Below, in pieces: positions 1 to 64,000 of a stretch of 64,000 nucleotides of DNA (position 1 is the first letter of the stretch; every line of letters begins with the position of its first letter). The notes beneath the pieces are model-generated. The model saw only the letters and a list, made by a program, of their open reading frames with translations. It was not told the DNA's origin and did not search any database. A program made the position numbers and the translations under genes. Source of the DNA: Piromyces finnis finn (taxonomy: Eukaryota > Fungi > Neocallimastigomycota); NCBI GenBank assembly GCA_002104945.1, contig MCFH01000033.1:434001-498000 (forward strand), given 5' to 3'.

Positions 1-2246
1 TTTAAAGATTTATATAATAAAAATAAAAAAAAATTGGTAATTAATATATATTAACTTTAATGATATCACATCATAAAAAATATGATATATGCTATATAAT
101 TATTATTTTTGCCAAATTATTTTATAAGTGAATTATGAAAATATGCTTAGTACATTGAAATCGAAAATTATTAAAGAACATATTGTATGTAAAAAAAAAA
201 AAGAAAATTTAAATAATATAAGAAAAATAAATATTTTTTGAATTAATAATTGTTTATGATCATTTTAAAAAATAAGATTATTTCGATTCTTTTAAATAAT
301 ATTAATGAGTTATATATCGAATATGTATTTTTTTAATGTATTTTTATTTTTTATTATATAAATATAATAAATACAATAATAAACATAATATAATAATAAT
401 AATAATAATAATAATAAGATGATGATGATGAAGAAGAAAAAAAGAATAATAATAAGAAAAAGAAAAAGAAGAAGAAGAAAAAAAAAAAAAAAAAGAATAG
501 TAATAATAATAATTAGAATAATAAACATAATAATAATAAAAAGTATTTAAAAGATTAGCAACAAATGTAATTTTATTAATTCTATTATTTCATTATGTTA
601 TTTTTTCTATAGTGAATATAATGAGATGTTAAACTTTTTAAAATGAAACATACTTTTTTTTTTTTTTAGAATAAGCAGTAACATCAATAATACTAATTGT
701 AATTCCATTAACAGCAATCAAATAAAATTCTTCCCAAAATACAAAAATACAGAACTTACTTTTTTAATTTAAGATTTAATTTCAGTTTAACAAATGATAT
801 ATTGTTATGTAATATATATATTATAATATATTAGAAAGGTATATCTATTAATTAAAAATTTAAAGGATAAAAATTTAATGCATCCATTTTTTAATTTCAT
901 TTATTATTTTATAATATACATAAAATAAAATTAATTTATTTTATAATATATTATGTAATATATTCTGAAATATATCATTTTTTATTTAGTTATCAATTAC
1001 ATTTTTTTAATTTTTAATAATTATAAGCTTTTAAATAAAAAAGAGATAACTTTTTAAATTACAATATATATTTATATATTATAATATTATATTAAAATCA
1101 AATCTGTATATTTAATATGATAATAGTAATACATCCAAATAATAATATTTAATTATCTTATTAAATTCCTGTATAAATATATAATTTAAAAAAAAATCTT
1201 TTTTTTTTTTAAGAAGCACTTTTAATTTTTTTATTTATATTTATTATTTCCTCATTTTATAATATATATAATTATTATTCTATCTCTTACTTTCTGTCAA
1301 TAACTTTGGAGAAGAAATGTAATTGAATTGTTTATTATTATTTTATATTTAAATATATTAATAATATCTATAATAAATAAATAAATACATAAATATGAAG
1401 AAAAAAGATTTGTAAAAATTATTCTTGCCCAATTACAAATATATATTTTTTTAAAAAAGTCATATAATATATATATATATAAAAGAACAAATTGAAGGAA
1501 CAAAAAATATAAAAAATACAAAATACATATATATTTGAAATAGAAGAAATAAAAGAAATCATATTAATCAAGAAAACATAGATAATTAATAAATATATAA
1601 ATATATTGAAAACAGCTGTTTTTCATATTTACTTTACTATCAAAGTATTTTTTTTTTTTTTCGAAAATATAATGTTTTTATAAAATTTTTGAAAATGAAA
1701 TATTTATATATAAGTAAATATTATATTCAATAAAATAAGCAAACTTAAATTTTATGATCTAAAAAGCAATAATAGAATAAATATTTAATATTAGATAATA
1801 TGGTTTATTTATAAGCATTATATATTAATATAATACTTATATAGACTATTATATTATATTGTTTTATTATAGTTATAAACAGAAAAAAAAAATACAATTG
1901 TTTTTTAAATATAAAATAAAGCCATTATTATTTTATTTTATTCTTTTGTTTTTTTTTTTTTTTTCTAAAAAAAAAAAAAAATAAAAGGAATAGTATAAAA
2001 GAGAAAAAAAAAAACTGTAGTAATTATTATGATCAATTATTTAAAATTTATTTAAAGTATTTTTTAATAATATTATTTTTAATAATTGTTTTTTCTTTTC
2101 TCAAACAAATATTTAGTAAAATAATATTAATAATATTTTTTATTATATATAATAATAACAATGTTAATAGAGAATATAATTTATACAATAAAAGTTTTTT
2201 TTACCATAAGAAATAATAATAATAATAATAAAATATAAGGACTATT

Positions 2247-5200
2247 ATGTCTTCAATTACTAGTATTTCACATTTAACTATATCTGCTCCAAATTTGCAG
2301 TTATATAAAGCAGTTATTGAATTCTATATTGCATTAGGATTTAAAACAGTTTCTGGTTTCAATAACGATGCTTTAGGTCCTTCTACAACTGAAGTTTGGC
2401 CAACTAATTTTGCTTCAGAAGATGACGATAATAATGATACACCAATTGAAAACGACGAAAAAGCCGTTACTGAAGAATGCTGGCTTTACCTTAAGACAAA
2501 TCAAGAACTCAACGATATAAAAATTCGTGTTGTTCTTTCAATTCAAGTTGATTTCGCTGTTGCTGAATTTACTGCCAATTATGAAAAGAAGCTTAAACTT
2601 TTATCAACTCAACAAATTCAAAATGAAGCAACTTTCCTTTCTTTAATTTCAAATAATTTAGATGTAATTTTAATATTTTAATAATATTGTATTATTATTA
2701 GATATATATGAATTATGTATTAAGTAACTACTATTTCTATGTATTTATAATTTTACAATTACTTGATGATATATTTAAATAGGATATTGAACAAACCTTC
2801 AAAAAGTTAGGTCAACCATTCTGTAAACATTCTTTCCCAATTGTTGATTCAGATAAGATTTATACTCAAATCTTCGTTTATGATCCACTCTTGAATCTTA
2901 TTGTTTTCGATAATAAGGAAACTCCATTAACTGATGCTATTGATGAAACAGGTTTATCTTCCGAAAGATTTAAGTCTCTTAATATTAGTTCCGAAGCTGT
3001 TAATATTGAAAGAACCTCTGGTCAAAAGAAAAAGATTGGTATTATGACTAGTGGTGGTGATTCATCTGGTATGAATTGTGCTGTTAGAGCTACTGTTAGA
3101 TGTGCTTTAGCACGTGGTTGTGTTCCATACTTAATTTTTGAAGGTTACCAAGGTCTTGTTGATGGTGGTGATAAAATTAAGAAGGCTGGATGGGATGATG
3201 TTAGAGGTTTAATGTCTTTAGTATGTAGATCATTTTGTATTGATAAATATATGTATATTTTTTTTTTATTTTATTATGCATAAGGATGTAATTATATTAT
3301 AAAAATTAATCAAAAATGCTATTTTTAACATAATGCTTTAATTAGGGTGGTACTGTTATTGGTACAGCTAGATGTCTTACTTTCAAGACTAAGGAAGGTA
3401 GATCTAAGGCTGCTTTAAATCTTATTAAGAATGGTATTGATGCTTTAGTTGTTGTTGGTGGTGATGGTAGTTTAACCGGTGCTGATCTCTTAAGAGCTGA
3501 ATGGAAGAGTCTTGTTGATACATTACTTAAAGATAATAAAATTACCGAAGAAGAATGTGAAAAATACAAAAACCTTACTATTGTTGGTATGGTTGGTTCT
3601 ATTGATAATGATATGGCTGCTACTGATTTAACTATTGGTGCCAACAGTTCATTACACAGAATTTGTGAAGCTCTTGACTCCTTAGTTTCAACTGCTATTT
3701 CACACCAAAGATGTTTCGTAGTCGAAGTTATGGGTAGACACTGTGGTTGGTTAGGTTTAATGGCTGCTATTGCTGTTGGCGCTGATTGGACTTTCCTCCC
3801 AGAAAGACCACCACCAATTAATACTACTGAAGGTGAATGGGAAGATGAAATGTGTGAAATTCTTCAAACTCAACGTGATAAGGGTAACAGAAAGAACATT
3901 ATTGTTGTTTGTGAAGGTGCTATTGACAGACAATTAAACCCAATTAAGGCTAATTATGTCAAGGAAGTTATCGAAAAGCGCTTAGGTTTAGATACTCGTG
4001 TTACAACTTTAGGTCACGTTCAAAGAGGTGGTGCTCCAAGTGCCTACGATAGATATCTTGCTACTATCCAAAGTGACGAAGCTATTAAGGCTGTCTTAAA
4101 GTCCACTCCAGAAACCCCATCTCCAATGATTGGTATTCAACAAAATAAGATTACTACTATTCCATTAATGGAAGCTGTTTCTTTAACTCATTCTGTTAGT
4201 GAAGCTGTTTCAAAGAAAGATTTCAACAAGGCTATGGAATTACGTGATCCTGATTTCAAGGACGCTTACAATGCTTACGTTGAAAGTACTTTATACGATT
4301 TATACAAGGGTAAATATGAACGTGCAGGAAAATTAAGAATCGGTATTATGCATGTTGGTGCTCCAGCTGGTGGTATGAATGCTGCTACTAGAACTGCTGT
4401 TAGATTATGTCTTAACAGAGGTCACATTCCAATTGGTATTTACAATGGTTTTACTGGTCTTGCTAAGGGTCAAGTTGAAACACTTTCATGGCAAGAAGTT
4501 AGTGGTTGGACCACTCGTGGTGGTTCCGAATTAGGTACTAACCGTATTCAACCACTCCCAATCAATAACAATAGTGTTCCATTAAAGTACTTCAACTCTG
4601 AAGATTTCATTGATGCCGGTATTGTTGCTTACAACTTCCAAAAACTCAAGTTACAAGGTTTAATTATCATTGGTGGTTTCGAAGCCTACAGCAGTATTCT
4701 TACTTTAGCCCAATGTAGAAATATTTACCCATCTTTCTGTATTCCAATGGTTCAAATTCCAGCTACTGTTTCTAACAATGTTCCAGGTACTGAATACTCT
4801 TTAGGTTCTGATACTGCTATTAATGCTATTGTTGAAGCTTGTGATCGTATTAAGCTTTCTGCTAGTGCTTCCCGTAAGCGTGTCTTTGTTGTTGAAGTTC
4901 AAGGTGGTCATTGTGGTTACTTAGCTGTTGTTGGTGGTTTAGCTGCTGGTGCTACTTGTTGTTACATTCCAGAAGAAGGTATTACCTTAGATATGCTTCA
5001 AAGAGATATTCGTCACATGATAAGACGTTATCGTGAAGAAGATGCTAAGGGTATTCCAAGTGAAGGTAGATTAATTCTTCGTAATGAATGTGCCAGTAAG
5101 ACCTACACTACTGATGTCATTTCTGCTATTCTTAAAGAAGAAGGTAAGGGTCTTTTCGATTCTCGTACTGCTGTTCTTGGTCACCTTCAACAAGGTGGTA

Positions 5201-5595
5201 TTCCAACTCCATTAGATAGAATTCGTGCTGTTAGACAAGCTGTCAAATGTGTTGATTGGATTGAACAAAGAGCATTTGCTTCTGTTAATAAGCAAAAGAA
5301 TAGCAGTATTCCAGGTACTCCACAATTTACCAAGCCACAATTTGATGATGACAAATTACTTAACGTTTACACTGCCGATCCAGAATCAGCTTGTGTTATT
5401 GGTATTCGTGGTGCTGAAACTGTTTTCACTCCAGTTGAAAACTTAGCTAAGGAAACTGATATGAAGCATCGTGTTGGTAAGAAGGCCTGGTGGATGGGTC
5501 AAAAGAAGTTAATTTACATGTTATCTAAATACGATTACTTTGATGAAGAAGAAGAAGAAAAGGTTAACTTATTAAAGAACCGTAACAATGTTTAA
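2247..5595 (+). CDS. PFK1: ATP-dependent 6-phosphofructokinase, eukaryotic tandem-domain type; exons 2247-2663, 2783-3220, 3346-5595 (~1034 aa)
   Basis: Motifs [60 protein letters not shown] and second-half [25 protein letters not shown]. Two phase-0 GT..AG introns (2664-2782, 3221-3345) join three track ORFs in frame. Confidence 0.96.
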
Positions 5596-5938
5596 ATTTA
5601 GAATTACAAAATCCTTTTCTCTATCTATTCTCTCTTTTTTTTTAAAAAAAAAAGAAAAAAAAAAACTATAATTAAAGAAATAAATAAAATTTAAATTCAA
5701 AATATCAAAAAAAAAAAAAAAAAAAAAAAAAATAAAAAATTATAAAAAATTAACAAACAAGTATAAAAAATATTCGTGCTCCAATTTTCATTTTCTTATC
5801 CTGAATGAAAAATAAAAACCAAACCAAATAAAAACAATCACCCTCTATAAAAAATAAATTATTAATAAATATATTTTTAAAATATATGTAAAAGAAAAAA
5901 AAAAAAAAAATCAATAATAATAAAATAACAATTATATT

Positions 5939-5983
<45 letters not shown>

Positions 5984-6552
5984 CAAAGAAAAAAAAACCC
6001 TATATCCCATATATCCTATTATTAATTATATATAATTTTCTTTAGATAGAAGAGAAAATACTTAAGATAAAGTAAAATTATAATTTATTTTAATCAATAG
6101 AAAAAATATAAAATATTTATAAAGTTTTTATCTTTTTTTTTTTTTACTTTTATTTATGCTTTATTTTATTTTTACTCTTTGATCGTCTTATTAATTTTTT
6201 TTTATTATTATTATTTTTATTATTAAATTATTAACGATAAAATTTTTTAACAAGTAATTAAAAGTTACTATTCAATTCAATTGTCGATGAATACTTAATA
6301 ATAAATAATAGAAAGAAAGAAATATTGAAAAAAGAAATTAAAATAAAGAAAGAGAAAGTGTATCTACCAAAAAATAATGGAAAAGTAAAGATAAAAGAAA
6401 AAAGAAAAAAAATAAATGAAAAAAACTAGAAAACTATTAAACCTAATATAATATAAAATTTAAAATTAAATAAATTTATAAAATATATATAAAAAAAAAT
6501 TATTTAAATTTATAATAGTATTAATTTTATTTATTTTTTTTTTTATAAATTG

Positions 6553-7107
6553 TTATAAAGAAAAATTTAATATTTTATTATCATAGATCTTTTTTAATAT
6601 TTTTATTATTGAATTCATATTTAACACGTTACAGTTATCCAATTTTAATATTTTATAAATATTCCTTATAATATTATTATTTTTCAAGGAATCTTCATTA
6701 ATAATAGCTTCTTCAACGTTAATTAGATCATTTAATAAACTATAGAAATCAAGGGCAACTCTCATGCATTTATCTTACTGGCATGTCTTTTCAGTTGCCT
6801 TAATTAAATCATTATCATTTTAATTATTGGATAATTCATATTCTACCATAGGACATAATTTATTATTTTCATTTTTATTACATAAAAAGATCATAGATAA
6901 CTTATTAATGGAAAGCAATTGTACATATTTGTTTTTTAATTTCTTTGAAAGTAATTCACAAGTTGATAAAGCTACTAACGAATTTTTTATGAATGCCTGA
7001 CTTTTTTTTTTTTTTTTCTTCCTTTTTTCATAATATTCATAGCAAATATTGTCAATATTTTCTTTACTAAAAGAATTGGAACCATAAATACAACTATCAT
7101 ATTTCAC
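6553..7107 (-). pseudogene. Decayed ORF of unknown identity (~185 codons, two in-frame TAA stops)
   Basis: Track ORFs 6820-7107 and 6553-6765 share a frame; the 54 nt between them read NDNDLIKATEKTCQ*DKC. Composition is more coding-like than the flanks. Confidence 0.4.
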
Positions 7108-7648
7108 TAATTCATTTTCACATTGTTGTATTACTTTAGTTATATCTTTATTGAATTTTTTTTTTTTTTTTTTTTTGTATTATCTTTTATTACAATTAAT
7201 AAATAAAAAAAAAAATAATAATAACAGTATAATAAATGTTTTTTTTATATATAATTTATTTTTATTATAATTGTTATTGATAATATATATATAATTCTTT
7301 ATATGTAAAAAAAAAAAAAAAAAAAAATTGAATATACTACTTCTGAAAGAATATGCTTTTTATTATAAGTTATTAGAAATGATATGTATAAAATTCTTAA
7401 ATAAAAGGTTTTTTCATGGTAGTTGAATGGGAATGTTAAAAGAAAGTAAAATTATCTTAAAAATATTAATAATTTATTAATATCAAAAAAAAAAAAAAAA
7501 AAAAAAAAAAAGCAATACAATTATTCAGTATTTTAATGTTTTAACTTTTAGTTTTGTTATTTTATTTATATATATATAATTTTTTTATTAACTGATTTTA
7601 TTTATGTTTGAAAAATTTTTAAATTGAAAAAATCTAAAAATTGATTTC

Positions 7649-7721
7649 CGACCCTGATGGGACTCGAACCCACAATCTTCGCCTCCGGAGGGCAACGCGT
7701 TATCCATTTCGCCACAGGATC
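7649..7721 (-). tRNA. tRNA-Arg(CCG), intronless
   Basis: GATCCTG/CAGGGTC acceptor stem, anticodon arm TTGCC-CTCCGGA-GGCGA, T-loop GGTTCGAGTCC; 73 nt. Confidence 0.95.
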
Positions 7722-7788
7722 AAGAAAACAAAAGTTTGTTGATCATTGTACTACTTATATCACGATTTTTTAAAACCAATAGTTTTTT

Positions 7789-8486
7789 TGTCAAGAGTTA
7801 GAGTGGATTTAGAACTATAATTAAGTCTACTAGGTTAGGATAGGCTTAATTATATAGTAAATAATAAATTTTTATAAATAAAAGAGTAATAAATATAGTT
7901 TTTTAAGAAATATTTTATTTAATTTTTATAATATAAATAAATGATAATTATTAATTTTAAATATTGAATTTACTATATAAAAATGAGTATAATAATCTCA
8001 CAAAGAACTTCTTAAAGTTGTTCTTTGTTCAACTTATTTATACTTTCATTTTTAATATAATGTTGATATTAATAAAGTATAATAATAATATAATTTAAGT
8101 TATACATGTATAATAATATAAATATAAATATTAATAAAATATAATAATAATAATAATAATATAATTTTCTTTAAATATCGATATTAATAAGTTGTTAAAA
8201 ATAATATTAATAATTATTTAAATGAATCTTATTTTACTAATTGGTTTGTTTAATATTAATTAATTGTTACACTCTATTTATCTCCGGATAATAAATAGCT
8301 TTCCAATTAATATTTATATTAAATAAACTATTATTAGTAAAATATTATTAAATTAATATTTTAATTAATTTAACTAATAATTCAAAATTATGAAATTTCA
8401 TGAAATGTCAAATTTCATGAAATGTCAAATTTCATGAAATGTCAAATTTCATGAAATGTCAAATTTCATGAATTGTGATTTTGACA
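7789..8486 (-). repeat. 3' LTR of element A (698 bp)
   Basis: Homologous to 13714-14161; carries four tandem copies of TGAAATGTCAAATTTCA (8401-8468). Confidence 0.85.
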
Positions 8487-9006
8487 ACGCCCTTCCACTA
8501 AAATTGGATACTAAACAATTTTTTGATAGTGGAATATCTTATATTGAATTTAAAATATTAAAATTTTAATATTTTCAAAATTTTTGAAATTTCGAAATGG
8601 TCACATGAGGATGGAGGAATGAATTTTAAATGGCCATTTCGCGAAATTTCAAAAGTTGTCAAAAATTGATAAAAATGAAATTTTGTTATGAAATACATAT
8701 ATGTATTGTATAAAAAATGTGTTTTTGAAATTTTTTATGTTGTACAACTGTCATAATTGAAATTTTGAATTTTTTGAAATTTTAAATTTTGATTTTAAAG
8801 GGTTTTTTATGTTTTTTGAAATTTTTTAAAATTTAATATTAAAAATATTAATAATAATAAGCTGAAAAATAAATTTTATAATTAAAAAATAGTGAATATA
8901 AAAATTTTTGAAATTTCAATTTTTAAATCTGTGATGGGTTAAATTGAAGTAATTTTGTATTATAATAGTTTTCTCATTTTTTTTTTTTCATTCTCTCTCT
9001 CTTTCT

Positions 9007-9044
<38 letters not shown>

Positions 9045-9219
9045 ATAAGCGATATCAATAGGCTTCCTATTGTTCTTTAAATATAATAAGAAGATATTTT
9101 GGTTTCTTGGGTTATCTTCAACTTCACTAGAAGGAACCCAATTATATTGAGAACGGTATTTGTATCTAATTTTTTATTCATACCGTTTAAGTTTATAATT
9201 AGTTCGAAATCCCGCAATC

Positions 9220-10518
9220 TCAATGATGTGATTCAGGATCCTTTGATCTTGATAAGAATCTTGAAGGAGTAGGAATAAAAGGTTCAAGTTCCGAAATATG
9301 GAAGATTGGATGATGTTTTGGGAAAGGGGAGTTATGTATATCTATTTTATAATTGTTATTTTCCAAAACTTCTAAAACTTTATAAGGTCCGTATTTACAA
9401 GGTGAAAGTTTTGGAGTTTCTTCCGTAGAAAAGGATGGAGGTGCTTGAATCCAAACTTTATCGCCAACTTTAAATATAGGAGGTGATATCCTTTTCTTAT
9501 CGGCATGTTTTTTATATAAATCCTTAGCTCTAAATAAAACTTCTTTAACATAATTAAAATTATCACAAACATTTCTAATAAAATTATTATTAGTATAGGA
9601 TTTGTCATAAAGAAAGACATCATCAACAGGAGGGTGGAATCCATAGTTAATAAAGAAAGGACTTTGTTTGGTAGACTCATTAATAGAATTGTTATAAACA
9701 AATTCGGCTAAGTGAATCCATTCAACCCAGTCATCATGATAATAGGACTTTGAATAACAGCGGAGATATTGCTCAATAAAAGAATTACATCTTTCAACTT
9801 GACCGACCGTTTCATGATGATCAGTGGTAGCAATTTTAGTTTTAACTTTAAGTTCTTCCATTAAACTATTCCAAAGATCACTAGTAAATTGAGAACCGCG
9901 ATCAGTATAAATATCAGAAGGTAATCCATGAAGTTTGAATATATTTTTAATAAAAGCTGTAGCTGTTTGTTTAGCATCAGGTATTTTCTTAAAAGGAACT
10001 AAATGAATCATTTTTGAAAATCTATCTACAGTAACCATTAGAACAGTATATCCTTTAGAATCAGGTAAACCACATAAAAAGTCAATTTCAACAGAACGCC
10101 ATGGTCTATCAGGAGTTTCTAAAGGTTGTAAAGGACCATATTTTTCGTGTTTATTGAATTTGTTTCTAGTACAAGTTTCACAAGAATTAACAAATTCAGT
10201 TACATCTTTACGAATTTTTTGCCACCAATAGTTTCTAGTAATTAATTCTTCAGTTCTTTTAATACCCAAATGACCAGCAGCAGGATTTTCATGGTATCGC
10301 ATAAGTACTTCTAATCTTAAAGCTTCAGGAATATATATTAAATTATTATAAAGAATCATATTATTTTGAATCTTGAATTTATTCATTTTTCTAAAAGGTC
10401 TATAAAAATAACCTGGATTAGCATTATTTGGTGCAAAATATAATCTAATATCGTTTGCAGTATCATCTGTTTTAGTATATTCAATAACTTTATCAATAAA
10501 GTCACTAAGAATTCCCAC
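9220..10518 (-). CDS. Element A integrase fragment
   Basis: HENPAAGHLG..CETC zinc finger, EIDF / YTDRGSQF / GQVERCN DDE core, GPY-like CKYGPY; a degenerate chromodomain-like stretch follows at ~9220-9050. Confidence 0.88.
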   Translation of the reverse strand: MGILSDFIDKVIEYTKTDDTANDIRLYFAPNNANPGYFYRPFRKMNKFKIQNNMILYNNLIYIPEALRLEVLMRYHENPAAGHLGIKRTEELITRNYWWQKIRKDVTEFVNSCETCTRNKFNKHEKYGPLQPLETPDRPWRSVEIDFLCGLPDSKGYTVLMVTVDRFSKMIHLVPFKKIPDAKQTATAFIKNIFKLHGLPSDIYTDRGSQFTSDLWNSLMEELKVKTKIATTDHHETVGQVERCNSFIEQYLRCYSKSYYHDDWVEWIHLAEFVYNNSINESTKQSPFFINYGFHPPVDDVFLYDKSYTNNNFIRNVCDNFNYVKEVLFRAKDLYKKHADKKRISPPIFKVGDKVWIQAPPSFSTEETPKLSPCKYGPYKVLEVLENNNYKIDIHNSPFPKHHPIFHISELEPFIPTPSRFLSRSKDPESHH

Positions 10519-10519
10519 A

Positions 10520-11950
10520 AAACATGGAATATTTTTAACATTTTTTATATCTAAAATATGCTCAGGTTTTATTTGTTCATTACCAGAATTATAATCAGGT
10601 CTTCTAGAGAGACTATCTGGCTTACCATTTTTTCTTCCTTGGCGATAAATTAATTCAAAATCATATTCTTGAAAGAAGAGATGCCAACGATGTTGACGTT
10701 GATTTTGAATTTTTCCACCTAAAGTATAAAGTAAATTGTGGTGGTCTGTATAAACTTTTACTTTAAATTTAGCACCTAAAAGTAGATGTCGCCAAGCTGA
10801 GAAAGCAGATTTAATAGAAAGAAGTTCTTTATCTGTAATAGAATAGTTCCTTTCTGTATCATTTAAACTTCTGGAAAAATAAGCAACAGGATGTAGTTTT
10901 TTATCATCATCATATTGAGATAAAACGGAACCTATTGCAAAATTACTGGCATCACATTCTACTATAAACGGCCTATTAGTGTCAGGAAAAACTAAAACGA
11001 GAGAGGTAATTAATTTATTTTGTAAATTTACGAAAGCATCATCACATATCTTATCCCAATGAAATTTAACATTTTTCCTAGTTAAATTATGTAAAGGTTT
11101 GGCGATTTTGGCAAAATTATTAACAAACCTTCTATAATAATTACAAAGACCAAGAAAGCGTTGAACATCTTTAACGCATTTTGGTCTAGGCCATTCTTTA
11201 ATAGCTTCTTTGGATCAGTAGAGATACCATTACCTGAAATAGTGAAACCTAAGAATTCAACTTCATTTTTATGAAATTCACATTTTTCAAATTTTGCATA
11301 TAATTTGTTTTGTATTAATTTATCTAAAACAGATCTTACATGGTTAATATGATCGTTGAGATTTTCTGAGAAAATTAAAATATCATCCATGTATAAAATA
11401 ACAAATTTATCCAAATATTCACGTAATATTGAATTTATGAATGATTAGAATGTTGCTGGAGCATTTTTTAATCCATATGGCATTACTAAATATTCGTAAT
11501 GACCAAACTTTGTTCTAAAAGCAGTCTTATATTCATCACCTTCTTTTATTCTTATCAAATTATAAGCTGATCTCAAGTCCAATTTAGTAAAAATTTTTGA
11601 ACCCCTAACCCTTTCAATGATATCTGAAATTAAAGGTAAAGGGTATGAATTCCTTACTGTTACAGCGTTTAACTTTTTGTAATCAATACAAACCCTTAGT
11701 GAGACATCTTTTTTCTTCTGAAAAACAACAGGATAACCTGCAGGAGATTCAGAGGGCCTAATAAAACCTTTTTTAAGAGTTTCATTAATATATTCTTGTA
11801 AGGCTTCTTTCTCTTGTCTTGACAAAGGATAGATAGGTCCATAATGTAAAGTGGCGTCATTTTCTAGGACTATTTTACAATAAGTTAAACGGTGTAGAGG
11901 TAACTTATCAGCTTTTGATTTACTGAAAACAACAGCAAGATCTTTATATT
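10520..11950 (-). pseudogene. Element A RT/RNase H, broken by stops and frameshifts
   Basis: [40 protein letters not shown] in split ORFs 11445-11825 and 11082-11414. Confidence 0.88.
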
Positions 11951-12728
11951 CATTAGGGATTTCATCTATGATAAGGGTTAGGTCATTTTACTCATTTCTT
12001 CAAAATTTTCGACATTTTCAGATAAAAATGAATGGATAAAATAATTGATATCATTCTTATTAAAAGACGTAGAATTATTATCTTTAACTTGAAGATTAGA
12101 TTTATGAGAGAAATTAGTAGAATTATTATTAGTATTATCGGAAAATGAATAATTAAAATCTTTTTTAGAATGAGAAATTTTTAAATTTTTTGAAAAATTT
12201 TTTAAATTCTTATTATTGAAGTGTTTAAAATTATTACAATATAAATGATTATTTTTATAATTAAAATGAATCTTAAATTTTTTCATGAATTTATTTCCAA
12301 ATAATAAATCCATAGGAATATGTTCTGAAATTAAGAATTTTTCTTTAAAGTATATAAAATAAAATTTGTTTTTGATAAAAATCTTTAATTGAAATTTTAA
12401 ATAAACATAATCATTGATATCAGTAGTAAACCCACTAATACCTTTTATAATCAATTTGCTTTTTAATTTTCTTTTAATTAAATTATATTTACAAATATGG
12501 TAGAAATAAAGTTGCATGAGGAACTTGAATCAAGTATTGAATTACAGGTTATTGGAGAATTGGTAATAAAATTAGAGTTGTTATTTAGAAATTCTTTAGG
12601 AATATATGACTTAAAGGTTAGAAATGAGTTTAAATTGGAATTTTCATTGTTCTCTAGAGATGAGAAATTATGATAAATAATTTTTGGTGTATTATGAACA
12701 TCCATTGACGTCTTATGGTGTTCATTGT

Positions 12729-13678
12729 TTAAAAATTTTTTGAAGAAATTTTTTTGGTTTTTGTAGTGGAATAATTATTATTATTATTACCACTATTATT
12801 ATTATTATTAATTGAGTAATTAGATTTTAAATTATTATTGTTATTATTATTATTGTGATATTTTTGATAATTGTTTCTATTGTTATTATAATTATTGTTA
12901 TTATTGTTATAAAAAGAATTTTTTCTTCCATGACTTTTATTATTAATTTGGTTTAACTTTTTATTTGAAACATTATTTTGTTCAAATAAAATACATCTTG
13001 TAAAAATAGCTTCGAGAGTAGTAGGAAAGGTATCTAATTTTTCAATTTCTTCTTGATATTTAGGATGAAGACCATTATAAAACATAAGAGTAATAGCTTC
13101 TTGATCCCAGTTAAAATATTGAATATATGATCTAAATTCTTCCATATATTCATTAATTTTTCCATATGTTTGTTTCAATTTACTTAGCTTAATCTTGGCT
13201 AATTTGCGGCTTGAAACATTTGGAAAAGCATTTTTTAATTCTACTAATAATTCAAACATAGTAGAGGGATGAGTATTTCCACTGTATCTTGTTAAATACC
13301 AACTTCTAGCAATTCCTCTTAATCTTGTTTTAACAAAATTAATTTTAGCTTCTTCCATCATATGTTTATTAGGATAAGTGCTAAAAGTATCTTCACAAAT
13401 TTGACAGAATAGTTCTGTTTCATGAGGATCACCAGAAAAAAGACTTAGTTTTCTATTTCTATTTAAATATTCTTGGAAGGTGTTGATATTATTAGAGACT
13501 GATTCCAAAACTTTCGCGCAAAATTAGCGGTATTTCTTTTAATTTCTTGAAATTGAGATTCAATATGTTTTTCAAAATCTTTAATTTGGCTAAGAGTAGC
13601 AAAGTTTTCTTGAACGCTGTTCACAATGTTTACAACAGTAGTTTTTTCATTTTCGAGGAGTTGATTAACTTCATCCAT
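12729..13678 (-). pseudogene. Element A gag, frameshifted near 13500
   Basis: FSGDPHE..LRGIARSWY..YMEEFR..FYNGLHPK retrotransposon-gag signature; ATG at 13678 just after the 5' LTR. Confidence 0.8.
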
Positions 13679-13703
13679 CCTAAGGTAGTAACCAAAGTTA
13701 TAG

Positions 13704-13713
13704 GTGAGATTAT
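13704..13713 (-). promoter_or_regulatory. Self-priming PBS of A (ATAATCTCAC)
   Basis: Abuts the 5' LTR; complementary GTGAGATTAT lies on the element's sense strand inside the 3' LTR (plus 7992-8001), 41 nt downstream of TATAAA. Confidence 0.7.
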
Positions 13714-14161
13714 TGTCAAGATTTTAAGTGGAATCGAGTTTATAATTAAGTCTACTAGGTTAGGATAGGCTTAATTATATAGTAAAAATAATAAATTTTA
13801 AAATAAAGAATAATAAAAAATGATTTTTAAAGAATTGTTTTAATTAACCTATATTATATATATAATATATAAATGATAATTATTAATCTTTAAATATTGA
13901 ATTTATTATGAAAAATGTGTTTTAATATTGATATTAATAAGTAAAAGTAATATTAATAATTGTTTAAATGAATCTTATTTTACTAATTGACTTATTTAAT
14001 AGTAATTAATTATTACACTATTTATTAGTAAATAGTTTCTCAATTAATATTTATATTAAATAAACTATTATTAGTAAAATAGTATTAAATTAATATTTTA
14101 ATTAATTTAATTAATATGAAATTTCATGAAATGTCAAATTTCATGAATTGTGATTTTGACA
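13714..14161 (-). repeat. 5' LTR of element A (448 bp, internally deleted)
   Basis: Aligns to 7789-8486 but lacks the segment with the predicted TSS. Confidence 0.85.
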
Positions 14162-15298
<1,137 letters not shown>

Positions 15299-15969
15299 GT
15301 TTCGCGATTATTGTACTACTTATATCACGATTTATTAAAACAATAGTTTTTTTCCCAATTAGATAATCCATTTTATTTTTTTTTTTAATTATAATTTATA
15401 CTTTTTTTCTTTTTTTTCTAAATAAAAGTGTTCTTATATTTTAATTATTTATAAATATAATTTTATGAAAACATTTTATTTATGAATTAAAACAGGAATA
15501 AATATAATAAATACAATAGATATTTTCGTTATAATAATTAAAAAAAAATTATAATTCTTTATATATATAAGTTTTTTTTTTTTTTGGTAAAAAAGGATTA
15601 AAATTTTTTATTTTAACTTTATTTTTTTTTTTTCAAATAATATTTATATATAAATTATTTATTAATTATTAATATATAAATTTTCATAATAAATATTTTT
15701 AAATATCTTTTTGAAATTAATAACATTAAAAAATATATAAATATTTAATAACATTTAAAATTCTATGAAATAAATAGTAAAAAGTTTTTTATTAGAAAAA
15801 AAAAAATTTTTTTTTCATTTAATATATAAAATATTATGAAGTGATGCGTTATGAAATAAAATATCATAATGCTTTTATTTATTTTGAGGTTGTGGTAATA
15901 AGGAATTATGCTGAAATAATATATTTCAGTTATTAATAATTATGAGATATAGTTATTTATTTATTTATT

Positions 15970-16010
<41 letters not shown>

Positions 16011-16725
16011 AACAAAATAAGCCTTTTATTATTATTAAATATTTATCTTTATTTATTAAAATATATTATAATTAATATTTATACATTTATTTATTATTAA
16101 TAATACATTTTTTAAAATAACTATATTTCCTATATAAATATACTATTTATTCACTATTAATATTACTAAACTATTACTAAAATTCTTCTCACTTATTATT
16201 TTATTATATCTTATTATCTTCGGAACTTAATTATAAAATCAAGAACATTATTTTAAATTATTTAATTATTTATATTTATATTAGTATATTAGTACATATT
16301 AAATATTTTTTTATTAAAGTTATTATTAATTTATTATTATCTTAACCCTTATGCGAATTGACCTTGAGTATATGCCAAAAGTAGTATTTTCTGTTCGTCA
16401 CGTATCAGAAGTAGTATTAATGTTCATAATGATGATTATCCAAAATTTTGATATTTTGTTTAATTTATTAATAGCAAACTGAACATTAATATTAATATTT
16501 TAATTTTTGAGAATATTTAGAGAAATAATAATAAATATTAACTTTCTAATTTAATATATTAATTACAATATTATAATGAACATCTTTTACAAATTAAAAA
16601 GTATTTATTAAATAGAAATTTTCAATGTAACTATTATTATTTTTTATACATTATTGTAATAAGATTTTATTTCTTATTATAACAAAAATAATAATTTAAA
16701 TTATATTTATTTTTCCTTAAAATAG

Positions 16726-16797
16726 AGGTCCTACCGAGATTCGAACTCGGGTTGTTGGATTCAGAGTCCAAAGTGCTAGCCACTACACTATAGAACC
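16726..16797 (-). tRNA. tRNA-Gln(CTG), intronless
   Basis: GGTTCTA/TAGGACC acceptor stem, anticodon arm TTGGA-CTCTGAA-TCCAA, T-loop GTTCGAATC; 72 nt. Confidence 0.95.
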
Positions 16798-17376
16798 AAC
16801 TCATATTTTTTTGATACGTGATAAAATTATATAGTTAAAAATATTAAATTTATATAGTTATTTTTAAGGGTTAGCAATTATTTAAGAAAAATAATAATTT
16901 AATCTATTATTGAATAACCAATAAAATATTATAAAAATTTTATATAAAAATAACAAAAATTCACTTTTATTAAGAAAAGAGAGTTCTTTGATAAATATAA
17001 TTAATTATTGAGAATTTTTATATCTGTTTTAACTAAAAATATTTTTTATATTAAATATATAAATGTACTTAAAATTATTTTTATTAATAAAATAAAAGAG
17101 AAAGTTACAAATAAGATTTTTTTTTATGTTTAATCCTTTTTTTTTCTTATATTCAAATACTTTGTGTATAAATTGTTAAAAATAATAAAAGTAAAAGCAA
17201 AATAATTAATAACACTAAAAAATAATTATTAGTTATAATATAAATAAATATACAAATAATCATTTTTTTTATTCTTTTATTAGAATATATTATTTTGTAT
17301 AAATCCCTTTTGTTCGACTCCTGGAAATAAAATAAATAATTAAATTTATGGTATTATTAAATAATACGTACCATTT

Positions 17377-18184
17377 TGATAAATAATGAAATTAATAAAT
17401 ATAAAATTATTATTATACCTGATTTTTAAGTTAACCCTAAAAGTAACTTAAAACAAGTTATAGTTTAAGTACTTTACCAAAATTCTTAAATAAAATTAAT
17501 CCTAAACACTGCATATATTTTGATTATTGAAAGAAAATAATAAACTTTAATTAATCGAGATCAAAATATATAACTCTTGTTAAATTAATTGTTAAATTAA
17601 ATATTTAATAACTTTCGTTAGTAAATTACACTTTAAAAGTAAACAAATATAATAATTCATGTTATAAAATAATATAATTAAACACCTTTATTAAAACATT
17701 AAAAATAATTATTACTTTAATTAATTGTAAAATAAACAACTTTTTATATTCTTTAACTTTTAATTATTTCTTTTATTGTTATTTCTAATTACTTTTATTA
17801 CTTTTATTGTAAATAGTTATTAATTTTATTGTTTTAATGTAAATAGTTTAAATTCAAAAGAAAATATAAATACATGTAAATATTCTTATTTTAATTATTA
17901 TTATTATTATTAATAAAGAAATATTATATAGTTAGATTAATATTTTATAATTTTAATAATCACTTTTATACTTAAATAAATAAAATTTTAAATATTTAAA
18001 TATTAGAAAAACAAGTGTTTCTAATAAAACAATTTAGTGTTTTAACAAAACAATTTTATTAATTTTTATAAAAACGATTTTAAATCTTAATCAATATAAC
18101 TTATATAGTTATAACAAAAGATATAATATAATAATCACTTTTTGAAGTAAAATTCAAAATTAAGATTATTATCAAATTATATCA
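17377..18184 (+). repeat. 5' LTR of D
   Basis: Near-identical to 45978-46789. Confidence 0.93.
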
Positions 18185-18185
18185 A

Positions 18186-18202
18186 TGGTCCTTCGAACCG
18201 GA
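18186..18202 (+). promoter_or_regulatory. PBS of D, complementary to a tRNA-Tyr 3' end
   Basis: TGGTCCTTCGAACCGGA is the reverse complement of TCCGGTTCGAAGGA-CCA (G72/A73 pattern of eukaryotic tRNA-Tyr). Confidence 0.8.
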
Positions 18203-18561
18203 GAATCAAAATAAGGTAAATATATAAATTTTCTTTATATAAAAATTTCATATAGAATAGTAAAATATTCTATGAAATTAATTAAATAACCAAGTTATAA
18301 TAGTATAGAATAGATAGTTAATAGAATAGTTAAATATTCTCAATATTTTATCTATTTAGAAATTATAACTTATTAAATAATAAAATAATATTAAAATAAT
18401 AAATCAATATTCAATATTGAAATATTATTTAAATATTATTAAATCAATATTAAAATAAAATAAATAAATTATAATACTTAATAGTATAGTATTAATATAG
18501 TAAATTGATATATAAACATTATATATTTGATAAAATATATAGATATTTTAAATAAGAAAAG

Positions 18562-18598
<37 letters not shown>

Positions 18599-20160
18599 GT
18601 ATAGAAAAATTATTAGATAAATAGATTGATAATATTATAAATAAGATAGTTGAAAGAATTAATTATAATAATAAAATAGGTATATATACATTAGATATAT
18701 ATACATAAAAATAAATATATAATAAAAATAAATCAAAATAATAATAAATAAAGATTTAAGTATATATATATATAAAATATATATACACCAAACAAACCAA
18801 AAAAAAAAAAAAAATTATAAATATAAAACTTTATAAATAAAAATACTTGTAAAAATATACTAGGAGCGTATAGAGCTCATATACAGAGTTTCAGTGTATA
18901 ATTAACTAGTTTCAGTTGGTTAGAAACTATAGCTGTTAATCACTGAAGTATTTGTAAAAGTAGGACGAGTGTGAATAGCACGCTTACTTGGGAGAAGGGA
19001 TTGTTAGTGTGATAAAAAGCACGCAATACAGGACTCTCAAGTTGAATACTTTTGTGAACTCTGGCGAATAAGGAACTTTAGTCACCGAAGGCTAAAGGTT
19101 TGTCGTGAAGGTAAAGCGACATAAAAATATATAGTTTAAATTTATTTTGAGGTCTAGTATATCACCTCTAGTTAGTAGCTTTTGCCGGTTAATTAAATTG
19201 TTGTAAGGCACTAAAAAGCGAAAAATAAATCCTGTAAATAAAGTTTTATATTTAATTATTTTTTTTAAAAAAAAGAAAAAGAAATACATAAATTATAATT
19301 ATAAATTAATAATTATAATTTATAAATTAAAGATAAAAATTATTTAATTATAAAATATAATCATCGGTCAAATAAAATTAAAAGTATTGTTATAAATTTT
19401 AAATAATAAAAGCAATAATATTGAGTTGTCTTTTTAGTTAATTTTCAGCGAAAAATAACTTTTGTTTATCTTTTCGGTTAATTAATTACTAAGATAATTA
19501 AAGTGTTTTATAGTAAGTTAGTAAGAGTGCAGTTTTATCACATATCGTGGGGGAGTAGAGCGCTAACTAATAAGTAAATATTACACCACTTAATATTTAT
19601 GACGGTTAGTTAGTGGAGGTCGAAAGGCACGGTGACGAAACTGTCGGGTACTCTGAAGGTACTATAATAACATAATCAATATTATTTTCTGCTTTATAAT
19701 AAAGAAATAAAAATAAACATCCTACTCTAAATTAAATATTTTTTTTAACAATACTAATATATAAATAACTTAATATAAATAAAATATATTCTTAACATTT
19801 TCTCAAAAAAAATAAAATCTTCTTAATTACAATAAAACTAAAGCAAGTGTCTACAAGTGTTTACAAACAACAACCAATTACTCCTTTTATATTACATTAT
19901 ATAAACGTTATATAAGATTATATTTTATTAATAACAGTAATAAATAAAATACCTGTAAATAAAATTATATTATTGTAAATAAAGACTATTGTAAATAAAA
20001 ACATATTACTGTACTTATAACTAAATTATTGTAAATAAAGATTGTTGTAAATAAAAACATATTATTGTTCTTATAACTAAATTATTGAGAATAAATAAAA
20101 ATTGAGTTTTTAAATAAAATATTAAAATAAAATTAAATAAAATAAAAATAAAAAGTAATA

Positions 20161-21129
20161 ATGGATAATACTACTAAAGGTATTACCTTTAAAAGAATAC
20201 CTATTTTGGGTTCAACAAAGGTTGAATTTGATGATTGGGAATTTTCTTTCAAACATTGGTGTAATTTATATAAGATACCAGAACAAGAAAAGTTAGAATA
20301 CCTTATATCATTAACTACAGGTACAGCTAGAACAATTGTAGTTAATGCATTAAATAAAGAAACACCAGATGATTATAATACCATCATCAAAAACCTTAAA
20401 AGTCATTTTAAAGGTTCAGTACCAAAGAATTCTAGATTATTAGAATTGTCTACTATTACAATAAAGAAAAATGAAAGTGTATCTGAATTCAATATTAAAT
20501 TTGACTCTTTAATAAATAAAACAAACTTAAAAATGTCAAATGAAATCATATTGTCCTACTATATTAATGCTTTTAGAAACCTTACTAAAACTTACGAAGC
20601 ACTTTTAGAAGCTGAACCAAAAAGTTTAGAAGAAGCCAGAAACATTACTATTAAGAAAGAGAAAATTTTCAATATAGTTGAAGAAAATAGACCAAAAATA
20701 AGAACTTCCATTAGTTCTAGAAGGTCTCCAAATGATAATAATGCTCAAAGAAATAATGATAGAGCATATTCAAATAATTTTAATAGTTATAACCGAATGA
20801 ATAACAATAACACTACTCAAAATAGTTTTAAAAATTATAATAATAGAAATTATACTAATAACTACAGAAATAATAATTATAATAGTAATATTCAAAATAA
20901 TAACTACAATAATGATAACAATAATTATTCAAGATTTAATAATATTAATCAAAACGTTGAGCAAAGAAGAAGTACCTTAAAATACCCACAAAATAATGAT
21001 GATGAGTTAAAAGAAATAACTCAAAAGCTTGCTGACCTAAAAATTAATGTTTGCTTAAATTGTAAAAGAATAGGTCATACTACGAATGATTGTCAAGAAT
21101 TAGATGACGAATACAATCATTTAAACTAA
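20161..21129 (+). CDS. Element D gag with CCHC zinc knuckle
   Basis: 322 aa; CLNCKRIGHTTNDC. Confidence 0.88.
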   Translation: MDNTTKGITFKRIPILGSTKVEFDDWEFSFKHWCNLYKIPEQEKLEYLISLTTGTARTIVVNALNKETPDDYNTIIKNLKSHFKGSVPKNSRLLELSTITIKKNESVSEFNIKFDSLINKTNLKMSNEIILSYYINAFRNLTKTYEALLEAEPKSLEEARNITIKKEKIFNIVEENRPKIRTSISSRRSPNDNNAQRNNDRAYSNNFNSYNRMNNNNTTQNSFKNYNNRNYTNNYRNNNYNSNIQNNNYNNDNNNYSRFNNINQNVEQRRSTLKYPQNNDDELKEITQKLADLKINVCLNCKRIGHTTNDCQELDDEYNHLN

Positions 21130-21169
21130 ATAATGGGAGTAAGCAATCTCCCATAAAAATTAAAATTGC
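21120..21169 (+). promoter_or_regulatory. -1 ribosomal frameshift signal of D
   Basis: T TTA AAC heptamer at the gag end, 7-nt spacer, stem TGGGAG/CTCCCA; the -1 frame is open from here into the 21423 ORF. Confidence 0.8.
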
Positions 21170-22758
21170 AAATAGTTCACAAAATACACAAGAAGCACAA
21201 ATAAATCCCAATATCTCTAATGAAAATAATTATTCTATTAATGCGGCTCAAAAGAAGAAAATAAATGTTAAAACAGTAGATAAAAATAAAATATCACCAA
21301 ATAATAAAAGTATTGTCAAACCCTCAATACTTAACCAACCTAATATTAGGAATTTAAAACAACAAAAGAAGGCTATTAGAGATACTCGTAGAAGAAAAAT
21401 TAGCGAAGATAAAGATGAAGTTATGGAAGAAACCCCAAATGAAGAAATAGAAATAGAAAGTGAAGAAGAACAAAATAATACAAATGAAATACCTTTAGAA
21501 GAAGTTACTAATACAAAAGAACATATCCAACCTATTGAAATTAATAACTCTAATGATTCTACCAATGAAGAAACTTTTAAAAATAATAATGAAACAAGTG
21601 ATGTAAAAGTAAAGAAAAATTCTGTCAAAACCAAAGTAACCACAAAAAGAAATATGACAGAAATACAAATGTTAAAAACCAAAGATAAATTTAGTATAAT
21701 TAAAGAAGCAAATAATTTATATCCAAAAATAAGTCTTTCCCAATTACTTTCTGCTAGTCCATCACTTAGAAAAGAATTAGAACAAGGATGTAAACCTAAA
21801 GTTGAAAAAGTGATGTACTCCTTTAATAACTCTAATATTCCATTAATAATTGGTGATATAGATGGAAAATATTTAAAAATTCTTTATGATACTGGCGCAA
21901 ATGTCAATATCATTACTACAAATGGTTTTAATAAACTATCAAATAAAAATATTGAAAAAAGTGATGAGGAACAAAATATAACTATTGCTAATGGTACTAC
22001 TGTTCCTACAAATGTTTTTACTACTTTAAAAATAAATATTAATAATTGTTGTACTATTTTAGAAAAATTTTATATTATTGAACAAAGTAATCCATACTTT
22101 GATATAATTTTTGGAAGAGGTATTCAAAAGAAATACCGTTTATTTATTGACCCTGATGATGATTATATATACCAGAAAACTAAAAAAGGTTTAAAGAAAA
22201 TTACAAACATTATCAATAGTAATGTTAATGATGCTAATGATATTCCCTTAATGAATTCTATAATTATTTCAAAAGAAGAAAACCAAGAATTTCAAGATAC
22301 GTTAAAAGAAATCTTAAATTCAACACCTGATAATATTAAATCAAAATTTGAACACATTATAAATAAATATAAAAATTGTATGGCTACATCAATGTCTCAA
22401 TTAACTACTGCGGATTTAGAACCTCATTCTATAATTACTACTACTAATAAACCAATAAAATTAAAACCTTATAAATTATCTAAGGAACATGCTGATATTT
22501 TAAAAAGTGAAATTCTTTCATTACTTGATAAAGGTTTAATTACTCCTTCTCACTCTCCATGGTCATTTCCAGTTTTACTTGTACAAAAGAAAAATGGTAA
22601 ATGGAGAATGTGTATTGATTATAGAAGACTTAATGAAATTACTATTAAGGATTCTTATGCACTTCCTTTTATTGATGAATTAATATCTTCTGTTAATGGT
22701 GCAAAAATATTTTCTGCTTTAGATTTATATTCTGGCTACCACCAAATTCCTATGAACT

Positions 22759-23546
22759 TGTAAAGATATAATATATATCTTTAGATTATTTAATAATTAA
22801 TTATTAATTATTAAATAATAAATTAATATTTAGTAAAACTGATTATAAAATTTTTGAGTAAATTTTATGGAATAATTTAATAATAAATTATTTTATAATA
22901 ATTCCGTTAAATTTAAATTAAGATAAATATTTAAGTTTAAGGAATAAAAGAATTTTAATTAAATTTAAATATTTCAAATATTTAAAATAATTAAAATATT
23001 TTTTAAATACTTTTTATTTAATTTTAGAATAGATTATACTTTTTTATTTAAATTTAGAATAGCTTAATAATTTTAACTTAGTTTTAAAAATAGATTTATT
23101 TATATTTCAATAGGAAATATATTAAGAATAGTATTGGTAATATTAAATTAATTTATAGAAAATACATGGGCTTTATTCAATTTTGAGTTTACTCAAATTG
23201 AATTAAAAGTATAATGAATTAGTTTAGTTTAGTTCTGTTATTTTATTATTTAATTAAATTAGTTTTGTTTATTTTATATTAAATATATGTTTATTTAAAT
23301 AGAATAATATATTAGAATATAATTATGAAAAAATATAAATACATGTAATTTTTATTTGTTAAATCGATGTAATTGTTATTTTCAATTTTTTAATTATTAA
23401 CTATTATATAGCTAATAATATTTTTAAGAGTTTAAATAAAATGTTTTCTTAAAATAAAAATTTAATGTTTTATTTTTTTATTTTTGTGTTAATAAAAATT
23501 ATTTTGTTTTAAGTATGAAATCTGTTTTAAATTTTATACTTTTACA
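22759..23546 (+). mobile_element. Solo LTR, C-related family, inside D RT
   Basis: TGTAAAG..TTTTACA; TSD GAACT/GAACC; interrupts HQIPMN|PNDIEKT. Confidence 0.88.
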
Positions 23547-25375
23547 GAACCCAAATGATATTGAAAAAACTACTTTTACAACGAAATTTGGTAATTATAA
23601 TTTTAAAGTAATGCCATTTGGTTTAACTAATGCTCCCGCTACTTTCCAGCGAGAAATGAATAGGATTCTCTTACCATTAATTGGTAAATGTCTTTTTGTT
23701 TACATTGATGATATTGTTGTTTATTCTAAATCACCAGAAGAACATCTTTATCATTTGCAACAAGTTTTTGAAATATTATCTAAATATAATCTTTCTCTTA
23801 ATTTACAAAAATGTAAATTCTTTCAAGAAAAGGTAGAAGTACTAGGACATGTACTTACACCTAACGGATTAAAAACTGTTCCTTCTAAAGTTCAAAGTAT
23901 TGCTTTATGGAATGCTCCAAGAAATGTTAATGAACTAAGATCATTCCTAGGTTTAGCTAGTTACTACCGCAAATTTATTCAAAATTTTTCTATTAGAGCA
24001 AGCTCTCTTTTTAATTTATTAAAGAAAGACCAAGAATATATTTGGTCACAAGAATGTAATAATGCTTTTGAAGATATCCGACAATGTCTATTAAGTGATC
24101 CTATTTTAAGTTATCCTGATTTTAATAAAGAATTTATTATTCGTACTGATGCATCAACTAATGGCATTGGTGCTGTACTCTTACAGGTGGAGGGGGACAA
24201 ATTGGAACATCCAATTTGTTGTATTAGTCGTACTTTATCTACTTCAGAAAAGAATTATTCTGTTACTGACCTTGAAGGATTAGCTATTTACTATGCAATT
24301 CTACAATTTCGCCAATATATCATAAGTAATAAAAATCCTACCATATTAATTACGGATCATAAACCATTACTGGGATTTTATAAAAAGAATATTCCATCAA
24401 AAGGTAGACATGCAAGATGGATTGAAGAATTTAATAAATATAAAATTGAATTAAAATATGATAAAGGAAAGAAAAATGTTTTCGCGGATGCCCTTTCAAG
24501 ATTACCTTCTAAAAATTCTGATGAAATAGTAAATTGTGCTTATGCAATTTTGTCTGATTTTAATCCAAGAGATTTAGACTTACCTGAAGGAATAAAAAAA
24601 TATTTTACTAAAAATTATCAAGTTGTTGATAATACTCTTTGTAAAGATATAATATATATCTTTAAATTATTTAATAATTAATTAATAATTATTAAATAAT
24701 AATTTTGATATTTTAATGAAAAATTATTTATTTATAAAATTTATTATATAAATTTTAAGGAATAATTAAATAAATATTAATTTTAAAATATCAAAATTGG
24801 AAATGAAATTTGGATAAATATTTAAATTAATGGATAATTAAATTTAAATATTTTAAATATTCAAATTAAATCTTAAAAAGTTCTTATTTAATTAAAAATA
24901 GTTTAATAACTTTAGCGTAGTTTTAAATTAGTATTTTTTAATAGTAAATATATAATAAATAGTATTATTAATATTTAATTAATATATAGGTAATACATGG
25001 ACTGTATTCAATTTGTAGTTTACTCAAATTGAATCAAAAGTGTATTTAATTAGTTTTAGTTTAGTTTTATTATTTTATTATTTAATTAAATTAGTATTAA
25101 ATTAGTTTTGTTTATTTTATATTGAATATATGCATAATTAAATAGAATAGTATATTAAAATATAATTTGTAAAAAATATAAATACATGAAAAATTTCATA
25201 GTTAAACGATGTAATTGTTATTGACTATAATTTAGTTAATAACTAAATAAGAACTAATAAAAAAGAAAAAAGAATATAAATAAATTTTGTTTTTGTTTTT
25301 AATTTTTTATTTTATTGTGTTTTTGTTTTATTGTAAAAAATTTTATAATCTGTTTTAAATTTTAAAACTTTTACA

Positions 25376-25386
25376 ATAACAATTAC
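25376..25386 (+). promoter_or_regulatory. Self-priming PBS of C (ATAACAATTAC)
   Basis: Perfect 11-nt complement GTAATTGTTAT at 25211-25221 in the LTR, 34 nt after TATAAA (25177). Confidence 0.85.
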
Positions 25387-25456
25387 CTTTTTTTTTTTAT
25401 AAAACACGTTATAAAATTTTTTTTTTAATAAAACATATTTAATATTTTTTTCTTAC

Positions 25457-25553
25457 CTACCGTGTCTTAGGAAATATCTACCGCGTCTAAAGGAATATCT
25501 ACTGTGTTTTAAAGGCGATCTACCGTGTCTTAGGAAATATCTACCGCGTTTAG
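25457..25553 (+). repeat. 21-bp tandem repeat (~4.6 copies) in the C leader
   Basis: CTACCGTGTCTTAGGAAATAT-like units; unit 1 equals unit 4. Confidence 0.9.
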
Positions 25554-25767
25554 ATTATTATTTTAGTATCATTCAAGCTTCCAACACTATTTGGTTACTG
25601 TATTTAATTTTGTTACTATATTTTTAAGAGCTCGTCTAACACCGTTTGATAGGATAGAGTTACGACGACATCTTAATTAAAATATTGTAAAAAATTAAAT
25701 AAGTAAAATATTAAGCATATTGGAGGAAATCAACCAACTCTTTTCTAACCTCCACTTAAACGAAAAT

Positions 25768-28190
25768 ATGGACCGTCAAGGGGCGTCTTTGAGGATAGTT
25801 AATGATCCTCCAACCTTTTCAGGAAGAAGACAAGAACTAGATGGGTTCTTGACCAGGGTTGAACTAGCCATTGAAGCCAACCCTGTGTAACGAATACTAG
25901 AAATAACTAAATTGTCTTAGTGGTTAGTAGCTAAGACTTTGAGTCTGAATGACACTAGTTCGAGACCTCATAGATACTATTTTAAAAAAATTATAATTTT
26001 ATTTTATATGAAGATTATTGATTGGTTAAGAATTTTAAGTTGAAAAATTTTATAAATTAATTTAAAAAATTTTTAGTATAAATACGAGTGAATTTTCCCA
26101 AATATTTTAAAGAATCGAGATTTTATTAATAAATAATTATATTATTAAACACTAACTTATTAAGTTAAATTCTATGTGTTTTTAATGATATTTTTATAAA
26201 TTAATAATTTACAGAATATTTTAAAGTGTTAATATTACTAAGTTATTTAGTAAATATTATAATTTGTTTTATTGTTAAAGACACATTTCTTTACAATAAA
26301 ATCTCCTTATAATATAAAAGCTTAATACCTTAGTGTTTAAGAAATTGTTATAGATAAAACTTTTAAGTTTTATTGTTGAAGCTTTTCTTTAAAGAAATAT
26401 TTTTACTTAAAGTAGTAGAATTAGTACGCTTTAGAAGCGGTATATAATTCAAACTATAAAAAGTAAAAGATTAACGGGATCGAGTTTAACCTGTACAATA
26501 ATTGGGTTGGCAGGCTCTGAGCTATTCTACTTTGAATAAGGAAGTAGGAGAATCCGAGGTACACCACGTACAAGACGCTGTAATAAGCAAGCTGGCGTGA
26601 GATTTATAGTTGTATACTATCTTTTGCTGTTTGATTATAGACCGGAAAATAGCCGGAAATGCCTTACTTTAATAAAATAATATTTCTTAATTAATACATT
26701 TTAAAATTAAGTTTTCTAATAAAACAATTTCTAATTTTTAATTATAATTATTAATTGTTAAGACAATTTATTAAAATTGTAATAATATAAAATAATATTC
26801 TTTATAACTCCTTTAGCGTGAGAAGTTAAACTCTTATACATAATACTTCTACGTTCGGATAAGGTTGATATAGGGAAAGAAAACCTGTAATAATTTTTAT
26901 TGCTAACAATAAGTTAGACACTAAAAAAAAAATTTTTACACCGTTCCTTTCTTTTATTAATTTAATTAATATTAACAATCGACTTTATACGTGTTATCGT
27001 GAAGAGCTACGAAGGACTTATTATAAAGAATAAAACAGGTTATATATTTGATGGTTTAACACTATATAATCTGGTTTATATTATTATTTAATAAAAAGAT
27101 TTACTCAATTAATAAATATAATTAAATACTTTATTCTATTATTTTTACAAATTTATTAAAGCTTATTAAAGAAAACATCATAAGTACTATGGAAGAGAAC
27201 GAAAACAACCACATGGATAATAATAATATTTTCGAAAACGCAACTCTTAAGGATGGTTTTGCAGGGGATCGCAGGTATCTGAAGGGTTTCTTAGCTAAGG
27301 TGGAGCTAGTGTTTATGCTATATCCTGAACGGTATCAAGACGACGCAACCAAAATTCTCTATATAATATCAAGACTTTATGGGGACGCTATGAATTGGGC
27401 TGCTACTCTTATAAACAACCATGATCCGTGTCTTAATAACTACCAAGCTTTTGTTGACAGGTTTAAGGCTTTTTATGGATATAACGATGCTACCTATGTT
27501 GCAAATCAAATGCTTAGAACCTTAAAACAACGCCGATTAGGAGGAATTAGAGGATATATCTTGGAATTTAACCGCTATGCTGATGAATCAAACTGGAATG
27601 AACAAGCCAAAATGGATGCATTTATAGCTGGCCTTAATCAACAAGTTGCAGTTCGTATTTTGGAAATGTTTCCGGGTCCTAGGGATCTTCTTTCATTACA
27701 GACTATTGCTTCAAGAATCGATTCAAGATTATCTACACATCATACCTTTTTCCCTTCTGGTTCAAACAATAACCAAAACCGAAAGAAAAGATCTTTTCAT
27801 CACTCTTCAAAAATAACAAAGTCCATTACAAACAGGAATAACCATGGCCCTATCTCAAACGAAGAAAAGGAAAGAAGAAAGAAAGAAAATCTTTGTGTGT
27901 ATTGTGGTGCTTCAAGTCATAAGCTTAATAATTGTCCAAAAAGAAAGAATAAAGATCGTGAAGATCCTTCACTAATATCTATTCCCACACTTATATCCGC
28001 TCCTAAAGAAGAAAACAAAACTCATAATAAAATGACAACTAAATTTAAACTTTCTTATGAACTAAATACGGATATTCTTATTGACTCAGGATCCAAACTT
28101 AATTTAATTGATGTAGATTACTGTAACGATAATAACATTCCTTATCATGATGATGGTAACCTCCCAAATATCGTTGGTATCGGTGGTCGA

Positions 28191-28236
<46 letters not shown>

Positions 28237-31200
28237 TTCCGAGTGCATTTCTCCCATCGATCAGAGTTAGCTCCAATGGTGGTTCTTAGAGAAACGTTGG
28301 CTCATTCCTATTGCTAGGTGGTTGTGACCCTCCTGGTCTGTCATACTGTTTCTTCAGCTTCGACGCTCACTTAATCCATGTACATTAGATGCATGTCGTT
28401 GTACGATATTTCACAACTACAATGCTAAGCCTCTTATAGTCAATTTGATCACGTGTCAACCGCCCCCTAATGTTTACACTTAAATTGATTAAGGAATATT
28501 ATGTGTTTTTGGCATAGCCTAAGTCACCACTTATTAAGTTCTAATTTGGAATGTACCATGTACACTAGACCCTCTCAGGCCGGCTAGACGAGTGTTATTA
28601 TCATAGTAGTAAATTAGAAAGTTCATTTATACTTACCTGAATATCATAACCCAACCCATGGCAAACCCAGTGGGAAAATCCACAGGCACTGACATCTGCG
28701 GGGTCGAACCAGAAGCCTTATGTATGCTAAGGAAACGCCTTAACAACCAGGATAAAAACTGGAACGACGGTGGTCGACAATCTCTTTTTGGAATTACATC
28801 TCCTTTGAATCTTCGCTACAAAGATCATCTCTGTCGAACACAATTCTATGTAACTGATCTACTGTAATGTTGAACACTGAAAGAATAGATTAGGATATCT
28901 ATTCTATTACAATAACACAAAAATTTGAAAAAATAAAATAAAAAATTGTTTTATAAAATATCTTTTATTATAATAGAATTTTAATAATAACAATTACATC
29001 GATAAAATGATGAAAAATATCTTCTATTTATATTTTTCCTAAATACATTTATATTATATTATAACTATTTATTTCTTATATATTATTATTTAAAATCTAC
29101 ACTAAAATCTTAATTATTAATAAATATTTAAACTATAACTATTTTTAGTAAAATACAATTGGCAATTCAAATTAAGTACTATTCAATTTGAATATGTGCC
29201 CATGTATTATTGATATATTAATCATTTATTATTTATTTATTTCTATGAAAAAACAATACTAAAACTAGGGATTTAAATTGAGAATATTAATTTACTTGTT
29301 AAACATTAAAAATAAACTAATAATTTATTTTGTTTTAAACTTTAATTATTAATAAATAAATTATGTCTCATTTTCTTTTTCTGAATATAATTTGTGTAAC
29401 TTAAACAATAATACTTGTGGCTTAAGTTACATTAAAGATATCAAACAGAGGCGTTTGATATCTTTACATCTACCTTATTATCCTTGTATTCTTGGAATAG
29501 ACTGGCTTAAAGAACACAATCCTTCTATCGATTTCACAAAGAACAAAATTTCATTTGTATCCGATTACTGTTATAATCGTTGTATAACACTCTCCAATAA
29601 TGTCCCTGAATTTCCTGAAGAAAGATCTGCTTTTCCTGCAATGGAAGATCCTTCCTACGAACCTCCGCATGATTCATTCGCTTACCCTATATTTGTCGAT
29701 AAACAAAACATCCAATCTCAAAACGAAACTAATCGTACTTGTACTATTCTCTGTTCGGGTTCTTCAAAAAATATTAACAATTCTGTTTCTAAGAAGTCTT
29801 CTGTTAACTTTTCTACTTCGTCTCTCTCAAATCAAGAACCAACTTCTGTTTTGACTTCTTTTTCTGATTCTAATATTCAATCCAATTCTATTCTCAAATC
29901 CGATTCAAACTCTAAATCTGAACCCAATTCTTCTATTATACTTCCGGATGTTCTCTCTGACTTTGCTGATGTCTTCAATGAATCTAATGCTGAAAAACTT
30001 CCTCCACACCGTCCATACGATTGTGAAATAAAACTCAAAGAAAATTCAAAACTGTTTTATGGACCGATTTATCCCTTAACAGAAACCGAATCAATTGCTT
30101 TAGAAGAATATATAAAAGAAAATCTCAAGAAAGGATTTATTAGAAAATCAAAATCGCCTGCGGGAGCTCCTATTCTGTTTGTACCTAAGAAAAACGATCA
30201 ACTTCATATGTGTGTTGACTATCGCCAATTAAACTCCATAACTATTCGTGATTCTTATCCCCTTCCTCTTATACAAGATATGCTTGAACATCTTGGAAAA
30301 GGGAAGATTTTCTCAAAATTGGATCTTCGTTCTGCCTATAACTTGGTCAGGATTAAAAGTGGTGATGAATATAAAACCGCTTTTACTTGCAAGTTAGGTC
30401 ATTTTGAATACTGTGTGATGCCTTTTGGGTTGAAAAATGCACCTGCTGTTTTTCAACATTTCATTAATGATGTTCTTGAAGACGTTCTTGGTAAATTCGC
30501 TTTCTCTTACATAGATGATATTATTATTTTTTCCTCTGATTATAAATCTCATATATCTCATGTCAAAACTGTTTTGAAACACCTGAGGGATGCTGGGCTC
30601 TATGCTAAATTGGAAAAATGCGAGTTCTTTGTTTCTTTTATTGATTTCCTTGGTCATAGGATTTCTACTGATGGTATTCACATGGACCCAAATAAAGTTT
30701 CTTCTATTTTAAACTGGCCTACTCCATCTAATGTTAAAGAGGTTCAATCTTTTCTTGGTCTTGCGAACTACTACCGTCGATTTATTCCAAATTTTGCAAA
30801 GATCGCTCATCCTTTGCATAAACTTTTGAAGAAAAATGTTAAATTTGTATGGTCTAAAGAAGCTCAAGATGCTTTCGATTCACTCAAGTCCTTATTTGTT
30901 TCTGCTCCTGTTCTTATATTTCCTAATCGTGAACTTCCATTCATAGTCGAAACTGATTCAAGTAACTTTGCCATTGGTGCTATTCTCTCGCAAGTCTCTC
31001 CAATTGATAATATGACCCATCCAGTTGCTTTCTTTTCTCGCTCTCTTACTGGTCCTGAACGTAATTATCCAATATATGATAAAGAGCTCTTAGCTATCGT
31101 TGCTGCTCTTGAAACATGGCGTCATCTACTTAAAGGCTCTTCTTCTACTTTTAAGATTTACTCGGATCATCGAAATTTACTCTATCAAAAGAAACCTGAA

Positions 31201-34200
31201 AAAATGTCTCAACGTCTTGTTCGCTGGGCTTTGTTTCTCTCTGAATTTAACTTTGTTATTATTTATCGTTCTGGTTCTTCTAACGGTAAGCCTGATGCTC
31301 TATCTCGTCGTCCTGATTATGCTATCAATTCGAATTCTTCTTCTGATGTTCCTTTTAATGTTCTTCGCCCTGAAAATTTTTGTGCCATTGTAACTTCTGT
31401 TTCGTCCATTAGTAATTCTTTTCTTTCCGAATATATAAATGATGACTTTTACAATAAAATCTGTGAATATCTTGATTGTAGGAAACCTCCAATACCTCAT
31501 CCTCAAATTGACAAATTTTCCTTAAGCAATAGTTTTCTCCTTTTTACTGACAGAATCTATGTTCCTCCAAATTGTCGTCTTTCAATTCTAAAGCTCTGTC
31601 ATGACTCTCCTTCAGCTGGTCATTTCGGAATAAAGAAAACATCTTCTCTTATTGCTAGAGACTTCTGGTGGCCTTCTATTTCTTCTGATGTTAAAGACTA
31701 CGTTCGTTCTTGTGAAGTTTGTTGTCGTTCAAAAACCTTTCGTCATAAACCTTATGGTCTTCTGAATCCTCTTGATATTGCTGAGCGTCCTTGGTCATCC
31801 ATTTCAATGGATTTCATTACAGATTTGCCTTCATCTTCTGGTTTCACTTGCATTCTTGTTGTTGTTGATCGTCTTACAAAAATGGTTCATCTCATTCCGT
31901 TCAAAAGTATTCCTTCCGCCGCCGAAACAGCCACAGCCTTTATTGATAATATTTTCCGTCTTCATGGCCTACCTGAATCTATTGTCTCGGATAGAGGTTC
32001 TCAATTTACCTCTAAATTCTTCCAATCCATCTGTTCCTCCCTTGGCATTGAACTTAAGTTGTCTACTCCATTTCATCATCAATCAAACGGTCAGACGGAG
32101 AGGGTGAACTCCGTTATAGAACAATATTTAAGATGTTTCTCAAATTATAAAGGTTCAAATTGGAAAAGTTTTCTTAGTCTTGCAGAATTTAGTTATAACA
32201 ACGTGGTTCAAGAATCATCCAAATTTTCTCCATTCTTTTTGAATTACGGCTTTCATCCAAAATATTCACCAGTTATTCCAGACTTATCTAAAGTCCCAAG
32301 AGCAGAAGAGTTTACAAGAGATTTTAAAACTTTAATTAATACCTTAAAAGAAAATTTAAAATCTGCCATGGAAACCCAGAAGAAGCATGCTGACAAACGT
32401 AGAAAAGAAGCTCCGAATTTTAAAGTTGGTGACAAAGTTTGGCTGGATAGTTCTTTAATTATCCACAAAGGAAATAAAAAATTTAAGCCAAGAAAACTCG
32501 GCCCATACAAAATCTTGGAAAAAATATCAAATGTTACATTTAAATTAAGTCTCCCAAAATCTATTAAGATTCATCCAGTTATTCATGTATCCAATCTCGA
32601 GAAATATGTCGAAGATAAATTTGGAAGATCTCAACCACCACCGCCACCTATTACCGTTGACAATGAAGAAGAATACGAAGTTGAAGAAATTCTGGATAAA
32701 AGAAGACATTACGGAAAAATACAATACCTAATTAAATGGAAAGGGTATTCAATCAATGAAGCTTCGTGGGAGCCTGAAGAAAATCTAAATTGCAAGGGGC
32801 TACTTAAAAAATTTAATAGAAAGAAATAAAAAATAGTTAAAAAATTCAAATTATATTTATTATTAATATTAAAATCACAATTATTATTATTATCAAAACT
32901 TATTAATATCATTATCAATATCAATTTTATTATTAAACAATTTATTAATATCAAATTTATCAATATTTTATTTTTAACTTTAGTAATATTAAAAAAAAAA
33001 AAAATGTATTTTATTATATTAAATGTATTTTTATAATTAAGAAAATTCACTCCTTAGTTTAGTTTATTAAAAAAGAAAAACATATATTTAAATATTAAAA
33101 TTCTAGATTCGTCTGGTATCCGAATCCTGGAGGAGGACCATGTAACGAATACTAGAAATAACTAAATTGTCTTAGTGGTTAGTAGCTAAGACTTTGAGTC
33201 TGAATGACACTAGTTCGAGACCTCATAGATACTATTTTAAAAAAATTATAATTTTATTTTATTTTATTTTATTTTTAAATTTTATTTTATATGAAGATTA
33301 TTGATTGGTTAAGAATTTTAAGTTGAAAAATTTTATAAATTAATTTAAAAAATTTTTAGTATAAATACGAGTGAATTTTCCCAAATATTTTAAAGAATCG
33401 AGATTTTATTAATAAATAATTATATTATTAAACACTAACTTATTAAGTTAAATTCTATGTGTTTTTAATGATATTTTTATAAATTAATAATTTACAGAAT
33501 ATTTTAAAGTGTTAATATTACTAAGTTATTTAGTAAATATTATAATTTGTTTTATTGTTAAAGACACATTTCTTTACACCCTGATAGATTTGTTAATGAT
33601 GAGGCAAGAGTTCGATTCTTAATATCTTACTTTGTCAATAGACCTTTAGAATGGGCCGCTCGTTTAAGACAAAATAACGACGCCGTTCTAAGAAACTATG
33701 ATCAGTTTATTGCTGCTCTTCGTACCAATTTCGGGGATCCGAATAATGATACGATTGTTGCAAATGGAAGACTTTGCAACATTAAACAAAGAAAATTTGG
33801 CAAGGTGTTCGAATACATTAACGAATTCCAACGCGTTAGCCAAAATTCGAATTTTAATGAAGCAGCTAAAATATACATGTTCACAAAGGGATTACATCCG
33901 AAAATGCGTGAACATTTAGCTGTAGTGAATCCAAATCCCTCTCAATTAGAGCGTCTTTATTCTGATGTCCTTAGTATTGAAAATCTTACTAAGAGAAATG
34001 ATATCAGTGAATATTACATGACGCATCAAGACCGAAGAAATTATAACCAAAATGATCCTATGGATGTGGATTTATATAGGATCAGTTTAGGTCAAAGAAA
34101 GGTTAATTACTTCCCTCCTCATAGAAGTAATTATGACGAAAATAAAATAAATCGCACTGAGGCTAAGAAGAATGGAGTTTGCTTTACTTGTGGAAAGTCT

Positions 34201-37200
34201 GGACACTTTCAATTCAATTGTCCAAACAAAAAGAAACCAAAAAATGTAAAAATTATCAAGAGATGCTATTCAGAAGACGAAGCTAGCCCTTCAATCAAGA
34301 AAATTAAAAAGGATAATCTTAATTCCAAGGGAACTTCAAACATATTCGAAATTCATAAAGGTGAAAAGAAAAATATTATTGATTTTTATATCAAAACCAA
34401 TGATATTGATGAAGTCAAAGCTAAGGTACTTATTGATTCTGGTTCCGATCTTAATTTCATCCACCCCGAGTTCGCCCGAATCAATAATATTAAACTTTCA
34501 AATATTGCTGAATCTTTCAAGGTTTCTGGTTTAGGGCAAGGTACATCTACCGTGAAAAAGGAATCCGAAAAGTGCATCCTTCGTTTGAGAAATCATTACG
34601 AAGTCATTCAATTATATGCACTTAGAATTCCTGAAGTTGATATAATTCTTGGTGTACCTTGGATTGAAAAACATTGCCCTGTTTACTACCACGATTCTTC
34701 CAAAATTGCATTTAGCTCTACATACTGTGCCAGACATTGTAATGTGGGAAGAAGAAAGAACAAGAGTAGCACAAAGGAAACCAAGAAAGAAAAAATATCA
34801 TCAAGAAAAGGAAAAGAAGTTATTCAAGATGATGAAGATGATCAATCCTCTTATAGTGAACTTGGTTCATACAATCATTATGAATACTCTTATAGCGACT
34901 CCAGTGATGATGAAGAAACTTTAAGTATTAGAGGCCGTAGAACCTCCGTCAAAACCATTAGTAACCTAGATAGTTTTAATAAAATTAAATTTAGTAATAG
35001 TTTAAATAATGATAATAATTGTAATTTTAAATGTATATGTAATAACATTAATTGTATTGATGAAAATTTAAATAAAGATAATAATTCGGTCACTGGACCA
35101 AAACAGTACTCATTTTCAAAAAACGTGTGTAATAATAATAATTCTCGTGTATTAAATTCAGTTAGTAACTGTTATGATTTATTTTGTAATATTATTAATA
35201 AATGTAAAAGTGAAAGTGATAATTTGAATAAAGATAAAAAATCTATTGAAATTCCAAAACAATATTTATTATTTAAAGAGGTTTTTAATGAAAAGAATTG
35301 TAATATTTTACCTCCACATCGTGAATACGATTGTGAAATCCGATTAAAGGATAATGCTAACTTGTTTTATGGTCCTCTTTATCCTTTAACTGAGGCAGAG
35401 AGAGATGAATTAAAAAATTATATCAATGAAAATTTAGAAAAAGGTTTCATTAGGAAATCTTCATCTCCTGCCGGAGCACCAGTTTTATTTGTCAAAAAGA
35501 AAGATGGGTCATTAAGACTTTGCGTTGATTATAGGAAACTTAATGACATGACAATTAGAAATTCATATCCTCTTCCGTTAATTGGTGACTTATTGGATAG
35601 AGTGAAAGGTGCAAAATACTTTACTAAGTTGGACTTAAAGTCTGCTTATAATTTAGTTAGAATCAAAGAGGGTGATGAATACAAAACTGCCTTTAGAACA
35701 AGATATGGGCATTTTGAATATCTCGTCATGCCTTTTGGTTTAAAGAATGCACCAGCTACGTTTCAACATTTCATAAATGATGTCCTTAGTGATTATTTAG
35801 ATGATTTTGCTATATCATATATTGATGATATTCTAATATATTCAAATAGCCTAGAAGAACATCATGAACATGTTAAAAAAGTATTGAAAAAATTATTAGA
35901 AAATAATTTATATGTTAAGTTAGAGAAGTGTGAGTTTGATGTTTCAGAAACCACTTTCCTTGGTTATGTATTATCCAAAGATGGTCTGAAAATGGATAGA
36001 GATAAAGTTAAAGCTATCCTCGACTGGCCTGTTCCTACAAACGTTAAAGAAGTTCAATCCTTTATTGGATTATGTAATTATTTGTAACGAATCTATTAGA
36101 TAATTAATATTGTCTTAATGGTTAGTATTTAAGACATTAATCTGGATCACTCGGGTTCGACTCACACCTTGATCCGAAATCTATTTTAGATTATTTATTT
36201 AACAATTTAATTTACGACTCATAGAAACTTATAGAACTTATTCGAAAAAGAATAAGTTCGAATATTCGAAAAATCAAATATTTTTTGTAATTTTATCACG
36301 GGATTCATCTTATGCAATTTTTAATTAATTTAAAGAACAATCTAGAAAGATAATTAAAATTTTTGATTTAGCCACATCAGATTTAGAAAAAGTATAAATA
36401 GAAGTGGTTTGAATCGAAAATTAAAAAAATTGTGTTTTTATTAACTATTAACTTTTAACTTTTAAATTTTAAAAAAAAAAAAATATTTATTATTAAAAAA
36501 TAATTTAAATAAAAAATAATTAAAAATTTTAATAAATAAAATTAATTGACTTATTGGGATCAAAATTATTATCTATATAAAGTTTATTAATTACCACATT
36601 ATTAAATACTTATATAGATACGCGTTACAATAAAAACACCAGTTGTAACATATTCCCTTTACCTTAATTAATTTGTTTATTTTTCCTACCTATTATAGTG
36701 TCTACCCTTGGTTTAAATATCCACTTGTATATTAGTATCTACCTGACTTTTGTACTTTTCTGTTTTGCTACTTTAGATACTACTTCTGTTTACTCCTTTA
36801 TTTTTTCTCTAGGCAATAGACACTACCTTTGTATATTGTTTTACAACTCTTTTGGACTCTCTTGGACTCTTGGACTCTTGGACTCTCTCGGACTCTTTTG
36901 GACTCTTTTGGACTCTCTTGGATATATTATACGATTAAATTGAATTAAAATTAGATATTTTCAATAAAATAAAGAATATGGATGAAGAATTGATGAACCA
37001 TGCTACGTTGAAGGATGGTTTCGCTGGAAATCGTCGTTTCTTTAAGGGTTTTCTCGCCAAAATAGAATTAATCTTTATGGTCTACCCAGAGCGCTACGCG
37101 GATGACGAAGCAAAAATCGTCTATATTATTTCAAGACTATATGGTGAAGCCTTGAATTGGGCTGCATCATTAATTCACAACCATGACGAATGCCTATTAA

Positions 37201-40200
37201 ATTATGACTCATTTGTTGCAAAGCTTAAATCTGTGTTTGGCAACAACGACTCAACATTTGTGGCTAATCAAAAGCTTCGAACTATAAAGCAAAGGAAAAT
37301 CGGAGAAATTCAAAAATATATTCTTGAATTTAACCGATACTCTGATGACTCCTCTTGGAACGAAAGTGCAAAAATGGACGCCTTCTTAGCTGGACTACAA
37401 GATCAAGTCGCCAATAGAATTTTAGAAATGTTTCCCGGTCCACAAACGCTACTAAATTTACAAGTTATAGCATCAAGAATCGATTCTAGAATCGATACTA
37501 ATAGAAGATTTTTCAACAACAATCACTCTAATAGCACCAATCAAAACCGAAGAACTGAAGCAAATAGAAAACCTTTCACTTCGAGAAATAAGAAAACTTA
37601 CGGACCGCTTACCTCAGAAGAAAAGGCTAGAAGAATTAAGGAGAATCTCTGTTTATATTGTGGTTCTCCAGATCACAAGTTAAACAACTGTCCAAAAAGA
37701 AGTAAAAATGAAAAAACAGCTGGGACTCATATTTCTAATTCTATGCCTGAAAAGAAACCTAGAATAAGATTCTCCGATAATCCCCATTTGAAACAACCAG
37801 TTTTTGAGTTCCAACTCAATACTTCCGACGTCTCCGTTAACACTAAACTACTAATTGATTCAGGATCCCAACTTAACCTAATAGATGTGGTCTTTGCAGA
37901 AGAAAACAACATTCCTTTTGATAAATCCGTCTCTCTCGACAAAATCTCTGGTATTGGTGGGGAACAACTAGTTTTAGGTAAATCCATCCCAATTTCAATT
38001 AAATACAAAAACCACCAATGTAAAACTATATTTTATATTGTAGACCTCCCGGGATATTGTGGTATCTTAGGTGCTGAATGGTTACATCAGCACAACCCTA
38101 TTATTAACTTCGTTGAAAAAGAATTATCTTTTAATTCAAATTTCTGTTTGTCACATTGCTCTGTCATTCCAAATGTTGCCCCTACTTATGTTATTTCTTC
38201 TATTTCTAATGATTCCAAACCTTCTTGTAGCACTTCAACCAATTCTTATATCCATGATTCTGTAACAAATCTTCCAAAAAGTCAAGATTCCACCACTAAC
38301 ACTTCTAGTAATCAAGAAGTTATTCTACCCGCTGAACTTCAAGCCTTTGAAGATGTATTTAATGAAAAAGCCGCTGAACAATTGCCGCCACATAGGCAAT
38401 ACGATTGTGAAATCCGTCTTAAGCCGGACTCCAAACTTTTCTATGGACCAATTTATCCTTTAACGGATAAAGAATCAATGGTATTGAAGGAATACATTGA
38501 TGAAAATTTGCGAAAAGGTTTCATCAGACCTTCGAAGTCTCCGGCTGGTGCCCCAGTGCTTTTTGTCCCGAAGAAAAATGGTGAACTACGTCTATGTCAA
38601 GATTATAGGAAATTAAACGAAATCACAATCCGTGATTCATACCCTTTACCATTAATTAATGACATGTTGGAACATCTAGGTAAAAGCAACATCTTCTCCA
38701 AACTTGATTTAAGATCCGCTTATAATCTTGTGAGGATCAAAGAAGGTGATGAATTCAAAACTGCTTTTACTTGCAAATATGGACACTTTGAATATACTGT
38801 AATGCCGTTTGGTTTGAAAAACGCACCTGCAGTATTTCAACATTTCGTTAATGATGTGCTTGAGGGAATCTTGGGAATATTTGTCTTTAGTTATATTGAT
38901 GACTTAATAATTTTCTCGGAAAATTTTAAAACCCATGTAATCCAGGTTAAAGAAGTACTTAAAAGACTTAGAAAAGCGGGACTTTACGCAAAACTTGAAA
39001 AATGTGAGTTCTTTGTCCCATTTATCGATTTCTTAGGTCATCGTATATCTTCTGAAGGTATTTTAATGGATCCAAAGAAAATTGCATCTATCTTGGAATG
39101 GCCAACTCCTAAAAGCGTTAAAGAGGTTCAAGCGTTTCTTGGGTTAGCTAATTATTATAGAAGATTCATTGCCGGTTTTGCTGAGATCGCACAACCACTG
39201 AATGCGTTACTTAAGAAGGATGTTAAATTCTGCTTCTCTCATCAGTGTGAAAATTCTTTTAGTTTAATCAAATCCAAATTTGCTTCTTCCCCTGTTCTTG
39301 CATACCCGAATCGTGATATACCTTTCATAGTTGAAACGGATGCAAGTAATTTCGCTATAGGAGCAATCCTTTCACAAACGAATCCAAAAGACAAGTCGGT
39401 TCATCCAGTGGCATTTTTCTCTAGATCGCTTAGTTCTTCTGAAAGGAACTATCCGATCTACGATAAAGAACTTTTAGCAATTGTAGCTGCTTTAGAAACT
39501 TGGCGACATCTACTCAAAGGAACTACTCAGCCTTTCAAGATTTTCTCGGATCATAGAAATTTGCTCTACCAGAAGAAACCCGAAAAAATGACTCAAAGAT
39601 TAGTTCGTTGGTCTCTGTTCCTTGCCGAGTTTAACTTTATCATCGTTTATCGGTCGGGTTCTGCTAATGGTAAACCTGACGCTTTATCTAGAAGACCAGA
39701 TTACTTAGAAAATTTTAAGTATAACAATGACATTCCAAATTCCGTCCTTAGACCCGAAAACTTTTGTGCCATGGTTCTGGATAACAATCCCCTTATGGAT
39801 AAAATCATTTCAAATAGCAAAGATGATAAATTTTACTTTGAAGTATGCAAATATTTAGAAACTCAAATTCCCCCAGTCCCTCATTCGCAAATCGAAAACT
39901 TTAAAATTCAAGATGGAGTATTATTATTCAATAATAGGATCTATGTCCCCCAAGATTGTCGTTTGGAAGTTCTTAAAATTTGCCATGACTCACCCTCCGC
40001 TGGACACTTCGGATTAAAGAAAACTACTTCCCTTATTGTTCGTGACTTTTGGTGGCCTTATCTCTCAGTCGATGTCAAAGAATATGTTAGGTCTTGCGAA
40101 ATATGTTGCCGATCAAAGGATTCTCGACACAAACCCTATGGATTTCTCTCCCCTTTGGAAATTGCTGAACGTCCTTGGTCTTCCTTATCTATGGACTTTA

Positions 40201-43200
40201 TTACGGATCTCCCACCTTCCCAAAAGTATACTTGCATTCTTGTAGTCACCGATAGATTAACTAAATTATGCCACTTCATTCCTTTTGAGAACATCCCTTC
40301 TGCCTCCGATACTGCTGATGCTTTCATGATCAACGTTTTTCGTCTCCATGGATTACCAAATGAAATTCTTTCGGATAGAGGTACTCAATTTACCTCTAAA
40401 TTCTGGAATTCAATTTGTAAATCTTTTGATATAAACCTAAAATTTTCTTCTTCCTACCATCACCAAACAAACGGGCTGACGGAGAGGGTAAACTCCGTTG
40501 TAGAACAATACCTAAGGTGTTACTCAAATTATAAAGGCTCTAACTGGTACAAGTTCTTACATCTTGCTGAATTTAGTTACAATAATGCCGTTCAAGAATC
40601 TACCAAAACTTCACCATTTTTTGCTAACTATGGCTATAATCCAAAACATTCTCCAATTTTACCAAGTCGTACCGAGATACCAACTGCGGATGAATTCACA
40701 AGAAATTTCAAAGAAATAATTAAAACTCTTAAAGATAACTTGAAGAAATCCATTAATCAACAAGAAAAATTCGCAAACAAACACAGAAGTAAAGCCCCTG
40801 AACTCAAGGTAAATGATAAAGTATGGATCAACAGTTCTTTAATAATGCGTAATGGTAATAAGAAGTTAAAACCTAGAAAACTTGGTCCGTACAAAATAAT
40901 TGAAAAAATTTCTCCAGTTTCTTTCAAATTGGAGTTACCAAAAGAAATTCGCATTCATCCAGTCATCCACGTTTCAGAATTGGAACCCTACCATGAAGAC
41001 AAGTTCAATAGAAAGCAACCGCCACCTCCGCCGGTTATTGTGGATAATAAGGAAGAATTTGAAGTCGAAGAGATATTGGATAAAAGAAGATATTATGGTA
41101 AAGTCCAATATCTAATTAAATGGAAAGGATACCCAATATCTGAAGCATCTTGGGAGCCAGAAACAAATTTGAATTGTCCAGAACTACTTAAGGAATTCAA
41201 CAAAAAGAAATGATTTCAACAGAAACTTTATTTTTAATTTATTTTTAATTTTAATTTAAAAAAAAAAAAATTATTTTATTGTAATTCAATTAGTATAGTT
41301 TAATTATATAGTAATTATATAGCTTAAAAAAATTATTATTGTAATAAAACATAAAATGAATCCAAAGATTCGTCTGGTATCCGAATCCTGGAGGAAGACC
41401 ATGTAACGAATCTATTAGATAATTAATATTGTCTTAATGGTTAGTATTTAAGACATTAATCTGGATCACTCGGGTTCGACTCACACCTTGATCCGAAATC
41501 TATTTTAGATTATTTATTTAACAATTTAATTTACGACTCATAGAAACTTATAGAACTTATTCGAAAAAGAATAAGTTCGAATATTCGAAAAATCAAATAT
41601 TTTTTGTAATTTTATCACGGGATTCATCTTATGCAATTTTTAATTAATTTAAAGAACAATCTAGAAAGATAATTAAAATTTTTGATTTAGCCACATCAGA
41701 TTTAGAAAAAGTATAAATAGAAGTGGTTTGAATCGAAAATTAAAAAAATTGTGTTTTTATTAACTATTAACTTTTAACTTTTAAATTTTAAAAAAAAAAA
41801 AAATATTTATTATTAAAAAATAATTTAAATAAAAAATAATTAAAAATTTTAATAAATAAAATTAATTGACTTATTGGGATCAAAATTATTATCTATATAA
41901 AGTTTATTAATTACCACATTATTAAATACTTATATAGATACGCGTTACATTATTATAGAATTTTTATTAAAGACTTTGCGAAAATTGCTAGTCCTCTACA
42001 CAAACTTACTAGGAAAAATGTTCCTTTTAATTGGGTTTCTGAGTGTCAAAATGCATTTGTTACACTTAAAAAGGCTTTTACTTCAGCTCCTATCTTAATG
42101 AACCCTGATAGCAACAAACCTTTTATTGTTGAGACTGACGCTAGTAACTTTGCTGTCGGTGCAATTCTTTCACAAGAATTTGAAGGGCAATTGCACCCTA
42201 TTGCTTTTATTTCATCTAGCTTAACCAAGTCTCAAAGGAACTATCAAATTTATGATAAAGAGTTGCTCGCTATCAAAGTGGCTCTTGAAGAATGGAGGCA
42301 TTATCTGGAAGGTGCAAAGCATCAGTTCATCATTTATACTGATCATAAGAATTTAACCTTTCCAAGAAAGCCTGAGATGCTCTCACAACGACAGATAAGA
42401 TGGTATGAATTTTTATCAAGATTTGATTTTAAGTTAATTTATAGAGCTGGAAAAAAGTCTGGTAAACCTGATTTGTTATCCAGACGTAGTGATCATATCT
42501 GTAATATTTATAATAATGATAGGATTAATGAAAATATTGAATGTAGTAATTTTAGTTGTAATTTTATTTCATGTAATGTAATTAATTCTTTTAATAAAGA
42601 TGATTCTTTAATTAATTCTATTCTATGTTCCTTAAAAAATGATGATTTATATAATAAAGTTTGTGTATTTCTTAATGATAAAAATTCTTCGTCCCCTCCG
42701 ATTAGGAATATTAATAAAGTTAAAATTGATAAAGAAGGATTTTTACTTTATGATAATTTAATTTATGTTCCTTCTTCACTAAGAACTAGGGTCTTAGAAT
42801 TACATCATGATTCTATTTCTGCTGGTCACTTTGGTGTTAATAAAACTATTGAATTAATTAGTAGAAATTTTTGGTGGCCAAAGTTTAGTTATGATGTTAA
42901 AAAGTTTATAAAGTCTTGTGAAACTTGTTGTAAAGCTAAAGCTCCAAGACATAAACCATATGGTTTGCTTTCTCCTCTTTCCACACCTAATAGAGCTTGG
43001 TCGGAATTGTCAATGGATTTTATTGTCGAGCTTCCAAAATCCAAAGACATGACCACCATTATGGTTATAGTTGATAGGTTAACAAAAATGGCTCATTTTA
43101 TTCCTTTAAGATGTTTGCCTACTGCTTCTATAGCAGCTGATGTTTTTGTTAACAATATCTTTAAATTACATGGTTTTCCTGATTCCATCATTTCTGATCG

Positions 43201-44149
43201 AGGTACTCAATTTACCTCAGACTTTTGGAATCGTTTATGTAATTTGTTAAATATTAAACTTGCTTTTTCTACTGCAAACCATCCTGAAACTGATGGTCAA
43301 ACGGAGAGGGTAAACGGGATATTGGAACAATATCTCCGTTGTTTTATTAACGAAAAACAGAATAATTGGGTTGACTTGTTACCTTTTGCTGAATTTGCTT
43401 ATAACAATACTTTACAGCAATCAATCAACCAATCTCCGTTTTTCGCTAATTATGGGTTCAATCCAAAATTTAACCCTGAAATCCCTTCAGCGAATAGACC
43501 AAATAGAGCTGAACAAAGAATTTTGGATATTAATGAAAACATTAAATTTTTAAAAGTAAATCTTGATCAAGCAAAAGAAACCTACAAAAAGTATGCTGAT
43601 CAAAAGAGAATGGAATCCCCAGATTTCGAAGTTGGTAAAAAAGTTTGGTTATTAAAAGGTATTAATCCTTCAAATAAAAATATCAAAAGAAAACTTGCTG
43701 ATCAAATGCTTGGACCTTTTGAAATAATCAAGAAGGTAAGCCCTTTAGCATTTGAATTAAAACTACCAAACAATTTACGTTGCCACCCTGTTTTTCATGT
43801 TTCGTTATTGGAACCTTATAACGAAAATGAATTTGTAAATAGATCAGTAATGAATAAAAGAAAAAATGTTAAGTTAACTACTGATACTATTGATAGGATT
43901 CCTGATAAGATTATTCAAGAAAGAAATTATCATGGAAAGAAATCTTTCTTGATGACATGGAAAAATCTTGACGAAAATACTTGGATCCCGGAAGATCAAA
44001 TTACAGATGTACAATTGATCCAAGAATTTTATAGAAAAAATAAAAAGTCTAGAAAAGAAAGTCAAGATCAAGTCTATACAAGGAATAACAATGGTATGAT
44101 CAAACATAGATATCAACCATTTGTAATTGATATTCCTTCAAAGAAATGA
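25768..44149 (+). CDS. Element C single gag-pol ORF in segments 25768-25885, 33584-36082, 41955-44149
   Basis: In frame across both TSDs (EANP|DRF; LCNY|YRIF); CCHC knuckle, LIDSGS, YIDD, TDAS, HHCC, DDE, degenerate chromodomain. Confidence 0.9.
26296..26305 (+). promoter_or_regulatory. Self-priming PBS of E (ATAAAATCTC)
   Basis: Complement GAGATTTTAT at 26117-26126, 40 nt after TATAAA (26077). Confidence 0.8.
27189..32829 (+). CDS. Element E gag-pol with C-terminal chromodomain; segments 27189-28194, 28782-28862, 29474-32829
   Basis: In frame once two inserts are removed; [54 protein letters not shown]. Confidence 0.92.
28195..28767 (-). mobile_element. SINE-like non-autonomous retroposon (tRNA-like head, LINE-like tail, A40 tail)
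   Basis: 14-bp TSD CGGTGGTCGACAAT (28181-28194, 28768-28781); T-run 28194-28233; B-box GGTTCGACCCC ~58 nt from the 5' end; tail matches the LINE at 59621-59651. Confidence 0.85.
28863..29468 (-). mobile_element. Solo LTR, C-related family, reverse orientation, inside E protease
   Basis: Minus strand begins TGTAAAGATATC and contains CGATGTAATTGTTATT; perfect TSD TCTAC. Confidence 0.9.
36630..36639 (+). promoter_or_regulatory. Self-priming PBS of F (ATAAAAACAC)
   Basis: Complement GTGTTTTTAT at 36432-36441, 39 nt after TATAAA (36393). Confidence 0.8.
36851..36922 (+). repeat. Degenerate (TTGGACTC)n tandem repeat in the F leader
   Basis: Six GGACTC units visible. Confidence 0.85.
36978..41213 (+). 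CDS. Element F uninterrupted gag-pol (1411 aa) with chromodomain
   Basis: [59 protein letters not shown]. Confidence 0.96.
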
Positions 44150-47100
44150 TCTCGCAGGAGCTCGACTTTAAAGGGCGAGATTGTAAAGATATAATATATA
44201 TCTTTAAATTATTTAATAATTAATTAATAATTATTAAATAATAATTTTGATATTTTAATGAAAAATTATTTATTTATAAAATTTATTATATAAATTTTAA
44301 GGAATAATTAAATAAATATTAATTTTAAAATATCAAAATTGGAAATGAAATTTGGATAAATATTTAAATTAATGGATAATTAAATTTAAATATTTTAAAT
44401 ATTCAAATTAAATCTTAAAAAGTTCTTATTTAATTAAAAATAGTTTAATAACTTTAGCGTAGTTTTAAATTAGTATTTTTTAATAGTAAATATATAATAA
44501 ATAGTATTATTAATATTTAATTAATATATAGGTAATACATGGACTGTATTCAATTTGTAGTTTACTCAAATTGAATCAAAAGTGTATTTAATTAGTTTTA
44601 GTTTAGTTTTATTATTTTATTATTTAATTAAATTAGTATTAAATTAGTTTTGTTTATTTTATATTGAATATATGTATAATTAAATAGAATAGTATATTAA
44701 AATATAATTTGTAAAAAATATAAATACATGTAAAATTTCATAGTTAAACGATGTAATTGTTATTGACTATAATTTAGTTAATAACTAAATAAGAACTAAT
44801 AAAAAAGAAAAAAGAATATAAATAAATTTTGTTTTTGTTTTTAATTTTTTATTTTATTGTGTTTTTGTTTTATTGTAAAAAATTTTATAATCTGTTTTAA
44901 ATTTTAAAACTTTTACACTCTTTATTATAAAAAAGATGAATTATATCTTAAAGTTATTTATAAAGATGAAGATAAAAAAGATATTATTAGTCGTGCTCAT
45001 TCTGTTGGTCATGAAGGTGCTGAAAAGACCACAAATAGAATTTTAAAATCTTATTATTGGCCTGGTATTTGGAATGATGTTAGAATGTGGGTAAAGTCCT
45101 GTAGAAAATGTCAACTTTGTAGACCTAAGCCTTTACCTAAAAATACTGAAGATAATATAAACCCAATTGAACAACCATTTACTAGAGTCGGATTAGATAT
45201 AGTTGGTCCATTACCACTTACTAAACATGGAAATTCTTATATTATTACCCTTGTTGATTATTTCACTAAATGGGTTGAAGCTAAAGCAATTCCAAATATG
45301 AAATCAGAAGAAGTAATATACTAAAATGATGATTGATTTATATGGATCATGGGTTCATTTTGTTTCTCCTCATCACCCACAATCTAATGGTATGATTGAG
45401 AATAGAAACAAAGAAATAGGAAAAACTTTAAGACTCTTAATTGAAAATGAATCTGAATGGGATGAATATCTACCATCTGCATTATGGTCACTTAGAACTA
45501 CCAAAAATTCAAAAACAAAGTTTAGTAGTTTCGAATTATTATATGGTAGAAGAGACACATGGCCATTAGAAATAATGTTTCCTGATATTTATAAAGATCC
45601 TAATGAAACAGAAGAGGAATATATTTTTAGAAGATTTTTAAGGCATCAAAATTGGGTAAAACAAGCTACTGAATATTCTAATCATGCTAATCAATATTGG
45701 GAACATAGAATAGGTTTATCCAAAGCTTTAAAGAAGACTTATAAACCGGGTGATCATGTTATGATAAGATTAATAGGAAGAAGTAAATTAAATCCTTATT
45801 TTTATGGTCCTTATAAAGTTGTTAATAAACAAAAATTTAATACTGTCGTACTTGAAGATCCACATACAGGAAAACTACTTGATAGAAATGTACATATTAA
45901 AAATATTTTTCCTTACGTTCTACCAGAACAAAATTTAACTTCAAGGGACGAAGTTAATTCTTAAAAGGCCGAGAAATTGATAAATAATGAAATTAATAAA
46001 TATAAAATTATTATTATACCTGATTTTTAAGTTAACCCTAAAAGTAACTTAAAACAAGTTATAGTTTAATTAAGTACTTTACCAAAATTCTTAAATAAAA
46101 TTAATCCTAAACACTGCATATATTTTGATTATTGAAAGAAAATAATAAACTTTAATTAATCGAGATCAAAATATATAACTTTTGTTAAATTAATTGTTAA
46201 ATTAAATATTTAATAACTTTCGTTAGTAAATTACACTTTAAAAGTAAACAAATATAATAATTCATGTTATAAAATAATATAATTAAACACCTTTATTAAA
46301 ACATTAAAAATAATTATTACTTTAATTAATTGTAAAATAAACAACTTTTTATATTCTTTAACTTTTAATTATTTCTTTTATTGTTATTTCTAATTACTTT
46401 TATTACTTTTATTGTAAATAGTTATTAATTTTATTGTTTTAATGTAAATAGTTTAAATTTAAAAGAAAATATAAATACATGTAAATATTCTTATTTTAAT
46501 CATTATTATTATTATTAATAAAGAAATATTATATAGTTAGATTAATATTTTATAATTTTAATAATCACTTTTATACTTAAATAAATAAAATTTTAAATAT
46601 TTAAATATTAGAAAAACAAGTGTTTCTAATAAAACAATTTAGTGTTTTAACAAAACAATTTTATTAATTTTTATAAAAACGATTTTAAATCTTAATCAAT
46701 ATAACTTATATAGTTATAACAAAAGATATAATATAATAATCACTTTTTGAAGTAAAATTCAAAATTAAGATTATTATCAAATTATATCATTTTTTGATAC
46801 TCTACTCACATAAAAACATAATAAAAAACTAGCTGAATAAACACGACTTAACCCATAGTAACTTATAATAAAAAAAAACGATAATAACCCTTAAAAATGA
46901 ATGAATAATAATTTTATGAAAATATAACCCTTTTTAAATAAATAATATTCTCTTTATTATATAATAAATTCTGAGTAAAAACGACCTAATAGTGATAATA
47001 ATAAAATAAATTATTAAATAAAATAAACTATTAAATAAAATAAAACGACTTAATCCAATAATGTACTAAAATAATGAAATAATAATAAATAAATAAAAAT

Positions 47101-47930
47101 GAATAAATAAACTAAAAATAAAATGATATACATCAAATTATTAATTCTAGTGTTTATCCAAGTGTTCTTTAGAAATACTCTTAAACTTATAAATTAATAA
47201 ATAGCTAATTGAGTAATTATTACTAAAATGATAAACTTAAAAAACCTGGAAATAGAACAATAATAACAATTCTAAAGATAAAATACAGAACTCTTTTATG
47301 TTTCTGTATAAAATGAGTGTTTATAATAATTGATACTTTTAATATTTTAATTTTGTTATATTTTTATTTTAATTTTATTTTAATTTTATTTTAATATTAT
47401 TTTAATTTCAAATTTTAATTATTTTATTCAAGGTATTATACATTTAATGATAGTCAATGATAATTTATAATAATTTTTCTAAATTTAAACATTTTGAAGT
47501 AATAAGAAAATCAAATAAGTAATATTCTATAATATTTTATAATACTAAGACATAATTTTAATTTATTCTTTTAATTTTAATAAATAATAACAATAGTAAT
47601 AATAATATTTAATAGTTAAAAATAATAATATATGTAATAAATGAAAATGTATAAAAGGAAGATAAAATTCTTCTTTATAAAGGCGGACAATAAATAGAGA
47701 ATAAAAAAGGACAATAAATAAATAATAAATAAATTATAAAATATAATAAAGATTTAATTTAAAACATAATAAGAGTTTATTTTCGAGTTTTGAGTGATTT
47801 ATTTGTTAATTATAAAACATATTTTTATTTTATTTTAAATTTATTGTTTCATCATAATAATATAGAATTTATTATTTATTAAAAACATTATATTATTCAA
47901 AAATATATCAGTCAACGTATCATAAAATTT

Positions 47931-47947
47931 TGGTGGAGAATCCGGGC
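47931..47947 (+). promoter_or_regulatory. PBS of B, complementary to a tRNA-Ala 3' end; repeated at 56612-56628
   Basis: TGGTGGAGAATCCGGGC is the reverse complement of GCCCGGATTCTCCA-CCA (U70 consistent with the Ala G3:U70 identity element). Confidence 0.75.
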
Positions 47948-49332
47948 GTGACCAAAGATATGAAAAAGAATAATATTAATAATAATACTAATAAATTCTA
48001 AAATATTAAGCGTTTATAAAAAAACAGTTTACACTTAATTTAATTTTTATTATATATTCTTCTATAATAATAATAATATTAATAATAAAAAAAAAAAAAT
48101 TTTTAATTATATATATAAAAGGAAATATATATATAATTTTAAAATTATAAAAATTTTAATATTTCTAAAAAAGAGTATTTAAGAAATTAAAGACTAAGTG
48201 ATTAATATTTAGTCATATACGTTACACAAGGAAGAAAATTTCTATAATTCCTATAATCGTTTCCGTTCTTATTATTAATAAGGATAACTTAATCCATTCA
48301 GTTAGTTTGTTATATTTCTGATCTATCCAGGGGATCAGTGTGATAGTAAAAACTAGGAAAAGAGTTAATCCTTCTCAGCAGTTAATAATAAGATCATAAT
48401 TTGAATTAAATATAAAATTTTTATTTCTTAATTAAGAGAATAAATTAATTCACCAGTGCTTATTTGTAGAGGCGGCTGTTGAATGAAAAACTTCTTAGCT
48501 TAAGGCTACCTACATATTAAGCGAATAATTTATTTCAATATTCTTAATTATTGACTAAAAATTTTTTAATTTAAATTATAACAAAAAAAAAAAAAAATAG
48601 TAAGTATATATTGGTTGTTGTTATATAATAGACTGAGTTCGAAATATAGCAATAATTAAAGCAATTATTATTTAGAGAGTAAGGCGGGTACACACTCAGC
48701 AAGAGGGAGTAGGTATACTAGACAGCCTTTATTTGATTCTCAAGTAAGAGAGTAGCAAGTTCGGCTGAAAATCCTGAGTAAGGAGCAGAACTTTGGAAGT
48801 GAAAATTTATCATTTAAAGGTGGGAGTTTAGTAGGGATCCGAAAGTCTTTATAGTCACTGTGCCTCGGGTGCCTAAAAATAAATAAATAATTGTAACAAT
48901 ATATATAAACTATTATAATTGAATTAAATAAATAAAATAAATAAATAAAAAAAATATAAATATACATATTCTTCTAAATTCCTAATTGCAAAAAAAAAAA
49001 AAAAAAAAAAAAAAATTTATCCTTTCATTCTTCCTTGATCATTTAAAAATCGAGAGTTAATAAATTACATTTAAATTTATAATTAGATACTATTTCGTAA
49101 AGTTTCTATTATTTCTGACTAATAATAATAATATAATATATTTTCTATAAAATACTTCTCTGATCTGATCTCATCCAATATTAAATTTCATTTATTTATA
49201 TAATTTTTATAATTTATATAATCCATATAATATATAACTTATACAATATATATATTTCTGCTGTATTACTTATCTTTCATTCTTTTATTTTTCTTTAATA
49301 TACTTTTCAATTTCTAAATAACTTTCTTTAAT

Positions 49333-49364
<32 letters not shown>

Positions 49365-49603
49365 TATTATAAATTTTATATTATTTTATATTAATTTACT
49401 TTATCAATTTATTAATTATTTATATATTCAATTACTTTCATTTGAAATTTTATAAATATTACTAATATTATTATATTATTAAAGTTAAAACAAATATATA
49501 TAATATATAAATTCCAATTATTTTCTTTATTACCATTTATTTCAAATTAAATTATACTTTTATTTTAATTATTTTACTTTATAAGAAATTTATATATACA
49601 AAA

Positions 49604-50769
49604 ATGAAGATCAGTGAAATCACTAAAATGCTACCTAGAATTGGTAGTCAAGATAGGGATATCGAAAGCTGGGCTGAAGAATTCAGCAGAATTATGGACC
49701 TATCTGACATCAATGATCCCAAAAAGATATTCGCTTGGGCAAAGGAATGTGTCCAAGGTAGATTAAAAGGAATTATTGATGACTTAAAAACAGAAAGTGA
49801 TACTGAAACAAATTATCCTAGCCTCAAGAAAAATGCTTCAATGTTAAGTCTCTAAAAATTAGAAGAGGAGAAAGTATTAAGGATTTCAACTGGAGATACG
49901 GAAACTTATATAAAAATCTTAATGTTGGATCCCAACTATTCATTACTGTTAAAGATTATACTAATTCCATCATTTCTCGTCCTTTCTTTAGAACTCAATT
50001 AATCACTGCCCAACCTAAAGATATAGAAGCTGCTTTTAAGGTTGCCGAATTAGCTGAATCAGCAACTGAAGTTCCTCAGTATCATAATGTTAATATGTTT
50101 ACTGATAGCCAACCTTACTTTGATCCATATTAAAACCAAAATTATAATTTATTTACTCAACATAGTGGTGGAACTAACTATAATTATTTTAATAATAATG
50201 ATAGTCCATATACTTATAATGGATATTATAATAATAACTATAATAATAATAACTATAATAATAATTATGATAACAATAATAATTATAATAATTATAATAT
50301 GCGATTCAATGGAAACTATAATATGAGAAATCAACGTTTTAACAAAAGGAATAATTACAGAAATAATTACCCAAATAATTTCAATACTAATAATTATAAT
50401 AATTATAATAATAATTATAATAACTATCAAGGTGATCAAAATGCATATAATAATGGTTATAATAAATACCCTAATAATTCTAATACATTTAGTAACAATA
50501 ATTATTCCAATATGGAAGAAAATAAATCATATCAAAATTCTAATAATTATTCTAATAATGCTAATAAAATGAATACTACTACTAATAAAGTTAATCAAAC
50601 CACACCTCAAAGTCAAGTGAATATGTTTAACCAGTCTCAAAGAAATAAATGCTTCAGATGTCAAAAGGTAGGCCACAAAATGCAAGATTGCAAATATACG
50701 TTCCAAGAACTTGCAGAAATGGAAAAACAAGGCCTTATAAACTCTAATCAAAATCATTTAAACTTATGA
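49604..50769 (+). pseudogene. Element B gag, frameshifted
   Basis: Split ORFs 49604-49855 and 50299-50769; knuckle CFRCQKVGHKMQDC. Confidence 0.8.
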
Positions 50770-50790
50770 GTGGGAGAAGGAATACTCCCA
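50757..50790 (+). promoter_or_regulatory. -1 ribosomal frameshift signal of B
   Basis: T TTA AAC, 7-nt spacer, TGGGAG/CTCCCA stem; pol is in the -1 frame. Confidence 0.8.
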
Positions 50791-53700
50791 TAAATCAAAC
50801 CAATACTACTTTTGCTACAATATCAGTACCAGTAAATGAAGAAATTACAATTCCAGTAATAAGAAAAGCTAAAAAGAATACTGATATTAAACCATATAAA
50901 AGAACTACCAAAGAAAAATTAAGTGATAATCCACAACCAATTAGAGTTCCAAGTAATGAGACTAGAGAACCATTAAATAATACTTATGAAGATATAATTG
51001 AAGTTCCAAATAATGAAGTAGAAATGGAGACTGTAATTGAAAATGAAAATAATAATAATAATAATAAGAATAATAATAATAATAATATTAATAATAATTA
51101 TAATAATAATATTAATAATAATATGAGTATAAATAATGACACTAATATAAATAATAATGAAAGTAATAAAATAGATAATAACATTAAGAATAATAATATT
51201 AATAATAACACTAATTCAACAGAAGCATTAAAACAATTAGATCCTTCATTCATTAATCAATCCACTATAGATAAAGCTAAACAAAAAAATAAAAAAGAAC
51301 GAGAAAAAGAAATAATTGAACTAGCAAAGGAGATTGAACTTCCGAGTCAAAAGGAAAAAAATGTATCAAATGAGAAAGGTACAAAAAGATTAGTTATTTC
51401 AGCAGATCAAGAAAAATATAATATAACTAAAGATATAGGTGAAAAATTTGCAAACATAACAATAGGCCAACTACTTGAAATTAGTCCTAAATTGAAAACA
51501 GAACTTTCAAAAGCACTAAAATTTACTAAAATTATTGAAGATGAATCTACAATTCTTTCTACCATAAGAAAAGATAAAGTCGTGAAATCAAAATGTAAAA
51601 TAGAAGGAATAGAAACTACTGTATATTTGGACTCTTGTTCATCTATAAATATGATTACTAGAAGATTCTTATTAGAAAATAATATTCCATTAAAACCAGT
51701 TTCAAAAATTAGAGAAACTATATATCAAGCTTATTCCAATACTACTATTGAGTCGCATCTATATGAAATTGAAATTACTATTGGTAATATAACATCTAAA
51801 GAAATATTTAGACTTATTGAAAAAGAAGATATATTCCAGGTCTTAATTGGTGTAGAAACTTTAGCTAATATGAAATTAATTATGGACTTTTCTGATCATA
51901 CTTTATATCAGAAAACTGATGATATCCACAAAATTGGATCTTTTGAAAGTATTAATGAAATGAATCAAACTAATTTAATAGAAGAATTTGATGAAGAAAT
52001 TAATCAAGATGCATTAATATATTACTTAACTAGTCAGAATGATAAATATCAAGATTTAGAAATTAAAACTACTAGTGATTCTAAATTACAACTTATTAAT
52101 AAAATAGTTGATGAAACACAAAAAGAAGCAAAAGACCAATTGAAGAATCTTTTAATAACTAATATAGATGTTTTAGCTAATGATACTGATGATTTGGGTA
52201 AATCAAAATTATTAGCTCATGAAATTAAATTAAATCAAGATGATCCTATTAAACAGAAAATGTATCGTATTTCTAATAAAGAACATATGGAAATTCTAAA
52301 AGAAGAAATAGGAAAGCTTTTAAAGAATGATTTAATAGAACCATCACAATCATCTTGGTCTTCTCCAGTTTTATTAGTACCAAAAAAGAATGGAAAATGG
52401 AGAATGTGTGTAGATTATAGAAAATTAAATTCTATAACAATAAAAGATTCATATCCACTTCCATATATTGAAGAAATATTATTTTCTATTGATAATAATG
52501 TAAAATATTTATCTACATTGGATTTATTCTCTGGTTTTCATCAAATACCAATGAAAAAAGAAGATATTGATAAAACATGTTTTACAACAATATTTGGAAA
52601 TTATAATTACAAAGTAATGCCTTTTGGTTTATGTAATGCTCCAGCAACCTTTCAAAGAGAAATGAACCGTATATTTCTACCACTTATTGGAAAATGTTTA
52701 TTTGTTTATATGGATGACCTTTTAGTATTTTCTCCAAGTCTTGAACAACATATATTAGATCTTCAAAAGGTTTTTAATATAATAAAAGGAAATGGTATAA
52801 AAGCAAATCTTTCTAAATGCCATTTCTTAAAACAAGAAGTAGAGGTCCTTGGTCATATTCTATCAGTAGAAGGTGTCAAACCAGTTGAAAAGAAAATTGA
52901 AACTATTAAAAATTGGAAGTCACCAACAAACCTTACACAGCTAAGATCATTTTTAGGAGCTATAGGACATTACAGGAAGTTTATAAAAGATTTTGCCCAA
53001 ATTGCTCATCCATTATTTAAATTATTAAAAAAGGGTATGAAATTTGAATGGACATCTGAAACCGAAGAAAGTTTCCAAATACTAAAAGAAAGACTGATTA
53101 AGTCTCCTATTTTAAAATATCCTGACTATGATAAAAATTTTATTATAAGAACTGATGCATCACTTAATGGTATTGGTGGTGTATTACTTCAAAAAGATGA
53201 AAATAATGTTGAACATCCAATTCATTATGTTAGTAGGTCTTTAAACGATAGTAAAATTAATTATAGTATAACTGACTTAGAAGGAACCGCAGCTTTTTAT
53301 TGTTGTAAGAAATTTAAATCTTATATAAGTGGGAATAAAGAAGAAACGATATTATATACTGACCATAAACCTTTAGTTGGCTTATTTAATAATAAAGAAC
53401 CAAATAATGCTCGTCAAACACGCTGGGTTACTACACTTAGTATACTCAAGGTAAAAGTTAAATATGAACAAGGAAAGAAAAATGTAGTTGCTGATGCATT
53501 ATCTATACTAATACCAGGCGATAAAAATGATATAAAAATTTCACTAGCTACTTTTAATAATAATGATGATAAAGCTACTAAAAATAATATTTTAAATTCA
53601 AATAAAGATTTTTACTCTAAAAATAATGAAAATATAGTTTATTCTTGTAATTTTAATAATTCATGTATTAATGATAATGAAATAAATAAAAATAATAATA

Positions 53701-55493
53701 TTAATCCCTATATTGATAAAAATATTGACTTAAATAAAAATTTTTGTGTTAATGAAAGTGTAAATTCAATTAAATATTCTAAACTTAATAATGTTGATTT
53801 AAATAATTATATCTCTATTAATAATAATTCACATGGAAATAAAAATAAAAATATAAATTTTAAAAATGATATTGATAAAAGCCAGAATAATAATTATTTT
53901 AAAGATAATGAAATAAATAAATTATCTGACTATGATAATGATATTGTTTATAATAAAGTAATGAATAGTGATATCAATGACTTAAATGATACTCGCAACT
54001 TAAATAATAAAATAGATATAAATAAAAATGATTTTCCTAAATTAAATGAAAATACTACAACTAGTTATTATAATTATAACATCCATAATTATCATAATAA
54101 TATTCATTCATATGATCCATCTAATATTTTTAATATTGATAAAAATAATTATTTTAATATAGAAAATAAAATAAAAATATCCTCAATTCCATCTGAAAAT
54201 GAAAAAGGTGAATCAATAAATAATTATACTGACTCAGAAGCGGTACTTGTAACTGACACATCTATTGATACTAGTGAAAATAATTCAAATGAATATCCAG
54301 GAAGTAATAAAATTAAAGAATTTCTTAAAAAGAAAATTATCTTAATAAATGGAATAAAATATTATAAAGATGGAGACAATATCAGAAAAGTTATTGAAGA
54401 TAAAGAAGAGAAAATAGAATTACTATTAGCTGCACAATCAATAGGTCATGAAGGATTTTATAAAACTTATAACAGATTAAAGAAAAATTATTATTGGAAA
54501 AATATGGCTAAAGATGTAGAACTACTTGTAAAAACTTGCCATGATTGTCAATTAAAGAGACCTCAACCTATTAATAGTGGTACTGAATCATTTGCTACAA
54601 AGCCAGGTCTACCATTCACTAGAGTTGGTTTAGATATTATTGGACCACTACCAATAACTAAAAATAATAATAAATATATAATAGTACTTGTAGATTATTT
54701 TACCAAATGGGTTGAAGCTGAACCTCTAAAATCAATTGAATCTACGGATGTTATAAAATTTCTTTCAAATGTATTTTCTAGACATGGTACTCCAGAAATA
54801 TTAATTACTGATAATGGTCCACAATTTACTTCTGATGCTACTAAAGGCTTTCTTGATTTATATGGTATATATGTTCAATATTCTAGCACTTATCATCCAG
54901 AAACAAATGGACAAGTAGAAAATCGTAATAGAGAAATTGTTAAAAATATTCGACTATTAGGAGACTCAAATAAAGAATGGGACGAAGTTCTTCCATCGGC
55001 TTTATGGGCTCTACGTACTTGTAAAAATGAAGTAACAAAATTTTCTAGCTTTGAATTATTATATGGTTGTACTGACCTTCAACCATTTGAACTTATGATA
55101 GAATACAATAATAAAAATGAATATGAAACTCCAGAAGAATATTTAATAAATAAATTTAATACACATTGGGAATGGATTATTGAAGTTACCAAAAATATTC
55201 AGAATGCTAATAAATTATGGGAAAATAGAAGAAAACAAAAAGCTTCAATGAATACTGCATTTCCAGCCGGTGATTTAGTACTTGTTAGAAATTTTTCAAG
55301 AAGAAAGTTAGATCCATTTTTCATGGGATCTTTCCGTATTATTAAAATGGAATTTAATACTACTACATTATGTGACCCTATTAGTGGTGCAATAGCTGAA
55401 AGAAATGTTCATCAAAAGAATTTAGTTCATTATCATACTTGGCACAATGAGACTTCCAGGGACGAAGTCCAAACTCAAGTGGGGGGATCTTGA
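50766..55493 (+). CDS. Element B pol (1575 aa): PR-RT-RNase H-[Asn-rich insert]-IN
   Basis: YLDSCS (PR), YMDD, TDAS, QSIGH..CHDC, LDIIGP/ITDNG/VENRN. Confidence 0.92.
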   Translation: MSGRRNTPINQTNTTFATISVPVNEEITIPVIRKAKKNTDIKPYKRTTKEKLSDNPQPIRVPSNETREPLNNTYEDIIEVPNNEVEMETVIENENNNNNNKNNNNNNINNNYNNNINNNMSINNDTNINNNESNKIDNNIKNNNINNNTNSTEALKQLDPSFINQSTIDKAKQKNKKEREKEIIELAKEIELPSQKEKNVSNEKGTKRLVISADQEKYNITKDIGEKFANITIGQLLEISPKLKTELSKALKFTKIIEDESTILSTIRKDKVVKSKCKIEGIETTVYLDSCSSINMITRRFLLENNIPLKPVSKIRETIYQAYSNTTIESHLYEIEITIGNITSKEIFRLIEKEDIFQVLIGVETLANMKLIMDFSDHTLYQKTDDIHKIGSFESINEMNQTNLIEEFDEEINQDALIYYLTSQNDKYQDLEIKTTSDSKLQLINKIVDETQKEAKDQLKNLLITNIDVLANDTDDLGKSKLLAHEIKLNQDDPIKQKMYRISNKEHMEILKEEIGKLLKNDLIEPSQSSWSSPVLLVPKKNGKWRMCVDYRKLNSITIKDSYPLPYIEEILFSIDNNVKYLSTLDLFSGFHQIPMKKEDIDKTCFTTIFGNYNYKVMPFGLCNAPATFQREMNRIFLPLIGKCLFVYMDDLLVFSPSLEQHILDLQKVFNIIKGNGIKANLSKCHFLKQEVEVLGHILSVEGVKPVEKKIETIKNWKSPTNLTQLRSFLGAIGHYRKFIKDFAQIAHPLFKLLKKGMKFEWTSETEESFQILKERLIKSPILKYPDYDKNFIIRTDASLNGIGGVLLQKDENNVEHPIHYVSRSLNDSKINYSITDLEGTAAFYCCKKFKSYISGNKEETILYTDHKPLVGLFNNKEPNNARQTRWVTTLSILKVKVKYEQGKKNVVADALSILIPGDKNDIKISLATFNNNDDKATKNNILNSNKDFYSKNNENIVYSCNFNNSCINDNEINKNNNINPYIDKNIDLNKNFCVNESVNSIKYSKLNNVDLNNYISINNNSHGNKNKNINFKNDIDKSQNNNYFKDNEINKLSDYDNDIVYNKVMNSDINDLNDTRNLNNKIDINKNDFPKLNENTTTSYYNYNIHNYHNNIHSYDPSNIFNIDKNNYFNIENKIKISSIPSENEKGESINNYTDSEAVLVTDTSIDTSENNSNEYPGSNKIKEFLKKKIILINGIKYYKDGDNIRKVIEDKEEKIELLLAAQSIGHEGFYKTYNRLKKNYYWKNMAKDVELLVKTCHDCQLKRPQPINSGTESFATKPGLPFTRVGLDIIGPLPITKNNNKYIIVLVDYFTKWVEAEPLKSIESTDVIKFLSNVFSRHGTPEILITDNGPQFTSDATKGFLDLYGIYVQYSSTYHPETNGQVENRNREIVKNIRLLGDSNKEWDEVLPSALWALRTCKNEVTKFSSFELLYGCTDLQPFELMIEYNNKNEYETPEEYLINKFNTHWEWIIEVTKNIQNANKLWENRRKQKASMNTAFPAGDLVLVRNFSRRKLDPFFMGSFRIIKMEFNTTTLCDPISGAIAERNVHQKNLVHYHTWHNETSRDEVQTQVGGS

Positions 55494-56603
55494 TACGCTA
55501 CTCACATAAAAACATAATAAAAACTAGCTGAATAAACACGACTTAACCCATAGTAACTTATAATAAAAAAAAAACGATAATAACCCTTAAAAATGAATGA
55601 ATAATAATTTTATGAAAATATAACCCTTTTTTAAATAAATAATATTCTCTTTATTATATAATAAATTCTGAGTAAAAACGACCTAATAGTGATAATAATA
55701 AAATAAATTATTAAATAAAATAAAACGACTTAATCCAATAATATACTAAAATAATAAAATAATAATAAATAAATAAAAATGAATAAATAAACTAAAAATA
55801 AAATGGTATACATCAAATTATTAATTCTAGTGTTTATCCAAGTGTTCTTTAGAAATTCTCTTAAACTTATAAATTAATAAGTAACTAATTGAGTAATTAT
55901 TACTAAAATGATAAACTTAAAACCTGGAAATAGAACAATAATAATAATTCTAAAGATAAAATACAGAACTCTTTTATGTTTCTGTATAAAATGAGTGTTT
56001 ATAATAGTTGATACTTTTAATATTTTAATTTTGTTATATTTTTATTTTAATTTTATTTTAATTTTATTTTAATATTATTTTAATTTCAAATTTTAATTAT
56101 TTTATTCAAGGTATTATACATTTAATGATAGTCAATGATAATTTATAATAATTTTTCTAAATTTAAACATTTTGAAGTAATAAGAAAATCAAATAAGTAA
56201 TATTCTATAATATTTTATAATACTAAGACATAATTTTAATTTATTCTTTTAATTTTAATAAATAATAACAATAGTAATAATAATATTTAATAGTTAAAAA
56301 TAATAATATATGTAATAAATGAAAATGTATAAAAAGGAAGATAAAATTCTTCTTTATAAAAAAGGTGGACAATAAATAGAGAATAAAAAAGACAATAAAC
56401 AGATAATAAATAAATTATAAAATATAATAAAGATTTAATTTAAAACATAATAAGAGTTTATTTTCGAGTTTTGAGTGATTTATTTGTTAATTATAAAACA
56501 TATTTTTATTTTATTTTAAATTTATTGTTTCATCATAATAATATAGAATTTATTATTTATTAAAAACATTATATTATTCAAAAATATATCAGTCAACGTA
56601 TCA

Positions 56604-56742
56604 TAAAATTTTGGTGGAGAATCCGGGCGTGACCAAAGATATGAAAAAGAATAATATTAATAATAATACTAATAAATTCTAAAATATTAAGCGTTTATAA
56701 AAAAAAACAGTTTACATTTAATTTAATTTTATTATATATTCT
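56604..56742 (+). mobile_element. Second, truncated copy of the B leader (tandem element remnant)
   Basis: Matches 47923-48062 including the PBS. Confidence 0.85.
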
Positions 56743-57461
56743 TGTAAAGATATAAAGTATATCTTTAAATTATTTAATAATTAATTAATAATTATTGAAT
56801 AATAATTTTGATATTTTAATGAAAAATTGTTTATAAAATTTATTGTATAAATTTTATGGAATAATTAAATAAAGATTAATTTTAAAATATCAAAGTTAGA
56901 AATGAAATTTGGATAAATATTTAAATTAATGGATAATTAAATTTAAATATTTTAAATATTCAAATTAAATCTTAAAAAGTTTTTATTTAATTCAAAATTA
57001 GTTTAATAACTTTAGCGTAGTTTTAAAATAAGTTTTTTTTAATAAGAAATATATTATAAATAGTATTATTAATATTTAATTAATATATAAGTAATACATA
57101 GACTGTATTCAATTTGCAGTTTACTCAAATTGAATCAAAAGTGTATTTAATTAGTTTTAGTTTAGTTTTATTATTTTATTATTTAATTAAATTAGTATTA
57201 AATTAGTTTTGTTTATTTTCTATTAAATATATGTATAATTAAATAGAATAATATATTAAAATATAATTTACAAAAAATATAAATACATGTAAAAATTCCT
57301 TAATTAAAACGATGTAATTGTTATTGACTATTATTTAGTTAATAACTAAATAAACTTAATAAAAGAAGATATTTAAAAAGATAATTTTAACTATATTTTG
57401 TTTTTATTTTTTGGTGTTGTTTTATTGTAAAATTTTATAATCTGTTTTTGAGTCTTATACA
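56743..57461 (+). mobile_element. Orphan C-related LTR
   Basis: Aligns with 24640-25375; no matching TSD and no ATAAC PBS on the right, so the right junction is rearranged. Confidence 0.85.
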
Positions 57462-57470
57462 CATTTATAT

Positions 57471-58568
57471 AAAAGAAGTCGACCTGACTCTATCCTATCA
57501 ACTGGTATCAGCAAATTATTACAATGAAATTAAATTTTTTAAGTTCGTTTTCGTATTACTTCATAATATTTTAATATATTATTTAATATACTCCTTAATT
57601 GTATTTATCTAATTTAATTAATAATATATTATCCTTAAATATATTTTATTTATTTAGTTATTTAATCAAATTTATATTGTATTTTCATATTAAAGAAGTC
57701 GACCTGACTCTATCCTTTAAAAAAGGTGTAATCCAGTTCTTTATTTAGTCTAAAATTAAATTATTTTAAAATTGATTTTAAATATTAAATTAAATCATAA
57801 ATTTATAAAATTAATTTAATTTATAATATTTCTAATTTAATTTATTATATACTATTTCCCAAAAAGATGTCGATCTGACTCTGTCCTCTAAAAAGGTGTC
57901 ATCGAAATCTTATTATAATAATATAGAATAATTTATTTAACTAACTTTCCAAATTTATTGCTTTTAATTTTATTGTAAAATTCTAATTCATTTCTTAATT
58001 TTGTTATATTTAATTTATTATATACTATGTTTAAAAGATATCACTCAGACTCTATCCTATCCTATCAAACAGTGTCGAGCGAGGTCTTTTATAGCATGTA
58101 ATAAATTTATTTCAATAAAATAACTTATTCCTTCTTTTAATTAATAAATATCAAAAATTTAATTCTCATATTTCTCAATGTATTTTAAATAATCCTAAAA
58201 TTATTATATACTATGTTTAAAAGATGTCGCTCAGACAGACTCTATCCTATCAAACGGTGTCGAGCGAGGTCTTTTAAGTATATAATAAATTCATTCCAAA
58301 ATAATAATTAATAATTCATTCAAATAAGTGAAATCAACATACTAATTCACTTATTTCTCAATATATTTAAATAATTTTTAAAATTTGATTAACTTTTTCT
58401 CAATTTTCTTTCTTTTTAAATAAGTTTTAATTTTCTTACTTCTCAATTAATTTTTTGATTTAATTTACACTTTTAATTGTATATATCCAATTTAATTTAT
58501 AATATACTATGTATAAAAGATGTCGCTCAGACTCTATCCTATTAAACGGTGTCGAGCGAGTTCTTTTT
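57471..58568. repeat. Array of six ~50-nt hairpin motifs with 120-245 nt AT-rich spacers
   Basis: Copies start at about 57471, 57692, 57861, 58033, 58219, 58515; core GACTCT(A/G)TCCT..(C/A)(G/A)GT(G/A)T. Confidence 0.9.
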
Positions 58569-58724
58569 ATAGTATATTATAATTAAATTTAATTTTAAAA
58601 GAGCATCATCAAACAAGAGTATTTCATAAATATATTTCTATTAGTATTACAGATAGATTTAATATATAAAAACATTGTTCCATACAGTAGAGTTACACTT
58701 ATTTCAATTCCAATATAAAAAAGA

Positions 58725-58855
58725 AAGTTTCACAGAGTAGAAGTTCCACAAGCAAAGTTCCACGAGATTCGTTCAAAAGAATTCCACGAAGAGAGGATTT
58801 TACAAGGTAGTGTTCCACAAATAGGTAAAAATTCTACAATTATTGTTCCACAAAG
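58725..58855. repeat. Cluster of about eight GTTCCACA-like motifs
   Basis: AAGTTCCACA, AAGTTCCACG, AATTCCACG, TGTTCCACAA twice, plus variants. Confidence 0.7.
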
Positions 58856-59036
58856 TAGGGTTTCTTTTTGAATTTTAGTTGTAAATTTTCTTTAAAAATT
58901 CTAATTTTGGTTTGTTGTTATTAAATTCGATTTGCTTTCATAATGTTTTCATTTGAAGAAATATTAACATTGAACCCTGTGTACGGAACATTAGGAATGT
59001 TCCTTTGCTATATCGGTACGACGTCGGAGCTCTTGA

Positions 59037-59400
59037 TTATGTTAGGTATCTTACTAAACCTATCAAAAAGTAGCTACTAATGATAGGGATTGTTTTAGTA
59101 AGAAAAGCCGCAAGACCCTCTACATATAGAACATGAGACCCCAATGAACTGTAAAGCTGTTCATTCAAATGTCTTTGTTCCGCTTTATCAATTTGTAGCT
59201 TGTCATAAGCTAAAGTTCCACCAAGAAGGAACATAAAAATATAATTATAAATTGTTTTTCTTACTTCCATTTCAGGGAGTAAGTAATTTATAAAGTATAT
59301 ATTTCCACCAAAAGGGACCGAATTCATTGAAATTATTCATTTTTTTTTTAACGGCATCAAATATTTTAAACTTTATTATTAATTTAATTAAAATTATAAT
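59037..59400 (-). pseudogene. Remnant C-terminus of a second LINE ORF
   Basis: IFMFLLGG..LAAFLTKTIP resembles IYKFLLGG..TAELLTKIMP at 59636-59863. Confidence 0.55.
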
Positions 59401-59540
59401 ACATGTAATAAAAAAAACTAAAAATAAAAATAAAAAAAAAAGTTTAAATAAACACAAACGAATAGAAATTGGGTATAATGTATTTTAGTAATTTAATTAA
59501 AGTAAGAAAGCCACTATTATACTAAAGTATAATAATTATA

Positions 59541-62500
59541 TTTGACTTCCAATGGGACACCGAGCCAAAGATCAAAATTTTATCATGGAACAAAATTATG
59601 ATCTCCATTGGTTGCGCTGGCCCTCCTGGCCTGTCTTACTGTTTCTTCAGCATTGACCATTGCTGGCCAATAGCAAAAGGCATGATTTTGGTTAGAAGTT
59701 CCGCGGTTACCGTCAAGAATGGTGTTCCTTCATTAGTACCAGATTGAATCTGACACTTGCAAAGTTCTTTCCATTCCCTTGAATTGTAATTGATAATATT
59801 AAAACTTCTTCCCCCAAGAAGGAATTTATATATTTTACTGCACATACTAGAATTATCATACACATTAATATTTCACCGGATTATTAGAACTATTACCATT
59901 ATTAACTAAATTACTATCTAAATTAGAATTATTGTCTTCACTAATGCTATTATTACTAATATTATTACTATTATTATTATTACTATTACTACTACTATTA
60001 TTGTTATTATTATTATTGTTACTATTACTATTGTTACTATTATTACTACTATTGTTACTATTACTATTAATATTATTACTATCTCTACTGATATTAACAT
60101 TTTCATTATTATTGATAGGACTGTTGGAATTACGTTGACTGAAAAAATTTAATAGCTGGACTATGGAATCATAATGTTTAATACGGATATCTCTAAATGT
60201 TGGACAAACTAATAACCAATGCTTAATACTTTGTGCACCACACTTGCAACATGGACAGTAGTTAGGACAAACTAGATCAACAAATTTAGCAGCTTTGGTA
60301 ACTCTAGCATCCAACTTGGATCCGCTTCTTGCTTTCAATAGCCAGTAGAAGCCATAGGCAAACTCTGGGTACTCATAACATAATTTAATAAAATCTATAG
60401 TTTCAATAAATTTATTATCATCATAATATTGCGCTTTGATTGAATTCCCTTTGAGATCTTTCCAATAAAAGTTTTTAACTGCTTTAACATCTCCATGTTT
60501 CTTTAATTTTTTATCAAGTGTCCTACCTGATTTGCACCACGTGTATTTTCTAAATTTATGAATGTAATTGACAAGGTATGAGATAATACAATTCGAGTTT
60601 TTCCATTTGTTAAAACATCTAACCTGAGCTAACGCACATTTGGCTGACAATGGAGGAATATTCAAATCTTTTGAGATAGAGTATAAAGATATAAACGATA
60701 CAGCTTTATGAACTCCGGCAATCCATCGTATTCCTTTGTTAACATGCTTCTGAGCAATCCTAGACCTAGCTTTGTTGGATCCAAGTAATGGTGCAAAGTA
60801 TGAAACTCTGCTAATCACTTGTGAGTTAAGTACTAGCTTTTTGAAGGGAATAGGAATATTAGGATTTCTTAAGAATTTACTGACTGAAAAAAGTCCTTTC
60901 AAAACTTTGTTATTAAGAGTTTTAATAACTGGTTTAAGGGACAGATTCTTATCAAATGGAACACCAAGATAAGTATAACAATCAGTAGTTGGAATGGGTT
61001 GTCCTGCTAAGTAAAATGTTGGATCTCTCTTGATCTGATTTTCTATTGATTCAGGACGAATCACCATCGTTGAACATTTCTGGATACCAAATTCCATTTC
61101 ATTATACAAGGCCCATTCATTAACTCTTCTAAGCATCTTTTTTAAGCATCCTCTTGTTGGAGCACAAATAACCATATCATCTGCAAAAAGTCCACCACAG
61201 CATTGAGTGTCACCTAAACTGACTCCTAGATCTTCGCACTCTTTAAATATATCATTAATAAAGAGATTAAAGAGAATAGGAGAAAGAGGGCAACCTTGAC
61301 GGACTCCTTTCTTCACATCAAAAGATTTCGAGAATTGTCCATCTAATTTGACATTAGCCTTAGATGTTAAATATAAATTTTTGATGAATTGTAAACTCTT
61401 ACCTCGGATTCCTAAACAATCTAATTTATGGAGAATATTACCGATTGGGACTGAATCGTATGCTTTCCTGAGATCTAAAAAGGCCAAATATGTCTCTTTA
61501 TTATCTAATTGACGTCTACGGCATATTTCTTGGATTGAAATGAAAAGACTGATACTTTCTTCCTTTTTTCGAAAACCAAATTGTTCAGGTCTAATGAAAT
61601 TATTCTTTAAACCATATTCTGAGATTCTAGTGGTGACAATTTTGGAAATCAACTTAATACCATTATTGATAAGTGATATACCTCGATAGTTATCACAATC
61701 TGTCAAATCTCCCTTCTTAGGAATAGAAACAATACTGGATTCATTCCATGAGTTGGGGAAGTCTCCATCCCAAATACGGTTGAATAATTTAAGAATAAAA
61801 TTTAAACCATGAGCATCATTATCTGAAGTGGTATTACCGGAAGAATTATTACCTGTAGCATTATTAGAATCATTACTTGATGGAATTAATGCTTTGTAAA
61901 GTTCAATTGGAATACCATCCGGACCTGATGCTTTATAATTTGGAGTAGAGAGGATAGCTAACTTGACTTCATCAATACTAATATCTTGGTTGATATCCCA
62001 TTCATCAAGCATAGGAAGTGAAAAACGTTTATTCGTTGGTTCTTCATACCAATGATCCAAATCAAGACTTACACCACTTGGATCTGATGCAAGGTTTTCG
62101 AAATGATCATGCCACACCTCTAGTTGTTCTTCTGTAGCAACAACTAATTCTCCATTTTTATTTTTAATTGGTTGAGCAATAAAGAAAGAATCTTTTCCAA
62201 TTTTTGCAGTTTTCTTGATCCATTTCCAGGCCTTCTTAGGATTATGACTCTTCATATACTCACATCCTGTTTTAATCCAATGAAGATATTCTTGTTTCCT
62301 AAATTCATTACATCTTTTGTGGATGTAATCGATGAGCTTACGGTAGATTTTAATCCTTTTAATAAATTCATCTATATCATAAATTCTTTCTTTTTTAAAT
62401 CTCTTATACAACTTCATTTTGATTTTTTGAAGATTAAAAATTTGTTGTGAAATATGAAATGAAGACTTTATAACATTATTTGCTGAGGTAATACTGAGCT

Positions 62501-63827
62501 CGTCTGCAATTGAAAAAGCAGTTGAAGTAAACTCTTTGGAAAGTTCATCTGTAGAAACATTAGGATCGTTGAATTTTGCTGAAAGTATTTGGAATTTATT
62601 ATGACTGAGAATAGATTCCTTTTCCTCAATACATTTTAATCTATTCCATTTCAGAATTTTCTTAGGAACATTAAAGTCATTAGAAAAATCTTCCATAGGA
62701 ATAATTTTACCATTAATAAGAAGTGGCTTATGGTCTGAAACAGGATAAAAATTATTTATAAATGATCCTGAGTGAATAAGATCTTTCATCTTCGAGTTGA
62801 TAAGAGCATGGTCAATGTCGGAAGATTGATCATCTCGAGTCCAAGAGATAGTCGACCCTCTAAGCGGAAGAATTTCCAAATCTCCTAATCCATTAGTTGA
62901 TAACCAGTTGGATAATTTAACTTTAGACATATTAAAATCACCAACAAGAATCGATGGATGGGATGAATGAGTTTGTAACCACAAGCGAACTTCTAACTTT
63001 GCATGATCAACATAGATGTTGTGATGACTATGAGGCATATAAACATTTCCAATCGAGCATTTGAATCTATTCCAAAGACTAAAAGTATAAATAGAAATAA
63101 TATACTTTCCAGAGAAGTTTTCAAGTGAGGCTTGACATGAGGAAGAATCGTTGCTATTATTATTATTATTAAAGTCATCGTTATTAATGGATGATGCATC
63201 AGAGGAATAAGTAGAACTATTACTAGATGGCTGTGAAACTGAAGAACTATCAACTATTGAACTGTTATCAGAGTTGATAGAACTATTAGAATTAATTGTT
63301 GAATGTTGAGATTGAAATTGTGTTTGCTGTAGATCTGGAATATTTTCATGATGGGAAACTTGTTGAAGATCCTGTTGAAGATCTAGTTGAAGATCGGATT
63401 GTTGATGAGATTGTTGAACTGATTGTTGAAATGATTGTTGAATAGAATGTTGATGTTTATTAGAAACTAAAATTTTACGTTTGAGAGTGGAAAAAGTGTA
63501 TTTGTGATTCCTTCTACTACGAGCTGAAAAGGAAATTGAGGTAACTGAAAGTTTCTTCTTTAACATGTGTAAGATTTTAATACAATCTTTCGATGAACCA
63601 TGAACCTTGACTAAGAAAAAGTGATCATTGAAAGTCTGAAAATATTTAACACTAATAACTGAATTAAATTTATCTTCTAGAATAACCTCGAGTTTTTCCC
63701 ATAGCATATTTACTGACCATGATCGAATACCACGGATAAAGAAGGAGCGAATATCATCTAAGGGGATACCATAAGACCGGGTACCACGTCTGATATAATT
63801 CTTGTCTTTAATATAAAGGACTGACAT
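59541..63827 (-). mobile_element. Non-LTR retrotransposon (LINE, APE+RT); true 5' end not resolved
   Basis: See the ORF; 3' end inferred at GGAAGTCAAA (59541-59550) by analogy with the SINE end GGAAGTT(A)n. Confidence 0.88.
59865..63827 (-). CDS. LINE polyprotein (1320 aa): APE endonuclease, RT, C-terminal CCHC; continues in another frame at 59863-59636
   Basis: GNVYMP, VGDFNM, DIDHAL, SDHKPL (APE); LDLRKAYDSV, RQGCPLSP, FADD, YLG (RT); CPCCKCGAQSIKHWLLVC. Confidence 0.92.
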   Translation of the reverse strand: MSVLYIKDKNYIRRGTRSYGIPLDDIRSFFIRGIRSWSVNMLWEKLEVILEDKFNSVISVKYFQTFNDHFFLVKVHGSSKDCIKILHMLKKKLSVTSISFSARSRRNHKYTFSTLKRKILVSNKHQHSIQQSFQQSVQQSHQQSDLQLDLQQDLQQVSHHENIPDLQQTQFQSQHSTINSNSSINSDNSSIVDSSSVSQPSSNSSTYSSDASSINNDDFNNNNNSNDSSSCQASLENFSGKYIISIYTFSLWNRFKCSIGNVYMPHSHHNIYVDHAKLEVRLWLQTHSSHPSILVGDFNMSKVKLSNWLSTNGLGDLEILPLRGSTISWTRDDQSSDIDHALINSKMKDLIHSGSFINNFYPVSDHKPLLINGKIIPMEDFSNDFNVPKKILKWNRLKCIEEKESILSHNKFQILSAKFNDPNVSTDELSKEFTSTAFSIADELSITSANNVIKSSFHISQQIFNLQKIKMKLYKRFKKERIYDIDEFIKRIKIYRKLIDYIHKRCNEFRKQEYLHWIKTGCEYMKSHNPKKAWKWIKKTAKIGKDSFFIAQPIKNKNGELVVATEEQLEVWHDHFENLASDPSGVSLDLDHWYEEPTNKRFSLPMLDEWDINQDISIDEVKLAILSTPNYKASGPDGIPIELYKALIPSSNDSNNATGNNSSGNTTSDNDAHGLNFILKLFNRIWDGDFPNSWNESSIVSIPKKGDLTDCDNYRGISLINNGIKLISKIVTTRISEYGLKNNFIRPEQFGFRKKEESISLFISIQEICRRRQLDNKETYLAFLDLRKAYDSVPIGNILHKLDCLGIRGKSLQFIKNLYLTSKANVKLDGQFSKSFDVKKGVRQGCPLSPILFNLFINDIFKECEDLGVSLGDTQCCGGLFADDMVICAPTRGCLKKMLRRVNEWALYNEMEFGIQKCSTMVIRPESIENQIKRDPTFYLAGQPIPTTDCYTYLGVPFDKNLSLKPVIKTLNNKVLKGLFSVSKFLRNPNIPIPFKKLVLNSQVISRVSYFAPLLGSNKARSRIAQKHVNKGIRWIAGVHKAVSFISLYSISKDLNIPPLSAKCALAQVRCFNKWKNSNCIISYLVNYIHKFRKYTWCKSGRTLDKKLKKHGDVKAVKNFYWKDLKGNSIKAQYYDDNKFIETIDFIKLCYEYPEFAYGFYWLLKARSGSKLDARVTKAAKFVDLVCPNYCPCCKCGAQSIKHWLLVCPTFRDIRIKHYDSIVQLLNFFSQRNSNSPINNNENVNISRDSNNINSNSNNSSNNSNNSNSNNNNNNNNSSSNSNNNNSNNISNNSISEDNNSNLDSNLVNNGNSSNNPVKY

Positions 63828-64000
63828 GATAATAAATTCTAATTAAAAATATTGAATATAAAATAAATACTAATAAAAATTATAAATATAACGTATATGG
63901 AAAAAAAATCTGTCTCTCTCTCTCTTCTTAAAAGTACTGGATAGTACAAAAATTGTTACGATGCTTTGTTTAAAGTTTCTTTTTTTTTTGAATTCTAGTT

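What the first reader, a model, noticed from the sequence alone, without database searches (positions are those of the whole stretch)
57471..58568. Six-copy array of an unexplained covarying hairpin
Seen: six ~50-nt GC-richer units in AT-rich, poorly conserved 120-245 nt spacers. The best copies read AAAAGATG-TCGCTC-A-GAC-TCTAT-CC-TATCAAAC-GG-T-GTC-GAGCGA-GG-TCTTTT. Copy 3 pairs differently (TCGA..TGAC/GTCA.TCGA; inner CCT/AGG), copy 2 has an inner CCTTT/AAAGG stem, and the homologue in the C leader has a third stem variant. The conserved architecture is an outer stem, a 5x1 internal loop (TCT(A/G)T / T) and an inner CC/GG hairpin. Copies 3-6 have TATACTAT 6-7 nt upstream, and copies 4-6 end in T4-T5. 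The array is inverted relative to the adjacent C-type LTR but co-oriented with the upstream LINEs. I could not fit hammerhead, HDV-like, twister, pistol or hatchet consensus. Candidates: a new self-cleaving or protein-binding RNA motif, a small-RNA gene cluster, or amplified packaging-signal decoys. This is my best candidate for an undescribed system here.
Basis: partly seen in the sequence, partly recalled or inferred. Interest (0 to 1): 0.82.

Follow-up and report, generated by a model that had tools for sequence, protein, structure and literature searches.

The report
Retrotransposon leader hairpin array fragment
The six hairpins are real, but they are a decayed fragment of a gene-less jumping gene (an LTR retrotransposon) that carries 5-8 copies of a folded RNA hairpin, whereas its protein-coding relatives keep one or two copies next to the start of their capsid gene; the hairpin is probably the tag by which capsid protein picks up the RNA, though this is untested.

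Summary
Six hairpin units lie at 57467-58570: the core motif occurs 6 times against 0.48 expected, and the covariance-model matches score 54-77 bits. No Rfam family matches.

The array is not a stand-alone locus. It is an LTR-less, partly decayed fragment of a dispersed non-autonomous Ty3/gypsy-type element, here called the B element.
- At least 28 arrays and at least 150 hairpins are present in this genome.
- Intact copies have 788-bp LTRs, 5-bp target duplications, LTR pairs 99.75-100% identical, and no ORF.
- The array sits in the 5' leader.
- The element's sense strand is the window's minus strand.

Protein-coding relatives carry the same hairpin, with compensatory stem changes. One family has a single copy about 90 nt upstream of the gag ATG. 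Another has one copy in the leader and one inside the 5' end of gag.

Best reading: a cis-acting retroelement RNA signal, most likely Gag recognition or packaging, multiplied in a parasitic derivative. I put the packaging part at about 50%.

The scan has reported this same family before on other pieces of this genome, with the same reading. I classify it as a new variant of a known kind.

The parts
57457..58864 (-). Fragment of the non-autonomous 'B' LTR element: the end of its leader short-repeat block plus a six-unit hairpin array. There is no LTR, no first 236 nt of leader and no post-array region.
   Evidence: Aligns to positions 1026-2851 of the canonical element (C13 copy) in reverse orientation. 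Identity to the young copies is about 81-93%.
58511..58570 (-). Hairpin unit w6, the U1 type (first unit in element sense). One loop substitution; the rod is intact.
   Evidence: R1 77.2 bits. Sense dG is -31.4 over 104 nt.
58215..58278 (-). Hairpin unit w5 (U2 type) with a 4-nt insertion in the 3' arm.
   Evidence: R1 66.2 bits; alignment.
58029..58093 (-). Hairpin unit w4 (U3-U5 type) with a 5-nt duplication in the loop and three C-to-T changes. The changes in the stems leave G-U pairs on the sense strand.
   Evidence: R1 53.8 bits. Sense dG is -30.5 against -23.4 for the antisense strand.
57858..57917 (-). Hairpin unit w3 (U6 type), with TCGA-TGAC / GTCA-GA-TCGA stems and an ACAGA internal loop. 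Its 60-nt hairpin is identical to the canonical U6.
   Evidence: 65.8 bits.
57687..57747 (-). Hairpin unit w2 (U7 type), with an inner CCTTT/AAAGG stem. The 5' arm is mutated and the rod is lost.
   Evidence: R1 67.9 bits; dG is only -10.2.
57467..57526 (-). Hairpin unit w1 (U8 type, the last unit). The 5' arm is mutated and the lower stem is cut off by the neighbouring LTR.
   Evidence: R1 68.1 bits; dG is -13.6.
58600..58864 (-). Block of short direct repeats (about 10 copies of a TGTGGAAC-containing unit) that lies before the first hairpin (in element sense) in every B-element leader.
   Evidence: (D10, D13).
56742..57452 (+). LTR-A copy abutting the distal end of the array, inverted relative to the array's sense. 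It contains the self-primer GTAATTGTTAT at 57314-57324.
   Evidence: 91% identical to 24639-25375 and 44181-44917; sequence.
25621..25680 (+). Single-copy homologue of the hairpin in the leader of the protein-coding A-type element. Its core ends at 25675; the gag ATG is at 25768.
   Evidence: R1 73.6 bits; sequence and gag start; fold.
24639..25375 (+). 5' LTR of the A-type element (737 bp), 72-75% identical to LTR-B.
22759..23546 (+). Solo LTR-B. This is the LTR of the array-bearing element, inserted in another element.
   Evidence: 99.4% identical to both LTRs of the C13 copy. The empty site is seen in C13.
58937..59285 (.). Unrelated high-copy repeat of about 350 bp next to the proximal end of the array fragment.
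   Evidence: At least 40 genomic copies at 90-92%.

Best explanation
The six hairpins are the remains of the 5' leader of a non-autonomous Ty3/gypsy-type LTR retrotransposon, here called the B element.

Intact B copies read, in sense orientation:
- a 788-bp LTR;
- a self-priming PBS;
- a block of short repeats;
- 5-8 hairpin rods separated by AT-rich spacers;
- about 2.5 kb of decayed pol;
- a polypurine tract;
- the second LTR.

Each hairpin is an RNA structure on the element's sense transcript, which is the window's minus strand. It has a lower AU stem, a two-part GC stem, a conserved 1x5 internal loop (A opposite AYNGA) and a short apical stem-loop. Protein-coding relatives keep one copy just upstream of gag, or one in the leader plus one in the first 60 codons of gag.

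Inferred mechanism: the hairpin is recognised in cis by the helper elements' Gag, whose NC part has a CCHC zinc knuckle. This marks the RNA for packaging into virus-like particles. The gene-less derivative multiplied the signal and so competes for proteins it does not encode.

Shown: the anatomy, copy number, youth, homology and covariation. Inferred: Gag binding, packaging, and any benefit of multiplication.

The window copy itself is dead. It has no LTRs, and two of its six rods are lost.
For: Dispersed family: at least 28 places match a 91-nt unit at 98-99%, and 150 model matches of 61-80 bits were scored.

Canonical structure:
- LTRs, leader, array and post-array are collinear in more than 20 loci.
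- No ORF exceeds 77 aa.
- Remnants of integrase/chromodomain and of the protease (tblastn E 0.029) follow the array.
- A polypurine tract lies before the 3' LTR.
- 5-bp target duplications are seen in 4 of 5 complete copies, and LTR pairs are 99.75-100% identical.
- Unit number is 8 (12 copies), 7 (3), 6 (3) or 5 (1).

Homologues:
- In the A-type leader, the hairpin core ends 92 nt before the gag ATG.
- In the D-type, hairpin Y lies about 150 nt upstream of the gag ATG and hairpin X starts 115 nt inside gag.

Structure:
- The stems differ between lineages but still pair. Examples are GAC/GUC against UAAC/GUUA, and inner CC/GG against CUGUA/UACAG or CCUUU/AAAGG.
- The internal loop stays nearly constant.
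- The covariation score is 0.274 against 0.144 for shuffles (0 of 500 reach it), and at most 0.10 for slid partners.
- Within one element, hairpins are 80% alike while spacers are 57% alike, against 53% for shuffled spacers.

The helper Gag has a CX2CX4HX4C knuckle.

The hairpins are kept and multiplied in an element that has lost gag. This argues against a role in gag translation and for a role of the RNA itself.

Analogy: the alphavirus packaging signal is a series of stem-loops whose number affects packaging specificity (PMC5869531).
Against: There are no expression, probing or binding data. No experiment links the hairpin to Gag.

Both strands fold about equally well for the B units: the antisense strand is about 3 kcal/mol more stable for U1-U5. 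The strand assignment therefore rests mainly on context and on the X/Y variants.

The covariation alignment was fitted to the model, and the independent lineages are few (A, X, Y and four B unit types).

Variation among twelve young copies is not lower in hairpins than in spacers: 7 of 408 sites against 25 of 971, p = 0.43. The test has no power here.

Tandem repeats in retrotransposon UTRs can also expand neutrally.

No cross-species copies could be retrieved.
Confidence: 0.55

Rival explanations
1. The hairpin is a cis-acting RNA element of the retroelement with another job: RNA dimerisation, nuclear export or stability (CTE-like), or help with reverse transcription or strand transfer. Its multiplication boosts that step rather than Gag capture.
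For: The evidence for anatomy, covariation and position is the same as for the main reading. Some 3' arms contain the palindrome GUCGAC (units U7 and U8, and X), which could pair between two RNAs.
Against: The palindromes are absent from U1-U5 and from the A-type hairpin. No apical loop is self-complementary. The hairpin lies 300-700 nt from the PBS, so a direct role in priming is unlikely.
Confidence: 0.2
2. The hairpin is functional as a single copy in autonomous elements, but the 5-8-fold array in the gene-less element is a neutral tandem expansion of a UTR segment (a satellite-like by-product) with no selective value.
For: Unit number varies from 5 to 8 among near-identical copies, so units are gained and lost easily. 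Among young copies, hairpins are no more conserved than spacers.
Against: Paralogous hairpins stay 80% alike while their spacers have diverged to the level of shuffled spacers (57% against 53%). Diverged unit types (U6, U7, U8) keep the fold through different stems. The 8-unit form is the most numerous (12 of 19).
Confidence: 0.15
3. The units act as double-stranded DNA sites for a host or element protein. This would be an enhancer or insulator array in the 5' UTR, like the Su(Hw) site cluster of Drosophila gypsy.
For: The layout is the same: short GC-richer motifs separated by AT-rich spacers between the 5' LTR and gag.
Against: The stems change by compensatory pairs while the asymmetric loops are constant. 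That is the signature of a folded single strand, not of a DNA half-site. One homologue lies inside the gag coding sequence.
Confidence: 0.05
4. The units are independent small-RNA genes (Pol III or miRNA-like) or self-cleaving ribozymes read on the window's + strand.
For: Rods of about 40 bp resemble small-RNA precursors. TATA-like and T-run motifs flank units 3-6.
Against: The two boxes pair with each other as the lower stem, and they are absent from the A, X and Y homologues. No Rfam family reaches threshold; the best ribozyme hit is 18.8 bits against a 56.3 cut-off, and it lies in a spacer. The units always travel inside an LTR element.
Confidence: 0.03

Closest known systems
Retroviral and LTR-retrotransposon packaging regions (Psi of HIV-1 or MLV; the 5' leader plus 5' GAG region of Ty1)
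   Same: Structured hairpins between the PBS and gag, extending into the first part of gag. Unpaired purines sit in a conserved loop. The partner Gag carries a CCHC knuckle.
   Different: There is no sequence or Rfam relationship. The motif (a 1x5 internal loop, A opposite AYNGA) is not a described one. Binding and packaging are untested. In the gene-less derivative the motif is repeated 5-8 times.
Non-autonomous LTR retrotransposons (LARD/TRIM; BARE2-type parasites of an autonomous partner; mouse VL30)
   Same: LTRs, PBS and PPT are kept while coding capacity is lost. The element is numerous and young, so it must be mobilised in trans.
   Different: To my knowledge, and in two literature searches, these are not described as carrying a multiplied leader hairpin. 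Their cis signals are single.
Multi-hairpin packaging signals of RNA viruses (the alphavirus nsP1 signal with eight GGG-tipped stem-loops; coronavirus repetitive structural motifs)
   Same: A packaging signal built of repeated similar stem-loops, whose number affects specificity (PMC5869531; PMC8206606 abstract).
   Different: These are unrelated replicons and proteins. Here the repeats are 150-290 nt apart, and the multiplied form is in a parasite rather than in the helper.
Tf1/Tj1/sushi self-priming Ty3/gypsy elements
   Same: The 11 nt directly after the 5' LTR are exactly complementary to an 11-mer inside the LTR in all three LTR families here, as described for Tf1 and Tj1 (PMC4600332). 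The integrase region has the Tf2-type SH3 domain and a chromodomain.
   Different: This concerns the host element, not the hairpin. No such leader hairpin is described for Tf1.
Su(Hw) binding-site cluster in the 5' UTR of Drosophila gypsy
   Same: An array of short motifs with AT-rich spacers between the 5' LTR and gag.
   Different: That array consists of a duplex-DNA protein site with conserved sequence. Here the stems covary, which points to a folded single strand.
Retrozymes (non-autonomous LTR elements with hammerhead ribozymes, PMC4918200)
   Same: A gene-less LTR retroelement carrying a small structured RNA motif.
   Different: Their motif is a hammerhead in the LTRs. Here there is no hammerhead core and no Rfam hit, and the motif is in the leader.

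Membership tests
Non-autonomous LTR retrotransposon (LARD-like) | Two direct LTRs ending TG...CA, flanked by a target-site duplication | tested here: met
   In canonical copies the 788-bp LTRs are 99.75-100% identical. 5-bp duplications (CTACC, CAGTA, ATTAA, ATAAT, ATAAC) are present. The window copy itself has no LTRs; it is a fragment.
Non-autonomous LTR retrotransposon (LARD-like) | A primer site after the 5' LTR, a polypurine tract before the 3' LTR, and no intact gag/pol | tested here: met
   PBS-like 11-mer and PPT. The longest ORF is 77 aa. Decayed protease and integrase remnants are present.
Retroelement packaging signal (Psi) | Structured RNA in the 5' leader or 5' gag of the genomic transcript | tested here: met
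   Positions relative to the LTR, PBS and gag ATG in the A-, D- and B-type elements. Folds and covariation.
Retroelement packaging signal (Psi) | Specific binding by Gag/NC, and a requirement for encapsidation | not testable with these tools
   Only the presence of a CCHC knuckle in the D-type Gag is shown.
Kink-turn | A 3-nt bulge followed by tandem sheared G-A and A-G pairs | tested here: not met
   The long strand has a 3-nt bulge plus GA, but the short strand offers a single unpaired A. The covarying pairs fix the GUC/GAC register, so the second sheared pair has no partner. This was judged from sequence only.
Self-cleaving ribozymes (hammerhead, HDV-like, twister, pistol, hatchet) | A match to the family covariance model | tested here: not met
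   No hit at gathering score in the window. At E up to 10 there is only an 18.8-bit RAGATH-1 hit in a spacer, against a cut-off of 56.3.
Independent Pol III or miRNA-like small-RNA genes | Own promoter and terminator, conserved with the RNA | tested here: not met
   The TATACTAT box and the T-run are the two halves of the lower stem. They are missing from the A, X and Y homologues.
MITE or Helitron terminus | Terminal position in a DNA transposon, with TIRs or a 3' hairpin at the element's end | tested here: not met
   The units are internal, 550-2050 nt from the 5' LTR of an LTR element, in every intact copy.
Tf1-type self-priming elements (host element) | A PBS complementary to a 5' segment of the element's own transcript | tested here: met
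   An exact 11-nt complement at LTR-B position 612, at LTR-A position 573 and in the D-type LTR. The transcript start and primer cleavage cannot be tested here.

The most novel reading that the evidence does not exclude
The hairpin, with its conserved 1x5 internal loop, is the specific Gag/NC recognition module of a group of self-priming chromovirus-like elements. The gene-less B element out-competes its helpers by carrying up to eight copies, possibly of subtypes that match two different helper families. That would be a natural case of packaging-signal amplification by a parasitic LTR retrotransposon, and a new protein-binding RNA motif.
Probability: 0.4. Interest if true: 0.7.

Novelty: new variant of a known kind. 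Interest (0 to 1): 0.55.

Why it matters
Packaging signals of Ty3/gypsy retrotransposons are poorly defined. How gene-less LTR elements win the proteins of their helpers is mostly inferred.

Here a compact hairpin supported by covariation is present once or twice in helpers and 5-8 times in a very young, numerous parasite. That gives a concrete, testable candidate for the recognition signal. The natural series of 5, 6, 7 and 8 units allows a test for a dose effect.

For this window alone the finding is modest: the copy is a dead fragment. It does explain an otherwise puzzling array, and it removes the ribozyme and small-RNA-gene readings.

Tried and rejected
- Rfam, at gathering score on the whole window and at E up to 10 on 57300-58700: only tRNAs and three chance hits.
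- Metagenome scan with a gapped 16-base pattern: the pattern was too loose. Cross-species conservation therefore remains untested.
- The genome collections offered hold only bacteria and archaea, so other fungal genomes could not be searched.
- Polymorphism test on twelve 8-unit copies, comparing hairpin and spacer variable sites: 1.7% against 2.6%, p = 0.43. It has no power.
- Strand test by folding energy and G-U counts: it favours the sense strand for X, Y and the decayed window units, but not for U1-U5.
- Kink-turn reading: rejected on the pairing register.
- Search for an autonomous element with LTR-B: none was identified.
- Search for the missing leader and LTR of the window copy within 10 kb downstream: absent.
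- I first placed hairpin X upstream of gag. Reading the sequence showed that it lies inside gag.
- Literature searches for gut-fungal LTR elements and for multiplied packaging signals in non-autonomous LTR elements found nothing specific.

Full report
**The observation.** The region 57471-58568 holds six GC-richer units (35-46% GC) separated by spacers of 119-240 nt and 8-14% GC.
- The core GACTCTRTCCT occurs six times on the + strand against 0.48 expected by shuffling.
- A covariance model built from representative units (R1) scores the six window units at 54-77 bits.
- Rfam gives nothing: only two tRNAs at gathering score in the whole window, and three chance hits far below threshold at E up to 10 in the region.

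**The array is part of a dispersed element.**
- A 91-nt unit finds at least 28 other places in the same assembly at 98-99% identity, with further units beside each.
- The model search scored 150 matches of 61-80 bits, all in such arrays.
- In more than 20 loci the array is embedded in the same collinear structure.

Taking the copy on contig C13 as reference (6.1 kb), the structure in sense orientation is:
- a 788-bp LTR running TG...CA;
- 236-253 nt of leader;
- a block of short TGTGGAAC-type repeats;
- the hairpin array;
- about 2.5 kb without any ORF longer than 77 aa, which still shows a remnant of the protease motif (tblastn E 0.029) and of the integrase/chromodomain end (70% DNA identity to window 43304-43616);
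- a polypurine tract;
- the second LTR.

Complete copies have LTR pairs that are 99.75-100% identical and 5-bp target-site duplications, so they transposed very recently. Unit number is 8 in twelve copies, 7 in three, 6 in three and 5 in one. This is a non-autonomous, LARD-like Ty3/gypsy derivative. I call it the B element, and its LTR is LTR-B. A solo LTR-B lies in the window at 22759-23546.

**Orientation.** The pol remnants and the polypurine tract fix the sense of the element. In that sense the array reads as the reverse complement of the window's + strand.

**The window copy.** It spans 57457-58864 on the minus strand and is only a fragment.
- It lacks both LTRs, the first 236 nt of leader and the post-array region.
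- Its distal end abuts an inverted LTR of another family, LTR-A, at 56742-57452.
- Its proximal end abuts 72 nt of unknown sequence and then a repeat of about 350 bp with at least 40 genomic copies.
- It is more diverged from the young copies (about 81-93%) than they are from each other.
- Two of its six rods no longer fold, and two more carry small insertions.
- How an array-only piece arose is not resolved.

**Each unit is a longer rod.** Each good unit then folds as a rod of about 90 nt, with dG of -28 to -32 kcal/mol. The proposed promoter and terminator boxes are therefore stem halves. They are also absent from the single-copy homologues.

**Homologues in protein-coding elements.**
- A-type element: 737-bp LTR-A, 72-75% identical to LTR-B. 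It has one copy at window 25621-25680 (73.6 bits). The core ends 92 nt before the gag ATG at 25768.
- D-type element: a 610-bp LTR equal to window 28860-29468, and a 1530-aa gag-pol ORF in L033. It has a hairpin (Y) about 150 nt upstream of the gag ATG and a second one (X) starting 115 nt inside gag.
- I first mislocated X upstream of gag. Reading the sequence corrected this.
- B units U1-U5 are 81-83% identical to the A-type hairpin. U7 matches A and X about equally (0.70 and 0.71), and its 3' arm is nearly identical to that of X.
- Gag searches show that both helper types are abundant. At least 69 gag copies are 96-100% identical to the D-type, many within ORFs of 1530-1580 aa. At least 20 are at 79%. 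At least 25 are at about 50%, the A-type group.
- The D-type Gag carries a CX2CX4HX4C zinc knuckle.

**Structure and covariation.**
- Across the A, X and Y hairpins and the B unit types, the internal loop is nearly constant: a single A opposite AUAGA, ACAGA, AUGGA or AUCGA, and AACGC in some Y copies.
- The stems change while keeping their pairing. The helix next to the loop is GAC/GUC, UGAC/GUCA or UAAC/GUUA. The inner stem is CC/GG, CCUUU/AAAGG, CUG/CAG or CUGUA/UACAG. The outer stem is UCGCUC/GAGCGA, UCGUC/GACGA, UCGA/UCGA or UCGAC/GUCGA.
- On the model-fitted alignment of 31 distinct sequences, 85.7% of cells pair. Ten of 16 pairs show changes on both sides.
- The covariation score is 0.274, against 0.144 for shuffles (0 of 500 reach it) and at most 0.10 when partners are slid.
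- Caveat: the alignment leans towards the model, and the independent lineages are few.
- Within one element, the eight hairpins are on average 80% alike, while their spacers are 57% alike. Shuffled spacers give 53%. The hairpins have therefore been held while the rest of each repeat unit decayed.

**Which strand.** Both strands fold. The sense strand is clearly better for X and Y (for example -33.4 against -27.6, -29.4 against -20.8 and -19.9 against -13.7 kcal/mol). For U1-U5 the antisense strand is about 3 kcal/mol better. The assignment to the sense transcript therefore rests mainly on the constant position and orientation between PBS and gag in three element families.

**Mechanism.**
- Shown: a conserved, covarying hairpin sits next to the gag start in autonomous elements.
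- Shown: the hairpin is retained and multiplied in a young, numerous derivative that has lost every gene.
- Inferred: because the derivative has no gag to translate, the hairpin most likely acts on the RNA itself. The position (leader and 5' gag), the exposed purine-rich loop and the zinc-knuckle Gag all point to recognition by Gag for packaging, as in retroviral Psi and the Ty1 5' region. Multiplication would then help the parasite capture helper protein.
- A functional analogy is the alphavirus packaging signal, a series of stem-loops whose number affects specificity (PMC5869531). Repetitive structural motifs are also reported for coronavirus signals (PMC8206606, abstract).
- I put about 0.95 on the identity (a fragment of the B-element leader array), about 0.8 on "cis-acting structured RNA of the retroelement", and about 0.5 on packaging specifically.

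**Rivals.**
- Another RNA role, such as dimerisation, export or stability. The GUCGAC palindromes in some arms hint at pairing between RNAs, but they are not conserved.
- Neutral tandem expansion. Unit number is labile, and young copies show no hairpin-specific constraint (p = 0.43, with no power).
- A DNA-level site array like the gypsy Su(Hw) cluster. This is contradicted by the compensatory stems and by the copy inside gag.
- Independent small-RNA genes or ribozymes. These are contradicted by the stem-half boxes, the Rfam result and the constant embedding in an LTR element.

**Comparison with known systems.** The host elements are Tf1/Tj1-like.
- The 11 nt directly after the 5' LTR (ATAACAATTAC) are the exact complement of an 11-mer inside LTR-B (position 612), inside LTR-A (position 573; window 57314-57324 in the flanking copy) and inside the D-type LTR (L033 3384-3394, with the PBS at 3517-3527).
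- This matches self-priming as described for Tf1 and Tj1 (PMC4600332).
- The integrase region has the Tf2-type SH3 domain and a chromodomain.

The hairpin itself matches no described family. It is not a kink-turn, because only one sheared G-A pair is possible. Two literature searches found no description of gut-fungal LTR leaders or of multiplied packaging hairpins in non-autonomous LTR elements.

**Earlier notes of this scan.** After I had formed the reading above, a look-up showed that other windows of this genome had already yielded the same family with the same interpretation: s1-176507, s1-171690, s1-176522, s1-185403, s1-176583 and s1-185490. The A-leader copy in this window was also noted, as s1-190494. 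I re-derived and checked here the points I use. The notes on the 90-nt rod and on the copy inside gag prompted the checks.

**Organism.** The assembly is very AT-rich, with 56.5 Mb in 232 contigs. Earlier notes call it an anaerobic gut fungus. I could not verify the organism with the tools offered.

**Limits.**
- No other fungal genomes or transcript data were available.
- The metagenome scan was wasted on too loose a pattern.
The helper of the B element and the history of the window fragment therefore remain open.

Noticed in passing
window 57314-57324 and 25376-25386; L033 3384-3394 and 3517-3527: All three LTR families (A, B and D) have the same 11-nt primer site directly after the 5' LTR. 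It is exactly complementary to an 11-mer about 175 nt before the LTR end. This is Tf1/Tj1-type self-priming in a very AT-rich fungus-like genome.
   Followed up: partly
window 25457-25550 (+); window 58600-58864 (-); L033 3556-3690: Between the primer site and the first hairpin, each family has its own block of short direct repeats: 5 copies of about 21 nt, about 10 copies of about 20 nt, and 3 copies of about 48 nt. Many of them contain a CTACC-like core. This may be a second conserved leader module of unknown role.
   Followed up: no
L033 4040-4099 (also L032 7193-7252, L042 1382-1441, L046 4947-5006): One hairpin homologue (X) lies inside the gag reading frame of the D-type element, within codons 39-59. 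The sequence there serves both as protein code and as RNA structure.
   Followed up: partly
window 58937-59285: A repeat of about 350 bp with at least 40 copies at 90-92% identity genome-wide, directly beside the array fragment. It was not classified; it could be a solo LTR or a SINE.
   Followed up: partly
window 59865-63827 (-): A 1320-aa ORF with only a reverse-transcriptase domain by Pfam, probably a non-LTR element.
   Followed up: no
window 25886-33578: A nested LTR element (LTRs 25886-26295 and 33141-33578, 93.6% identical) interrupts the A-type gag after about 39 codons. The gag reading frame resumes right after it.
   Followed up: partly
window 46794-56746: A full-length Ty3/gypsy element with 1279-bp LTRs (96.6% identical) and a 1575-aa pol ORF.
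   Followed up: partly
L028 (C13:757715-760805) and C13:766405-766654: One B copy has an A-type element inserted between its array and its leader. The leader reappears about 7.2 kb away. Several other copies (C207, C227, C195) are likewise split by nested insertions, some of them D-type LTRs lying directly against the array.
   Followed up: partly
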